A DNA stretch of 54,891 nt from a virus. Taxonomy: Duplodnaviria > Caudoviricetes. The translations under genes and the position numbers were made by a program. Shown here one piece after another: positions 1 to 54,891 of the stretch. The notes beneath the pieces are model-generated. The model had not been told where the DNA came from. It saw only the letters and a list, made by a program, of their open reading frames with translations, and searched no databases. Positions within the stretch are counted from its first letter, which is position 1, and the number at the start of each line of letters is the position of its first letter. The DNA is taken from positions 1-54,891 of IMG/VR virus record IMGVR_UViG_3300032173_000007; one strand, 5' to 3'.

Positions 1-127
1 GGCCGAGGTTCGCCTTTATTTTTTGAGACTATGGTTTTCGGTGGGCCTCTTGATGGGGAGCAAGAAAGATACATGACATGGGAAGAAGCAGAAATTGGTC
101 ATAAACGTATGGTGGAGCGGGTGAGGA
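1..127. repeat. Terminal direct repeat, identical to 54765-54891 (assembly overlap of a circular contig)
   Basis: Exact 127-nt identity between window start and end; 127 is a common assembler k-mer; an ORF continues across the join. Confidence 0.95.
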
Positions 128-133
128 GCTTAA

Positions 134-460
134 ATGAATGATGGCATAATTGCTGTTGACAGTAACTATGGCAAAGAGTTTGGTTTTACCCGGGATAAGT
201 TCACTCGGGACAGTTATCTGTGGAAGTTAGGGGATCGCATAATGGTTTCCTTCATTATATCCCGTCATCCGGGGCAAGGCCACCTTTCTGAACTTTTCGC
301 TGCCATTGAGGAGAAAGGTTTCAGGGTGGCAGTGCCGACTCCATCCGCCCATATGCGGCGGATATTAAAACGTAAGGGGTTCGTCCCACACATGGAAACA
401 GGAGATTTAGGATTGGTGGAGATTTGGGAAAAATCATTAGGGAAATTGAAAAGGAAGTGA
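134..460 (+). CDS. Hypothetical protein, possible GNAT-like fold
   Basis: 108 aa; 'HPGQGHLSELF...RILKRKGF' resembles GNAT motifs A/B; AGGAG upstream. Confidence 0.45.
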   Translation: MNDGIIAVDSNYGKEFGFTRDKFTRDSYLWKLGDRIMVSFIISRHPGQGHLSELFAAIEEKGFRVAVPTPSAHMRRILKRKGFVPHMETGDLGLVEIWEKSLGKLKRK

Positions 461-465
461 AACCG

Positions 466-696
466 ATGGCCAGCATTTTAGCGAAAGAAAAAGCAGCACA
501 GGCATGGTGTCAACCTTCTACTCAACATCTTGAAATGATTCCTGAATTGGCTGAAGTCTTTGCAGAGGTTTTGGATGAAGTATGGTCTAAACCTTGGCTC
601 AAAAATGCCACAACACGGGAACTTCTGGATGAACTGGAGGCACGCATCAAGTTAGATGACAACTTAGAAAACAAGAATACCTGGAGTGAAATTTGA
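466..696 (+). CDS. Hypothetical protein
   Basis: Probable start MASILAKEKAAQAWC after AAGGA; part of a tightly packed + strand operon. Confidence 0.55.
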   Translation: MASILAKEKAAQAWCQPSTQHLEMIPELAEVFAEVLDEVWSKPWLKNATTRELLDELEARIKLDDNLENKNTWSEI

Positions 697-1243
697 ACAT
701 CAAGGAGAACAAATCATGTGCAGCGAATGCAAAAATAATAGGCAAATAGTTAATGAAATAAGATGTGGAACTTGTAGATCATTTAGAGCGCGTGGAACAA
801 TGCGTGCAACATGTTCTTATCCTGCTGGCTCATGGGGATTCTGTGTTCGATTCCCCCCTTCAGGCCGACACACTCGCGAGACTTGGATATCAGAACATGG
901 TTATTGTGATGAATGGCAAGAAGGGCAGCATAGAAACAAAAGAGAGGTAAAAATGTTTGAATCTAAGTATCTTGAGGGTTCCTTAGAAGGAGCAAAGGCA
1001 GTAAGTCGCCATATTTGGCAAATGCTGGAGGAAAGGGGGCTTACCTATGGTCAAAAAGCACCAACATCAATGGGTGAGGTTTCCCCACACCACGTATTGT
1101 TATATCTGCAAAAAGTCCTGGACAAATATCAGGTTACGGCGATGGTTGGGGAAAGCGGCAGTAATAGGACTTCTGTGCCCTGCATTGGTCCTGGTCGCTT
1201 TAACACCAATAGCGAATCCCCAGAGGGAACACCTGCTGGATAG
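686..1243 (+). CDS. Hypothetical protein with Cys-rich N-terminus; possible second start at 953
   Basis: CxxC motifs; internal GAGG-ATG at 953. Confidence 0.45.
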   Translation: MKFEHQGEQIMCSECKNNRQIVNEIRCGTCRSFRARGTMRATCSYPAGSWGFCVRFPPSGRHTRETWISEHGYCDEWQEGQHRNKREVKMFESKYLEGSLEGAKAVSRHIWQMLEERGLTYGQKAPTSMGEVSPHHVLLYLQKVLDKYQVTAMVGESGSNRTSVPCIGPGRFNTNSESPEGTPAG

Positions 1244-1622
1244 AATGATGATAGCGGCATCCGCCTATGTTTCGATTCCCTTTGCTAAAGAATACTCAAT
1301 CTGGATTATTGATGCTGCTCAAAAGTGGGGGATTAACCCCTGTCTCCTGATGGCTCTGTATATCACCGAAAGTGAGCTCAATCACCGAGCGGTGGGGCCG
1401 GTGGGAAGGGACGGGCATAGATATAAAGGAATTGCCCAGGTGCCGGAGATGATGCCCGCCAGAGACAGCATTGAGAAGGGGGCACGGATTCTCCGTGAAA
1501 AGATGAGAGAGAGCAGAACAGAGGCAGAGGCGGTCTCTAAATACAAAGGTTATTGCGGGAAGATAAATTGGAAGGTAAAGGAAGTATTGAATTTAAGGAA
1601 AAGGTTGGAAGAGAGGATTTAA
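1047..1622 (+). CDS. Lytic transglycosylase (SLT family) with N-terminal hydrophobic segment; true start may be downstream
   Basis: 'INPCLLMALYITES...KGIAQV...GARIL...AVSKY' matches the SLT ES, GLMQ-like and AxxxY motifs. Confidence 0.75.
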   Translation: MVKKHQHQWVRFPHTTYCYICKKSWTNIRLRRWLGKAAVIGLLCPALVLVALTPIANPQREHLLDRMMIAASAYVSIPFAKEYSIWIIDAAQKWGINPCLLMALYITESELNHRAVGPVGRDGHRYKGIAQVPEMMPARDSIEKGARILREKMRESRTEAEAVSKYKGYCGKINWKVKEVLNLRKRLEERI

Positions 1623-2980
1623 TGGGAGAAATGAGAAATATCATTCTCCAAGGCCATATTTTGGAGGAACTGGCAAAGATATCAGATGAGTCAATCCATT
1701 GTTGCGTTACCTCCCCGCCATACTTTGGTTTGAGGGATTACGGGTTGGAGCCGCAAATATGGGATGAGGGGGATGGATGCGGACATGAATGGGAAGATTG
1801 CCGAATTGTATCAAATTCTGGTGGTGGATGGAATAATCCCGAAACACGGGGTAATTATCCGACAATGCGCCTGAAAAATCCCGAAAAAGAAAATAAATCA
1901 ATGGTGAGCCAAGGTTCTTTCTGTAAACTTTGCGGGGCTTGGCGTGGCTCCTTGGGCCTTGAACCGACACCTGAGCTCTATGTCAAACACATGGTGGAGA
2001 TATTCCGAGAGGTGCGAAGGGCGCTGAGGAAGGACGGCACGTTGTGGCTGAACCTTGGCTCATGCTATGCAGGAAGTGGAAGTCCCGGGGGGGATTTTCG
2101 CAATGGCAAAGGTGGAGATACTTACTTGCGTCCATATAATAGAATGCCTTCTGGTTTTAAGCCGAAAGACCTTATCCCCATTCCTTGGATGGTTGCGATG
2201 GCGCTTCAAGCCAATGGTTGGTATCTCCGCTCTGATATAATTTGGTCGAAGCCTAATCCGATGCCCGAGAGTGTAACAGACAGGCCCACAACGAGTCATG
2301 AGTATATTTTCTTACTGGCAAAAAGCAGACATTACTATTATGATCAGGAGGCGGTGAGGAAACCTAACACTTCGGCGACAGTTGAACGGGCGGAATATCA
2401 TTGGTGTAACCCAGGCACAAAAGCATCTACGTATCAGGAATTGAAAGGCATCAACAGGGATGAACCATATCCCATAAATCCTGCGGGCCGCAATCTCCGT
2501 TCCGTCTGGACTTTCGCCACACAAAATTTTCCCGAGGCCCACTTTGCCACCTTTCCGGAGGAATTGGCCCGCCGTTGCATTTTGGCAGGAACTTCAGCCA
2601 AGGGATGCTGCCCGAAATGCGGGGCGGGGTGGAAGAGGATCGTAGAAAAACAAAATCCGGGGCATACAGGTAAAACCGAATCCATATATCCCGAAGAGAC
2701 AAAGGCGAAGCGCCTTGCCCTATTACGACAAGCCGCGCGGGAAAATGGAGAAGAATATGTTAATCGGTCCACCACTCTTGGCTTTTTCCCCTCCTGCTCT
2801 TGTAATGTTGGCCCTCCTATCCCTTGCATAGTCCTCGATCCTTTCCTTGGCAGTGGAACCACCGCCAAAGTTGCCCGTGATCTCTGCCGCGACTATATCG
2901 GGATTGAACTAAAGAAAGAGTATATTGAAATAGCCGAGCGACGGATTGCCACGGCAAGGCCACAGATGGAGATTTTATAA
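1622..2980 (+). CDS. Amino DNA methyltransferase (m4C/m6A, beta class) with Cys-rich inserts
   Basis: TSPPY motif IV N-terminal, HFATFP, DPFLGSGT motif I C-terminal; inserts CGH/CKLC/CPKC/CSC. Confidence 0.9.
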   Translation: MGEMRNIILQGHILEELAKISDESIHCCVTSPPYFGLRDYGLEPQIWDEGDGCGHEWEDCRIVSNSGGGWNNPETRGNYPTMRLKNPEKENKSMVSQGSFCKLCGAWRGSLGLEPTPELYVKHMVEIFREVRRALRKDGTLWLNLGSCYAGSGSPGGDFRNGKGGDTYLRPYNRMPSGFKPKDLIPIPWMVAMALQANGWYLRSDIIWSKPNPMPESVTDRPTTSHEYIFLLAKSRHYYYDQEAVRKPNTSATVERAEYHWCNPGTKASTYQELKGINRDEPYPINPAGRNLRSVWTFATQNFPEAHFATFPEELARRCILAGTSAKGCCPKCGAGWKRIVEKQNPGHTGKTESIYPEETKAKRLALLRQAARENGEEYVNRSTTLGFFPSCSCNVGPPIPCIVLDPFLGSGTTAKVARDLCRDYIGIELKKEYIEIAERRIATARPQMEIL

Positions 2981-3101
2981 AGGAGACAAGAGATGAAATG
3001 GGATAGAATCGCAAAAGGGCACTATTATAGTCCAATTGTATTCCTAACCCTGCGGGCGGCTAAGGAAGCAGCTGAAAGAAAATCTCAATGGAGCCCTTTT
3101 A

Positions 3102-3494
3102 ATGTCTAAGGGACTCTCTCCTACTCAACGCACCCTCCGGGCCCTCCGAGAACGTGGCCTCGTCTGTGCTATCGTTGAGCGATGGAATCCTTTCGGCGGC
3201 CCTATGCGTCCCGATGGATCCGGCAGGGTCGGCAGGCGCAACGACCTATTCGGCATCTTGGATATTATCGCCTTGGACCCCGAGCGTGGCGTGGTAGGCA
3301 TTCAGTCCTGCGGCGGCAATTTTGCCGCTCATCTGCGGAAGATGCAAGAAGAGATGGCGCAGGAAGTTAGCGATTGGCTGAGGACGCCGGGAACAGTATT
3401 GGAACTCTGGGCTTGGCGAAAAATTAAGAAAGCAAGGGGCGGCAAGGCCATGATTTGGGAACCAAGAATCTATTTGTTCCCAAAAACGACTTGA
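3102..3494 (+). CDS. PD-(D/E)XK-like nuclease or resolvase
   Basis: 'DLFGILDIIAL...GIQS' pattern typical of small phage VRR-NUC-like nucleases. Confidence 0.6.
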   Translation: MSKGLSPTQRTLRALRERGLVCAIVERWNPFGGPMRPDGSGRVGRRNDLFGILDIIALDPERGVVGIQSCGGNFAAHLRKMQEEMAQEVSDWLRTPGTVLELWAWRKIKKARGGKAMIWEPRIYLFPKTT

Positions 3495-3810
3495 GTTGGT
3501 TTGATCCAATAAGGAGGCGTGAAATGAGTATTGTTTCTGAACTCCTCCGGGAGATGACAAGTATGTCAGGATATCAGTGTCTGGATTGTGGTCAGTGGGT
3601 TTACCCCGGCGTTACTCATTTTTGTCCACAGCCACCTGTTCGATATGAATATGTAAAAAGTATTGATGAGCAGTTACTATCTGTGTTGGAACGAATTGCG
3701 AAGGCGTTGGAGTTACTGTGCGAAAAGAGGTAAGTATCTAAGGCTGGCGGCGTCTTGTCAGGTCTCTCAGAGCGCGCCGCCTGACAAGAAACGGTCGTAA
3801 GGAGGATATT

Positions 3811-4026
3811 ATGAACGACAATCAGCGAATGACTGATCCGCCAGCCTTTATACCTAAAGCGATCTTGCATAATTCTCTCTCCATTCCCTGTCCCGTCTGT
3901 GGACTTCCTAATTATGTGAATGCCCAAGAAGTTATTGTTGAGACGGAAGACTTCAAAAGCTATCGATGTTATTGTTATGCATGTCGCTTAATCTTTGTGC
4001 ATGAGGACTATTCTAAGATTAGTTAA
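3811..4026 (+). CDS. Small zinc-ribbon protein
   Basis: CPVC...CYAC; AGGAGG Shine-Dalgarno. Confidence 0.6.
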   Translation: MNDNQRMTDPPAFIPKAILHNSLSIPCPVCGLPNYVNAQEVIVETEDFKSYRCYCYACRLIFVHEDYSKIS

Positions 4027-4038
4027 GGAGTTGAAAAG

Positions 4039-4812
4039 ATGCCCAAGATTAAATTGATACAAGGTGATTGCTTGGAGAAAATGAAAGATATACCTGATAA
4101 GAGTATTGATATGATTCTTTGTGACTTGCCTTATGGAACAACTGCTTGTAAGTGGGATACGATTATACCTTTTGAACCACTATGGGAGCAGTATAAGAGA
4201 ATAATAAAAGACAATGGTGCGATAGTTTTAACAGCTTCACAACCTTTTACCAGTGCTTTGGTGATGAGTAATATCAAGATGTTTAAGTATGAGTGGATAT
4301 GGTTTAAGAACGTTCCGACTGGTATGACACAATCAAGATATTCTCCAATGAAATATCACGAAAGCATATTAGTTTTTTCAAAAAGTCCGATAAAGATATT
4401 TAACAAAATATTTGAAGAAAGGGTTGGAAAGGGAAAAGATTGTTATAATTACGAACATTATTGTGGTGAAAATAATCACGTTAAAATGAAAAAAGTAAAA
4501 GCATTTTATAATGCAAAATTAGTCAATCCAAGTTCTGTTTTACTTTTTAATGTTGCACCAAATAGAAAAGGCAAACTCCACCCCACCCAAAAGCCAGTAG
4601 CCCTGTTTGAATACCTTATCAAAACTTACACCAACGAGGGTGATACTGTTTTAGACAACTGCATGGGCTCAGGAACTGTGGGTGTCGCCTGTAAAAATCT
4701 AAACCGAAACTTTATCGGAATAGAGTTAGAGCCAAAGTATTTCAAAATTGCAGAGAAACGAATAAATGAAAATCTATCTGAAACTACATCTGTCGAATCT
4801 AATGGAATTTAA
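4039..4812 (+). CDS. DNA methyltransferase (N6/N4, beta class)
   Basis: DLPYG, HPTQKP and DNCMGSGT motifs; visibly AT-rich relative to the flanks. Confidence 0.92.
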   Translation: MPKIKLIQGDCLEKMKDIPDKSIDMILCDLPYGTTACKWDTIIPFEPLWEQYKRIIKDNGAIVLTASQPFTSALVMSNIKMFKYEWIWFKNVPTGMTQSRYSPMKYHESILVFSKSPIKIFNKIFEERVGKGKDCYNYEHYCGENNHVKMKKVKAFYNAKLVNPSSVLLFNVAPNRKGKLHPTQKPVALFEYLIKTYTNEGDTVLDNCMGSGTVGVACKNLNRNFIGIELEPKYFKIAEKRINENLSETTSVESNGI

Positions 4813-5245
4813 AAAGGAGGTGATGTGTAGTGTATTGGAATAAAGGCGGTGTCCCGACCATTCCAATTGTGTAGCACCCTAGGGATGCGTGTAGGGGAAA
4901 ACAAGCATTAGCAAAGGAGAAATTGAAAATGTATAATGATTATATTTGCCCAGATTGTGTAAGGTGTGATGTTGAGCATGATTTTTGCACAATTGGCAGA
5001 ATGAGGTATCCCACAGACGGATGTTTTGATTTTGTGCCGAGAAATGAGCCAGACGGAAATAATGCCTTAACCAAGGAATTAAAAGCAATTAAGGAGGGAA
5101 ATTAAATGGAAGAGACTATCTGGCGGTTTATCCTACTTTCCTTGCTCACTGGCATTGTGAGCGGCCTGATTGCGGCGGTGGGAATACTGGCGCTTACAAT
5201 GGAGAAACCCAGAAGAAGACGGGGGAAGGTCAAAAGGGAGATGCT

Positions 5246-5641
5246 ATGATTAAGATTAGTGATAAGCAAATGCTGACTGAGTCGATGGAGAGAATCGACT
5301 TACTCCAAAGGCATATTGAGGCGGTTGAAAGCGCTACGTCTTACCTGAGTCGTCTTAGACAAACCGTGCCTGTGGGGGTCGATTCTTTGCGCCAAGCATT
5401 GATCGAAGAGGAACTTAAAGAGTGGCGTAATCTATTCTTGTGGGGATTGGTAGTTGACCAAGATACCAGAGATCGAGTCAAGGCAGCAGCACATGATCGT
5501 TTCTTAAGGGATGAAATTGATGTAGGGCATTGGTTGAATCGTGGTAACAGCCCTGGTTCTTGGCTTGTTGCCGATGAAGAAAAGTTTCGGGCTATGGCAA
5601 GAAAGAAATTTGCGCCAATCGATAAAGGAAAGGGGAAATGA
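5246..5641 (+). CDS. Hypothetical protein
   Basis: 131-aa ORF with GGAG upstream. Confidence 0.55.
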   Translation: MIKISDKQMLTESMERIDLLQRHIEAVESATSYLSRLRQTVPVGVDSLRQALIEEELKEWRNLFLWGLVVDQDTRDRVKAAAHDRFLRDEIDVGHWLNRGNSPGSWLVADEEKFRAMARKKFAPIDKGKGK

Positions 5642-5647
5642 GAAATA

Positions 5648-5863
5648 ATGGATGATAATTTAACAATTGGTGTAGGGTGTTCAAGGTGTGGTTCCACTTT
5701 ACCAAACGCTCATTATCCTTATTGCCCAGAATTACAGTCAAAAAGTCAAGGGCCTTATGGTTGGATATGCCCGCTATGCGGGCGTAGTAACTCGCCCTTT
5801 TTGATGGTATGCCCATGTTATCAGCCGAAGTCATACGGGGTCCCCACAACTACCGGAGGATAA
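5648..5863 (+). CDS. Small Cys-rich zinc-finger protein
   Basis: CSRC and GWICPLCGRSNSP...CPC motifs. Confidence 0.6.
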   Translation: MDDNLTIGVGCSRCGSTLPNAHYPYCPELQSKSQGPYGWICPLCGRSNSPFLMVCPCYQPKSYGVPTTTGG

Positions 5864-6125
5864 AATGAAAAGTTCTACGCTTTGGTTTATTGTTGGTGCA
5901 TCATGGTTTTTAAGCGTTGCTATAAGGATGCTAACAAAACAATGGAGCACGGTGCTAACAGATCTTATGATAGCAATAATATTGTTTTGGATTGCTTAGC
6001 ATGAATGCTAATCTTGCCCCTATCTGTGGTATCTTTCGTGGTATGCTTTGGGGATTGGCCTTGTGGGTGGTGATTGCGTTCGTGGTCGTAATGCTATTAT
6101 GTAGATGAAAGGGAAACGATAGCAG

Positions 6126-6521
6126 TTAGGCTTTCTTAATTTCCAACCTGAACTCATTCACATTTCGTGTCCGTTCCAAAAATTCCGAGAATGCCTTCCC
6201 GCTTGCCAGAACAGCCACCTTGCCTTCCAGTGATTCATATTGTTCCCCCAAGATTATGCATCCGTGGCTGTCTTCCATGATGTTTCCCTTGTGGAAAAGA
6301 ATCGCTGTCCGCCCCGGCACATTGGTAACTTCAAAGGTGTCCCCAAATTTGGGGGAGTTGACCCGCCTGCAAATATATTGCCCAGTCGGGATGCAGCTCT
6401 CGCCTCTCTTGTTGTCAAGCCACGGCCTTTCTACTGTCAGACAAAACGGGGTCCCCTCGTCCAGAAGGACGCCAAATGTCCCGTCTTTGTGCTGAGGCAA
6501 ACGAATCAAAGTTAGGTTCAT
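6126..6521 (-). CDS. DUF5675-like protein, candidate cell-wall hydrolase
   Basis: 'TFGVL...TVERPW...SCIPTGQY...VPGRTAILFHKGN...SHGCIILG'; last gene of the late operon. Confidence 0.8.
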   Translation of the reverse strand: MNLTLIRLPQHKDGTFGVLLDEGTPFCLTVERPWLDNKRGESCIPTGQYICRRVNSPKFGDTFEVTNVPGRTAILFHKGNIMEDSHGCIILGEQYESLEGKVAVLASGKAFSEFLERTRNVNEFRLEIKKA

Positions 6522-6895
6522 GCTGTTCTCTCCTGTTTATATGCAATGATTCCCTTCAAATGCCAGGGATATTCAGCATTCCGATCATAGTTATCAGGTA
6601 GCCAGAAGCAGCAAAGGCAGCGGGTCATTTCGCTTGACCGGTATAGAAAGACCGTGGCATAGATATATGTCCCTTTCGCTGGCTCAATCCACATCTCCCG
6701 GAAGATAATCAAGTCATAGACCTCAAACTCTGCTTCTGCCTCCTCCCGCCATTCCGAATTAACATAGTTCTCCACCATATCCCGCATCCGATCTGTCCGA
6801 GGACGGTCGGAGGCAAGGGAGAATGAGCAAAGGAGGAGGATTGCCAGAAAAACGGTCAGAGTTGCCCCTAAAATGCTCGATCGTCTCTTGAGCAT
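6518..6895 (-). CDS. Secreted hypothetical protein
   Basis: Sec-type signal peptide ending SLA. Confidence 0.55.
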   Translation of the reverse strand: MLKRRSSILGATLTVFLAILLLCSFSLASDRPRTDRMRDMVENYVNSEWREEAEAEFEVYDLIIFREMWIEPAKGTYIYATVFLYRSSEMTRCLCCFWLPDNYDRNAEYPWHLKGIIAYKQERTA

Positions 6896-6899
6896 ACTC

Positions 6900-7109
6900 T
6901 TACCTATCCCTTCCCCAGAATGGAATCAGATGTTGGCAGCAATGCGGGCAGATTTCATCCTCCACACTCACCGGTTGCCGGCAATTCGGGCAGAGAACAT
7001 CGGCCCGGCGGGGAGGCAGATAACTCCACCCGCACTCGCATACTTTCACTGAGACAGGATTATTCTTCCCACATTTCCCGCATTTGTAAATCCAACCATT
7101 GACTTCCAT
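6900..7109 (-). CDS. Double zinc-ribbon protein
   Basis: CGKC, CEC, CPNC and CPHC motifs. Confidence 0.55.
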   Translation of the reverse strand: MEVNGWIYKCGKCGKNNPVSVKVCECGWSYLPPRRADVLCPNCRQPVSVEDEICPHCCQHLIPFWGRDR

Positions 7110-7232
7110 AGCAACCTATCCGCAATCTGACCATCCACATGATCGGCAATAACAACATCCTCCTTCATAGACCAAGGAAGAACTACCACAGTCCGGGCAA
7201 CAGCCATGCCAAGCCATAGGAATTCCTTTCTA

Positions 7233-7490
7233 TCAATCCTCGTCCGCATACTTCTTGGTGGCCGCCACCGCCATCTCAATGGCCAGATTGATCAAATTGG
7301 CTCCAGCCTGAATACCCTTGGCTTGCGCCTCCTTGGCAATCTGCTCAAAAGCTTTTTTCCTCTTCTCTTCGTCTGTTATCGAAGCCGGATCCTCCTTGAC
7401 TTTCATCACAGCATCTTTAGCCAGATCAATTAAGACCGGCAGAATGCTGGAGAAGAGGAGCCGCAAAATCAACTTAATAATCCAGTTCAT
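7233..7490 (-). CDS. Putative holin
   Basis: N-terminal TM segment, then 'EEKRKKA...NLAIEMAV' reminiscent of LL-H-type holins; GGAGG SD; lysis-region position. Confidence 0.5.
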   Translation of the reverse strand: MNWIIKLILRLLFSSILPVLIDLAKDAVMKVKEDPASITDEEKRKKAFEQIAKEAQAKGIQAGANLINLAIEMAVAATKKYADED

Positions 7491-7494
7491 GTTC

Positions 7495-7764
7495 TCACCT
7501 CCTCTCCTGTCTCCGTTCTCTCCCATCCCACCTTTGACCGTTCACTTTCTCGTTAACCTTATCTGGCAATTCCCTGATGCTCTTCTCTAACCGGTCAAGA
7601 TTGGTCTTAAGGTCATCGAACCGTCTTTCAAATTGGGCAAAGGTCTCCTTGTCCAGCTTCTCCCTTTCGACACGGGTAACTCTCCGATCAAGTCCCACTG
7701 CCGCTAAGATTGCGCCTACAAGACCACTCAGCCCGCCGGTTGCTACTGTCTCTATATCAGCCAT
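7495..7764 (-). CDS. Membrane-anchored coiled-coil protein in the lysis region
   Basis: MADIETVATGGLSGLVGAILAAVG TM segment followed by coiled coil. Confidence 0.55.
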   Translation of the reverse strand: MADIETVATGGLSGLVGAILAAVGLDRRVTRVEREKLDKETFAQFERRFDDLKTNLDRLEKSIRELPDKVNEKVNGQRWDGRERRQERR

Positions 7765-7930
7765 GATGACTATTCTCCCGTGCTTTGCTTCTCTTCCTGC
7801 TTCTGGGCCTCCGCCTTCTGGGCTTCCACTTTGAGGCTTTCTATCTGCTGTTGAAGGAAGAAGGCTTCCAATTCCTTCCGGCCTAACCACTTAATGAGAA
7901 GGTCAAGGTCAATGTTCAGTTGCTGTCCGT

Positions 7931-8221
7931 TCATAGTGGCTCCTTTGTAGATTCAATTACGGGCGGATTCAGGACAAGGGCTTCCATTTTAGTTTCCAAG
8001 TCCTTTTCATCTATTGCGGACTGAATGGCTTCCGTGATGACAGGCACTTGGGCCGCCCCATAGTGCACTTTGTTGATGCCTAAAACCGTATCCCCGCTCG
8101 GCGTTGCAATGATTTCCTCATACTCGATGTCTGCATTGGCTTCCGGGGACAGTTCCATAATGACTCGCTTGATCTTGCCCTTGCCCGGTATCCCTATGCT
8201 CAGTTTCTGAAGGTCAAACAT
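7931..8221 (-). CDS. Hypothetical protein, possible fibre chaperone
   Basis: Directly downstream of a fibre gene; AAGGAG SD. Confidence 0.5.
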   Translation of the reverse strand: MFDLQKLSIGIPGKGKIKRVIMELSPEANADIEYEEIIATPSGDTVLGINKVHYGAAQVPVITEAIQSAIDEKDLETKMEALVLNPPVIESTKEPL

Positions 8222-8233
8222 TTTCTCTCCTTT

Positions 8234-9715
8234 CTATGCGACTTTTCGGTAGCGCAATGTGGAACCGGCTTTTATAGTGATGGTGCCGGTAGTCTCGGCG
8301 GCGAAGCGCAAGACCCAGGTGCCTGCGCTCGCTCCTGTCTTCAGGATGCCATGTAGAATCCCGAAATTGTAAGTAGTAAAGGGGCTTGCGGAAGTCGTGG
8401 TAACTACATCATTGGCATTATATGATGAACTATCCGGCGTCCCGGCCGCTGCATCGCTTACGAAGAAACCAGCATTTATGGCCGGGCTATTCGTTGCCGA
8501 GGCGCTCACCTGGATGCCAACTGAGGTAGCGGAAGAGTTCCACAGTAAGAAAACTTCAATGATATAAGTCGAATTGGCGTCGGCGTTGAAGGTTAAGCCA
8601 GTAGCGTCGGCCAAGGTTGTGGTAGAATTGGCAGTATCCGCTGACTTGACAACAATAATTTCACTTTCTCCGCCCCCAACTGGCGTTTCTCCCACAATGC
8701 TTGTCCCGGATCGCTTGAGATATTGGCCATCTGCCACCGCTCCCAGGGTCAAATTGGTTGGGCCTCCGGTTTCCCTTAACCCCCGCACATCCGGGCTGGT
8801 CGGAGTATTGCCAAGCTGCCCGCCGATTTGCACATGTCCGGAATGGGGGGCGGAGGCTGCCAGATGAGTATCAATTGTTGCATGAGTATTGGTGCCGATG
8901 TCGGTAAGAGAGGTATGGGACTTGGTGGTGATGTCGGCAATGTTGGAGGTTGTCTTGTCAATCTGCGCCCAGGTGCCGATGGTGCCGGAGTGCTTGGCCG
9001 ATCCGTGGGTCTGGGCCGGAGCGTTGCCAGAGGCATCAAAGCCATGCACACTGGCGGTCAGGGCAGCATGAGTGGAGATTGCACTGTCTCTGGCTCCCTT
9101 GGTATCTATATCACCCGATGCACTGGGATCAGCTACTGCGGCCCTTGCCGAAGCATCCCGAATTATAATCCGGTTTGCAGTAGCGGTCGAAACGGCACTA
9201 TGGGCCGTGGTTAGATTGGCATGAGTGTCCACTTTTGCCTGACTGCCAGAAGCACTTTCCACCGTGCTGGCCCCCACTCCGTGGACGCCGGTGGTAAGAG
9301 TGGCGTGGGAATCAACTTTGCTCTGGGAGCCCGAAGTGCTTTCAACACTGCTTCCGCCTACCCCGTGAATGCCGGTAGTCAAGGAGGCATGGGCAGGAAC
9401 CGGATCGGTGGGTGTTCCGTGCGTATGGTCTCCACGGGAATAAGTAGTGGCGGATCCGGCTGCCGAACTTTGGCCGAAACTGGTCTCAGCCGTAACTGTA
9501 TCTGATGGTGTTCCACCGCCCCCTCCTGAAGGCACTTGCCAGGTTTGATCACCACGCAGATATTTGGTATTATCTGCTCCCTCCCCACCCAGATTCACGG
9601 TGGGAACTTTAGCATTGGCATCCAAAGGAGCATAGCCGTTGGCCTGCGCCTTATTCACCAACTGCTCAAAAATTGTCAAGTAATGAAGCTTGTTTCCAAT
9701 CGTGCCATCGCTCAT
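8234..9715 (-). CDS. Tail fibre or spike-like protein with His-containing repeats
   Basis: Gly/Ser/Thr-rich; 'YLRGDQTW', 'YSRGDHTH', repeated 'HAxLTTGxHGVG'; beta-rich C-terminus. Confidence 0.75.
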   Translation of the reverse strand: MSDGTIGNKLHYLTIFEQLVNKAQANGYAPLDANAKVPTVNLGGEGADNTKYLRGDQTWQVPSGGGGGTPSDTVTAETSFGQSSAAGSATTYSRGDHTHGTPTDPVPAHASLTTGIHGVGGSSVESTSGSQSKVDSHATLTTGVHGVGASTVESASGSQAKVDTHANLTTAHSAVSTATANRIIIRDASARAAVADPSASGDIDTKGARDSAISTHAALTASVHGFDASGNAPAQTHGSAKHSGTIGTWAQIDKTTSNIADITTKSHTSLTDIGTNTHATIDTHLAASAPHSGHVQIGGQLGNTPTSPDVRGLRETGGPTNLTLGAVADGQYLKRSGTSIVGETPVGGGESEIIVVKSADTANSTTTLADATGLTFNADANSTYIIEVFLLWNSSATSVGIQVSASATNSPAINAGFFVSDAAAGTPDSSSYNANDVVTTTSASPFTTYNFGILHGILKTGASAGTWVLRFAAETTGTITIKAGSTLRYRKVA

Positions 9716-9725
9716 GTTTTATCCT

Positions 9726-11378
9726 TTACCATGTCGCCAACTGTCGCCAAGCGGCCTCGCAATACATCTTCAGGGTATTGTCGAAGGTATTAATGCACAT
9801 AAGACCCTCATGCACTTGGGCCGGATCGCCCGTGTCTGTTTTAATCAGCACGCCCGCTATAATGAGCTTTCCTGTCCCTGACTCGGCCATCATATGGAAG
9901 CCGGCCTTGCCTGCAGTAGCATTTATATCCGCCACCCACATCTGCGCCATATCCGCAGGAGCGGTGGTGGGGGCAGTGCCGGAGGCATGGCCGAGGACTT
10001 TGGCGGCGGAGGTGCCAGCGGCTGTGACACTTATGAGAACGTTGCCTGCATTATCGATTCTCATTCTTTCATAATCAGTGCCACCAACTCTTGTCCAAAA
10101 TGAGATACCGCCCACATTATTGGAAGCATTTTGAAATTCAATATAACCTCTTCTGTTGGGAACACTAAAGTTAGAACCGACTCCCAAGAAATTGCCAATT
10201 GTTGTCCCCGCTTCAGCAAACTTGAACCCAGCGTAACTGGTATTGGTAGCAAAATTCACTCCAATATATTTAGCATCGCCATAGACTTCCAAATTATAAA
10301 GTGGACTCGGCGTCCCGATGCTGACCTTCGTCCCATCTGTATATATCGGGGAGTTCGCCAAGCCAGTAGCATCGCTGATGTGGTAGGGGAGATAGCCGTC
10401 GGTGAGGCCAGAAAGTTTGACGGTAACAAAAACGGGAGAGCTGGCCTGCTTCACGGCTTGGTCGAGGTAACTATCAATGGTAGCGTGGGTTAGCGTCCCA
10501 ATGTCGGTAAGATTGGTATGAGAGCGGTTGGTGATCTGAGTGATATTGGTTAAGGTAATGGTATCAGGGATATCTTCATCGCTAAGTGCAGCTGCCGAGA
10601 GTATGCCACCAGTAGCTTTCACAAATCCGCTAAATCCAGTCAGCGTAAGACCGGCAAAAGTGGGAGAGCTGGCCTGCTTCAATGACTGATCAAACCAATC
10701 TCCCAAGGTGGGATTACCAGAGAGAGTAATAATACGGTTGGCTCCGCCAAGGGCAACAGTAAGATCATCTCCACTCGCATCAGTCAGCTTGACGACTTCA
10801 TTGCCGGTCAGGGAAGTGAGTTTTACCCTGCCATAGGTAGCACCATCCAAAATGTTATCAAGCGTCAAGGAAGAATCGTTAATCTTGTAGGTCTGTCCGG
10901 CAGGAATGTTAATCGAACCGGCATCATCAATGGTGGGCAAGCTTCTCTGTATTACCCATCCACTTTCTCCGTCAAAGCGAGCAATAGCATTATCGGCAGG
11001 AACAGCCCCACTAAAAATGATAGCAGTTTCCTGACCCACTTCAATCTTTTCTGTAATCGCAAGTGTCCTATCCGCAGGCAAAGAAACCTTGCAGATTCTC
11101 CTCCTGGTGGCTCCCGATGCCCACTCCACTGTTACCACTACTGTAGCAGTATCCTTATTGTGAATATAGATACTCTTGATTGCCCGCCTGGTAGCAGCCG
11201 CAGGGGGTTCCACAATGGTAACTTCGGTAGTGTTATTTAGAACACCCTCACTCCCACCCTCAGTGAAAGTAGTGGCAGTATGGTCGGCATAAGAGGCCAC
11301 AAATTCCGGCTGATTGGCAGCTACTACTCCAGCCAGATAAGCAACAATACTTTCAGATGTAGAATCAAGGATGATCAT
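9726..11378 (-). CDS. Tail fibre protein
   Basis: Probable start MIILDST in ATGA overlap with upstream gene; 'DNAIARFDG', repeated 'DQxxKQASSP', 'ERMRIDNAGNV' fibre motifs. Confidence 0.75.
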   Translation of the reverse strand: MIILDSTSESIVAYLAGVVAANQPEFVASYADHTATTFTEGGSEGVLNNTTEVTIVEPPAAATRRAIKSIYIHNKDTATVVVTVEWASGATRRRICKVSLPADRTLAITEKIEVGQETAIIFSGAVPADNAIARFDGESGWVIQRSLPTIDDAGSINIPAGQTYKINDSSLTLDNILDGATYGRVKLTSLTGNEVVKLTDASGDDLTVALGGANRIITLSGNPTLGDWFDQSLKQASSPTFAGLTLTGFSGFVKATGGILSAAALSDEDIPDTITLTNITQITNRSHTNLTDIGTLTHATIDSYLDQAVKQASSPVFVTVKLSGLTDGYLPYHISDATGLANSPIYTDGTKVSIGTPSPLYNLEVYGDAKYIGVNFATNTSYAGFKFAEAGTTIGNFLGVGSNFSVPNRRGYIEFQNASNNVGGISFWTRVGGTDYERMRIDNAGNVLISVTAAGTSAAKVLGHASGTAPTTAPADMAQMWVADINATAGKAGFHMMAESGTGKLIIAGVLIKTDTGDPAQVHEGLMCINTFDNTLKMYCEAAWRQLATW

Positions 11379-11580
11379 ATCCCCATCCAGGAAAAAGCCA
11401 AATTTAAAATCATACAAGCATTAACTTTAGTATCCGCTTCCGATTCTGAACAAACAAGTGGATCAAGTTGCGCTAAGGCGATGACCCCATCATCATTGGG
11501 ATCATAAACTGCCTTCAGCATATCTCCTGTCCCGCCGCCACCAACAACAGGTTTATCTAAATGACTTTTATTTAACATGG

Positions 11581-11871
11581 TTACCAAGCCCAAGCCCTGA
11601 TTTTATCACCACCAGTGGTTCCCTTAATAAAAATACTATTTTTGGTCGTAGTGTTTAGCGTCAAAGATTCTCCTGGCTTCAATTCCGCTTCTACTGTAGC
11701 ACCATCCCAGGAAGCTGATACTATATCAGTTGCTGAATCATTAGTTATCGTAATTGAATTTACTCCACCGCCAAAGACCCGCTCTACATAGAGATTGGTT
11801 GTTGTATATTCCTCATAGAAACTGATTGGACCGCCGACAATTTGAAATGGTCTCGATCCATCTTCAAACAT
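11581..11871 (-). CDS. Small beta-rich virion protein
   Basis: ATGA overlap with upstream gene; 'ITITND...LKPGESLTL'. Confidence 0.55.
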   Translation of the reverse strand: MFEDGSRPFQIVGGPISFYEEYTTTNLYVERVFGGGVNSITITNDSATDIVSASWDGATVEAELKPGESLTLNTTTKNSIFIKGTTGGDKIRAWAW

Positions 11872-12422
11872 CAGACAACCTCTTTCCCGCAATTCTGGCA
11901 GATATACCGTGGTTTTACTACATCGACAACTCGTTCTCGGAATTTAGGCCTGTCAACGATTACCTCCCGTTCCACAAGAACAGGTTTGTCAACCTTGACC
12001 TCAATTTCTACTTTTTTTTCAACGGGAACAAGATTTACATCATGAACGATGACTTCTTTTGTTACATATTTCGGCTGTTCGATGATTTTTTCAACGAACT
12101 TCGGAACAATAACCTCTTTGACCACTTCCTTGACTACCAGTTTTTCTACATATTTGGGAACCTCGATGATTTTTTCGATTTCTTTGACAACGACCTTCTC
12201 AACCTCAACTATTTTTTCTACAAAGACAGGCCGTTCAATAATTACATCCTTAAACTTTGGCCTTTCATATATCTTATCGACATATTGAGGCTTTTCAACG
12301 ATGATTTTTTTTTCAATAAAGGATGGTCGTTGAACCTCCACATCAACGAAAGAAGGCACTTCAACCACCCTTTGAATTACTTTGGTTTCCGTATCTACCT
12401 TAATTCCTGTTTCAAATGGCAT
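11871..12422 (-). CDS. Val/Glu/Lys/Pro repeat protein with C-terminal CxxC
   Basis: Tandem (V/I)E(K/R/V/Q)P(K/V)(F/Y)VEK repeats; CQNC at the end. Confidence 0.7.
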   Translation of the reverse strand: MPFETGIKVDTETKVIQRVVEVPSFVDVEVQRPSFIEKKIIVEKPQYVDKIYERPKFKDVIIERPVFVEKIVEVEKVVVKEIEKIIEVPKYVEKLVVKEVVKEVIVPKFVEKIIEQPKYVTKEVIVHDVNLVPVEKKVEIEVKVDKPVLVEREVIVDRPKFRERVVDVVKPRYICQNCGKEVV

Positions 12423-12423
12423 T

Positions 12424-12786
12424 TTATATCTCCTGTCGGAAAATCAGCCGAATGGTTACAGTAGTAGCAGCCACATTAGCTTCAACCACCTTGAATCTTA
12501 TATATTCAGATAAGATCGGGCTATAAGGAACATATCTTCCGGTTGTTACACCCAAAGCTGTGGCAACTATTCCTAAAGCACCCCCAGCAGTATCTACCGG
12601 GTCATACCATGTTTCTCCATCAACGGAGCATTGCTGGCTGACGGTGATAGTGCCCGCCGTGGTGCTAATGATTACCGCCGCACTTCCTGCACATTCACGG
12701 AAAGGCACTGACATAGAATATCTTGTTGCGGCTTTTGCTACTTGTTCGTTCATTACGAGAGGGGTTTTTAAATATCCGCTTGCCAT
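12424..12786 (-). CDS. Beta-sandwich virion protein
   Basis: 'TITVSQQCSVDGETWYD...YIRFKV'; GGAGG SD. Confidence 0.6.
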   Translation of the reverse strand: MASGYLKTPLVMNEQVAKAATRYSMSVPFRECAGSAAVIISTTAGTITVSQQCSVDGETWYDPVDTAGGALGIVATALGVTTGRYVPYSPILSEYIRFKVVEANVAATTVTIRLIFRQEI

Positions 12787-12803
12787 TTGGTTTGCCTCCT
12801 TGG

Positions 12804-15800
12804 TTATTTTGACTCTTCTAAGAAAAAGGGCCTAATCGACTCCGGTCTCTGTTTCATTTTTTCAAACATCTCCCAAGTCTTCACTTTTTGTTGTTCCTGT
12901 CTCAATCTTCTTTTCTCTTCATCCGTTGGAGCAGCATCTATTTTATTTTCATACCAAAATTTTAAAGTCGTTGGGTCTAATAACTGATTCATAATACGTT
13001 TATCTAATGATTTTTTAACTTCTTCCGTGAGATGTCCACGGTGGAATTCCCATAAATTTTTTGAAATTCTGGCAAAGCTATCAGAGGCGATGTATTCTCC
13101 AGGAGACATTCCTGATTTTATAAAATCTTCTTTAATCTCCAGCAAAATCCCAGCTTCTTGTTGTTCAAGTTGTTTTATTCTTTCAAATTCTTCATAGTTG
13201 ATTTTTCTACCATCAGGTAACACTATTTCCAACTTCTCATTATAATCCCGTATTCCTAATGCAGGGAGCCCAGCAAATTTGTTAAAAACTTCTTTTATCG
13301 CTTGGGGGGGAGGTTTTAATTTGCCTTCTGTCTCACTAATATATCCACTAAGCATAGGCATAATACATTTGGTAAAATAAAGAGTGTCCCGCCATATTTT
13401 TTCTCTTTGTGTCATTTTGGAAACATCCATAAAAGGATAAAGAGGTTGGTTATCCATTGGATCTTTCCTGTCAATGAGACCCCGGAGAAACCTTACAATC
13501 GGACTTGTAAGATAGACAATCCCCTTGACTTCCTTAACTCCCCAATGTTTTATGGTATCTACAGCTGCTTTTTGTAATGTTTTTTCGCCATTGAGATACA
13601 TATTTAGTTGAGCGATAGCAACGGAAAATATTTTCGTTCCTATAAGAGCATCTTGCGGGGTTTGCATGTTCCATGTTCTGATTCTTCCATCATCGGCTCT
13701 ACCTAAGACAACATGGAATCCCTCTCTTACCTCTTCCGGCACTTGCATTTCCATTTTCTTAATTTCATCATTTCTATTATTCAAAAGCATTCCTGCTATT
13801 GGCAAAGTCAATAGACCCCCTACTCCTTTTAAAGGATGTTTCATTGTATATTGCCATATCAATTGTGAGCCTTTGAAATACCATCTCCCAAATGGGAAGA
13901 GAAGACCCCTTATCACTCGATTATAAGTTTTAGAGGTAGCCTCATAATCAATGACTATTTCTCTCGCTATTTGGCCTAAAGCTGCCTCCGTGTTCAATCT
14001 TCCAGTATTGATCCAATCAAAAGATTGTCTTACCTTTTCCCCATTTCCTTTCAGGTTTTCTTCAAATAAATATCTTGCATTGGCGGCTCTCAAAATAGAT
14101 TCTCTAAACTGCGATATTTTTTGTGATTTTTGCAATAACCATTTTAGCGGATTACGAGTTGCTCTGATGTGAGGAAGCTCCCTAATAAAAGTAGCACCTA
14201 AAATATCATTATCAGTTAAGAATTTTGCAAATGCTTTATCATATGCAGTATAGTTTTCAGGTTTCTTTATTAAAAAAAAGAGGGCATCATCGACTTGTGA
14301 CAGCAATTTGAAAGGCTTAGGATGTTGTAAAACTATCATCCAAGTATCCCCTATGAAGTTATTGATATTGTATCTTGGGAATACCGACAGAATCGCAGAG
14401 GATTTAAAATAGGCATTGGCTTTGTTAATGAAATACCATGCCTTAGAACCTCTGGGAGAGAAATTTTCAAAAACATTATAAATTTCCTCTGGTAAGAGAT
14501 AAGTTTTCTTTTCTCTGCCAATTGCCATTTCGCCTTCTTCTGTGGGATATATTTGTCTTGTAAAAGGCTTATCGGGCGAATATGCTCTATATCGTTTGCC
14601 GTCTATGTTATATATTCTACCTGCCTTAGCATAAGGTCTAACTCTTCCGGCTTTATCGACGCCAAAAAGATTTACTTTTTTATCTCTATCAAGAGTAGAT
14701 GTAATATCATATTTTTCGGCTTGCTCCATGATAAAATCTTCTAACATATTATCCGCATCTACTTCGGTCAAATAATCAAGAAGTGATTCAGCATCTTGAC
14801 GATATTCTTTGGTAGTGCCTACGGCCTTTTTAGTATAACCTCTAAATGGCCTTCTTAATTTAGAAGGTATGCCAATGGCGGGAGCCCAGTCCGGTGTATA
14901 ATCAATTACATAATGTCTTGTATAATCCTCAAAAGTATCTTCTGGATCTAATTTCCCTCTCCTGATAAGTTCAGTTTGATATATTTTCGATATTTCTTTC
15001 CATCTGTTAGCAGCTGCAATTTCTTTAGCTGATGCTGTTTTTTCAAGGTTTGCAAGTCTATCTTGCACTTCTTCAAGGGTTACTTCCGGGTTTCCTTTGC
15101 CCAACTTTTGTCTTTCTACTTCACCCCTCATATGAGCAATCGCAGCTGCCTTTGAAATCTCAGCATCATCCATACCTCCAAAAAGGGATATCCTATGTTT
15201 TTCCCTTTCTGCATAGAGTTTCCTTGCACGCCCGATAAGATTCGTTCTTACAGCATTTTGGAACTCAAGGGGGGCTTTCTTATAAAAAGTAAAAGGCTCT
15301 ATGATTGCTTTAAATTTGTCTTCAATCTTTTTAACAAGATTACGAACAAAGCCGATTTCTTTTGGTTTTTGAGCTGGAGGGACTTCTGGCTTGGTCGGTA
15401 ATCTGATAAGACCAGCTTGACCTGCCTGTTTTTCTCTTTCTTGCCCTTCTCTAAAAAGTTCATCAAGTCTTGGTTGCGCCCTTTCTTCCTCCGCCTTTCT
15501 TGTCGCCTCCATTAGAGGCGATTCCTCAAAATCAACACCCCTTCCCTCAATTGGCTCGGTGGGCATCCGACGTTCGGTTTTCAATCCGGTAAGCATGGGT
15601 TCTTCAGCGGTTGCCTTGGCAGCCTCAATTGGCGTCTCTTCTGGTTCCCCGAACCATCCCTTTGTTCCCGCCAACATTTCCTGCCGTTTTTTCCTTCTTT
15701 CTACTGCTTCATGCTGACGGCGAAGTTTTACTTCCTCCAAGGCGGCGTCAACAATTGTTGCTTGTTTCTTGGCAAGTTTCTGGCCCTTGATTGCTTTATC

Positions 15801-18035
15801 AAGAGCTCTGATGACTTCTTTCTGAGTCCATCCTTTATTCTGCATCCATAGAGGATAAGTAGATTTGGTTCGTCTGACAAATTCGCCTTCTTCGGTAAAA
15901 ATATCTCGTGCGGGTTCGCTTACTTCTACTTCGCCAATTAGTTCATTAAGGTAAGCATGATATCTTTCAGGGATATTTTGAGGAGTAATTTCTTCAGTAA
16001 TCGGTTTCACTTCTGGTTCGGGAGGAGTTGCTACTTCAGCTTTTGGCAGTTGCCTTCCCGGCATTCCCTTCACAATATCTCTATTTAGGACTACCCAAGT
16101 AGTAGCATCCCCCTCTTTGAACTTGACCGAATCATATCCTTGCTCTTCAACTAATTTTCTTATGATGGGAAGATTTTTCCCTCGGAATAATTGGTAAATA
16201 AATGCCGGTCGATAACCTTCATCAAAGGAGGTATTACCCGTGATTTCTTCCATGGTTGCATTATCTTTGATGCCGAGTGCTTCAAGAGTCTTGACAATAT
16301 CTCCATAATCCCACAATTCCCCTGACTTACTATACCCAGTAAGATCCAAGGTCTTTTGTGGTGTAATCTCAACCTCTGAAACTCTGGGGGCATAACCTTC
16401 TGGTTTCGGGCCAACCAATATCTCTGGCAATGTTTCTCTTTGCATCGCATATGTAGAAGCCACTTCGGGGGATTCGGATAAAAATAGTAAGTCGGCATTC
16501 GCTTCGGCGATTCTCTTTAGTTCAGCCTTAGTTATTTCTTTTTTGCGTAAATCGTCCAATAACTCTCTGTTCCTCTTAATGTTATAGGATAATTCCTCCC
16601 TATCTACTCTTTTGGTAACAGATAACATGGGGTTCTTTTCTATTTCTTTTTCAAGTGCATTGAGCTGCGAAACCATCTGGGACGTTCTTTTTTCTATATC
16701 TGAAATAATTTTGTCTGGAGTCCAGTCAAGCACATCATAAACGGTTTGTAGCCTGAGTATATTGGGTTTTTCGCCTAATGCACTTACCATATCACCACGG
16801 TATAAAGTAATCGGTTTCGCTTCTGGTTCAGGAAGAGTGGGAGTTATTTCCTCTGGCTCTCTCATAGGACGAGTCTCTGCTGCTTCAATTTCCGTTTTCG
16901 CTTTTGGTTCAACATCAGGTATCTCCCACCCTTTTTCTTCTTTAACAGCACCCAATACTTCTTCTGGACTATAGAAGTTTTCCCCTTCAAAGAGCCTTCT
17001 CGCCATTACATCCAACTGTTTAGGCGTCGCTTGTTTCCCATATGATGTTTCCAAGGTATCTCTTATGGCCTCAAGACCTAACCGTGCTGCACCTTCCGGG
17101 AAAGGAGAAGGCGGGGCCACTTCTACCGGCGGAACAATTGGGGGTGGAGGCGTGACAGCCGCAGGCGGCGCAGGAGTCGGAGGAACAACTTCAGCAGTAG
17201 GAACGGCAGGAGATGGTGTCGGTTTCACTCCAACGGGAGCGACGGGTTCAGCCGCAGAAGGTGTAACCTTCTGGGGTTCTACTGCCGGTTTGACTTCTAA
17301 TGGTTTCTTTGTCGCAGGTGGCCTTTCCAAAACTGGTCTTGCCAACCTTCCCGTTACGGCCTGTACCCCTCTTCCTGCTCCACCCAGAACCATTATGGCA
17401 CTTAAAAAATCCATACCTTCATTGATGACCAGATTTCCTACTTTCCCCCAATCACTTTTGGGAAGTCGATTAAGTTGTTTGTATGCCGGGACAGCCTTGC
17501 TTATTTCCTCTGCTGTCCATTCAGCTATTCGCCGTGGAAAGCCAAGTAGATTTCCTACAAATTCAAGATTTCTTTTAGTCTCCTCAAGATGTGGTTGGGG
17601 AATGATTAGAGGCATTATTTTTTGAAGGACGGCTTCTGTGTCCTTTTTGGCGGTTTCATAACGCTCACCACTGAGCACTCCACCAATGGTCCCGCCTATA
17701 GTTGTTGCAGCTTCAATAGGATATGCCATAAGTCCACCAGCAAAATCTATGGCGGTTTCAGGAATGGCCAAAGCCTCTCGCCCCAATCCTTTTAAGGTCT
17801 CTAAAGCAAGGGGAGCTTTTGCCTTTGGAACCTCTGCTGATTTCATCATCGCCCGCCCAGCCGCTACTTGCTCAGGAGATAAGGGGAATTTGGAAGATTT
17901 TGGCGGCCGTTCATATTCAATATCTTCTTCGGCGATGTCTAATAATTGATGACCTGCCGTTTTCTCCTGGGCCACTGGGGCTGCAAGTTCAATATCTTTG
18001 TCTTCAATATTGACAAGAGGCATTAAGGTCTCCAC
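12804..18035 (-). CDS. Large internal virion (ejection) protein with an ADP-ribosyltransferase-like insert
   Basis: 1743 aa; last of the ejection-type genes; Pro-rich linker; helical C-terminal region; YRG...FLSES...GYDSV segment. Confidence 0.7.
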   Translation of the reverse strand: METLMPLVNIEDKDIELAAPVAQEKTAGHQLLDIAEEDIEYERPPKSSKFPLSPEQVAAGRAMMKSAEVPKAKAPLALETLKGLGREALAIPETAIDFAGGLMAYPIEAATTIGGTIGGVLSGERYETAKKDTEAVLQKIMPLIIPQPHLEETKRNLEFVGNLLGFPRRIAEWTAEEISKAVPAYKQLNRLPKSDWGKVGNLVINEGMDFLSAIMVLGGAGRGVQAVTGRLARPVLERPPATKKPLEVKPAVEPQKVTPSAAEPVAPVGVKPTPSPAVPTAEVVPPTPAPPAAVTPPPPIVPPVEVAPPSPFPEGAARLGLEAIRDTLETSYGKQATPKQLDVMARRLFEGENFYSPEEVLGAVKEEKGWEIPDVEPKAKTEIEAAETRPMREPEEITPTLPEPEAKPITLYRGDMVSALGEKPNILRLQTVYDVLDWTPDKIISDIEKRTSQMVSQLNALEKEIEKNPMLSVTKRVDREELSYNIKRNRELLDDLRKKEITKAELKRIAEANADLLFLSESPEVASTYAMQRETLPEILVGPKPEGYAPRVSEVEITPQKTLDLTGYSKSGELWDYGDIVKTLEALGIKDNATMEEITGNTSFDEGYRPAFIYQLFRGKNLPIIRKLVEEQGYDSVKFKEGDATTWVVLNRDIVKGMPGRQLPKAEVATPPEPEVKPITEEITPQNIPERYHAYLNELIGEVEVSEPARDIFTEEGEFVRRTKSTYPLWMQNKGWTQKEVIRALDKAIKGQKLAKKQATIVDAALEEVKLRRQHEAVERRKKRQEMLAGTKGWFGEPEETPIEAAKATAEEPMLTGLKTERRMPTEPIEGRGVDFEESPLMEATRKAEEERAQPRLDELFREGQEREKQAGQAGLIRLPTKPEVPPAQKPKEIGFVRNLVKKIEDKFKAIIEPFTFYKKAPLEFQNAVRTNLIGRARKLYAEREKHRISLFGGMDDAEISKAAAIAHMRGEVERQKLGKGNPEVTLEEVQDRLANLEKTASAKEIAAANRWKEISKIYQTELIRRGKLDPEDTFEDYTRHYVIDYTPDWAPAIGIPSKLRRPFRGYTKKAVGTTKEYRQDAESLLDYLTEVDADNMLEDFIMEQAEKYDITSTLDRDKKVNLFGVDKAGRVRPYAKAGRIYNIDGKRYRAYSPDKPFTRQIYPTEEGEMAIGREKKTYLLPEEIYNVFENFSPRGSKAWYFINKANAYFKSSAILSVFPRYNINNFIGDTWMIVLQHPKPFKLLSQVDDALFFLIKKPENYTAYDKAFAKFLTDNDILGATFIRELPHIRATRNPLKWLLQKSQKISQFRESILRAANARYLFEENLKGNGEKVRQSFDWINTGRLNTEAALGQIAREIVIDYEATSKTYNRVIRGLLFPFGRWYFKGSQLIWQYTMKHPLKGVGGLLTLPIAGMLLNNRNDEIKKMEMQVPEEVREGFHVVLGRADDGRIRTWNMQTPQDALIGTKIFSVAIAQLNMYLNGEKTLQKAAVDTIKHWGVKEVKGIVYLTSPIVRFLRGLIDRKDPMDNQPLYPFMDVSKMTQREKIWRDTLYFTKCIMPMLSGYISETEGKLKPPPQAIKEVFNKFAGLPALGIRDYNEKLEIVLPDGRKINYEEFERIKQLEQQEAGILLEIKEDFIKSGMSPGEYIASDSFARISKNLWEFHRGHLTEEVKKSLDKRIMNQLLDPTTLKFWYENKIDAAPTDEEKRRLRQEQQKVKTWEMFEKMKQRPESIRPFFLEESK

Positions 18036-19588
18036 TCCTTCTTGCTACCATCTGGCAATTGATAGACCGGATTGCCGGTCTTTTTGCTTTTACCAATATA
18101 TTTTGCCCCAGGAGGCAAGACTGTTGCTGGTTGGACTTGACCACTTATGCGTTTTTTGATACCGCCAACTACCTTGCCCACTGCCTCCTTGGCTGCCTTA
18201 CCAAGTTCCTCTGTTGTGGTGGTAACTCCTGTTGGTGGAGCACCCTTAGTTGTCCCGGGAGGTAATGTGAATATTTGTCGTCTTTCCGGAGGAGCTACCT
18301 TCTTTCTGTATTCCTTTGGGGCATACTTTATTACCTCATCTCGTTCAGCTTCAAGGGACACAACGGCTTGATTAACTGCTTCTGGATTTTGGACTTTATT
18401 TATGCCAGCCAACCACGGGAATTGTCTGAGTGATTCAGGATCAACCGCAGTTGAACCCTTCAGGGTTGCTATGGCCTTATTGATTGCCGCTATGCGGGCC
18501 ATTGCTTGCTTTGGGGTATATTCCGGTTTTTCGCCTGCCGATGGTTTTTCTGCAATCTTTACGACATCGCCCCATTGGGGTCTCTTGTTCGCATCTAAAC
18601 CTAAAAAGGCGCCTTCATATTCTTTTCCATCTTTACCTATAAATCTTACCCGTTTCCCTATTGGATATGGTAAACGTTCTTCTGCTTTTGATTTTTTAGA
18701 AATTTCTTCATCGATTGCTTTGATAACAGAACTATCCTCACCATATCTTTCTTTTAATCTCTCTCTGTCTTCTATAAGTTTACCTATATCCGATACTGGT
18801 TTTCCCGCTTGCTCCGTCCAAGGGACTACACCTTCCGGAGGTGTTTCTCCCGGTTTAATCCATGTAATTTGACCGGTCGGGGTAACAAATCGCTGTGGTT
18901 CATATTCTTTAGGCGCCTTGGGAAGCGCCTTTGCTTGATAAAAACCCCTTCTTATTTCTTCAATCGGTTTACCCAATGCTTTTTGCTCTTTATAGTAACT
19001 TTCCCATTCTCCTGGAATCTCTTCTTTAGCTATTTCTTTTTCAAGTTGTCTTCGCCTGAGAATATTCATTGGCTCTTCATATTCTCGTGCCTTCCGTTCC
19101 TGATAAGCCTGCCCGGCAATCTGAGCCAAAACATTTCCTGCTCTGGCCCACGGGGTTTGCAGACCGGTAGGGCCTGTCCCAAAAGCCCCGCCAAGGGCCC
19201 CGGCAATCTGGACAAACTGATCCAGCGGCATTCGACCGAATACCGGCGTTGACCAATAATCCGTTTCTGTTTTTGTAGAGGGGGGAGCCGATTTTTCCAA
19301 AGATACATTTGTTGGAGGGGCAGATGCCGCCGGTGTTGCTGGATTAGGATAAGGAGTGCTTACAGATGCAGGCATAGATGGACGGGAATAAGGATTCCTT
19401 AACAATACATTCTCATAAATATCCGTCTTGCCTTCTTCAGAAGATAATGGTTTGGCTCCCAAACTATAAGGTTGTGTCTTCAATATCTCTTTAATAGCAG
19501 CCAGTATAGCATTTTTAGTATCTTCAGATCCGATAGGGATATTTTCCCCGGGAGTCAATTCTTGTTTCGGTTTTAAAAGTCCATTCAT
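18023..19588 (-). CDS. Putative ejection / DNA-transfer protein
   Basis: Position between small and large ejection genes; Gly-rich segment, charged helices. Confidence 0.55.
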   Translation of the reverse strand: MNGLLKPKQELTPGENIPIGSEDTKNAILAAIKEILKTQPYSLGAKPLSSEEGKTDIYENVLLRNPYSRPSMPASVSTPYPNPATPAASAPPTNVSLEKSAPPSTKTETDYWSTPVFGRMPLDQFVQIAGALGGAFGTGPTGLQTPWARAGNVLAQIAGQAYQERKAREYEEPMNILRRRQLEKEIAKEEIPGEWESYYKEQKALGKPIEEIRRGFYQAKALPKAPKEYEPQRFVTPTGQITWIKPGETPPEGVVPWTEQAGKPVSDIGKLIEDRERLKERYGEDSSVIKAIDEEISKKSKAEERLPYPIGKRVRFIGKDGKEYEGAFLGLDANKRPQWGDVVKIAEKPSAGEKPEYTPKQAMARIAAINKAIATLKGSTAVDPESLRQFPWLAGINKVQNPEAVNQAVVSLEAERDEVIKYAPKEYRKKVAPPERRQIFTLPPGTTKGAPPTGVTTTTEELGKAAKEAVGKVVGGIKKRISGQVQPATVLPPGAKYIGKSKKTGNPVYQLPDGSKKEWRP

Positions 19589-19606
19589 TCTATTCGCCTC
19601 CTCGTT

Positions 19607-20473
19607 TTACTCCAGCAATACATAAGCGATACCAATGATACATCCTATGACGGCACCGATTACAGCGCCCCAGACGCCCCCGATTGATGAGCCTATGTAA
19701 AGACCTGAAACAGTATAGCTTGCGATAAGCAATCCTTTAGAGAGTGTTGACCTCTCCCTTTCCATCGTTTTTTCGTAATTTGTAGCACGTTGCAAAGCCC
19801 CCAAGGCGGCTCTTTCAAAATCTAATACTTCAAGCGGCCACAGCTTATCTTTTGTATCAAACTTATAATTGGCCTCATCTACATCCATCTTGGTCATATA
19901 ATAAAGTTTCATCGCTTCAGCGTAATTGGCAACTGTCTTTTTGTTCCAATTTAAGGAATCAACGAATTGCTTCTCGGCTTCGGGGATTGTTTGAAGCTTC
20001 GCATTGGAACTAATCCTTGATAGCGCCTTAAGCCTTGCATTTTCTATCGCAGCCTTTCCCACCACAAAAGAACTGCTTATTACAGAATTCATGTCTCTCA
20101 TTTTAATCTGAAAATCGGGTATGGTTTGCTCTATTATCTTATCATCCAATAATTTCATTTCTTCCGCAATGGTGCTATTTATCGCTGAATCATTTACTAT
20201 GTCTTCAAGACTATAATGCCAGAGCTGTTCAATGTCTAACCCTGCCATGTATTTCCCATACATATCATATAAGCAAGGGAAATTACCTATAGTGTATCCC
20301 ACACAGAAAAAAGCGGCATCTGTGGCAATAGGTATATAGCTACCATACGGAGAATCATTCTTTAAACTTTCCCACAGGTCATGATAGCGGTTAAGAAAAC
20401 GTTCATGCTCTTCTTCGATGTATCCTGCATATCGAATTTCAGTTTTCTGCTTTGAGTTGGTGCTACTGCCCAC
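19607..20473 (-). CDS. Ejection protein paralogue B (GTG start)
   Basis: Aligns end to end with 20485..21375; C-terminal glycine-zipper TM segments. Confidence 0.65.
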   Translation of the reverse strand: MGSSTNSKQKTEIRYAGYIEEEHERFLNRYHDLWESLKNDSPYGSYIPIATDAAFFCVGYTIGNFPCLYDMYGKYMAGLDIEQLWHYSLEDIVNDSAINSTIAEEMKLLDDKIIEQTIPDFQIKMRDMNSVISSSFVVGKAAIENARLKALSRISSNAKLQTIPEAEKQFVDSLNWNKKTVANYAEAMKLYYMTKMDVDEANYKFDTKDKLWPLEVLDFERAALGALQRATNYEKTMERERSTLSKGLLIASYTVSGLYIGSSIGGVWGAVIGAVIGCIIGIAYVLLE

Positions 20474-20484
20474 CGAATTATCTC

Positions 20485-21375
20485 CTAATAAGTAAGGGCG
20501 GCTGCTATCCCGAGACCTGCACCCACCACCGCACCGGTGCCAGCATAACTGGTGGTTACTCCTGCCGCCGACGTTGTTTTCATAGCAGCTCCCACTTCAG
20601 CCCCCATAGCAGCCCCAGTTAATGCCCCACTTATAACTCTTGCCGCTTTTGATGCCCCGGCAACATCTGTTTTTTGATTACTTGCCCCCTGCAGTGCTCC
20701 AAGGGCAGCCCGTTCATAGTCCAAAATTGTAAATGGCCATAGTTTATCCTTTACGGCCATAGAGTAGTTTATTTCATCTACATCGGTTCTGGCAGAATAA
20801 TAAAATTTCATCAGTTCAGCATATAGCCCCACCACACCTTTATTCCATTCGAGGTGGGTTGCCCATCTTGCCTCAGCAGTTGGAATCAAACGATATTTCA
20901 ATTCTGCGCTGAATTTTGACAGGGCTTTAACCCGAGCATCTTCTATCACCGATTTCCCCACCACAAAGGAACTGGCCACCACAGAATTAATGTCTCTTAA
21001 ACCGGTTTGCAAGCGAGGTAAAGAATTCATGGCAATATCATCATCCATCATGGCGGCTTCAGCACTCACCAGATCATTAACAACAGCGCTATTTACGGTA
21101 TCTTCAAAAATCTGAGAATGCAGGACTTCAATATCCAGTCCTGCCATGAACTTGCCATACATATCATATAGGGAAGGGAAGCTGGTTATAAGATAACCTG
21201 CTCCAAAGAAAGCATCATCAATTGTAATGTTGGTATATCCTGTAAACGGAGAATCATTTTTCAGGGTCTCCCAGAGATCATGATAACGATTAAGGAATCG
21301 TTCGTGCTCCTCCTCAATATACGGCGCATACCTGATTTCTGTTTTCTGCTTTCCGCTACCGCCACCGCTACCCAT
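20485..21375 (-). CDS. Ejection protein paralogue A (position of P22 gp7)
   Basis: Starts MGSGGGSG after GGAGG; C-terminal Gly/Ala zipper. Confidence 0.65.
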   Translation of the reverse strand: MGSGGGSGKQKTEIRYAPYIEEEHERFLNRYHDLWETLKNDSPFTGYTNITIDDAFFGAGYLITSFPSLYDMYGKFMAGLDIEVLHSQIFEDTVNSAVVNDLVSAEAAMMDDDIAMNSLPRLQTGLRDINSVVASSFVVGKSVIEDARVKALSKFSAELKYRLIPTAEARWATHLEWNKGVVGLYAELMKFYYSARTDVDEINYSMAVKDKLWPFTILDYERAALGALQGASNQKTDVAGASKAARVISGALTGAAMGAEVGAAMKTTSAAGVTTSYAGTGAVVGAGLGIAAALTY

Positions 21376-21376
21376 T

Positions 21377-21832
21377 TCAGCCTCCCACCACGAAATCAAA
21401 TGTTCTATGCCTTTCTTTGAATCCAAGCTTCTCGGCTATATCCCACAATCTTTTATTGCGTGAATTAAAAGAAATATAAGAACATCCCTCTCTTTTTATA
21501 AAATCTAAAATGAAATTCCAATCCCGTTTCCATACCTCATCTTCAACTGCCTTAAATGAATATAAACATTGCATAAAAAGATATTTCTTCCCGGTAACCT
21601 TGTCTATCATAATCCGGGTAATGAGCAATGCAAGCAGAGTTCTATCTTCGGCTATCCTCATAAAACACTGTGCTTTATCATTCAATAAAGCATGAAGCAA
21701 TTCATTAAAATAATAAGGGAAATCCTCTTTGTTCACTTCATCCGCCTGCGCACAGGCAAATTTTATTACCTCCCACAATTGGGGAATTTGTGTTGGAACA
21801 ATCTTTACAATTATACTGTTTTCAATAGGCAT
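21377..21832 (-). CDS. GNAT-fold protein (position of P22 gp14)
   Basis: 'FIKREGCSYISFNSRNKRLWDIAEKLGFKE'; lies between tail-hub and ejection genes. Confidence 0.6.
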   Translation of the reverse strand: MPIENSIIVKIVPTQIPQLWEVIKFACAQADEVNKEDFPYYFNELLHALLNDKAQCFMRIAEDRTLLALLITRIMIDKVTGKKYLFMQCLYSFKAVEDEVWKRDWNFILDFIKREGCSYISFNSRNKRLWDIAEKLGFKERHRTFDFVVGG

Positions 21833-22946
21833 GAACTACTCCATTTATGCGGATGTAGTCGAGTTCAAAATATTCATAGGCAAGTGTTTTTAATCTGAAC
21901 CTGAATTCTCGGCCAAAGGCAGTTATATGAACAGAACCATTGGGGGATACGGCATACCAGGGTGTAGTATCAAAATCCCCGGCAATATCTCTCCGATAAT
22001 CAATCGCCGCATAGAGTCCGGTGCTTAGATCGGTTCCGAATTCAAGAGAAAATATAGTTTTGTTTGCTCTGGTCCCAAAATCATAAATATCAGTGCAAAT
22101 TGCAAAAGGTTCTGTGGTTATGGTAGCAGGAGCTGAGACATATAAGGTTCCATCCTGAGAACCCATGCCGGAGATATTGGCCGGGCATTCGCCGAGGCTC
22201 CCTGCGGCCGGGTTATAAACATAGCCTGAAGAGCCATCACAAATATAAACAAGATTGTTTGGCGCATCATAAGACATTACCAAATTATCATTCATCGGAG
22301 AAAGATATTCAGAAAAATCAAATCTATCAAGGGATTCAATCCCGAGTTTCCATAATTGTCCTGCCCGATCAATAAAAAAATGCCTCTTTTCATCCCCTAC
22401 CACGGCGTTCTTCCCTTTAAGCCCTACCCGATAAAAAGTATCCAATCCAAAATACCTTTCTGAGGGGACAAGAAAAGATACCCCATTTTCTCCATAAACA
22501 ACAACCTTATTGCCAAGTTTTTTGATGGAATAAACATAGCCTTTCCAATCAAGCGGCTTCTCACCAGCTACATTGTCCTTGCCTATGGTAAAATCAAGGC
22601 TGCCGATGTTCGACCACTTGACCCAATTCTTTTTAACATCACTGGCAAAAGGCACAAAGCCATCAAACGCCGTCGCTTGAAAAGTCAGTGTTACTACTAT
22701 CGGACTGGCAGAAATAACAACGGAATTAGCAGAATTACCTGATAGGGAAACATTCACGACAATAGGATCGGCAAAAATTGTTTTATTCAGCCATGTCCCA
22801 TCAATGCTGGTTGTTACTGCCAGCACTCCCTGGTCTTCATTGCCCTGCCGATCCAACCCGTAACAATCAAAAGTTATATCAAGGTCAGGGTTTCGACCTG
22901 CTTGTTCATAATAACCGGGTGGATTCCAGAATGGAAATAGCAACAT
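21822..22946 (-). CDS. Tail hub / DNA stabilisation protein (gp10-like), C-terminal part
   Basis: Beta-propeller-like 'VKWSNIG...VVVYGENG...FFIDRAG...YVYN', ends 'GREFRFRL'. Confidence 0.55.
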   Translation of the reverse strand: MLLFPFWNPPGYYEQAGRNPDLDITFDCYGLDRQGNEDQGVLAVTTSIDGTWLNKTIFADPIVVNVSLSGNSANSVVISASPIVVTLTFQATAFDGFVPFASDVKKNWVKWSNIGSLDFTIGKDNVAGEKPLDWKGYVYSIKKLGNKVVVYGENGVSFLVPSERYFGLDTFYRVGLKGKNAVVGDEKRHFFIDRAGQLWKLGIESLDRFDFSEYLSPMNDNLVMSYDAPNNLVYICDGSSGYVYNPAAGSLGECPANISGMGSQDGTLYVSAPATITTEPFAICTDIYDFGTRANKTIFSLEFGTDLSTGLYAAIDYRRDIAGDFDTTPWYAVSPNGSVHITAFGREFRFRLKTLAYEYFELDYIRINGVVHAY

Positions 22947-22959
22947 ATTCTAATCCTCG

Positions 22960-23508
22960 CTAAATAGCTTCAAAATATGTTGCGTTAATTCTCCAGATAG
23001 TTTCAGTTTGTGCAGGAGCCGTAATTGTAACTGCAGTGGCCGCTGCCGCAGCCTTCAAGGGCGTAGTGGGGGTCAGCTTAACAACTTTTACCACTGTTCC
23101 CGCAGCACCGGCGGCCTGTTCAGTAGTCCATGCGGGATTCCCCGGGAGATTGGTAGAGGTAATGATTACTCCCGCCCCGGAAGGTGTTCCTGTAGTAGTA
23201 TACAGCTTAACTACTTCCAAATCCGTGATATGTATAGATAATCCAGCCGCCGGAGCAGGCAAGGTCAAGACCACCTGGGTATTTACTGCCGCTGTGGCAG
23301 TAACCATTTTATTCGAGACCTTTTGCTGAACCGGCAAAGGATATGCTGAGCTGGTATCTCTTGCGTCGCTATCATCGCCATAACAAACTTTTACCCGCTG
23401 AATCTTGACTCCACTTGAAGCGCCACCATTGAGAGTGGCAAGATCATCGGTGGCTATGGTATCACCAGCAGGAAGAGTATTAGGATTGAGTGTCGTATTG
23501 TCAGCCAT
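22960..23508 (-). CDS. Virion accessory protein
   Basis: 'MADNTTLN...DTIATDD...QRVK...PLPV'; Thr/Ala beta-rich; AGGAGG SD. Confidence 0.6.
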   Translation of the reverse strand: MADNTTLNPNTLPAGDTIATDDLATLNGGASSGVKIQRVKVCYGDDSDARDTSSAYPLPVQQKVSNKMVTATAAVNTQVVLTLPAPAAGLSIHITDLEVVKLYTTTGTPSGAGVIITSTNLPGNPAWTTEQAAGAAGTVVKVVKLTPTTPLKAAAAATAVTITAPAQTETIWRINATYFEAI

Positions 23509-23520
23509 AACAGCCTCCTT

Positions 23521-23955
23521 TTAAGCTATCCTGAACTCGACATTGGCAATGGTTGCTACTCCGCCGTCTACCTGGGTTTGGTTGCCCCCGAAATCAATAT
23601 ATCCTATGATCGGATCGGCGGTCGGAGTTGTTACCGTATCATCAAAAACAATAGCGCCAGGGGTGGGCCCTATCGACCCTCCTGTAGCAGTCCAGGTAGG
23701 ATTTGACCAGGTAACTTCCGTTCTATCATCCGTGTCATCTTCAGTTACGACCACCCCGGTAAGAACCTTAGAGTTTTGAGTATATCCGTAACCGGTCGGC
23801 AACTCACTGGCTGATACATCCGCATAGGAATGATGGGTATCTTCATCAAAAATAAAGCCAGTTGCCATAAGAATAATCTTAAAAGAATCGTGTAAAAAAT
23901 CGATTGCCTTAATTGTCAATAAGTATTTGATTTTATTAGACGGATATGATGCCAT
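23521..23955 (-). CDS. Virion beta-sandwich protein
   Basis: 'FKIILM...ELPTGYGYTQ...TWTATGGSIG...IGYIDFG' pattern common in phage tail modules. Confidence 0.65.
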   Translation of the reverse strand: MASYPSNKIKYLLTIKAIDFLHDSFKIILMATGFIFDEDTHHSYADVSASELPTGYGYTQNSKVLTGVVVTEDDTDDRTEVTWSNPTWTATGGSIGPTPGAIVFDDTVTTPTADPIIGYIDFGGNQTQVDGGVATIANVEFRIA

Positions 23956-23971
23956 TATTCTTCTCCTTTTA

Positions 23972-25051
23972 TTAAGTTATAGATTCAAAGGGAAATGCTG
24001 CGACTTGATACGGCGAAATATCATCACCTGAACCTATTATTGTCTCCCAGATTGCTGAACCATCTATACTGCTGTATCTTCCTACAATTGCATTGACAAG
24101 GCCCGCACTATAACCACAGGCCAAAAAATCCGTTCCGACATTTGAGATGCCCCACGGATAACCATGAATTAAAGGCCCATCCATATTGGGTATGATAAAA
24201 TTCTCATTTATGTATGCCGACAAATCACTTTTTGCGGTTTTTATTCGGCTATCTCCCCTGTTTCCGATTGCCAAATATCCATCAAGAAAAGCAAGTGTGC
24301 GCTGGTAAGACTCAATAGTAGTGCTTTGAGCAACTATAGGCATGGGATCCGCCCCCTCATAATCATACTTTACGATATCCATGTTTGCGATACATCCTCC
24401 CACATAGACATATTTATTAGAGTCCATAATTAAACCTTGGCCTCCGTATAACCAGGGTTGTTTTGTCTCAATTATTGCTGGATCGCCAGGATTTCTCTTT
24501 ACAATACGTTGATCGAATTCTCCCCACTCCGCCCGACTCTCAAGTGTGTAAACATATCCATCGGCATCTACACATACTGAATAAAACCATTGGCTATTGG
24601 CTTCTCCTATATCAAGTTCGTATAACAAAATACCGCTTTTGTTATAACACCTTAAAAAATTATGGGCACTCCCTACACAATACACATTTAAATCCTTATC
24701 CACAGCCATTACGTTGTTCCAATCACGTAACTCAGGAACCACAAAAGTCCCGATATATTCCCCAGTTAAGGTATTATAAGAATTTATTCGATATTCATCT
24801 GCTCCCCCTTCTCCATACCATATATAGACATACAATATGGATGAAACCTCTGGCGGTGACGGTGGCGGTGGCGGAACATATGCTTTCGTCCAATAACCGC
24901 ATGGATTATGGATAGGGGTTATGGGAGTATTGCTGCCTTCTTCCATCGACCACACCGGATTTGCATAGGTGGCGATATAATCACCTTCATTGATGGAAGG
25001 CTTATTCGGTTGAGGAGTGAATGGCCAGACAGGATTTGTTGGCATGATCAA
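23972..25051 (-). CDS. Beta-propeller-like virion / receptor-binding protein
   Basis: Repeats 'AVDKDLNVY', 'VDADGYVY', 'MDSNKYVY'; Pro-rich N-terminal linker. Confidence 0.6.
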   Translation of the reverse strand: MIMPTNPVWPFTPQPNKPSINEGDYIATYANPVWSMEEGSNTPITPIHNPCGYWTKAYVPPPPPSPPEVSSILYVYIWYGEGGADEYRINSYNTLTGEYIGTFVVPELRDWNNVMAVDKDLNVYCVGSAHNFLRCYNKSGILLYELDIGEANSQWFYSVCVDADGYVYTLESRAEWGEFDQRIVKRNPGDPAIIETKQPWLYGGQGLIMDSNKYVYVGGCIANMDIVKYDYEGADPMPIVAQSTTIESYQRTLAFLDGYLAIGNRGDSRIKTAKSDLSAYINENFIIPNMDGPLIHGYPWGISNVGTDFLACGYSAGLVNAIVGRYSSIDGSAIWETIIGSGDDISPYQVAAFPFESIT

Positions 25052-26223
25052 TCCTCCTTTATTCTTCTAAACCAGAAGCCACAAGGGGTGTGTTTCTCTT
25101 CAGTCGCAGGTTCTTCAGTCCAATATGGATTATTGATATATCCCAATTTAGAGAATTCATATTCATAGGCACCCGCACCTACTGCTAAACCTATACAGAT
25201 AAGTGATCCGCCACCCAAGATACTTGCACTTCCAAAAGCACTCTTTTTGCCGCTTGCAATTAAGGAGCCGCCACCAGAAATTGAAGCCGTTCCACTAATT
25301 CCTGCTTCTTCGCCTCCCCAAGTTCCCCAAGTTGGTTCGGTAGCTCGATAGTTTCTAACAAAGATTTCATCAACATCTATGGTTCCTGTTTCTTGGAAGC
25401 GACAGCCATATTCATCCATAGCTTGGCTACTGCCATAAATGTTTTTGGCTAAATAAGAATTGCTATCTATCCAATAATCTACTTTGTTGGTATCATAAAC
25501 AAAAATTTTAATTTTATGCCAGTTGGCATTCTCTGTTATCGCATTAAACCAATAAGGACTGTCATTAGTTAAATATTGAAAGGTGGTTGGAGTAGCCGAT
25601 CGTCGAACGGCACACCTATAACCACCTGCGGAATAAAGTATAAATTCACTATTTCCAATATATTTTACCCTTGCTTCAACACAATATTGAGCTCCAGGTG
25701 AGAGAGAACCTCTACTTCCCCTATAAGTAACAGCAGTAGCAATTGATTCAACGCCTTTTCCGGAAAAGCCACCAACTATGGTAAGGGTGCTACCGTTCGT
25801 TGGATTTTCAGCTTCGGTCCATCCAGACGGAATAACCCCCACTGTATCGTCTTCAAAGTTATCGAAAGCCAAGAAGGTATTATCCCCGTTACTATAGGCG
25901 GAAGCTTCGGCATTGCCGTAATACATATAAAAAGTCGTTGCATCCGTTCCAATGGAATCAAATTCAATCCAAACGGTAGCAAGCTGATTGGGAGTGGTGC
26001 CGGTTATGGATTCAATCCAATAATCGAGGAGGGTTGTGCCGTCAGCGGTAGTAAAGCGAAGATCGTCAAAATCAGTTTGGACATGACCGTTGCAATCTAC
26101 ATCTTCGCCTGTGGCTCCCGCAGTTTCTCCAACCAAAAGCTTCATTTGGTAGTTAGTTACGGCACCAGAAGCCCGAGAGAGAGTTATTGCTTTCCTATAA
26201 GACCAACCGGTTAACCAGGCCAT
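25048..26223 (-). CDS. DUF2341-domain virion protein with lectin-like domain
   Basis: 'WSYRKAITL...NYQ...DFDDLRFT...LDYWIE...YMYYGN' is the DUF2341 signature. Confidence 0.8.
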   Translation of the reverse strand: MAWLTGWSYRKAITLSRASGAVTNYQMKLLVGETAGATGEDVDCNGHVQTDFDDLRFTTADGTTLLDYWIESITGTTPNQLATVWIEFDSIGTDATTFYMYYGNAEASAYSNGDNTFLAFDNFEDDTVGVIPSGWTEAENPTNGSTLTIVGGFSGKGVESIATAVTYRGSRGSLSPGAQYCVEARVKYIGNSEFILYSAGGYRCAVRRSATPTTFQYLTNDSPYWFNAITENANWHKIKIFVYDTNKVDYWIDSNSYLAKNIYGSSQAMDEYGCRFQETGTIDVDEIFVRNYRATEPTWGTWGGEEAGISGTASISGGGSLIASGKKSAFGSASILGGGSLICIGLAVGAGAYEYEFSKLGYINNPYWTEEPATEEKHTPCGFWFRRIKED

Positions 26224-26241
26224 TTAATTATCCCTGTAAAT

Positions 26242-26595
26242 CTAAGAGTTAAGATCAAGATCTGCATCAGTCAAAGTATAAGTCCCCTGGTTTGCAAAAA
26301 CCTCATCGGTTACATTTGCGGCTCCATAGAAAACCCCCCCCGAGACTAATGACCAGAAGCCAACCCAGGAGACGGTTGTGCCGGCAGGAACATCAAATAT
26401 GGGTTGATTTGAGCTATCTAATGAACCGCCTGAGGCGGCATTCCAAGTTATAGCTTTTCTGGCATAGGCGGGATTGCCTCCAGTAACTTCATTGGCTCCG
26501 TTATCCCCTGGGTCACCAGTATGAAGGGAAGCAAAGCCAATGAGTGCCCCAAGAGCATCCAACATTGCATTCTTTCCTAATGTGCTATATGGCAT
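26242..26595 (-). CDS. Small tail module protein
   Basis: 'SLHTGDPG...EVTGG..YARKAITW...FDVPAGTTV' motif typical of phage tail modules. Confidence 0.7.
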   Translation of the reverse strand: MPYSTLGKNAMLDALGALIGFASLHTGDPGDNGANEVTGGNPAYARKAITWNAASGGSLDSSNQPIFDVPAGTTVSWVGFWSLVSGGVFYGAANVTDEVFANQGTYTLTDADLDLNS

Positions 26596-26609
26596 AACAT
26601 ACCTCTTAT

Positions 26610-26966
26610 TTATTTAGGATAATCATGGGGATCGGTAATTCTGGGATTCATCCGGTGTAACCAATGCAACATCTCATGAGAGAGCGTAGCCCAATCCACC
26701 ACAATTCCATCCTCTACCCATTTCCCCTCAATCCAAATTTCTCCCGTCTCTTTGTCCATTCCACCCCTGACATATCCGTCTTCCGTTATTAAGTAATTGC
26801 GAATATGAATGGTCAAAGGAGCACTCATATCCTCCAACACCATTCCTCCCTGCGGAATTGCATCGAAGGAATCATGCAATTGGGCGATTCCCTTCTGGTA
26901 ATAAGGAAGGGGAGCACATCCAACCAAGAAAAATAGAATGATAATAGCTATCTTTTTTATGTCCAT
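26610..26966 (-). CDS. Lipoprotein with HExxH zincin-like motif
   Basis: MDIKKIAIIILFFLVG-C lipobox; 'HEMLH'. Confidence 0.65.
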   Translation of the reverse strand: MDIKKIAIIILFFLVGCAPLPYYQKGIAQLHDSFDAIPQGGMVLEDMSAPLTIHIRNYLITEDGYVRGGMDKETGEIWIEGKWVEDGIVVDWATLSHEMLHWLHRMNPRITDPHDYPK

Positions 26967-27499
26967 TCTCCATGCTGTGAGGTTGTCAAAACAATGGGAT
27001 CGGCCTTCAATGTTAAACTTGCACCAGGAGTGGTTGTGTCGGGCGCACCCACTATAACTTGACCCCCAAAATTGCATATCGCTGAAGCAGTGGGTAAAGT
27101 GGTTACGGTAGAATATGTTTTCGATGTTGCATCTCTGATTACAGCAACTCTTCCATTAGATAAATAAACATAGTCATGAAAGTCTGTCAGCGTCCAGGTA
27201 GAGCCGGGGCTGACAGTTAATTTTTCAACCAACGAACCACTTACTAACTCATAAATTTTGGTCTGGCTGCATACGATAATGAGGTTCGTCAAAACAAAAA
27301 GTTGGGGATAAGGGAAAGCATCTGTTATCCCGGTTGTATTTACCCTTGTCAGTCCATCAATTACTTGAAGGACGCCATCCCGTCCAACCGCAGTCTGGCA
27401 TTCAACAAGATAGCGGCTATTCCTTGAAACTCGTTTGGAGGGCCTGAGCCCTCTTGCCAGCTGGGCCCCGCTGATTGTAACCGAGAACTCACGAGGCAT
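26957..27499 (-). CDS. Tail hub (gp10-like), N-terminal part
   Basis: Follows head-to-tail adaptor region; partial propeller 'LIIVCSQTKIYEL...VYLSNG...FGGQVIVG'. Confidence 0.5.
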   Translation of the reverse strand: MPREFSVTISGAQLARGLRPSKRVSRNSRYLVECQTAVGRDGVLQVIDGLTRVNTTGITDAFPYPQLFVLTNLIIVCSQTKIYELVSGSLVEKLTVSPGSTWTLTDFHDYVYLSNGRVAVIRDATSKTYSTVTTLPTASAICNFGGQVIVGAPDTTTPGASLTLKADPIVLTTSQHGEWT

Positions 27500-27879
27500 T
27501 AAATTTCTCCATGCTGCTTACTGTCATGGTTTATGTCCAGACTTTGTAAATTTCTATTGGGATTCGAGGTTACAGTATCCATATTCAAATTCTTCATAAC
27601 AAGAAGCCTTTTCCGTATCTCCGGCACCGCCATTTTCATAATGTCTTCCGGTTTGGCTAAGGGGTCTTTTCCTTCGATTCCTTCGACCACTGCGGCGACT
27701 ACATCCTTGTGGTCTTTGAATTCAGGATAATCGGCATAGAATTTAGCATTCATCTTATGAAGCGCAGCATGGCTTACCATGAGATTGCCGATTACTTCAG
27801 GGATCAATAAAAGGGTCTTCTCTACTGCCTTGTTAACCGCTTCTTCTATAATTTCCTGTTTTTCTTTTTCGTCTATCAT
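27499..27879 (-). CDS. Hypothetical helical protein
   Basis: 126-aa ORF tightly packed in the operon. Confidence 0.6.
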   Translation of the reverse strand: MIDEKEKQEIIEEAVNKAVEKTLLLIPEVIGNLMVSHAALHKMNAKFYADYPEFKDHKDVVAAVVEGIEGKDPLAKPEDIMKMAVPEIRKRLLVMKNLNMDTVTSNPNRNLQSLDINHDSKQHGEI

Positions 27880-27882
27880 GGC

Positions 27883-28608
27883 TCACCGATCGGTGTTAAT
27901 GTTATATCTTTTCATATAGCCAATGCTGTAATCGATTGGCAGAAATTGATCTATCGGTATTGTCTCCATTTGATTCGAGGCGTTGAGGGCTACCAGGTCA
28001 TTAAAACTGCTTCTTGCTATCGCTACTGTTTCGGCAGGCACAATGGCCCCAAATTCAGGGGCAATGCGAATTGCCAGGTTATAAACCAAGGCTTCTTCAT
28101 AGTTCAGGGGGAAGGCGATGGTATCCGTAACCAGAGAAAATGAACTTGTTTCAGTAAACGGCTTTAGGCTATCAATCCACATAGTCTCTGCATCCTGGGG
28201 AGTAGGATAGAGATAAATTACGCTCTGTGGGTAAAGGGGATGATAGAATAAATAGCAAGGACGCCCCGTAATTGTCTTAACCTGAATGCTTCGATAAATA
28301 CCTTCAGAGATGATTCCTACCGGATAATCCATCCCCCCGGAATCTCTGACAAATGCTCCCAGAATTTGATGGGGTCGAGTGGTGGTTATGTCCCCGCTAA
28401 CCCCCCAGGTATATGAATTTTTGCCGGAGACCAAAGTGAAACTTTCCTTGGTGGAGCCGAAAACCAATATGCGCTTGGAAGCCCAAGATCTGAGCATTAC
28501 CTGTAATGCCCCCAAGGCTTCCGTCAATCTCGCTGATTCCGGAGTTTCTCCTGAAGAGAGCACGCCTATTTTTCTCATGCTTGCCTTAATCAAATCCTGA
28601 ACAATCAT
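27883..28608 (-). CDS. Head-to-tail adaptor (gp4-like position)
   Basis: 'DLIKASMRKIGV..GETP...ML.SW...IYLYPTP...YEEALVYNLAIRIAPEFG'. Confidence 0.75.
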   Translation of the reverse strand: MIVQDLIKASMRKIGVLSSGETPESARLTEALGALQVMLRSWASKRILVFGSTKESFTLVSGKNSYTWGVSGDITTTRPHQILGAFVRDSGGMDYPVGIISEGIYRSIQVKTITGRPCYLFYHPLYPQSVIYLYPTPQDAETMWIDSLKPFTETSSFSLVTDTIAFPLNYEEALVYNLAIRIAPEFGAIVPAETVAIARSSFNDLVALNASNQMETIPIDQFLPIDYSIGYMKRYNINTDR

Positions 28609-29036
28609 TTCTTCTTTCTCTCTCTATGGACTGCTATGCCATGCATATTCAATGCTTTTTCAGAGCTAAATGTTTTGCCACACAAGGTGCAAAGAGATAG
28701 ACCTTTGGGAACCTTAGCCTCTTCATAGGCCTTTCTTTCAGCCTCCAAGTCTATTTCATTTTTAGTTTCAGAAACTATCTCAGCCGATTTGATTGCCCCT
28801 ATCGACTTTTGATAAGCTTCCCATACCTTTTCATGCCCGGGGAGCAATCTCACTTTTCCGGGATGGTCAACCCAACCTTCTTTATCTGCTTGATCAAGCT
28901 CCGCATCGGTCTTGCATACTTTCCCTTCAGGACAACTTATATGAAATCTCCATGCCGGGGCTCGTTTATTAACAACTGCTTTGTGCTCTTCGATGGGAAC
29001 AATCCCCGAACCCAACAGGATATTTTCTGACGGCAT
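28605..29036 (-). CDS. Hypothetical protein with C-terminal C2H2 zinc finger
   Basis: 'GWVDHP'; CTLCGKTFSSEKALNMHGIAVH. Confidence 0.7.
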   Translation of the reverse strand: MPSENILLGSGIVPIEEHKAVVNKRAPAWRFHISCPEGKVCKTDAELDQADKEGWVDHPGKVRLLPGHEKVWEAYQKSIGAIKSAEIVSETKNEIDLEAERKAYEEAKVPKGLSLCTLCGKTFSSEKALNMHGIAVHRERKKK

Positions 29037-29093
29037 ATTTACTCCTTTAAGGAAGGAAATTTGGCCGGTTATAGCGCCGGCCTCGCTTAATTA

Positions 29094-29687
29094 TTATGTT
29101 CCTATAGCAATCCAATCTATGGCGCTCCACGGAGTGGTAGCGGCTATCGGGGTAACGTCACCTGTGGCTGTAGGTTTATATGTTTTAATGTAAATGGAAC
29201 CAGCCGCAGGCGCCCCAGCCTGATTGCCTACATCCGCAGCTACAAACATACAGGTTAGCGTGGGGGCTCCTTTGAAAGATGCCACCGCCGCTACCACCGT
29301 AGTCAATCCGGTTACAACCGTATCGCTTGCGGTTGTTGGGGTTATGGTTCCCCGGGCCACTTTATATCCTGCGGCTACCCCTTGAACCAGCAGGTTAATT
29401 TGCGCTGCGGTGGGGACAATTGAGGTGCCAGCGCCAGCGCCTAACTTCAGGTCCGCTACTGCAATAACATCAACATTCTTGTTCGCACCCAGAACCAGAG
29501 CTTTGCTCGCTACTGCCGTGCCGGCGACCGAACCGTCGATAAGATTAAGTTCGGCTGCTGAAGCAGTAAGGGCTGTGCTCCCCAGAGTAAATGTCCCTCC
29601 AACTGTTACCGAGCTTTGCAGGTTAACCGGATTTGGTATTGCGACCGCTTCTGATGCGTTTTCCAAAACTCTATCGAGATAACTCAT
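29094..29687 (-). CDS. Head decoration or fibre protein
   Basis: Immediately after coat gene; 'TASAAELN..DG' repeat, ends 'WIAIGT'. Confidence 0.65.
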   Translation of the reverse strand: MSYLDRVLENASEAVAIPNPVNLQSSVTVGGTFTLGSTALTASAAELNLIDGSVAGTAVASKALVLGANKNVDVIAVADLKLGAGAGTSIVPTAAQINLLVQGVAAGYKVARGTITPTTASDTVVTGLTTVVAAVASFKGAPTLTCMFVAADVGNQAGAPAAGSIYIKTYKPTATGDVTPIAATTPWSAIDWIAIGT

Positions 29688-29709
29688 CTTTCACCTCATT
29701 TTTCTTATT

Positions 29710-29774
29710 CTTGACCCCCTGTGGGTGTGATGTTTTTGATGCGGAAGCAACACACCCACAGGGATAAAGTCAAG
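29710..29774 (-). other. Long stem-loop after the coat gene (mRNA stabiliser or processing site)
   Basis: CCCTGTGGGTGTG (29717-29729) pairs with CACACCCACAGGG (29751-29763); outer CTTGAC/GTCAAG. Confidence 0.6.
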
Positions 29775-29784
29775 TAAAATCAGC

Positions 29785-30984
29785 TTAGCCAATCAGTCTT
29801 ACAGCCAACTCGGGATACAGGGTCTTAACTCCATAGAGGATATCTAATCTGATGATTTCCTCATCCGCCTCGATATCGTATTGCTTCACGACTCGCATAC
29901 TCAACCCGGCATCAGGATCAGTTTCCCGAGCCCCCCAGACGCCCGAAGGCATTTCCAACGGGACAGTTACTAAGGCAAAGGCGTTGGGATGAAACACAAG
30001 GTTTTGAGGATAAAGGGTATCCTGAGTCCCAACGAAGGTTAAGGCTGCCGTAGTAAGTGGAAGGGCATCCACGTTGCTGTAAGGATCGGTAGCACCGTAA
30101 ACACAGGTTGGTGCAATGGGGATAGTCATATCCGCACCTGAATCGGCAGTATCTGTCCTTACCACCCATCTTTTCAATTCGCCACGGCTTACACCGGACA
30201 TAGGATTAACGGCGTTGGTGGCTGCTACGGTGAAAATATCACCGGCTTTCACGGTATTGCTACCAGACCAACCGTTGGTAACAAAGGAAGTCGCCCCGCT
30301 AGCCGTCGCTCCATTCATCACAGGAGTAGCGCCGGTGGTAAAATGACCGCAAGTATGCCGGGCAACGTTCTGGTCCATATAGATATGAAGGTTGGCAATG
30401 CTTCCCAGATAACCCTTAGTGATAATATCTTCAGCTACATGCTGGGCAAAAGTGCCTTTCAGTCCATCGGCCAGAGCCCAGTTGGCGGCTGGGTTTACAA
30501 TTGCCACCCTCGTATCTGTGGGGGCAGCTTCGTCATCAAGAACCCTCTGCGCCGCTCCAAGGGCGGAATAAGTTGCAGGAGTCGTTCCTGGGGTTCCGGC
30601 ATAATTGAAGACATCGACATATAGAGAGCAAAGATCGGCATCGATCTGGTTCGCAAGAGCTTCGGCCGCTGGCGAGATATATCTGTTGCTATAATCCTCG
30701 ATGGTAGTAGTTAGTTCAGCACTATTGAAAGCCCATGATACATGCGCCTGAGCGGATATCGTAATGGATGTGCTCGGCTCACTGATGTTTGTATTAGAGC
30801 GGGTTGCCGATTTGGTCGCCCGGAATTTATTAGGCTTTCTAATGGTGATTGTAGAACCTACTTTTACAAACTCATTCTTATACGCAGTATGGACATGCTT
30901 TGACATGGCCCTACTGTTGACTAACTGCATCAACGCTTCCTTGGCGATGATAGTTGGGGTTAAAAGCACATTAGTTGAAGCCAT
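29785..30984 (-). CDS. Major capsid protein, P22 coat family
   Basis: 'LTPTIIAKEAL.QL.N...KVGSTITIRKP...LANQID...RLDILYG...PELAVR'; 399 aa. Confidence 0.92.
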   Translation of the reverse strand: MASTNVLLTPTIIAKEALMQLVNSRAMSKHVHTAYKNEFVKVGSTITIRKPNKFRATKSATRSNTNISEPSTSITISAQAHVSWAFNSAELTTTIEDYSNRYISPAAEALANQIDADLCSLYVDVFNYAGTPGTTPATYSALGAAQRVLDDEAAPTDTRVAIVNPAANWALADGLKGTFAQHVAEDIITKGYLGSIANLHIYMDQNVARHTCGHFTTGATPVMNGATASGATSFVTNGWSGSNTVKAGDIFTVAATNAVNPMSGVSRGELKRWVVRTDTADSGADMTIPIAPTCVYGATDPYSNVDALPLTTAALTFVGTQDTLYPQNLVFHPNAFALVTVPLEMPSGVWGARETDPDAGLSMRVVKQYDIEADEEIIRLDILYGVKTLYPELAVRLIG

Positions 30985-30990
30985 TTTTGT

Positions 30991-31902
30991 TTACCTCTTT
31001 CTTCTTTCTCTCCATTCCCTATATTCTCTCGGTGTCATCATTTCTGGATTTCTTTCAGTAACTCCAGTAGTTTTCACCGGAGTTATAGGTTCTGGCGCAT
31101 TGGTTGTTTTTTTTCTGGGAGGAGGTGCATTTAGCCTCTCCTCGATCTTACCTAACTCATAAGCAATCCTTACATTGGACTCTAACTCTGCAATATCAGC
31201 AGATTCGTCCGGGTGTCCGCCGAGATAATAGAGGACATCTTCCGCACAATCGCTCAAAAGAATTGCTTCAAGCATGGGCTCAGAAATCTTGAGGTCTTCA
31301 TCAAGAACCAATTCATCAAAATCCTCATATTTCTTGCGCCCTTTATCCATTTTTTTGTCAAGCTCCTGATAAACTTGCTCAATGGTTGTTTTCTCTTCTT
31401 CTGATGCGTTTTCCCGCAAGAATTTTTCTCTTTCTTCCTGAAGCTTACGCTCTACTTTCCATTCAGCGAGAGCTTCTAAATAATCAGCTTCAGTTTCAAA
31501 ATCCTCTATCTTCGGCTTATTTGCTGGAGGAACAGCTTGCTTGGCCTTCCTTAACTCTTCTTCAAGTTCAGCGATCTTTGTATCCTTAAAAGCGCTCTCA
31601 CGTTCAGCGGCTCTAAACTTCGCCGTGATTGCATCAATTCTGCGCTGAACTGAATCTTTAAGTTTCGGTTCAAGCTTTTTTTCGGGCAGAGTTTTTTCGG
31701 AAGTTTTTTCTTCCTTTTCCTCTGATTCGGAAGGGACCGGGGCTTCCGTTTTTTCCTCTTCGGTCTCAGGCAGTTCATCTACCTTTTCTGGCAGCGGTGC
31801 TACTGAGGTCACCGACAGGGCAGAAGCATCATCCGCCTGGTTAAGAACTGTTGGGATAATGTTTACGCCCTTGACTTCTTTTACTTCATTTTCTTTTGCC
31901 AT
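30991..31902 (-). CDS. Scaffolding protein
   Basis: Acidic coiled coil directly upstream of coat; 'VQRRI','DFE...Y..AL..W'; basic C-terminal tail. Confidence 0.8.
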   Translation of the reverse strand: MAKENEVKEVKGVNIIPTVLNQADDASALSVTSVAPLPEKVDELPETEEEKTEAPVPSESEEKEEKTSEKTLPEKKLEPKLKDSVQRRIDAITAKFRAAERESAFKDTKIAELEEELRKAKQAVPPANKPKIEDFETEADYLEALAEWKVERKLQEEREKFLRENASEEEKTTIEQVYQELDKKMDKGRKKYEDFDELVLDEDLKISEPMLEAILLSDCAEDVLYYLGGHPDESADIAELESNVRIAYELGKIEERLNAPPPRKKTTNAPEPITPVKTTGVTERNPEMMTPREYREWRERRKR

Positions 31903-31959
31903 GATTCGCAGGCCTCCTCAGCCTGGGCCCGGGTTTCTACCCGGTAAAGTTAAGATAAA

Positions 31960-32000
31960 TAAAAAAGGGCAACTATCCGATCTCTCGAACAATTGCCCTC
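31960..32000 (-). terminator. Rho-independent terminator-like hairpin upstream of scaffold
   Basis: Minus strand AGGGCAA...TTGCCCT followed by a T-run. Confidence 0.55.
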
Positions 32001-32553
32001 GTTTTGGGATAAGGCTGCTTATTTAGTTTTTAGAAAGAACGGGAACGATACTCGGTAGCGCTACCTCCGAAAGTGCGTTTTCCGTTCCGCCATGTTACCC
32101 CTCCTTTTTCGCCACATTATCGGTGTTTAATCGCAAATTGCCGCATATCGTGTTGGATTCCAACCCATATTTATTCTTATTTCATGGCGAATCCAATTTA
32201 TCGATATTCTGAGACACAATATATGCCAACCTTTTCTTATTTCATCATAAGATATATCGTATCTTTTGAAATACCATATCCACACCGGAAGGGCGATTGA
32301 TTTTTGGTCTGGCTTTTTTATCTTATGGTTTAGACATGAAAAACCATCTTCTGCTAACCAACGGCACGTATTCATTATTTACCCTCCTTTTAAGATAAGG
32401 CAACATCTTCCACCTTGTTTACTTCTACCTTTCTGGGTATCCCATGTGCAAAATGAATAACTACCTTGCCGTGAAATAGTTTATCTATTTCCTTGATAAT
32501 GATAATAGTTTTTCCGTTTTCATTTTGCAATATAATTTTATTCATTTGCCTTA

Positions 32554-32898
32554 TTATTTCTTTTTCATTCGGAATTCTCTATATTCATGGGAGGTCATTT
32601 CTTCTGGCTTTTTCTTTTCTGTCGGTTCAATAGCAATCTTCTCAATCTGAATTTCGACCGTATGATAATCTTCCTTGCCCTTTCTCTCAGACATACTCAT
32701 GGAAGTAATAGAGCCTTCAGCTTGAACAGAGACTCTATCTCCCATTTTCATGTCAGCCACGATGGGTATCTTATCGATCTGTTCCTTCTCAAGACAAAGG
32801 CGAAGGCCATAGGGCCATTCTTCTTGCGGTGGTTCCATGAATTCTTTGAGTTCTTTTTTACTCTTGGGGGGAAGTTTCATATCAATTAAATCTGGCAT
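32554..32898 (-). CDS. Capsid staple-like head protein with scaffold-like C-terminus
   Basis: 'LIDMKL...WPYGLRLCLEKEQIDK...VEIQIEKI'; ends PEEMTSHEYREFRMKKK. Confidence 0.6.
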   Translation of the reverse strand: MPDLIDMKLPPKSKKELKEFMEPPQEEWPYGLRLCLEKEQIDKIPIVADMKMGDRVSVQAEGSITSMSMSERKGKEDYHTVEIQIEKIAIEPTEKKKPEEMTSHEYREFRMKKK

Positions 32899-32899
32899 C

Positions 32900-33148
32900 C
32901 TATGCCTCCTTTCTTCTTTTTCTTGAACGAGCGACACGGGCAACGGCTCTCGATGAACCCGTAACAGCATTTCTTAAGGCATTACCGGATCGAGCGGGGG
33001 CTCCTGTTGGACGCCACCCATGTTCAACCGCCCGCATCAATCTGACCTGAGCTTCTGCTTTGGCCCTTGTAGTTCCTTTAGCATGAACCCCAGAAGGCCC
33101 GCTTACTGAATATTTCCCACCTTTTACCTTCCGAATAGTGTATGGCAT
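32900..33148 (-). CDS. Small basic protein
   Basis: MPYTIRKV...HAKGTTRAKAEAQVRLM; Arg/Lys-rich; AGGAGG SD. Confidence 0.7.
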   Translation of the reverse strand: MPYTIRKVKGGKYSVSGPSGVHAKGTTRAKAEAQVRLMRAVEHGWRPTGAPARSGNALRNAVTGSSRAVARVARSRKRRKEA

Positions 33149-33160
33149 ATCAGCCCTCCT

Positions 33161-34420
33161 CTAAAATTCAATCCCCATTGAATTAAGTTTCGCAATTTCT
33201 TCTTCTGCTTGATCTAAGGTTTCAGGAAAAATATCAATAAAGTATCCCTCGATTTGTCTGGCATAATCTTTGACTTTCTCGACTGCCTCTTCACGGCTAT
33301 CGCCTACCGCCACCACTGCGCCGATTTCAGGCAAACCTACACTCTGCGGCACTACATAATACTTTCCATCAATAACCGTCAAATTTCGCAATTTGATATT
33401 ATCCCGAATTTCTTCAGGAAAGCTTATCGCCTGCCAATTTTTATCAGCCCATGCGGAATGAATAAGAAGCTCTGCCGCATGTTTTCCCGCCGGAATCGGC
33501 TCAATACATGTTCCCTCTGCTCCATACCAAAAAATATCCGGTAAATTGGTAAACATAACTTGCTGAACTTCATTGGGGGGACTGCCAGCCCGACAGCATG
33601 GATCTATGACATAACCAATCTCTTCTCTGGTAATTCGCATCTCCGGGCTTATAAAATTCTTGTATCCGTAGGCTTGTAAAGTGGGAGCCAATTTCTCATT
33701 TACGCTGCTGATTTCCTTGAGCAATTCGTTTTTTTCTTCAATGACTCCAAGGTAGCCCTTGTCTTTAATCTCCAATCCCACCATAGCAAGATCGGGGAAT
33801 ACTCCATCTACACAATAACCATCATAAGAAATCTCTACCGCATCATCTATGCTATCTTCTACAATGAATTCCATGATTTTGCTTTTGGCGCCGAGGACAT
33901 GCTCCAGCTCATCCAGTTTGGGTTCAACCAGATCATAGGAAGGGGAATGGAAAGACTCCATATCTCCTCTGGTGCAACTGATTTTAACCCATTGATTACC
34001 ATGATTTCTGAGATAAGCCCGGAGAGCCGGAAGTCCGACTACAACTTTGTAATTACCAATGGGGATTCCCAATCTTTTCATATATTCTTTGGATTCTCGG
34101 CGGCATAGCTCCAATTCCTCTCCTTTTCTGCTTCCCCAGACTCTTTTCCCCATTGCTTCCAACTGAAGTTGGAGTCCCCCGAAATAGACATCGGGGAAGC
34201 AAAAAAGGTCCACTTCCTCAATAATGCTGGAAAAATCATCTACTCTGGTAATGCCTTCAACTCCCTTTCCTATCAAATTCTGGTTTGATCGTGGAAATTG
34301 CGACTCCCACGGGGAGTAATAATAGGTTTTCCCAAAATATTTTGATAATGTTACAGCTATTTCCACGAATAAACCATTATCGTGAACTGCACAGCACTTA
34401 TTTGAATAATCTTGAACCAT
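33161..34420 (-). CDS. ATP-grasp ligase, PurD-like
   Basis: 'VWGS...ELE..R...KEYMKRLGIP...WVK...FIVED.I...EISYDG...YVIDPCCRAGSP' follows the GARS/ATP-grasp layout. Confidence 0.75.
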   Translation of the reverse strand: MVQDYSNKCCAVHDNGLFVEIAVTLSKYFGKTYYYSPWESQFPRSNQNLIGKGVEGITRVDDFSSIIEEVDLFCFPDVYFGGLQLQLEAMGKRVWGSRKGEELELCRRESKEYMKRLGIPIGNYKVVVGLPALRAYLRNHGNQWVKISCTRGDMESFHSPSYDLVEPKLDELEHVLGAKSKIMEFIVEDSIDDAVEISYDGYCVDGVFPDLAMVGLEIKDKGYLGVIEEKNELLKEISSVNEKLAPTLQAYGYKNFISPEMRITREEIGYVIDPCCRAGSPPNEVQQVMFTNLPDIFWYGAEGTCIEPIPAGKHAAELLIHSAWADKNWQAISFPEEIRDNIKLRNLTVIDGKYYVVPQSVGLPEIGAVVAVGDSREEAVEKVKDYARQIEGYFIDIFPETLDQAEEEIAKLNSMGIEF

Positions 34421-34812
34421 TAAAGCTCCATATCATCCAAACTCAGTCCTTCGCTCAATGTTTTAATAATTTTTAAGCCTGCGGACTTGAGTATTTTGGT
34501 TATTGATGCCACCCAGAACAATTTACAGGAACAAATGATTAAATATCCGCCTTCCATATCTTCCCATACATCCCAGGCGATAAAGGACTCAGTAATCGGT
34601 TGGATAAAGGTAAATCCCTTACCTCCTCTGCCTTTATAAGGGTATTCATAAGTTACTTGGCCGGGGACAAGATTTAATCCAATTTCGTCCACGATCTTTT
34701 TTACGATGCTTTCGCATAAATCATAAGAAATTTTCCCTTTAACCACAAAAGTCGCCAGCAATACTCTCGCCCCGAGCTTATCCATTTTCATACTCTCTCC
34801 AATCAATGCCAA
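34420..34812 (-). CDS. Pyruvoyl-dependent decarboxylase, AdoMetDC (SpeD/SpeH)-like
   Basis: 'GFTFIQPITESFIAWDVWED..GYLIICSCK' aligns with G.T....ESH...HTWPE....D.F(S/T)C; E-S cleavage site kept, following His replaced by Phe. Confidence 0.65.
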   Translation of the reverse strand: MALIGESMKMDKLGARVLLATFVVKGKISYDLCESIVKKIVDEIGLNLVPGQVTYEYPYKGRGGKGFTFIQPITESFIAWDVWEDMEGGYLIICSCKLFWVASITKILKSAGLKIIKTLSEGLSLDDMEL

Positions 34813-35122
34813 GATTAGCGCACAACAACATTTCTATCCCCTTAGCAATCAGGTGAGCCATTTTATAGGGAGAATCAGGATGTTCACCCGGTTCCCGACA
34901 ATCATTATGAGAAAGATCAAAAGCAGTAATCGCTTCAGAGGATATTCCTTTAGCCTCAGAAAGTATCTGTTCAACTAAAGCATGAACCAACATAATCCTG
35001 GTATATACATCGTTCTGAGAGCCGACAATGTCAAAGACAAGGGTATCATCTTTTATGTAGTAATCGTCATATGTATTATATGGCATTTCTTCTTTCTTCT
35101 TAATATTGACGGCAATTTTCAT
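34778..35122 (-). CDS. Zincin-like hypothetical protein
   Basis: 'HALVE...EPGEHPDSPY..AH..A..IE' clustered His/Glu residues. Confidence 0.5.
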   Translation of the reverse strand: MKIAVNIKKKEEMPYNTYDDYYIKDDTLVFDIVGSQNDVYTRIMLVHALVEQILSEAKGISSEAITAFDLSHNDCREPGEHPDSPYKMAHLIAKGIEMLLCANLGIDWREYENG

Positions 35123-35289
35123 GGAACTCTGGAATGTTTTGGTTTCCTATAGAAAATATTAGGTTCTGGTTCCTTTGAAACTTTTGGCTCTTCTATATTC
35201 GGAGTCGAAGGAATTCTTAGCTCTTCTGATTTTTTAAACTCAGGCCAGGGAGTAAATTCATCTGCATTTTCAGGAATATCAGTTTTCAT
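35119..35289 (-). CDS. 56-aa ORF coupling the portal gene to the enzyme cassette
   Basis: ATGA overlaps at both ends; MKTDIPENADEF...HSRVP. Confidence 0.5.
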   Translation of the reverse strand: MKTDIPENADEFTPWPEFKKSEELRIPSTPNIEEPKVSKEPEPNIFYRKPKHSRVP

Positions 35290-37652
35290 TTCAGGATAGT
35301 GAATCGATTATAAGGGTTAGTGATAATTACTTTCTTCTCTTCCGGCAAATTTAAAATTGCCTCTGGTTCATACTTATTGAAATAATCCCTTAATTCCCAA
35401 GGAGGATGCAGAGACAAAACAAAATCAGAAGGGGTATATACCCATTTACCCATTTCATTTCTTTCCCGGTGGCCTCCTGGCGTTTCTGGAGTCGAATAGA
35501 TGCTCTCATCGGAGAAGGTAATATGGTGCGGCAACTTGAATTCATCCGATAAATGCTCGCCTTTTGATTGATCGGGAAGATTACCATACTTAGCAATATA
35601 GCTTTCATAGTCATAATCGCCGGGAATGATGGTCCCGGTAGTCTGGGGCACCATTACCTCCGGCCCTTCTTCTCCCACCACATAAGGTTGGCCTTCCTGA
35701 ACCGGGCCACCCTCAGCCCTTGCTGGTATTTTTGTGGCAATTTGCTCTCCTTTGACAGCTTTTAATTGATTATCCAGCTGCAAACCTTCTAACCTGACCT
35801 TCTCTTGCTCAACCTGAATGCTTAATTCCTGCAATTTCAATTGCGCTTCCATAATTTTGGCTTCCAGCAAAGGGTCAGGAGGGGGAGCAGGGGCGGCAGG
35901 AGGGGGTGGAGGAGGTGTTCCCTTATTTTGGGCCCTTTCCGCTATTTTCTTTTCCCGTATCTCGGGTGGAAGCAAATATTCCAATCTTTCCGCCATTTCA
36001 TCGGCACCAGGCCAATCCATAGACTTAGCATACAAATCTCCGATTAAAGGTGCGGCCTGCGGATAGTATTGGATAAATTCACTCATAGATTGTCTTGCTT
36101 CGGTTCTCTGAGTGGTGAAGGAAGGTCCTACGGTAACCACCACATCATAGGTGCCCACAGATAGGTTGTGCAAAATCGGGCCGTCAGGGGTTGTTTCAAC
36201 ATTCACTGCTTCAAACTTTTGCAATCCACCTTCCAATCCCAACCGGATAATTCTTTCTGTGTCCAGAATTCCCGGCGCTACATCCACCAGAACCCGGCCC
36301 AGATGCTCTATGGAACGGGCAAGATTGTCAATAAAAGCAAAAGTCCCGACATCACCTTCCTGTTTCCGTTCCCGAATAGCAAGACCTGAGCGCTCATTGC
36401 TCGGCATACCGAGAGAGGCTCTGTGCAATCCTATGGTATCCCGGATTTCCTGGTCTGTTTCTCTCTTCATCTCTACCATAGCAGAAGAGACCTGGGGCGG
36501 TATCTCCCGTTTAGGGAATCCGGGAGCTTGTTCATCAGAATTGACCAACAAATAAGGAAAGTTCTTGCGGTGGGCTTCTTTCCATTGAGTTTCATGACCG
36601 GCTATTTGTTTCGGGGTGGCAAGATAGGGGGCTTTGGGAGCTAAGGCTACCATTTCAGTATCTGCCGATTGCCAGAAATTATACATTCGTTGGGGGTCTT
36701 TGGCGTTTCTAATCAATCCTCTTACTTTTCGTCTGCCGCCGATATTCAGTTCTTTCCCCCATACGGGGATGACCGGGATATATTTCTTCCCCACCCATTC
36801 TTTTTCATCCAGAATTTTGTTGCCGGACAATAGATACCACTTGATTTTGTAGCTTTTGACTTCGCGCTTCTTCGCTACAACCATCCACGGTTCCAATTTT
36901 TCTACGACAATGCCATCATCCAATTGATAGATGGTTTTAGTCGTCGGTTCCTTAACAAAATATTCAGCAACTCTGACTGTGTTGGCGCTGCACCAACCTT
37001 CTATATAGCGGCTATCGGCTTGGTTGAAGGGCATGGGTTCTTCACCATAGGTTTCCCTGAACTCATCTCTGTCCATGTCGGTAATGATGAAGCAATACTG
37101 GGCGTCGGAGCAATCATATTCAGAGTGCTTTCCCCAGAAGACGGCCAGGGCATTATCAATCTTCTGAATGCGGGCATCCTGTTCAAAAGAATCATCGCTT
37201 ACAAACTCTGTAACCACCCTCATAGCCCCATATCCGCAAGCTACGGCATGTTCAAAGGCATGATCTATGGCGGTATCAGCTTTTGATATTTGCTCAACAT
37301 GTTTAATCCAACCTCCCAGGATTTCAGCTATGGCAGGATCGGCTTTTGAATCTACCGGAATAACTTTGATTGAGGGGCGGTTCATGCGCTGATCACCAAC
37401 GACCTGATCAATGAAAATTGGCATCTTGTTAATACTGATGCAGGGCCTTCCATCCGCTTCTCGCTCCGCCCGGATGTTGGCCGGCCATTGAGCACCTTCA
37501 ATCCCGATAAATTCCAAATCCTCCAAGGCCAATCTGCGGTTTTCATAATCCTCATCCATTGCTTTTTTTAAGCGATCTCTGGCCTCCATGAGGATTTTTT
37601 CTTCATGGCTCAATCCGGCATCTATAGTTTTTATTTTTTTTGCCATCTCCAA
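35286..37652 (-). CDS. Portal protein, P22-like, with C-terminal extension
   Basis: 'QWP...R...RPCISINK...VVG.QR.NRP','KYIPVIPVWG','KDPQRMYN','YDVVVTVGPSFTTQR.E'. Confidence 0.92.
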   Translation of the reverse strand: MEMAKKIKTIDAGLSHEEKILMEARDRLKKAMDEDYENRRLALEDLEFIGIEGAQWPANIRAEREADGRPCISINKMPIFIDQVVGDQRMNRPSIKVIPVDSKADPAIAEILGGWIKHVEQISKADTAIDHAFEHAVACGYGAMRVVTEFVSDDSFEQDARIQKIDNALAVFWGKHSEYDCSDAQYCFIITDMDRDEFRETYGEEPMPFNQADSRYIEGWCSANTVRVAEYFVKEPTTKTIYQLDDGIVVEKLEPWMVVAKKREVKSYKIKWYLLSGNKILDEKEWVGKKYIPVIPVWGKELNIGGRRKVRGLIRNAKDPQRMYNFWQSADTEMVALAPKAPYLATPKQIAGHETQWKEAHRKNFPYLLVNSDEQAPGFPKREIPPQVSSAMVEMKRETDQEIRDTIGLHRASLGMPSNERSGLAIRERKQEGDVGTFAFIDNLARSIEHLGRVLVDVAPGILDTERIIRLGLEGGLQKFEAVNVETTPDGPILHNLSVGTYDVVVTVGPSFTTQRTEARQSMSEFIQYYPQAAPLIGDLYAKSMDWPGADEMAERLEYLLPPEIREKKIAERAQNKGTPPPPPPAAPAPPPDPLLEAKIMEAQLKLQELSIQVEQEKVRLEGLQLDNQLKAVKGEQIATKIPARAEGGPVQEGQPYVVGEEGPEVMVPQTTGTIIPGDYDYESYIAKYGNLPDQSKGEHLSDEFKLPHHITFSDESIYSTPETPGGHRERNEMGKWVYTPSDFVLSLHPPWELRDYFNKYEPEAILNLPEEKKVIITNPYNRFTILK

Positions 37653-37658
37653 TCCCCA

Positions 37659-37700
37659 AAAAGAAAAGGCCGACCTTAAGATGATAAGATCGGCCTTTGT
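37659..37700 (-). terminator. Terminator-like hairpin just upstream of portal
   Basis: Minus strand AAAGGCCGA...TCGGCCTTT followed by TCTTTTT. Confidence 0.5.
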
Positions 37701-37888
37701 CCTCGTAAAGACTCCCTTGCGGGGTTGTCTTTTTAATCTGTCTTGAGGTTTAGGCGTTAATCTACTTCAACTTTTTTTGTAATTTCCTTTGAATCCCTTT
37801 TAATGCTTTTAATAAATCAATAATAACTTTTTCGGGAACTTCAACAGTCTTTATATCCTTTTTTTCGATTTTGTCAAGAGTTTTTTTA

Positions 37889-39385
37889 TTACATTCCGAG
37901 ATAGGCGAGACCATCGGAAACATTATAATCTCTCCGAATTTTTTCAAAGGGCATGGTTTGGATTTTCGCTTGATAGCCAACGGCAAAACATCTCATCATA
38001 TCTGCCCCATGCACGGCAAAGTTTTGCAATGGTTTATTGTCCAGCTTCTGGTTTTCCTCATCCCATTCCGAGCGATAAGATTCCAGAGCCAGAATTAGCT
38101 TTGCACACTTTCGTTCGTCGAACACACATTGCCCGAGAATATTTCTAACTGCCTCAATACCGTTTAGGACTGCCTGAGTATCCCTTGCTCTTTTTACAAT
38201 TATGATAGGAGCAATACCAAGATTTTCCGCTGTTTCCTTACGAGAGAGAGCAACATCCGTATCTCCACCCAACTCTCTTTTCGCTGCATCATGGGGCATA
38301 TAATGGTCGCCGTATATATAGCCTTTTTCTTTCAAAACTTTTGCATAATGAGAAAGCCCCATGCCATAATTTTCATAATAGTCGATAAATCGGTATTCCC
38401 GGCCTATTTGCTGCATAAAGCCTATGGAGGTGGAGTCGTCAACCCCCAGATCCCAGAAGGTATAAACTTCATGGCCCTGAGAATAGGGAACCGAGCATAT
38501 GCGGCCTGCTTTCCTTGCCTCCGTCATCTGTCTGGCATAATAAACCCCCTTAATGTTGCGGTCGGTAATGGCTTCTTCCTCAGACGCCGGATAATTCTCA
38601 TTGATGTCCTGTTCGGTCATACCGGCCGCCACCATTTGCTCTCTGAAATCCTTGGGCCGGTAAGGATGGGCGGAATAAGGAAGAAAAATTCGCTTAAAAT
38701 TATTCAAACCCCTCATGGTTGCAATGTAAAGGTCCCGGGTCCAATACCATCCAGCCCCCTCCTTAATGGCATTGCTGATGACGATGACCTGACCTTTAGC
38801 CTGCTCGATGCCCGGATAAGAGGCATTGAAAATCGCTTTGGCTAAACGGTTTTTGCAAGTTTCATCCATGATGAGCAAATTGGGGGTTTTGGACTGCGCT
38901 CCCATTTCGGTGGTGGGAAGGCTTTTGATGGTAGAAGTGAGACCATTCTGGTGTTGGAACTCTAAAACTTGTTTGGTGCGGGTTTTGATGGGAGGTAGTA
39001 ACCAAGCAGGGAGGCGATCCATGATGAAATAAACTCGCTCTAAGAACTCAATACTTAACTCTTCGGTTACGGAAATGACAACCGCAAGATAGAGCGGATT
39101 TGTCATAATTTGCCATAGCACATATATGGCGACTATCCAGGTCAAGCCAAGTTGGCGGGCCTTCAAGATGATAAGCAGATTTGATTCGACCAGGGTAGGA
39201 ATGATTTTTCTCTGCTCAGGCCAGAGGCTCATTTTGATTGCCGTCTTGGTCTCTTTGTCCTCGATAAAAACATATTTATCGATAAAATATCGGAGGGATT
39301 TGATAACCTTTTTGCATTCACGAACCTTTTGTTCAAGGCTCAAATTATTCTTCTGTAGCATCAATCCGCTCCGCCTCAAATCCAC
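37889..39385 (-). CDS. terL: Terminase large subunit
   Basis: Walker A 'LKARQLGLTW', Walker B 'LIMDE', nuclease 'WDLGVDDST', 'MPHD', 'HGADMMR'. Confidence 0.92.
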   Translation of the reverse strand: MDLRRSGLMLQKNNLSLEQKVRECKKVIKSLRYFIDKYVFIEDKETKTAIKMSLWPEQRKIIPTLVESNLLIILKARQLGLTWIVAIYVLWQIMTNPLYLAVVISVTEELSIEFLERVYFIMDRLPAWLLPPIKTRTKQVLEFQHQNGLTSTIKSLPTTEMGAQSKTPNLLIMDETCKNRLAKAIFNASYPGIEQAKGQVIVISNAIKEGAGWYWTRDLYIATMRGLNNFKRIFLPYSAHPYRPKDFREQMVAAGMTEQDINENYPASEEEAITDRNIKGVYYARQMTEARKAGRICSVPYSQGHEVYTFWDLGVDDSTSIGFMQQIGREYRFIDYYENYGMGLSHYAKVLKEKGYIYGDHYMPHDAAKRELGGDTDVALSRKETAENLGIAPIIIVKRARDTQAVLNGIEAVRNILGQCVFDERKCAKLILALESYRSEWDEENQKLDNKPLQNFAVHGADMMRCFAVGYQAKIQTMPFEKIRRDYNVSDGLAYLGM

Positions 39386-39566
39386 CGTTGACGATTTCGT
39401 TTTTCACCGCCCTTCCTTTTGAATCGGCAGCCATAATAGACTCATAAAGGTCGGGTGGAACGCCATTATAGCGATAAACTTTACCGCTCATAAAGGTTAC
39501 TTCAAGAACTTCATTTTCATAGCCGATAGACTCAACATAGCTGGACTTAACGGGAATTCTTTCCAT
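39345..39566 (-). CDS. KTSC-domain protein
   Basis: 'VKSSYVESIGYE..VLEVTF.SG.VYRY.GVP...Y..IM.A.SKG'. Confidence 0.85.
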   Translation of the reverse strand: MERIPVKSSYVESIGYENEVLEVTFMSGKVYRYNGVPPDLYESIMAADSKGRAVKNEIVNGGFEAERIDATEE

Positions 39567-40164
39567 CCGACTCTCCTTTCAGAACATTTTCCGGTATGAC
39601 ATTGACAACTCTGCTCTCCGGTGTATCCTTGCAGACTTTGCATCCTCTTAGATTGGTGAAGCGAATACTATCTCTTATCACTGAATTGGGAGCATCGCAA
39701 TCGAAATTAACCACTCTGTTTTCTGCCACCGCCTGATTAATAGCATTTTCAAGGCTGATGATGGTTTGTATCCGTTTCTTCAAGTTTTCTCCTCCTTTCT
39801 CTAATGAGCTAAGAATATCAAGAGAAGTTTGTAGCCGGGCAAGATTAGTTTTAATTTCCCTCATATTGGCGAGAATATCTGATTGAAGTTTCTCGATCTC
39901 CTGTCTCGCTTGCCGGTCTTTCATCTTCTGTCTCCTCATCGTCAAAATACATATCAATCCCGCATTCGCATCGATAGAGCCTCCCGTATTTAGAATGTTT
40001 AATGAATCTTTTATCGGTGGGTTGCATCAGGCGCCCGCACCAGCACCGAGGAAGAGACGTCATTTTTCCCCTCCCAGAATTTGCACCCTTTGTCCACTAT
40101 GGTGGGAGGAATTTGCTTTCCTTTCTCACCAAACCAGGTGCAGAAGCCGAGGAAGGTGTCAGAA

Positions 40165-40509
40165 CTATTGATGTTCTGGAATCGGCAGGTCCAGCAATTC
40201 ATCGTCAAAGTGTAGATGGTTATCCCGTAGAACCTGAAAGAGTCCCTCCGCCAACTGGTCTATTGCGGTATCGGCTAAACTGGTTTCAAGGTAGCGATAA
40301 GTAATGTGGTGGAGAATCTCATGAAGAAAAGTTGTTGCCAGGTCAGATTCCGTTCTGAATCTCTTGTCTGTGGTAAGGCGGCTGAGTTCGATAATCCCGG
40401 CACCGCCAATAGAGAGCCCGGCAACGAAGTCATTATTCAGAATACAGGTATCGATAACTCGAATGTCTATCCAATGTCCGGCAATTTTGATTCTATCGGG
40501 AATCCTCAT
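40165..40509 (-). CDS. HExxH zincin-like metallopeptidase
   Basis: 'IPDRIKIAG...TFLHEILH...QVLRDN'. Confidence 0.75.
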   Translation of the reverse strand: MRIPDRIKIAGHWIDIRVIDTCILNNDFVAGLSIGGAGIIELSRLTTDKRFRTESDLATTFLHEILHHITYRYLETSLADTAIDQLAEGLFQVLRDNHLHFDDELLDLPIPEHQ

Positions 40510-40887
40510 AGGTCTCCTTCCATTACCAAAAGGTCAGGCCATCGGGCCAGAATGGACTCTGCTTCCTGGGGAGTAGTAGCTTGCTCAAGCAAGTCTTCAA
40601 GTTCGTCCATCAGTTTCTCCTCTTCAGGAGAAGGTTGACGGAAGATGACAGCTTTTGGGGCTTTGATATTCCCACCAGCGGGCGACCAAACAACGTCATC
40701 GATGGACATTATTTCCACGGCGACCTCCCATAGAACATTTTACGTGAAAAGGCATCAAAAATGCGCTCAAAAAGTGATGCCTGAGTGGGATTCATTGTTG
40801 CCGGGTCCTGCCCTGATTCATCCGGGTGAATCTTTTTAACGGCTCTTACCATATCTTCATAGAACAATTTACCTGCTTCGGCAGGCG

Positions 40888-41172
40888 TCAAAAAGCGGTT
40901 TGGCATAAGATAAACCTCCTCAACCAATGTAAACCTTGGTATTCTAATTGGTAAATTCGCACTGGAGTAACCTCATTACTATCGGCTAATTGGCGCACGC
41001 TCATGCCATAAGCTCTGGACATTAGAATTCCATAAAGTCTTGGTTGTTCTTCTTCTAATCGCAACAAAGCTGGAGGAAGGTTAAGTTTATCGTAGTGAAA
41101 ATCGATTCTTGAGTGTTTTTTAGTAATAACCCAATCAACCATTTTTTCTATGTCTTCGTCTTGTAGGCTCAT
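40888..41172 (-). CDS. Sigma-70 region 4-like HTH protein
   Basis: 'RAYGMSVRQLADSNEVTPVRIYQLEYQGL..LR' resembles sigma r4; GGAGG SD. Confidence 0.65.
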   Translation of the reverse strand: MSLQDEDIEKMVDWVITKKHSRIDFHYDKLNLPPALLRLEEEQPRLYGILMSRAYGMSVRQLADSNEVTPVRIYQLEYQGLHWLRRFILCQTAF

Positions 41173-41832
41173 GAGTTACCCTCCATTTTGTTGAAAATTT
41201 GTAAGTGAGGTCATTGGGAATCTAAAAATAATAATTCGAGCGGGGGGGGATATGAAAATTTTTCCAAGGGCTTCGCCTGGCCCCCATACCCCCGGGGGCC
41301 CCTCGCACGCACGCCCTCGTTCCTTTTCTCCCCGCCCCACCCCCCGCCTTCCGCCCCCGTCGCTTCCCACCTTGACCCCCCGGGCCCCTTGGGCCTTAGC
41401 CATTTGCTTCTATGATCCAGCCTCGGCCTCGGAACTTGACCCCAAGTCCCGATCCGGGGCCAAGTCTTGATCCGGGGCGAAGTCCCGACCTCCCTCACGA
41501 CCTCCGACCTCCCTGCCGACTTCCCGATCCCGCTCTCTCGCACAAAACGGCCCCAAATTGCCACGATCTCTTGGGGGGTAATGGTTATGTATTACCTCCA
41601 ACCAATCCCGCCTAAAAAGGGCCGTTCTGTTCATTTTGCCGATCCACATTATCATGTTCCTGTAATACTTATTATGTAATGGGTTATCATAACCCCTTGA
41701 TTTTACTGCTTCTGCTGTTTCACTCATAATAGCTCCTTGTGGATAACTTGGGGATATCGGTAAGTGGGACGGAATCATTATTACTCACCCCACTATCGCC
41801 TAAACCCTTAATTCTAAAGGCCGGCTTGTCTC

Positions 41833-42390
41833 TTATTGCTCTATCTCTATCTCATCTTCTTCCGCTTCCGTTTCCCGGATCGCACTCACCACCATCGCCA
41901 TGATGCCCACGTTGATGTCTACCTGGGACTGCTCCTTGAGGTGCCCCTTAAGCTTAGCGGCAAGCTCCAAAGTTTTGCGTTGGGTTTCCAATGCGGGGGC
42001 TTGGCGCTCCAGGATGACCGGCTGACCGTCCTGGCTGGTGGAGAAAAAGTGGGTAGCCTGAGCGTCGAGGAGGGCGCGAACCTTGTCGGCTAAAAAATCG
42101 TCCGTGATGCCTTTTTCATGCAAAGTAGTGATAAATGGCTTTATATGCTGAGGATTCCTGAGCAGCGCACAATTCCCACTCCTCGCTACCGTTTCAGCAT
42201 ATCCCGCCTCTCGCAGCGCTTCGCTTTGGCTTTTCCCAGCCAGCAGGGCAGCCGTAAATCTACGAGCCCTTGTTTTTATACCAAATGCATTTTTGGGTAA
42301 GTGGTGAGTCGGCTGATTTCCCCCCGCCTTATTACTCTTCTTGCTCCCGCCCTTCTTACTCATTCCTACCCCTACACTACTAGTATTCAT
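41833..42390 (-). CDS. Terminase small subunit (probable start 42363)
   Basis: 'RF...LLAGKSQSEALREAGYA' HTH, 'TLELAAKLKG'; near the start of the late operon. Confidence 0.7.
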   Translation of the reverse strand: MNTSSVGVGMSKKGGSKKSNKAGGNQPTHHLPKNAFGIKTRARRFTAALLAGKSQSEALREAGYAETVARSGNCALLRNPQHIKPFITTLHEKGITDDFLADKVRALLDAQATHFFSTSQDGQPVILERQAPALETQRKTLELAAKLKGHLKEQSQVDINVGIMAMVVSAIRETEAEEDEIEIEQ

Positions 42391-42400
42391 ACTTTTGCTT

Positions 42401-42429
42401 ACTATAAGCTAGATCTTAGCTAAAAGCAA
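42401..42429 (-). promoter_or_regulatory. Sigma-70-like promoter upstream of the small terminase
   Basis: Minus strand TTGCTT-N17-TATAGT. Confidence 0.4.
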
Positions 42430-42449
42430 GACTCTCCTCCTATCCTTCC

Positions 42450-42668
42450 TTAAGGTTTCCTTTCCCCCCCTCCCTCCTCTCCTTGCTCTTTGTCTTCTAT
42501 GTAGAATATCCAATGATTTTTCTTTTTAACTTCCACCAAGATCACCTTATTTCCTTTTTTGCAAACAAAGGACGGCCAGTTCTGTTTATCGATGATCCAA
42601 TCGTGTGCCTCGGCCGCTTGGCAAAAAGTTTCCTCTGCTTTGAATTTTTCACATTTTTTCGGATCCAT
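42450..42668 (-). CDS. Small degenerate PD-(D/E)XK-like protein
   Basis: 'WPSFVC...ILVEVK'; Ser where the PD Asp is expected. Confidence 0.45.
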   Translation of the reverse strand: MDPKKCEKFKAEETFCQAAEAHDWIIDKQNWPSFVCKKGNKVILVEVKKKNHWIFYIEDKEQGEEGGGERKP

Positions 42669-42754
42669 CGCCTTCTCTTCTAATCTAGGTCTTCTATCTT
42701 GTCAAGCATTTTTTCTTATCCAACATCTTACTACCCCTCATAGTAAATGAGGAA

Positions 42755-42789
42755 AATCAAGGACTTAGCAGCCTGGCATAGGCCTTGCA
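42755..42789 (+). promoter_or_regulatory. IHF site plus sigma-54 promoter 1
   Basis: AATCAAGGACTTA (WATCAANNNNTTR) at 42755-42767; TGGCAT-AGGCC-TTGCA at 42774-42789. Confidence 0.65.
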
Positions 42790-43003
42790 TGTTATATCAA
42801 GCTGTGATAAAGATCAAGCAAGGTCAGATAGCTCATTTTCCACCACTTTTTGACAAATTGGCAGATGCCCATAGAAAGGCCTCCATCAAGGCTTTTGAAG
42901 CTTTTCATCTTGCGGGGCCCTGTTTTTTACCTTCTAACCTCTCGATTTCAAAGGGATTTGACATCTTGTCAAAAAAGTGGTGATTTTCAACAGTTTTTCT
43001 GCA

Positions 43004-43020
43004 CGCAAGACTTATGCCAA
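43004..43020 (-). promoter_or_regulatory. Sigma-54 promoter 2, pointing toward the late operon
   Basis: Minus strand TTGGCAT-AAGTC-TTGCG. Confidence 0.6.
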
Positions 43021-43028
43021 CCCTTAAA

Positions 43029-43073
43029 AATCAAGTATTTACGATTTTGGACACAATTGGCACGGGGATTGCA
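43029..43073 (+). promoter_or_regulatory. IHF site plus sigma-54 promoter 3, driving the early gene array
   Basis: AATCAAGTATTTA at 43029-43041; TTGGCAC-GGGGA-TTGCA at 43057-43073. Confidence 0.75.
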
Positions 43074-43229
43074 TATAATAGAAGGCAGGCAGTTAACCAA
43101 AAAAGGAGAGCGAAAATGAGAAACGGTTTAGGAACTGAATGGGTAACCCCCGGGCTTGAGCCGCATGCGTTGTATTCATTAACTAAATTCAAGATAACCG
43201 GGGGCCGAAGGGCCCCCAAGGAGGGAAAG

Positions 43230-43430
43230 ATGGAAAGAAAGTTAATGGTCAAGCAGTTGGTGGGCAAAATTCAAATCAAATACGGGCTTGCTCATCTTTA
43301 CGAGAGTGGTGAGCCGGGTTGGGTTGTAATTCGGCCCCTCTTGCCTTCCGGCTGCGAGGGGGGCTTAGAATTTGCATATAAACGAACAGATTTTAAGCCC
43401 GGAGCTTTGCGCAAGGCTTTACGAGTATGA
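43230..43430 (+). CDS. Early array gene 1 (in-frame upstream start possible at 43116)
   Basis: Hairpin-AAGGAGG then MERKLMVKQ. Confidence 0.65.
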   Translation: MERKLMVKQLVGKIQIKYGLAHLYESGEPGWVVIRPLLPSGCEGGLEFAYKRTDFKPGALRKALRV

Positions 43431-43471
43431 ATTAACCTTAACTCGGGGCCGCAAGGCCCCAAGGAGGGATC

Positions 43472-43834
43472 ATGAGCAACTATAGAGAAAAAGAGTTTTG
43501 TTCTGATTCTGGTCTAACATTTCCCGAAGCTTACCAACTACACAAGAAGTTGTGGAGTTGGCTGGCAGAAAATCCCGGTTGCTGTAAACGAGATTGGCCG
43601 GGATGGGCAGAAAACGGCGGTGATGCGCCACCCGTCTTGAATCATTGTTTTGCTTGCGAGATCGCTCAAGCTGCTAAACGGGGAGATTGTACTTTGTGTC
43701 CGATCGAATGGCCGGGCGGGTATTGTGCAAATGAGCAGAGTCCGTTTTCCAAGTTTTGTAATGCCCCTGATATTCCTAAGCGGGTGGCTGCTGCTCAGGA
43801 AATAGCCACACTTCCTTGGCGAAAACGCAGTTAA
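43472..43834 (+). CDS. Early array gene 2, Cys/Trp-rich protein
   Basis: H..LW.WL.ENP, CFAC, CPIEW, EIATLPW; paralogue of 49706..50107. Confidence 0.8.
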   Translation: MSNYREKEFCSDSGLTFPEAYQLHKKLWSWLAENPGCCKRDWPGWAENGGDAPPVLNHCFACEIAQAAKRGDCTLCPIEWPGGYCANEQSPFSKFCNAPDIPKRVAAAQEIATLPWRKRS

Positions 43835-43871
43835 CTAACCGGGGGCCGAAAGGGCCCCAAGGAGAAAGAAA

Positions 43872-44156
43872 ATGGTATATTACTACATTGGGGATGGGAA
43901 AAAGTTTGACACAAATGCCCATCAAGTCATCTACGCGGATGGGCATTACTCCTCTCGCGGAGTGAGATACTATCTCACCCGCGAAGGAAGGATAGTGTGC
44001 GAACAATGGTCTCGTTGGCAAGGTGAACACGACCATGCCAGGGAGATTACCGTCGAAGAGTTTCTACATGACATGTTCCTTTCTCCGCATCCTGACCGGG
44101 CGGAGAGGGCGATTCGGATCGCGGGCTTGCAGACTCGCGTTCCGGATTTCAAATAG
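43872..44156 (+). CDS. Early array gene 3
   Basis: Hairpin-SD upstream; 'YYLTREG...WSRWQGE'. Confidence 0.75.
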   Translation: MVYYYIGDGKKFDTNAHQVIYADGHYSSRGVRYYLTREGRIVCEQWSRWQGEHDHAREITVEEFLHDMFLSPHPDRAERAIRIAGLQTRVPDFK

Positions 44157-44209
44157 AGAGAGTGACAATTAACTAACCCGGGGGCCGAAAGGCCCCCAAG
44201 GAGGGGAAA

Positions 44210-44416
44210 ATGGACGAGGGGCTTAAAAGCTTCTTAAAAGAATTGGACGAAAGACTCCGCCAAACAGGTGTTTGTCCGAATTGTGGGAAGCCACGCTCTG
44301 GCATCCTACGGCCGAAAGGAAATTATCGGGCCCGAGGATTCCGGGGCAACGCTTACTACGAACCGGAGGGGAGAGAAGAAGCTGGAATGTGCACTTGCAA
44401 AATAAAAGAAAAATAA
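44210..44416 (+). CDS. Early array gene 4, small Zn-binding protein
   Basis: CPNC...CTC; hairpin-SD upstream. Confidence 0.7.
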   Translation: MDEGLKSFLKELDERLRQTGVCPNCGKPRSGILRPKGNYRARGFRGNAYYEPEGREEAGMCTCKIKEK

Positions 44417-44449
44417 TCAAAAGAGGCCGCAAGGCCCAAGGAGGAAGTC

Positions 44450-45034
44450 ATGATTAGAATTATATCTCACGATCTCTCAAACTCTTGTTCGGTTGCCCGG
44501 CACGGCCGGCAAACTTGGCTTGTCGGGCGGGAAGGACAGCAAATCTTCGCTGTCCGCATTCGAGCAAAAAAAATAAAAACATTGGACGAAGCACTTGCCT
44601 GGCTTCGCCCGGAGGATGTGCCACACTATGCCCTCCGGCAAGGGGATTTATATTTCGTCCCCCTGCCGGGTTGGAGTCCGCCACTTTTGACAACCAACCT
44701 CACCCGCCCCGATTTCTCGGACGCGATAGAGTTCAATCAGCCGCCGCCTCGGACCTGGCGACGGACTTGCTGTCAAGAGTTTTCCCGTTTGCCTGCCCAT
44801 TCTCACCGCCTCGAGCAACCGGGGCGGGTAGTATGGGACGAAGGGGAAACTGCCTTCGTCGGGCGAAAAGGCGTAAGGTCACACCCTTGGAGAGGCCGTC
44901 CGCGTTATTTCGTTCGCGGACGCATAACCCACCCCGAGCACGGAATGCTCGACGTGGGTTATATTTGGCACGAAGTTGTGCCAAACAGGGCCGTCGGCCC
45001 GTGGCGGGTCGACCAAAGGTGGCAAGGAGATTGA
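44450..45034 (+). CDS. Early array gene 5, 'RQGD...HxH...HPEH' protein
   Basis: Motif set suggests a metal-binding beta fold; hairpin-SD upstream. Confidence 0.7.
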   Translation: MIRIISHDLSNSCSVARHGRQTWLVGREGQQIFAVRIRAKKIKTLDEALAWLRPEDVPHYALRQGDLYFVPLPGWSPPLLTTNLTRPDFSDAIEFNQPPPRTWRRTCCQEFSRLPAHSHRLEQPGRVVWDEGETAFVGRKGVRSHPWRGRPRYFVRGRITHPEHGMLDVGYIWHEVVPNRAVGPWRVDQRWQGD

Positions 45035-45067
45035 GAGCGGGGCCCGCAAGGGCCCCAAGGAGGGATC

Positions 45068-45517
45068 ATGTATTCTCTACAAACCTATCGTATTCAGTTG
45101 CAAGCAAGAGAAGCAAGAGAAAATTTAGGCACGGCATGTAATCCGAAGAGCGTAGTAGCCATTGCTGAAGCGCTCTTTCAAGATTTAGATGCCGATCGGG
45201 AGCATTTTGTGCTCTTGTGTGCTGATACGAAGAACAGGATTTACGCTTATAAAGTCCTGTTTTCAGGCACTCAAGACAGCACAATGGTGGGAATCAAAGA
45301 AACCCTGCGAGCAGCTCTGCTCCTTGGCGCAGCAGCGATCATCATTGTGCACAACCACCCAAGCGGTGATCCCACTCCCTCCGAGAACGATAAAACAACA
45401 ACCCGGAACGTTGGGCGGGGATGTCGAGAGATTGATCTAAGATTTATAGATAGCATTATCCTTGGCGAAGAAAATTACTTTTCTTTCGCCGAAGGAGGTA
45501 AGTTAAATTCCTTATAG
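45068..45517 (+). CDS. radC: RadC-like JAB-domain protein (early array gene 6)
   Basis: 'DREHF...AAIIIVHNHPSGDPTPSEND...DSIILG'. Confidence 0.92.
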   Translation: MYSLQTYRIQLQAREARENLGTACNPKSVVAIAEALFQDLDADREHFVLLCADTKNRIYAYKVLFSGTQDSTMVGIKETLRAALLLGAAAIIIVHNHPSGDPTPSENDKTTTRNVGRGCREIDLRFIDSIILGEENYFSFAEGGKLNSL

Positions 45518-45533
45518 GGATAATGCTTGAACG

Positions 45534-45564
45534 AAAAGAGGGGCTGAAAAGTCCCTCTTTTTTT
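45534..45564 (+). terminator. Rho-independent terminator, probably bidirectional
   Basis: AAAAGAGGGGCT-GAAA-AGTCCCTCTTTTTTT between convergent units. Confidence 0.8.
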
Positions 45565-45660
45565 ATGCCTTACTCATACCGCTCGATTTATCCGCTTCCC
45601 AGTTTGGAATATCTGGTATGCGGCGGTCTTGGGATATCTGGTATGCGGCGCAATCTGGAA

Positions 45661-46029
45661 TCAGGCCAAATCGTGGCAGGCGCAGTAAGCCGTCTTGTTC
45701 CACTTCCCTAACTTTTTCCCGCACAACTTACACTTACCATTCCGGAGACGATTACCCAACCTTGGCATTGCTAAAGTCTTGTCAACACGCTTCTCTTTGA
45801 TTGGCTTGATAAATATTGCAAGCTTCAGGCCCTCATCCCCTTGGTGGCTGATAACCAAAGGCTCCAATCTTGGGTCTCCAGCAATCCTGTCCTTTTCTAA
45901 CCTAATCCAATCCTTCCCTTTAACCAAGCCTTCTGAAGTTGCAATCCAACCACCCGAGCTAATCCATAGTGTTAGTTGGTGATAACCCTTCGGCACTTTA
46001 GGTTTCGACATCTTTAGCCCCATTTGCAT
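45661..46029 (-). CDS. Hypothetical protein with C-terminal zinc finger
   Basis: CKLC...CACH. Confidence 0.6.
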   Translation of the reverse strand: MQMGLKMSKPKVPKGYHQLTLWISSGGWIATSEGLVKGKDWIRLEKDRIAGDPRLEPLVISHQGDEGLKLAIFIKPIKEKRVDKTLAMPRLGNRLRNGKCKLCGKKLGKWNKTAYCACHDLA

Positions 46030-46243
46030 GCCCTACCTTTTCTCCAATCTGTAGCCTGAAATGTAGCCAACCTAATGAACATTGCTAAGTATTTAATTTT
46101 ACTAAAGAATATTTATATAAAATATAATATAATAGGGGTTATAGTATTTTTCTTGTTTTTTCATCTCTCTTTTATAGAGGTTTTTCATTCCGCTTTGCAA
46201 CGATGGGCATTGGCGGACAAATCGAGCCTGGCTACGGGTTTGG

Positions 46244-47698
46244 CTACATTCGGCTCTTATGTGAAGGGATATACCAGGTGTCTCTCTTCTTATCGTAGCG
46301 GACTTCACCTTCCTTCAAGAGGTTTTCTTTTGCTGCATTGAACAAGAAAATACCATAGCGATCGGCGTGGGCATATTGCCTCAGTTCTCGGGAGTTAAAG
46401 TTGCGCTTCATCAGCATTCGCCTGATTTGATCCTCAATCTTGGCGACAATATTCTCGCAGCCAACCGGATCGTATTCCCCGCGGATCTCTCTTTGCCAAA
46501 GCAGCAGCTTGATGACTCGCTCAGCTATATCTTTACTAATCTCCTCAACCTCTTCATTAGCCGCAAAGATTAGCATCAGCCGGAGGCCATAAGTATCAAG
46601 CCGCTTGGAGTGAATACCACGGGCGTCATCTGACATATACCAGGTCTCATAAAGAGATAAAGCCTCCGAGGTCATGGGGATGGTAGTCTCTTCACGATAA
46701 TGATAGAGACAGGCATTAACCCGGGCGGCAAGGGCTGATTGTCGCTCATAAGGCACTTCCTCCGGGACAGCAAAGCGTCTTATGGCCCGGTCAGCGGTTA
46801 GCCAAAGCCGATTGATAAATCCGATGTCCGTGAATATCGGGGAAAACATTTTAGTAAAAGTATCGACGGTTGAAGCAGCCAGGATGGAAAGTGAGCCCTC
46901 CTCAATGTTAATCGCATGGGTTTTGGTAATTGACTGAAAACGAATGTCTTCAAAGAGCGTATTAACTGCGGGAAGAAGAATAGCGGCTTCAATATTAGAT
47001 TTGGAAACAAAGGTCTTGAACTCATCGAATACTAACAGCACTTTCCGATCTTCTTTGAGCTTTTCGGCCAGTCCTTCAGCGCTGCCTACACCATAACACA
47101 GTCCCAGATCTTCCAACAAGCCAAAACGCCTGAAAAAATGGACTGTTTGTTTTATCGCTTCAGATTTACGGTCATCCGCAGACTCTCCTAAGATGACCGA
47201 ATAAAGCCGAGGTTGGGTAGTAAGCGATGATTTCAATCTCAGCTTATCACACAACAAGGCTCCTAAGATGGTTAAAAATGATATTGCCCAGAAGCTCCAA
47301 GGGGCTTCCAAGCGGGACGCAAATAAATCAGCAAACTGCTCGGCCAGACCTCGAATCAGGAGCTGATCAAGCGGAGGTTTGCTCTCGGCGGTTTTTTCCG
47401 GGGGAATTCGTGCTGCCAATTCCTCAAGGGCGGTGGTGATATCCCCTGGGTCCCCCAATGATGCGATATCCCAGGCGTATGTGCAGGTTATCTTGCCTCC
47501 GCCATTGCCTTCCATGATAGCCTCTGCTATCATTTTTAAATCGACTCTTTGGCCACCCGATAGTTTCCAACATAGTTCATACAAAGCTCGGTGGCGGGGG
47601 TCATTGAAACAGTCGGGCGAGAGGATGGGGCCTATAACACGGATTGACTCATGACTATTGAGAATCTTAGCCAGCACAACTTGTTCCAAGTCGTCCAC
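46244..47698 (-). CDS. Replication protein: DnaB N-terminal-like domain plus DUF3987-like P-loop domain
   Basis: N-term 'EQVVLAKIL...LSPDCFNDPRHRALY'; 'GESADDRKS', 'SAEGL', 'LVFDEF', 'GFINRL'. Confidence 0.7.
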   Translation of the reverse strand: MDDLEQVVLAKILNSHESIRVIGPILSPDCFNDPRHRALYELCWKLSGGQRVDLKMIAEAIMEGNGGGKITCTYAWDIASLGDPGDITTALEELAARIPPEKTAESKPPLDQLLIRGLAEQFADLFASRLEAPWSFWAISFLTILGALLCDKLRLKSSLTTQPRLYSVILGESADDRKSEAIKQTVHFFRRFGLLEDLGLCYGVGSAEGLAEKLKEDRKVLLVFDEFKTFVSKSNIEAAILLPAVNTLFEDIRFQSITKTHAINIEEGSLSILAASTVDTFTKMFSPIFTDIGFINRLWLTADRAIRRFAVPEEVPYERQSALAARVNACLYHYREETTIPMTSEALSLYETWYMSDDARGIHSKRLDTYGLRLMLIFAANEEVEEISKDIAERVIKLLLWQREIRGEYDPVGCENIVAKIEDQIRRMLMKRNFNSRELRQYAHADRYGIFLFNAAKENLLKEGEVRYDKKRDTWYIPSHKSRM

Positions 47699-47701
47699 CT
47701 C

Positions 47702-47842
47702 TCACCCCACTTTCGCTAAAAACTTCTTGAGACGCCGATATTCTATCAGTTCCTGCCGGATGCGGTCTCGATACTTCTTCCGCCACCTTTGGGCGGCCTT
47801 CAGGCGCTCTTCTTCTGTATGATAAAGTCTTTTCCTTCCCAT
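47702..47842 (-). CDS. 46-aa basic helical protein, not in the ORF track
   Basis: AAGGAGG SD then MGRKRLYHTEEERLKAAQRWRKKYRDRIRQELIEYRRLKKFLAKVG. Confidence 0.65.
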   Translation of the reverse strand: MGRKRLYHTEEERLKAAQRWRKKYRDRIRQELIEYRRLKKFLAKVG

Positions 47843-47923
47843 ATACCAACCCTCCTTTCCCCCCTATTATCCATAGTTTTCTGCTGTTGTCAATCTTTTT
47901 TTAGCCTCCTGTGTTTTTTTGTC

Positions 47924-47952
47924 TTGACATGCTGCAAATGCTATGCTATAAA
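47924..47952 (+). promoter_or_regulatory. Strong sigma-70 promoter with extended -10
   Basis: TTGACA-N17-TATAAA preceded by TGn; a divergent TTGACA lies on the minus strand at 47888-47893. Confidence 0.75.
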
Positions 47953-48015
47953 GGAATTGCAGACTAAGGTCAAGTTAATGGGTTATGGGAGTTATTAACA
48001 AAGGAGAAACTTATC

Positions 48016-48711
48016 ATGAAACTCTATAAGCTGACCGATAGCAATGATCGGACGTATGGCGGTTGTCAGTGGGGCGAAAATATAACCCATGAAACTTCCG
48101 GTCAGAGTGAGATTTGCGGCCCCGGTTGGACTCATTGGTATAGCGACCCTTGGGTTGCCGTTTTCCTTAACCCAGTTCACGGAGAGTTCGACCTGAAAAC
48201 TGCTCACCTGTGGGAAGGTGAGGGAGAGATGGTAATTCATGATTGTGAACTCAAAATAGGTTGCACCAAAGCCACAACGCTGAAACGAATTCCACTCCCT
48301 GTCCTGACACCTGAACAAAGGATAGAAATTGCTATTCGCTGCGTCCTTCTGGTGTATGAAGAACCAATATTTGTGCAGTGGGCACAAAAATGGCTGTCTG
48401 GTGAAGATAGATCAATGGAGGTAATTAAAAGAGTGAAAGAGATAGCATGCTCAAGAGAGGAAATAGCTTGGGTAGGCAAGGCAACAGAGGCGTGGTGGTC
48501 CGCCAGGGCAGCGGAGCGAGCGACGGCGGCTGCGATAATTTTCACAAATTTACAAAAAGATATATGGGCATACTATCGAGAAAAAGGAGAATTGCAAGTC
48601 GCAAAAGCAGCAGCCCAAGCAGCAGAAACAGCAACATGGACAAAAGGTAGCAAAGTCAACTTACGGTCTGTTATCTACGAAGTGGTAAAAGATGGCAAAG
48701 AAGAATTCTGA
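48016..48711 (+). CDS. Hypothetical protein, DUF7666-like N-domain and Ala-rich helical C-domain
   Basis: 'LYKLTD...CGPGWTH..D','WAQKWLSGEDR'. Confidence 0.65.
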   Translation: MKLYKLTDSNDRTYGGCQWGENITHETSGQSEICGPGWTHWYSDPWVAVFLNPVHGEFDLKTAHLWEGEGEMVIHDCELKIGCTKATTLKRIPLPVLTPEQRIEIAIRCVLLVYEEPIFVQWAQKWLSGEDRSMEVIKRVKEIACSREEIAWVGKATEAWWSARAAERATAAAIIFTNLQKDIWAYYREKGELQVAKAAAQAAETATWTKGSKVNLRSVIYEVVKDGKEEF

Positions 48712-48783
48712 TTTGCAACAGAAAGAGGCAAATATGCAACACCGTGGGATTGCTAACCATCTAATTTTATTGCATTGTGAATT

Positions 48784-48799
48784 CGGCACAGATATTGCA
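48784..48799 (+). promoter_or_regulatory. Sigma-54-like promoter 4
   Basis: CGGCAC-AGATA-TTGCA; two TGCAACA copies upstream; predicted start site about 3 nt before an SD-less ATG at 48813. Confidence 0.5.
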
Positions 48800-48812
48800 T
48801 GTTTATAAGAAC

Positions 48813-49571
48813 ATGAAAATACTCAAAAAAGGCCACTTATCAATCTATGATGACTCCCCTTGGATTCCTGGCGTTTGGCGGGAGGAACCCAATGCACCTA
48901 TCAATGGGGAATCTTGTGGGGTAGGTTATCACTCAATTATCTGCGGTGATCCTCTCAAAGCGCCGGTCTTCGCCTGGCCCTGCGAGGTATGGGAGGATGA
49001 AGTAGAGGGAGAGTGTGGACGGGATGAGATTAAAGCCCGTTATCGGAGACAGCGAATTATTAAGGAGATTACGGATCAATTCCCAGCAATTGTCGCGGTT
49101 AATCGGTTTATTACCGAGACTATTCCGGCGGTGAAATGGTTTGTGCCTCAACCACCAGAAGAGTGGATGATCGTAGAAGAGTTTGACAGTATAGATACCG
49201 CTTGGAATGCTGCTTGGGATAGCCCTTGGAATACTACTTTCTTTTCCATTTGGGATAGTGTTCCTTATCATGATTTTCAGAAGCTTACTTTAAAAGCTCC
49301 TGCCAGAGCTGCGGAAGTTATTGCGAGAGATGCCATTACGCATGTCATAGAAAGTATTATTAAAGAGAATGTTGGTCACGATCTCTTTATTCGTGTAGCT
49401 GCCGCTGGATATATCTATACCCTATTGGGTTATGATTATAAGTTTGATCTTACTTGGCATTATCGTTGGTGGCGGGCTTGGGAACTGGGATATTATCCCA
49501 TTAGGCAGGAAGGAGACAAGCTGGTGGTTGGCAAGATTAAGGAGCAGAATGAACACAATTTATCAGATTAA
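48813..49571 (+). CDS. Hypothetical protein, DUF7666-like N-domain
   Basis: 'CGVGYH...EVWEDEVEG...KAR..R.RIIKE', 'AWNAAWD'. Confidence 0.6.
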   Translation: MKILKKGHLSIYDDSPWIPGVWREEPNAPINGESCGVGYHSIICGDPLKAPVFAWPCEVWEDEVEGECGRDEIKARYRRQRIIKEITDQFPAIVAVNRFITETIPAVKWFVPQPPEEWMIVEEFDSIDTAWNAAWDSPWNTTFFSIWDSVPYHDFQKLTLKAPARAAEVIARDAITHVIESIIKENVGHDLFIRVAAAGYIYTLLGYDYKFDLTWHYRWWRAWELGYYPIRQEGDKLVVGKIKEQNEHNLSD

Positions 49572-49705
49572 CTTTCGGGCAGCTGGTATCGATTACACCT
49601 GGTATCGATTCGGAAAGGATGCGCTCAATGCCGCTATTGACGAAATCCGACGTGTCTCACCGGATGCGGTCATTACTTTTAAAACAATTTCAGAGGAGGA
49701 ATGGA

Positions 49706-50107
49706 ATGAACTTAAAAGAAGCTAAGGAACTTCACCAAAAGCTGTGGAACTGGTTAACGGAAAATCCAAGGAATAGCAAGAAAGACTGGCCTGAGTGGAT
49801 AGAGAATGGAGGCACCGTGCAGTCTGTTACGAATTACTGTTTCGCTTGCAAGATGTCTCTACCCAGACGATCATCATCCGGCTGTGGCTGTCCAATAAAA
49901 TGGCCAAACGGATATTGCGGAGATGAGAGTAGTCCATATACAAGGTGGCGTGATGCCACCGATCCTGAAGAGCGGATGGCTGCTGCTCGGGAGATTGCTA
50001 CCCTACCTTGGATAGAAGAGGAGGAATTGATCAAAATAAAGAATGGAGGGAACTATGTCAAAATCATGGGAGATAGGTATCCTTATGGATTGTTTCTTGA
50101 ATTATGA
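49706..50107 (+). CDS. Paralogue of early array gene 2
   Basis: LHQKLWNWLTENP, CFAC, CPIKW, EIATLPW. Confidence 0.75.
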   Translation: MNLKEAKELHQKLWNWLTENPRNSKKDWPEWIENGGTVQSVTNYCFACKMSLPRRSSSGCGCPIKWPNGYCGDESSPYTRWRDATDPEERMAAAREIATLPWIEEEELIKIKNGGNYVKIMGDRYPYGLFLEL

Positions 50108-50384
50108 AACTTCGGCAGAATATCTTCGTCTCAAAGGGGAGGATGCTTCCTTCAAGGAGGCCGTTGTGGAAGGAATTGCCCGACGCCTTGAGGCGTTGGG
50201 AGTTAATAGTTCAGAGATAGATCGCTTGGAAAGCCAGGCCCATGCCGAGGCCGAAGCAAGAATGGATCAAACTCGCCTCTGGGCCATTGAGGACGCCCAA
50301 GATGATCTGGCCAAAGAGACGGCCAGACAAATCAGGGATGATATGATTTATGAGGAAGAAAGGGAAAGGAGGTCAGGACAATGA
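50043..50384 (+). CDS. Acidic helical hypothetical protein
   Basis: 113-aa ORF overlapping its neighbours. Confidence 0.55.
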   Translation: MEGTMSKSWEIGILMDCFLNYETSAEYLRLKGEDASFKEAVVEGIARRLEALGVNSSEIDRLESQAHAEAEARMDQTRLWAIEDAQDDLAKETARQIRDDMIYEEERERRSGQ

Positions 50385-51072
50385 AAGCGTTGTTAATTAA
50401 CCGAGCCGCTTGCATTCGGCACATCAAAACGCAGGCGCCGCACATCAAGTCCGTCAGCAAGGATTTTTGGCCCGTCTTGGATCGGCGAATCGCCGCCATT
50501 TTGGATGGGGCGGTAGCAAACAATCTTCATCACACTCGCCTGACAGCCGGTGAGCTGAATGGAGTCAAACCCGGCTTGTTCGGCCGATTGGTCAAAGCAG
50601 TGAGGGGAACATGATCTGGACGAAAGATAGGCCAAAATTATCAGGATGGTATTGGACGAGAAGAAAGAATGGAAGAATTCACCCTATCTATGTAGCAGAC
50701 CCACAACAAGGCTTTGTCGCCGATAGCTTAGGTGGTGAATTATTCCATTGGGTGTGGCTGGATGGTATTCATGGAGAACGAGTGGAGTGGTCTGATTGCC
50801 CGATTCCACTTTCACAGGAAAGCAAATCTGAGGAAAAACAATGAAAGACTGGAAAGCTCTTGATCGTCGAGTTTTGGTAGTTGCCAGCGTCAATGAGATT
50901 CTCGGTGATTGGACGGTTTACATCGGTGCCGTGCCGGGCATAGATCATGAGAAAGAATGGCAAGAGGTTGCACAGTATGGAACTAAATTGCCGAAAGAAG
51001 TGGGGGAGATACTTTTCCCAGGACTTAAGGCATTGAAATGGAGATATTAACAGCAAAGGAAGGAGAAAAATA

Positions 51073-51933
51073 ATGGCTGATATTGTAATACAAAATGAAG
51101 GCTCTACAGTATCCAGTTTGGCTTTGAACACAGAACAAGTCGAACTCATCAAGCGAACCATCGCTAAGGGAGCAACGGATGACGAGCTGCGCTTGTTCCT
51201 CTATCAATGCCGACGGACTGGTCTTGATCCCTTAGCCCGTCAAGCCTATGCGGTCAAAAGATGGGATCGGGGATTAGGGCGAGAAGTTATGGCAATTCAA
51301 ACCTCAATAGACGGTTTTCGTCTTATTGCTGAACGAACGGGGAAATATCAAGGACAACTTGGACCTTGGTGGTGCGGTAAAGATGGAGTGTGGCAAGACG
51401 TATGGGTTAGCGATGATCCACCTTATGCTGCCAAGGTTGGCGTAATCCGGTCAGATTTTCAAGAACCGCTTTACGCTACGGCCAGATATGGGGCCTATGT
51501 CCAAAGGACAAAGGAAGGAACCCCCACACAGATGTGGACTCAAATGCCGGATTTAATGTTGGCTAAATGCGCCGAAGCGTTAGCTCTACGAAAGGCTTTT
51601 CCCCAAGAACTATCAGGCATTTATACGGGAGACGAAATGGCGCAAGCGGATAATGTTAGCGGGGTAAAGATTAAAATGGAACCCCCCAAGGCCAAGGAAG
51701 AAGTCAGGCCAATGGTGTTGAAGGAAGAGAGCAAAATCACTCCCCAGCAAGCCAAGGCAATTTTTGGTATTGCCCGTTCGCTCGGCATTGAGGGGGATGC
51801 TGAAGTAGGTAAGGTTGTGGCTGATGTCCTTCAACTTCCCGAAGTTGAAACGGTGATGATTCTTACTAAGGCTCAAGCTTCTGAGGCCATTAAGGGCCTG
51901 CAGGCTATGCAAAAGGACGAGGCGGCACAGTGA
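51073..51933 (+). CDS. bet: Single-strand annealing recombinase, Bet/RecT family
   Basis: 'ATDDEL.LFL..C..TGLDP..RQ.Y','SIDGFR.IA.R','W..MP..ML.KCAE..ALRKAFP..LSGIYT.DEM'. Confidence 0.9.
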
Positions 51934-52508
51934 GCGAAATTCTACATCTTGACCCTGTAAGTCATGCTTATACGCTGGGAAATCGAATACTTCCCAGCGT
52001 AACCGAGATTATCCGGACTGCTGGGCTCATGGGGGAGTGGGGCCAGAATGATGAAGAATCGATGCTATTGGGTCGCTTTGTCCATGAAGCTGCCCATCTT
52101 CTCGATACTGGCAATTATGACCATGAGTCGGGAGAGAACCAACCTTGGAAACTGCATCTGGAGCAATATGAAAGGTTCAAAGCAGATACGGGTTTTAAGG
52201 TGAAAAAAAGCGAGTTGTCGGTTTACCATCCACAATTTTTCTATGCGGGCACCTTGGATAAAATCGGGATGCTCAATGATTGCATAGTCATACTTGATTT
52301 GAAGACAGGGGCCCGGATGCCCTGGCATGATATCCAAGTGGCGGCGTATGCAAACGTGTATCGGGCGGAATCTATCGCTAAATGCTTTCAGCTTTATCTG
52401 ACTCCCTTCAACTATTACCTCCGAGAAGTCAGCGGGCTCTATGCGGCATTTCAAGTTTTTCTGGCAGCGCTATCAATCTACCGATGGAAGGAGGAACATA
52501 ATGGATGA
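51930..52508 (+). CDS. PD-(D/E)XK exonuclease, partner of Bet
   Basis: 'PSVTEII','G..VH','YAGTLD','DLKTG','QVAAY'. Confidence 0.85.
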
Positions 52509-53160
52509 GATGGTTGAAGTCAAAAACATGGCCCTGACTTGGGCCGAACGGGCAAAAACAGTAACTATTACCGATCCTGAGTCTCTGCTAGATGCTGACT
52601 TTATGTCCCAGGGCATCCGCAATTTGCGCAAGCGGATTGCGGAGCTTTTTGACCCGCTGATTGCCAAGGCACATGAGGCCCACAAGGCAATCATAGCGGC
52701 ACGGAAGGAAACAGAAGCTCCTTTGATAGAGGCCGAGGCCGTGCTGAATCCCAAAATTGCCTCCTATCTGGCAGAGCAAGAAAAAATCCGCAGGGCCGAA
52801 GAGGCTCGGTTGCGGGAAGAAGCCAGAAAAGTAGCAGAGGAAGCCGCGTTGGAGGCGGCTGCGGAGTTGGAAGCTAATGGAATGCCGGAGGCGGCTCAAG
52901 CGGTTCTTGAATCACCGGTAATCGTGCCTAAGGTCAAGGTAGAAGCCCCCAAATTGGAGGGAACCCATACTCGGGAAGAGTGGTCAGCTAAGGTCTATGA
53001 TTTTATGGCTTTGGTAAAGGCCGTGGCGGTAGGCCAAGCACCTGCCATAATGCTGATACCAAATCAGACTGCCCTTAACCAACAGGCCCGTTCTCTTCGG
53101 GGAGAGATGAGAATACCTGGAGTAAGGGCGGAGAAGCAAATTATACTGGTAAGAAAATAA
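52501..53160 (+). CDS. Coiled-coil protein of the recombination module
   Basis: Helical body with C-terminal 'IPGV' motif; AGGAGG SD before 52501. Confidence 0.7.
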   Translation: MDEMVEVKNMALTWAERAKTVTITDPESLLDADFMSQGIRNLRKRIAELFDPLIAKAHEAHKAIIAARKETEAPLIEAEAVLNPKIASYLAEQEKIRRAEEARLREEARKVAEEAALEAAAELEANGMPEAAQAVLESPVIVPKVKVEAPKLEGTHTREEWSAKVYDFMALVKAVAVGQAPAIMLIPNQTALNQQARSLRGEMRIPGVRAEKQIILVRK

Positions 53161-53278
53161 AATAAGGGGGTGGGGTGCATAAGCACGGTTGTTATGGAAC
53201 CGCTGAGGAAGGCAAAAACACATACCTAATGCTGAATCAGCCTCGCCCCCACCATAAACTAAGAAAGGAAGCATAAAG

Positions 53279-53377
53279 ATGAAAGACATAGAGAAAGTGG
53301 GTTATTTTGTTATCATTTTGGCTACGCTTAATGCCATAGTGATAACAATACTATTCGTGATTCGTTGTTTTCGATAA
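53279..53377 (+). CDS. 32-aa single-TM micropeptide A
   Basis: MKDIEKVGYFVIILATLNAIVITILFVIRCFR; AAGGA upstream. Confidence 0.6.
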   Translation: MKDIEKVGYFVIILATLNAIVITILFVIRCFR

Positions 53378-53399
53378 ACAATGAAAGGAGGCTATGGAG

Positions 53400-53498
53400 A
53401 TGAAAGACCTTGACAAAATGGATTGCTTTGTTTATGGCGTGGTCACGCTTAATATAATGCTGATAATAATAGCATTCTTAATCCATCTTTTTCGATAA
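53400..53498 (+). CDS. 32-aa single-TM micropeptide B, paralogue of A
   Basis: MKDLDKMDCFVYGVVTLNIMLIIIAFLIHLFR; AAGGAGG SD. Confidence 0.6.
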   Translation: MKDLDKMDCFVYGVVTLNIMLIIIAFLIHLFR

Positions 53499-53517
53499 AG
53501 AATGAGGTGCACAAGCG

Positions 53518-53745
53518 ATGAAAGACTTTATACTTAAAACTATTGTTGCGACAATAATGGGTTTGATGGTTGGAGGAATTGTCGCCCTATCTATTATTTA
53601 TTTTTTCCATCCTGCGCCACCATGGGCTTTTCTAAATGGTTTTTACTGTATGGAGTGGTATATGTATTGCAAGATTTGTAAAAATCTCGCCTTGGAGGCG
53701 GCTGCGGAGGAAAAGAATAAATTGGCCTGCCTTCATCAAATCTAA
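53518..53745 (+). CDS. Small membrane protein
   Basis: Hydrophobic N-terminal half; GAGG SD. Confidence 0.55.
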   Translation: MKDFILKTIVATIMGLMVGGIVALSIIYFFHPAPPWAFLNGFYCMEWYMYCKICKNLALEAAAEEKNKLACLHQI

Positions 53746-54266
53746 ACTGTCAGCGGGCAGAATTGCTCAGAAGAATGCGGAGGCGACTTATCATAATAGC
53801 GCGCTAAAAGATAAGTGGGAAGTCATCCAGAAAAAACGCTTAAGATCAATATGACAACCTGTTGAAGGGTCGATTCTGCCCGCTGACATAAAGACCTTTT
53901 TGAGAGGAGACAAAATGACAAAAATGTTCGATATGCGAGATAATGCAATTAAGGCCGTAAAGAACTATCTTATTGAACTTTTGGTATATGACGAGTTCTG
54001 CCAAGCAAAGCAAGTTGGGGTAGCGTTAAAACTCCTTTTAAACACAGCAGTAATGGAGATGCCGATAGAAGACCGAATAGAAAAATTATCGGAGCAAATA
54101 AAGTAACTCCCCCTTGCCCCGTTCCTCCTTCGACCGGCATAGTTCCACCCCACCCGGCCATCTCCATGCGCATCAGGGGCCCTGTCGGGGGGCAAGGGAT
54201 TCTCTCATGACGGCAGGGTCCCGGCGGTGGAGAATTTACTCTAATGAAAGTTAAAGGAGAACAAAA

Positions 54267-54566
54267 ATGTCTGGCCCCATTTGGAATGCGGATAATTTCA
54301 ATGAAGAGTCTCGCAGAATGCATCATATCGCATGGATAGACAATATTGCCCGAATCCGAAGTCAAGTTTGCAAGATAGAAGATTTAGCTGATGAAATCAA
54401 ACAGGGATTCAAGAATTCTGTTGCTACTGTTGCCGAGAAAAAAATTTCTCCTCCCCCTGTTCAATTATCCCTCGCTGACTTCCTTGCATTGGAAGGTAAG
54501 GAATTGGCTGAGTTGGCGGAGCGGTTAGAAAAAGCTCGAGCTTCAATTCAGGCATCCCTATTCTAA
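54267..54566 (+). CDS. Coiled-coil hypothetical protein
   Basis: AAGGAG SD; 99 aa. Confidence 0.6.
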   Translation: MSGPIWNADNFNEESRRMHHIAWIDNIARIRSQVCKIEDLADEIKQGFKNSVATVAEKKISPPPVQLSLADFLALEGKELAELAERLEKARASIQASLF

Positions 54567-54608
54567 GGGTTGACGGTGGGGAAGATTATGGAAAGAAAGG
54601 AAAACATA

Positions 54609-54891
54609 ATGTTTGACTATTATATTCTTGATGGACATCAACCAATAAAAACCGATCTTGCAACTTGGGCTAAATGGATTGAGACAACAAAAAAATATGT
54701 CGTTGATGAATTAGTAGGAGGCGTTCAGATTAGCACAGTCTTCGTTGGATTAGATCATTCTTTCGGCCGAGGTTCGCCTTTATTTTTTGAGACTATGGTT
54801 TTCGGTGGGCCTCTTGATGGGGAGCAAGAAAGATACATGACATGGGAAGAAGCAGAAATTGGTCATAAACGTATGGTGGAGCGGGTGAGGA
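54609..54891 (+). CDS. Phage hypothetical protein spanning the circular junction (stop TGA at 139-141)
   Basis: Manual translation MFDYYILDGH...STVFVGLDHSFG...FETMVFGG...RYMTWEEAEIGH...VRSLNE*; AAGGA upstream; absent from the ORF track. Confidence 0.75.
   Translation, partial: MFDYYILDGHQPIKTDLATWAKWIETTKKYVVDELVGGVQISTVFVGLDHSFGRGSPLFFETMVFGGPLDGEQERYMTWEEAEIGHKRMVERVR
54765..54891. repeat. Terminal direct repeat, second copy
   Basis: Identical to 1-127. Confidence 0.95.

Follow-up and report, generated by a model that had tools for sequence, protein, structure and literature searches.

Perfect GC-only hairpins abut the Shine-Dalgarno sequences of six consecutive genes in an uncultivated sediment phage and may act as nuclease barriers

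We examined an array of small, neighbouring genes in an uncultivated sediment phage, whose 54,891-nt record was analysed whole and is called the window below. Reading the window directly, we found six perfect hairpins with GC-only stems that head six consecutive plus-strand genes (43200-45068). A sequence-only reading had described the cargo as unrelated small proteins including RadC, and this description fits; RadC is the last of the six. On the plus strand, g1 (43230..43430) encodes 66 aa that belong to no family, g2 (43472..43834) encodes a Cys-rich protein of 120 aa with one homologue in 5.8 billion proteins, and no homologue was found for the 94-aa product of g3 (43872..44156). The 68-aa product of g4 (44210..44416) has the pattern CxxC...CxC and a sub-threshold YacG-like match only. 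g5 (44450..45034; 194 aa) represents a rare phage family of unassigned function, with six homologues at 36-43% identity; its Atlas neighbours are for the most part viral hypothetical proteins. g6 (45068..45517; 149 aa) has a RadC-like JAB domain (Pfam PF04002, E 1.7e-35; PHROG 10276). The same reading proposed a host-takeover or anti-defence cassette, for which we found no support: RadC is the sole recognisable cargo, and PADLOC gave a weak JAB match only.

Upstream of the array lies an exact match to the sigma-54-type -24/-12 motif, TGGCAC-N5-TTGCA (43058..43073, plus strand). This is the likely (predicted) promoter of the array and is 43 nt 5' of the first ATG, at 43116. Another exact consensus match, TGGCAT-N5-TTGCA (42774..42789, plus strand), is farther upstream and has no obvious ORF directly downstream. 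Both have the GG at -24 and the GC at -12 of sigma-54-dependent promoters, and the genome holds no other exact TGGCAY-N5-TTGCW on either strand. No sigma-54 AAA+ enhancer-binding activator was found among the 40 ORFs that were scanned with Pfam. Reading by eye showed a similar motif in the corresponding position of two other contigs (L022 and L048). A promoter scan of 41500-48500 gave no sigma-70-like plus-strand site within 43100-45100. The ATG at 43116 opens a leader ORF of 38 codons (g0; 43116..43229, plus strand), which has its own AAGGAG but no hairpin and continues in frame through hairpin 1 into g1. A variant contig from run X3 has a 6-nt in-frame insertion in g0 (at 43122), and a relative from run X2 lacks the g0 stretch. 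At the other end, a canonical hairpin with a T-run (45533..45565, plus strand; fold -19.3 kcal/mol; sub-threshold Rfam matches only) sits between g6 and a convergent minus-strand ORF (45661-46029). The claim from the sequence that the array begins with a sigma-54 promoter and finishes with a single terminator is supported by these motifs. Calling the genes “early” is unsupported: a sigma-54-like motif from the same intergenic region faces the packaging genes too.

The six plus-strand units share one layout. Unit 1 (43195..43229) opens with TAACC, followed by hairpin 43200-43217 (GGGGGCC-GAAG-GGCCCCC; 7 bp, -16.7 kcal/mol) and a Shine-Dalgarno sequence (SD) at 43218-43224. In unit 2 (43433..43471), TTAACCTTAACTC leads into hairpin 43445-43460 (GGGGCC-GCAA-GGCCCC; 6 bp, -13.3 kcal/mol) and the SD at 43461-43467. 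Unit 3 (43831..43871) has TTAACTAACCG, hairpin 43842-43858 (GGGGCC-GAAAG-GGCCCC; 6 bp, -13.3 kcal/mol), and an SD at 43859-43864, and unit 4 (44169..44209) has TTAACTAACCC, hairpin 44180-44197 (GGGGGCC-GAAA-GGCCCCC; 7 bp, -16.6 kcal/mol), and an SD at 44198-44204. Unit 5 (44425..44449), which lacks TAAC, begins with hairpin 44425-44436 (GGCC-GCAA-GGCC; 4 bp, -6.7 kcal/mol), and one C separates it from the SD at 44438-44444. Hairpin 45039-45056 of unit 6 (45039..45067) is GGGGCCC-GCAA-GGGCCCC (7 bp, -16.6 kcal/mol), with the SD at 45057-45063. Fold energies are thus between -13 and -17 kcal/mol for five of the six hairpins (full range, -6.7 to -16.7). The gap from hairpin to AAGGAG is 0, 0, 0, 0, 1, and 0 nt in units 1-6, and the ATG (43230, 43472, 43872, 44210, 44450, and 45068) follows the end of the hairpin by 11-13 nt in every unit. 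From the stop codon of the preceding gene to the start of the hairpin there are 14, 7, 23, 8, and 4 nt after g1 to g5. The spacers measure 25-41 nt, and the hairpin of unit 4 is preceded by TGA, TAA, and TAA, which cover all three frames. The positions and sequences of the six hairpins, their junction to the SD within a base, the ATG that follows, and the TAAC before the first four are all as the sequence-only reading had reported.

Both strands of the whole record were scanned for hairpins. Perfect GC-only stems of at least 6 bp occur six times genome-wide, five of them inside the array, whereas 100 dinucleotide-preserving shuffles gave a mean of 0.41 and a maximum of 3. Only two other GC-only stems of at least 4 bp have an SD-like word within 8 nt, and both are 4-bp stems (17158, plus strand; 30566, minus strand). 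Because AAGGAG is the ordinary SD of this phage, it is the hairpin (with the upstream TAAC motif) that is special: 6 of the 35 sites with AAGGAG and a start codon (ORF of at least 40 codons) have one, and those six are consecutive. A covariance model, R1, matches only these six places in the window, and it was built from the same six. Rfam gave no match at the gathering score anywhere in the window; with E up to 1, a search of 42600-45700 gave just terminator-like sub-threshold matches (45462-45631).

Sequence changes within the array preserve pairing. The stems (4, 6, 6, 7, 7, and 7 bp) vary in length and at one internal pair, and their arms stay perfectly complementary; from GGGGGCC/GGCCCCC to GGGGCCC/GGGCCCC, an internal pair is swapped on both arms. 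The loops, in order, are GAAG, GCAA, GAAAG, GAAA, GCAA, and GCAA. They had been called GNRA-like, which holds strictly for four of the six on the sense strand (none on the antisense strand) and not for the other two. The same strand bias appears in other contigs. Among 37 perfect hairpins with an SD and an ORF, seven have GNRA or UNCG loops in the sense direction and none in the antisense direction, and there are no such sense loops among 54 hairpin instances without an ORF. In another array (L037), the slot holds GCCCGGGTC-GCAA-GGCCCGGGC, which includes a G-T pair and so can pair on the sense strand only. Together, the co-varying arms, the lack of a U-tract, and the stable GNRA and UNCG loops on the sense strand point to an RNA structure rather than to a terminator or a sequence-specific protein site. 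The earlier suggestion of selection on RNA structure agrees with this, as the arms co-vary and other arrays place quite different stems in the same slot. The loop is not strictly constrained, since it is reversed (TTTC) in the unit of the run X2 relative. The SD lies outside the stem in all six units. In all 6 units, the predicted energy needed to open the stretch from SD to ATG is 0.3-2.2 kcal/mol lower with the hairpin in place than after its deletion, which is weak evidence; relative to shuffled hairpins, this energy is lower in 5 of 6 by about 1 standard deviation, and the gain in accessibility is within noise.

The design of stop codon, hairpin, and SD recurs in four unrelated metagenomic contigs, L037 (4 units), L137 (3), L002 (4), and L033 (5), with cargo that differs from that of the phage; contigs with no protein in common with the phage carry similar units. 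In these other arrays the stop codon and the start of the hairpin are mostly 3-8 nt apart, and 0-13 nt lie between the end of the hairpin and the SD. Even one array can contain different stems and loops, which suggests a structural role and argues against sequence-specific recognition. Five relatives with 74-79% identity in the terminase (TerL) have neither the hairpins nor the cargo. A closer relative, from run X2 (sediment), is about 87% identical over 42748-43100 and then diverges, at 43100, into a hairpin unit in the same place.

Our tentative explanation, to which we give a probability of roughly 0.45, is that the array consists of putative nuclease-barrier and insulator hairpins that punctuate one polycistronic mRNA driven by the sigma-54-type promoter. 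This mRNA, of about 2.5 kb, would probably run from the 43058 promoter to the 45533-45565 terminator, and each hairpin, which occupies the short interval separating one gene's stop codon from the next gene's SD, would act through its stability and not its sequence. It could block 3'-to-5' exonucleases and so shield the upstream cistron. If an endonuclease cut the A/U-rich UUAAC(U)AAC spacer, the hairpin might also block 5'-end-dependent decay of the downstream cistron. By locking the G/C-rich spacer, it may keep the adjacent SD out of long-range pairing. Each cargo gene, held between two clamps, would then be a self-contained expression unit. It is established that 5'-terminal stem-loops guard E. 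coli mRNAs against RNase E, that the cistron upstream of an intercistronic REP hairpin gains stability from it, and that RNase Y and RNase E often cleave A/U-rich single strands that adjoin a stem-loop. Of the three options offered by the sequence-only reading, an RNase site with a 5' stabiliser is the most consistent with our results; on this reading, the RNA would fold in vivo and affect mRNA decay, processing, or translation.

Some observations sit less easily with a stabiliser. In L022, the sigma-54-like promoter and small genes are found in this position but the hairpins are absent, so operons of this type do not need them, and in L048 and L006 several genes go with a single hairpin. Also, a pure stabiliser would not have to abut the SD exactly. 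A hairpin 4-8 nt past a stop codon must partly melt under each terminating ribosome, and a hairpin that leaves no single-stranded standby site before the SD could reduce independent initiation.

The position of the hairpins just past stop codons is the usual one for terminators, and they could be leaky or factor-dependent stops, at which polymerase pauses or partly terminates so that expression falls stepwise along the array. An identical hairpin, GGGGSCC-GCAA-GGSCCCC, is widespread in viral contigs and serves elsewhere as a terminator stem, because a T-tract follows it in 36 of 105 distinct instances. In the array, however, (C)AAGGAG follows all six hairpins, with no U at all. They have the GC stem-loop of an intrinsic (Rho-independent) terminator without its U-tract (0 of 6), which the bacterial RNA polymerases tested in vitro need; the claim that these are not terminators therefore stands. 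The operon itself ends in a canonical hairpin with a T-run, from which it appears that the host reads ordinary terminators (the terminator of L048 also has a T-run), and with six stops in series, almost no expression would be left for the distal genes, among them RadC, the best conserved. We consider such stops quite unlikely. Translational coupling, in which the hairpin hides the standby region by the SD and is opened only by a ribosome that finishes the preceding gene 4-23 nt upstream, keeping translation of the genes in step, would account for the short distances from stop codon to hairpin here and in other arrays and for the lack of spacing between hairpin and SD. In addition, upstream CC/CCUU may extend the helix onto the SD in some units, and the SD of unit 2 is mostly paired in the predicted fold. 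But the SD is outside the stem in every unit, a leader and not a gene precedes the first hairpin in L048 and in the run X2 relative, and equal stoichiometry has no obvious use since the cargo proteins look unrelated; coupling seems to us very unlikely. A GC stem with a GNRA-like loop resembles boxB, and the hairpins might be protein-binding sites, either in RNA (for an N-like antiterminator or a translational repressor) or as DNA palindromes for a repressor (stoperator-like or CIR-like). GGCC-N4-GGCC is common to four of the six units, and the start-associated repeats of Cluster K mycobacteriophages are thought to bind a factor (PMC3203893). Against this, loop sequence, loop length, stem length, and half-site spacing (4, 4, 5, 4, 4, and 6 nt between GGCC cores) all vary, other arrays mix quite different stems, a single nut site per operon would suffice, and Pfam scans of 40 ORFs turned up no gene next to the array that might encode an RNA-binding protein or a repressor. 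Profile libraries, for which N proteins are too short and diverse, gave no N-like antiterminator. The boxB-like option of the sequence-only reading is disfavoured by this free variation within and between arrays, and we give protein sites a slim chance. The middle promoters of the N4-like phage LUZ7 are also GC-rich hairpins, in which a stem of 6 bp or more carries a loop of 3-4 nt (PMC9163698), and each gene might have its own promoter if the hairpin extruded in DNA and recruited a phage RNA polymerase. The LUZ7 start site is 13-15 nt from the hairpin centre (PMC9163698), and this spacing would put the start inside AAGGAGG and remove the SD. About 29 other genes have AAGGAG, similarly spaced, as their SD, no phage RNA polymerase was detected in Pfam scans of 40 ORFs, and a 1743-aa ORF has no sequence match in PDB; N4-type promoters are extremely improbable.

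Alternatively, the unit of TAAC, hairpin, and SD could be a short stretch of homology through which promoter-less cassettes are swapped, gained, or lost, perhaps via the RecT-like protein encoded at 51073-51933, with any effect on expression secondary. Such exchange would be similar to PeSL-mediated shuffling in T4-type phages. The cargo would suit this, as it consists of unrelated rare or orphan genes that the five TerL relatives lack. Contigs from run X2 diverge or join at hairpin edges, on short sides at 80% likeness: the closer relative turns straight into a hairpin unit at 43100, and a second contig links hairpin 3, at its end (43858), with 45535 next to the terminator. The latter joint has a 30-nt side at 80% likeness, with an unread stretch in between, and is of a type that is often spurious. 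In L037, unit c keeps the 3' arm and the SD but has a broken 5' arm, the pattern expected from a joint inside the unit, and similar units in contigs without shared proteins fit as well. A stretch of 20 nt, extending past the SD, is identical in units 2 and 6; exact identity between units is, however, just 9-20 nt, and homology needs no perfect hairpin, compensatory change, or sense-strand loop bias. Exchange was the third option of the sequence-only reading. The contig joints and the chimeric L037 unit give it indirect hints and the short identity tells against it, and we regard it as unlikely. A combination, in which stop codon, A/C-rich TAAC spacer, GC clamp hairpin, and SD form a portable module that delimits promoter-less cassettes in phage accessory operons, and whose hairpin both turns an inserted gene into a stable, translatable part of the operon mRNA and marks the joint at which unrelated phages exchange cassettes, is rather doubtful. 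It would explain why unrelated orphan genes are bordered by near-identical units in the window, L037, L137, L002, and L033, and would amount to an integron-like cassette system without an integrase.

If the hairpins are nuclease barriers and insulators, they are a compact natural part of 12-18 nt, flush with the SD, that lets every gene on a multi-gene phage transcript be expressed as a unit of its own. Such a part would aid in reading the many orphan-gene arrays of uncultivated phages and might serve as an insulator in synthetic operons. That several metagenomic contigs show this design with unrelated cargo suggests that the accessory operons of phages are built by a general rule, and we found no description of the design in the literature searched and no Rfam family. 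The array also offers a testable handle on how genes are added to existing phage operons. The apparent phage use of (predicted) sigma-54-type promoters is a second point of interest.

Several known systems resemble the array. SAS/ESAS repeats of Cluster K mycobacteriophages are likewise short, sit at the ribosome-binding sites of many unrelated non-structural genes in one orientation, and include an SD core; they are absent from the host and have no assigned function (PMC3203893). The SAS itself, conserved and asymmetric, spans 13 nt (consensus GGGATAGGAGCCC) and lies 3-7 nt upstream of the start codon, and the ESAS inverted repeats are imperfect 17-mers whose variation does not support RNA pairing (PMC3203893). 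In contrast, the array units vary in sequence, their pairing is perfect and compensated, and their SD is the ordinary one of the phage; only the AGGAG core is in common, and the array is not an SAS/ESAS system. PeSLs of T4-type phages are also small repeated regulatory units with a stem-loop, found within a variable region on the borders of small orphan genes that are not essential; each comprises a strong sigma-70-like early promoter and a working terminator, and they are proposed to mediate modular shuffling (PMC2839356, PMC4122927). The array units differ from PeSLs in being much shorter, with one promoter for the whole array: within a unit there is no sigma-70-like promoter, and the stem-loop, without a U-tract, probably does not terminate transcription. 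The array likewise shares with integron attC arrays a single promoter and promoter-less unrelated small genes with structured palindromic sites between them. attC sites are imperfect structures of 57-141 nt with conserved core sites and extrahelical bases, and are used by an adjacent IntI integrase. In contrast, the array hairpins are perfect and 12-18 nt long, core sites were not seen, and Pfam scans of 40 ORFs gave no integrase. Lambda boxB/nut, in an early phage transcript, also combines a short GC stem with a purine-rich, GNRA-like loop. The boxB stem is fixed at 5 bp and capped by a pentaloop, and each operon has a single copy, next to boxA, that N recognises, whereas the array has six copies with four different loops and three loop/stem geometries, besides the reversed loop in run X2. 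Intercistronic stabiliser and processing elements (REP, T7 RNase III sites, and the plastid intercistronic expression element, IEE) also delimit stable, translatable segments of one transcript. REPs are imperfect palindromes of 35-40 nt in host chromosomes, and RNase III sites of the T7 type need a duplex of about 20 bp, so stems of 4-7 bp do not qualify as such sites. The IEE works through a bound protein (PMC2230500). Relative to all three, the array hairpins are 4-7-bp perfect GC clamps that abut the SD.

The window is a complete virus record of 54,891 nt that originates from a sediment metagenome. Its packaging and structural genes are on the minus strand (major head protein, 29785-30984; portal, 35286-37652; large terminase, 37889-39385; small terminase, 41833-42390), and the array lies in a plus-strand unit (43058-45565) that diverges from the small terminase gene. 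The unit opens with a leader ORF, g0 (start at 43116), and continues with six small genes, g1-g6, whose ATG codons are at 43230, 43472, 43872, 44210, 44450, and 45068. All six genes have a perfect GC-only hairpin upstream that ends 0-1 nt ahead of a Shine-Dalgarno (SD) sequence, AAGGAG(G/A), and the distance from hairpin to ATG is 11-13 nt in every unit. The coordinates, stems, and loops of the six hairpins, and the TAAC ahead of the first four, agree with the sequence-only reading. The leader g0 (43116-43229) lacks a hairpin, and its SD is an ordinary one; its frame continues through hairpin 1 into g1, and the product would be 104 amino acids long if the two are joined.

When we scanned both strands of the genome, we found no comparable hairpin with an SD outside the array, only two cases with 4-bp stems (at 17158 and 30566). 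The genome contains six perfect GC stems that are 6 bp or longer, five of them inside the array, and 100 dinucleotide-preserving shuffles contained 0.41 such stems on average and three at most. The sole perfect 6-bp GC hairpin elsewhere (5769-5783, GCCCGC-TAT-GCGGGC) is not beside an SD. AAGGAG at the spacing seen in the array is the general SD of this phage, found at 35 sites that are followed by a start codon opening an ORF of 40 codons or more. The hairpin is present at just six of these 35 sites, and those six are consecutive, so the special part is the hairpin with its upstream TTAAC(T/C)-type motif, not the SD.

Two earlier proposals, that RNA structure is under selection and that the hairpins are not terminators, held up. 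The arms are perfectly complementary across stem lengths of 4, 6, 6, 7, 7, and 7 bp, and an internal pair is swapped on both arms (GGGGGCC/GGCCCCC versus GGGGCCC/GGGCCCC). (These compensatory changes were read from the unit sequences; a MAFFT alignment leaves the 3' arms unaligned between differing stem lengths.) No U-tract lies 3' of any of the six hairpins, and the units match no Rfam family. Predicted folding energies are -13 to -17 kcal/mol for five hairpins and -6.7 kcal/mol for unit 5. Strict GNRA loops are present in four of the six units on the sense strand and in none on the antisense strand. In other contigs, 37 perfect instances combine hairpin, SD, and ORF; their loops are GNRA or UNCG in seven when read on the sense strand and in none when read on the antisense strand. 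For the 54 instances without an ORF, the counts are zero (sense) and five (antisense). The loop polarity, the compensatory changes, and a G-T pair in another array (L037, see below) agree, and these sequence features point to the sense transcript as the molecule that folds. The G-run is on the 5' arm in most of the non-selected array units as well. We rejected terminators on the opposite strand: of the six units, just 1 and 5 are on the list of minus-strand terminator-like sites, and the 12 sites in that list are no excess over the shuffle expectation of 9.2 (standard deviation 3.0).

The exact sigma-54 consensus (TGGCAY-N5-TTGCW) has two matches genome-wide (42774 and 43058), each on the plus strand and upstream of the array, and it is plausible that a motif of this type is the array's promoter. 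There are 10 one-mismatch matches versus 4.3 expected, and several are in or beside intergenic regions and face downstream genes. Those so placed are 7196-7211, 43004-43019 (which faces the packaging genes), and 47933-47948 on the minus strand, and 48784-48799 and 53656-53671 on the plus strand. Judging from these motifs, promoters of the sigma-54 type may be in general use in this phage, which for a phage would be out of the ordinary. A Pfam search of 40 ORFs did not find a gene for an enhancer-binding protein or sigma-54 activator. Nothing supports the label "early" that had been given to the array's genes.

Repeats precede the array promoter (42696-42982). They comprise the words TTGACA...TGTCAA, which recur at 42696, 42849, and 42957-42975, together with a perfect inverted pair of 11 nt (CACCACTTTTT / AAAAAGTGGTG, positions 42841 and 42972). 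At the matching place, a relative identified by its terminase (L022) has three copies of TGGTGATTTTCA. These upstream repeats may be activator or operator sites. The array does end, as had been proposed, at a single classical terminator, a hairpin with a T-run at 45533-45565 that folds at -19.3 kcal/mol. It sits between the convergent RadC-like gene and the ORF at 45661-46029, and because an A-run precedes the stem and a T-run follows it, the terminator could act in both directions.

The last of the cargo genes, g6, encodes a RadC-like JAB protein. Among 5.8 billion proteins, g5 has six homologues (36-43% identity). Its neighbours in the Atlas are for the most part viral hypothetical proteins, and one structural neighbour cluster is mostly from Planctomycetota, which as to the host is a lead only. 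A database search gave one homologue for g2, the search with g3 returned its self-match alone, and family searches had no match for g1 or g4. PADLOC reported a weak JAB match in the cargo and nothing more; an anti-defence role is neither supported nor excluded. Elsewhere in the window, a search for tRNA genes found none, and a 1743-amino-acid ORF in the tail region (12804-18035, minus strand) matches neither a PHROG family nor a PDB sequence and gave a single sub-threshold Pfam match.

The region 42700-45600 has no match in the GenBank phage collection, no relative of g5 was found in IMG/VR, and no relative of the ORF at 45661-46029 was found in metagenome contigs. Hairpins are absent ahead of the distant homologues of g5 that viral contigs L144-L148 encode. 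The large terminase is common to five IMG/VR contigs (74-79% identity), and the cargo genes and hairpins are absent from all five. L022 extends into the equivalent region and has small genes behind a sigma-54-like promoter (TGGCAC-N5-TTGCT), with different spacers. In another terminase relative (L024), a 141-nt unit is repeated in five tandem copies (3874-4737, 77-89% identical) within a minus-strand ORF upstream of the small terminase gene. A TerL-alignment scan of genome contigs had as its sole match a 2.7-kb "archaeal MAG" fragment, which is uninformative on the host.

The closest relatives are known only as short contigs, from a comparison of positions 40000-48000 with the contigs of four sediment runs, one of which (X1) is probably the source sample. 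A contig from run X2 is about 87% identical to the window over 42748-43100 and diverges at 43100 into a 7-bp hairpin that has the arms of unit 4, a reversed loop (TTTC), and then AAGGAT. In this closer relative, a hairpin unit therefore follows the leader immediately, and the g0 stretch is missing. In a second X2 contig, the final base of hairpin 3 (43858) is joined to 45535, beside the terminator; this joint is only a hint, with 30 nt on its shorter side and unread letters between the two sides. The X2 relative skips or replaces 40523-42440 (1.9 kb around the small terminase) between flanks of 87-95% identity (40199-40523 and 42748-43100). The small terminase region is mosaic. A variant contig from run X3 has an in-frame 6-nt insertion at 43122 in g0.

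Pattern scans of other loci gave mostly single and often coincidental matches; among the matches listed, 39 of 123 distinct instances have both a start codon and an ORF that is 40 codons or longer. In IMG/VR, we found single copies alone (hairpin with AAGGAG at 19 loci and with AAGGGAG at 10 loci), and the metagenome scan gave at least 118 loci. Closer reading uncovered one-strand arrays at L037 (four units), L137 (three), L002 (four), and L033 (five). The array in L002 (36,290 nt) was revealed by a looser scan, not by the initial patterns, and all three pattern matches in that record are inside 2.5 kb. Further arrays may exist in metagenomes. The L037 units (in 1168 nt) follow TA(A/G)C-ACCCACC-GGGGGCC-GCAA-GGCCCCC-AAGG(G)AG, and one of the four has a very different 9-bp stem containing the G-T pair, and one has a broken 5' arm. 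L033 is 70% GC, and its five intercistronic hairpins (11315-13758, plus strand) have 6-8-nt G and C runs (for example, GGGGGGGC-TAAA-GCCCCCCC), each beginning 5-6 nt past a stop codon and ending 9-13 nt ahead of the SD. Overall, the hairpins in these arrays mostly start 3-8 nt past the upstream stop codon and end 0-13 nt ahead of the SD, with differing stems and loops inside a single array. The four array contigs have no proteins in common with the window. By strict criteria, 3 of 278 loci (2.24 Mb, mostly selected for one such hairpin) have at least four units within 3 kb.

Two other loci (L048 and L006) have one hairpin-SD unit per multi-gene operon. Their remaining genes have an A/C-rich TAAACC-type spacer straight against the SD, like g0 of the window, so the hairpin looks like an optional insert between spacer and SD. 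L048 also has a sigma-54-like motif (TGGCAT-N5-ATGCT), and just 5' of the motif and the hairpin-SD unit is a gene (307-753, plus strand) in which a VRR-NUC nuclease domain is fused with an HTH_8 domain of the Fis type. The window's ORF at 42450-42668 is weakly similar to the nuclease part (pairwise E = 0.02). The bare 18-nt hairpin (GGGGSCC-GCAA-GGSCCCC) is present at 119 or more loci in IMG/VR (L159-L277). For 105 distinct instances among the matches listed, a T-tract follows in 36, an SD follows 3-11 nt away in seven, something else is next in 60, two are imperfect, and none has an abutting SD. The hairpin itself is therefore a generic building block of phages, and the unusual feature of the window is a run of six, flush against the SD.

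Our leading reading, at somewhat under even odds (roughly 0.45), is that the hairpins are structural RNA that would punctuate one polycistronic mRNA. The A/U-rich spacer would be cut, leaving the hairpin as a barrier to 5'-end-dependent decay; the hairpins would also block exonucleases and insulate the adjoining ribosome-binding site. Stem-loop stabilisers at 5' ends, REP elements, and the site preferences of RNase E/Y are the basis for this reading. Several observations count against it. Fold calculations put the cost of opening the region from SD to ATG slightly lower when the hairpin is present than when it is removed, in all six units, but the gain is within the range of shuffled controls. 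Also, the hairpins are missing from related operons, one relative has the reversed loop, a plain stabiliser would not need to abut the SD exactly, and most of the hairpins would have to be melted by terminating ribosomes.

We weighed other roles, here in descending order of probability. That the units are recombination handles, akin to promoter-early stem-loop (PeSL) elements, is unlikely. It is rather less likely that they are leaky terminators that work without a U-tract, and we doubt more strongly that they gate translational coupling between genes. Binding sites for a protein are improbable; the GGCC cores are spaced 4, 4, 5, 4, 4, and 6 nt apart, and such variable spacing fits poorly with a DNA-binding protein that acts as a dimer. 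Hairpin promoters of the N4 type are very improbable: in LUZ7, transcription starts 13-15 nt from the centre of the hairpin (PMC9163698), and a similar distance here would cut off the SD.

Our literature search did not find a description of a GC hairpin that abuts the SD in a gene array, which is not proof of absence in print. Related elements that have been described are start-associated sequences and their extended form (SAS/ESAS), PeSLs, N4-like hairpin promoters, and the plastid IEE. The units fail the defining features of terminators, boxB, PeSL, SAS, attC, RNase III sites, and N4 promoters. The nearest described elements are the SAS of Cluster K mycobacteriophages, which are a conserved sequence rather than a compensated structure as here (PMC3203893). 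The PeSL cassettes of T4-type phages come second; they pair a promoter with a true terminator (PMC2839356, PMC4122927). We would class the hairpin units with the cis elements, intercistronic or start-associated, that phage accessory operons carry.
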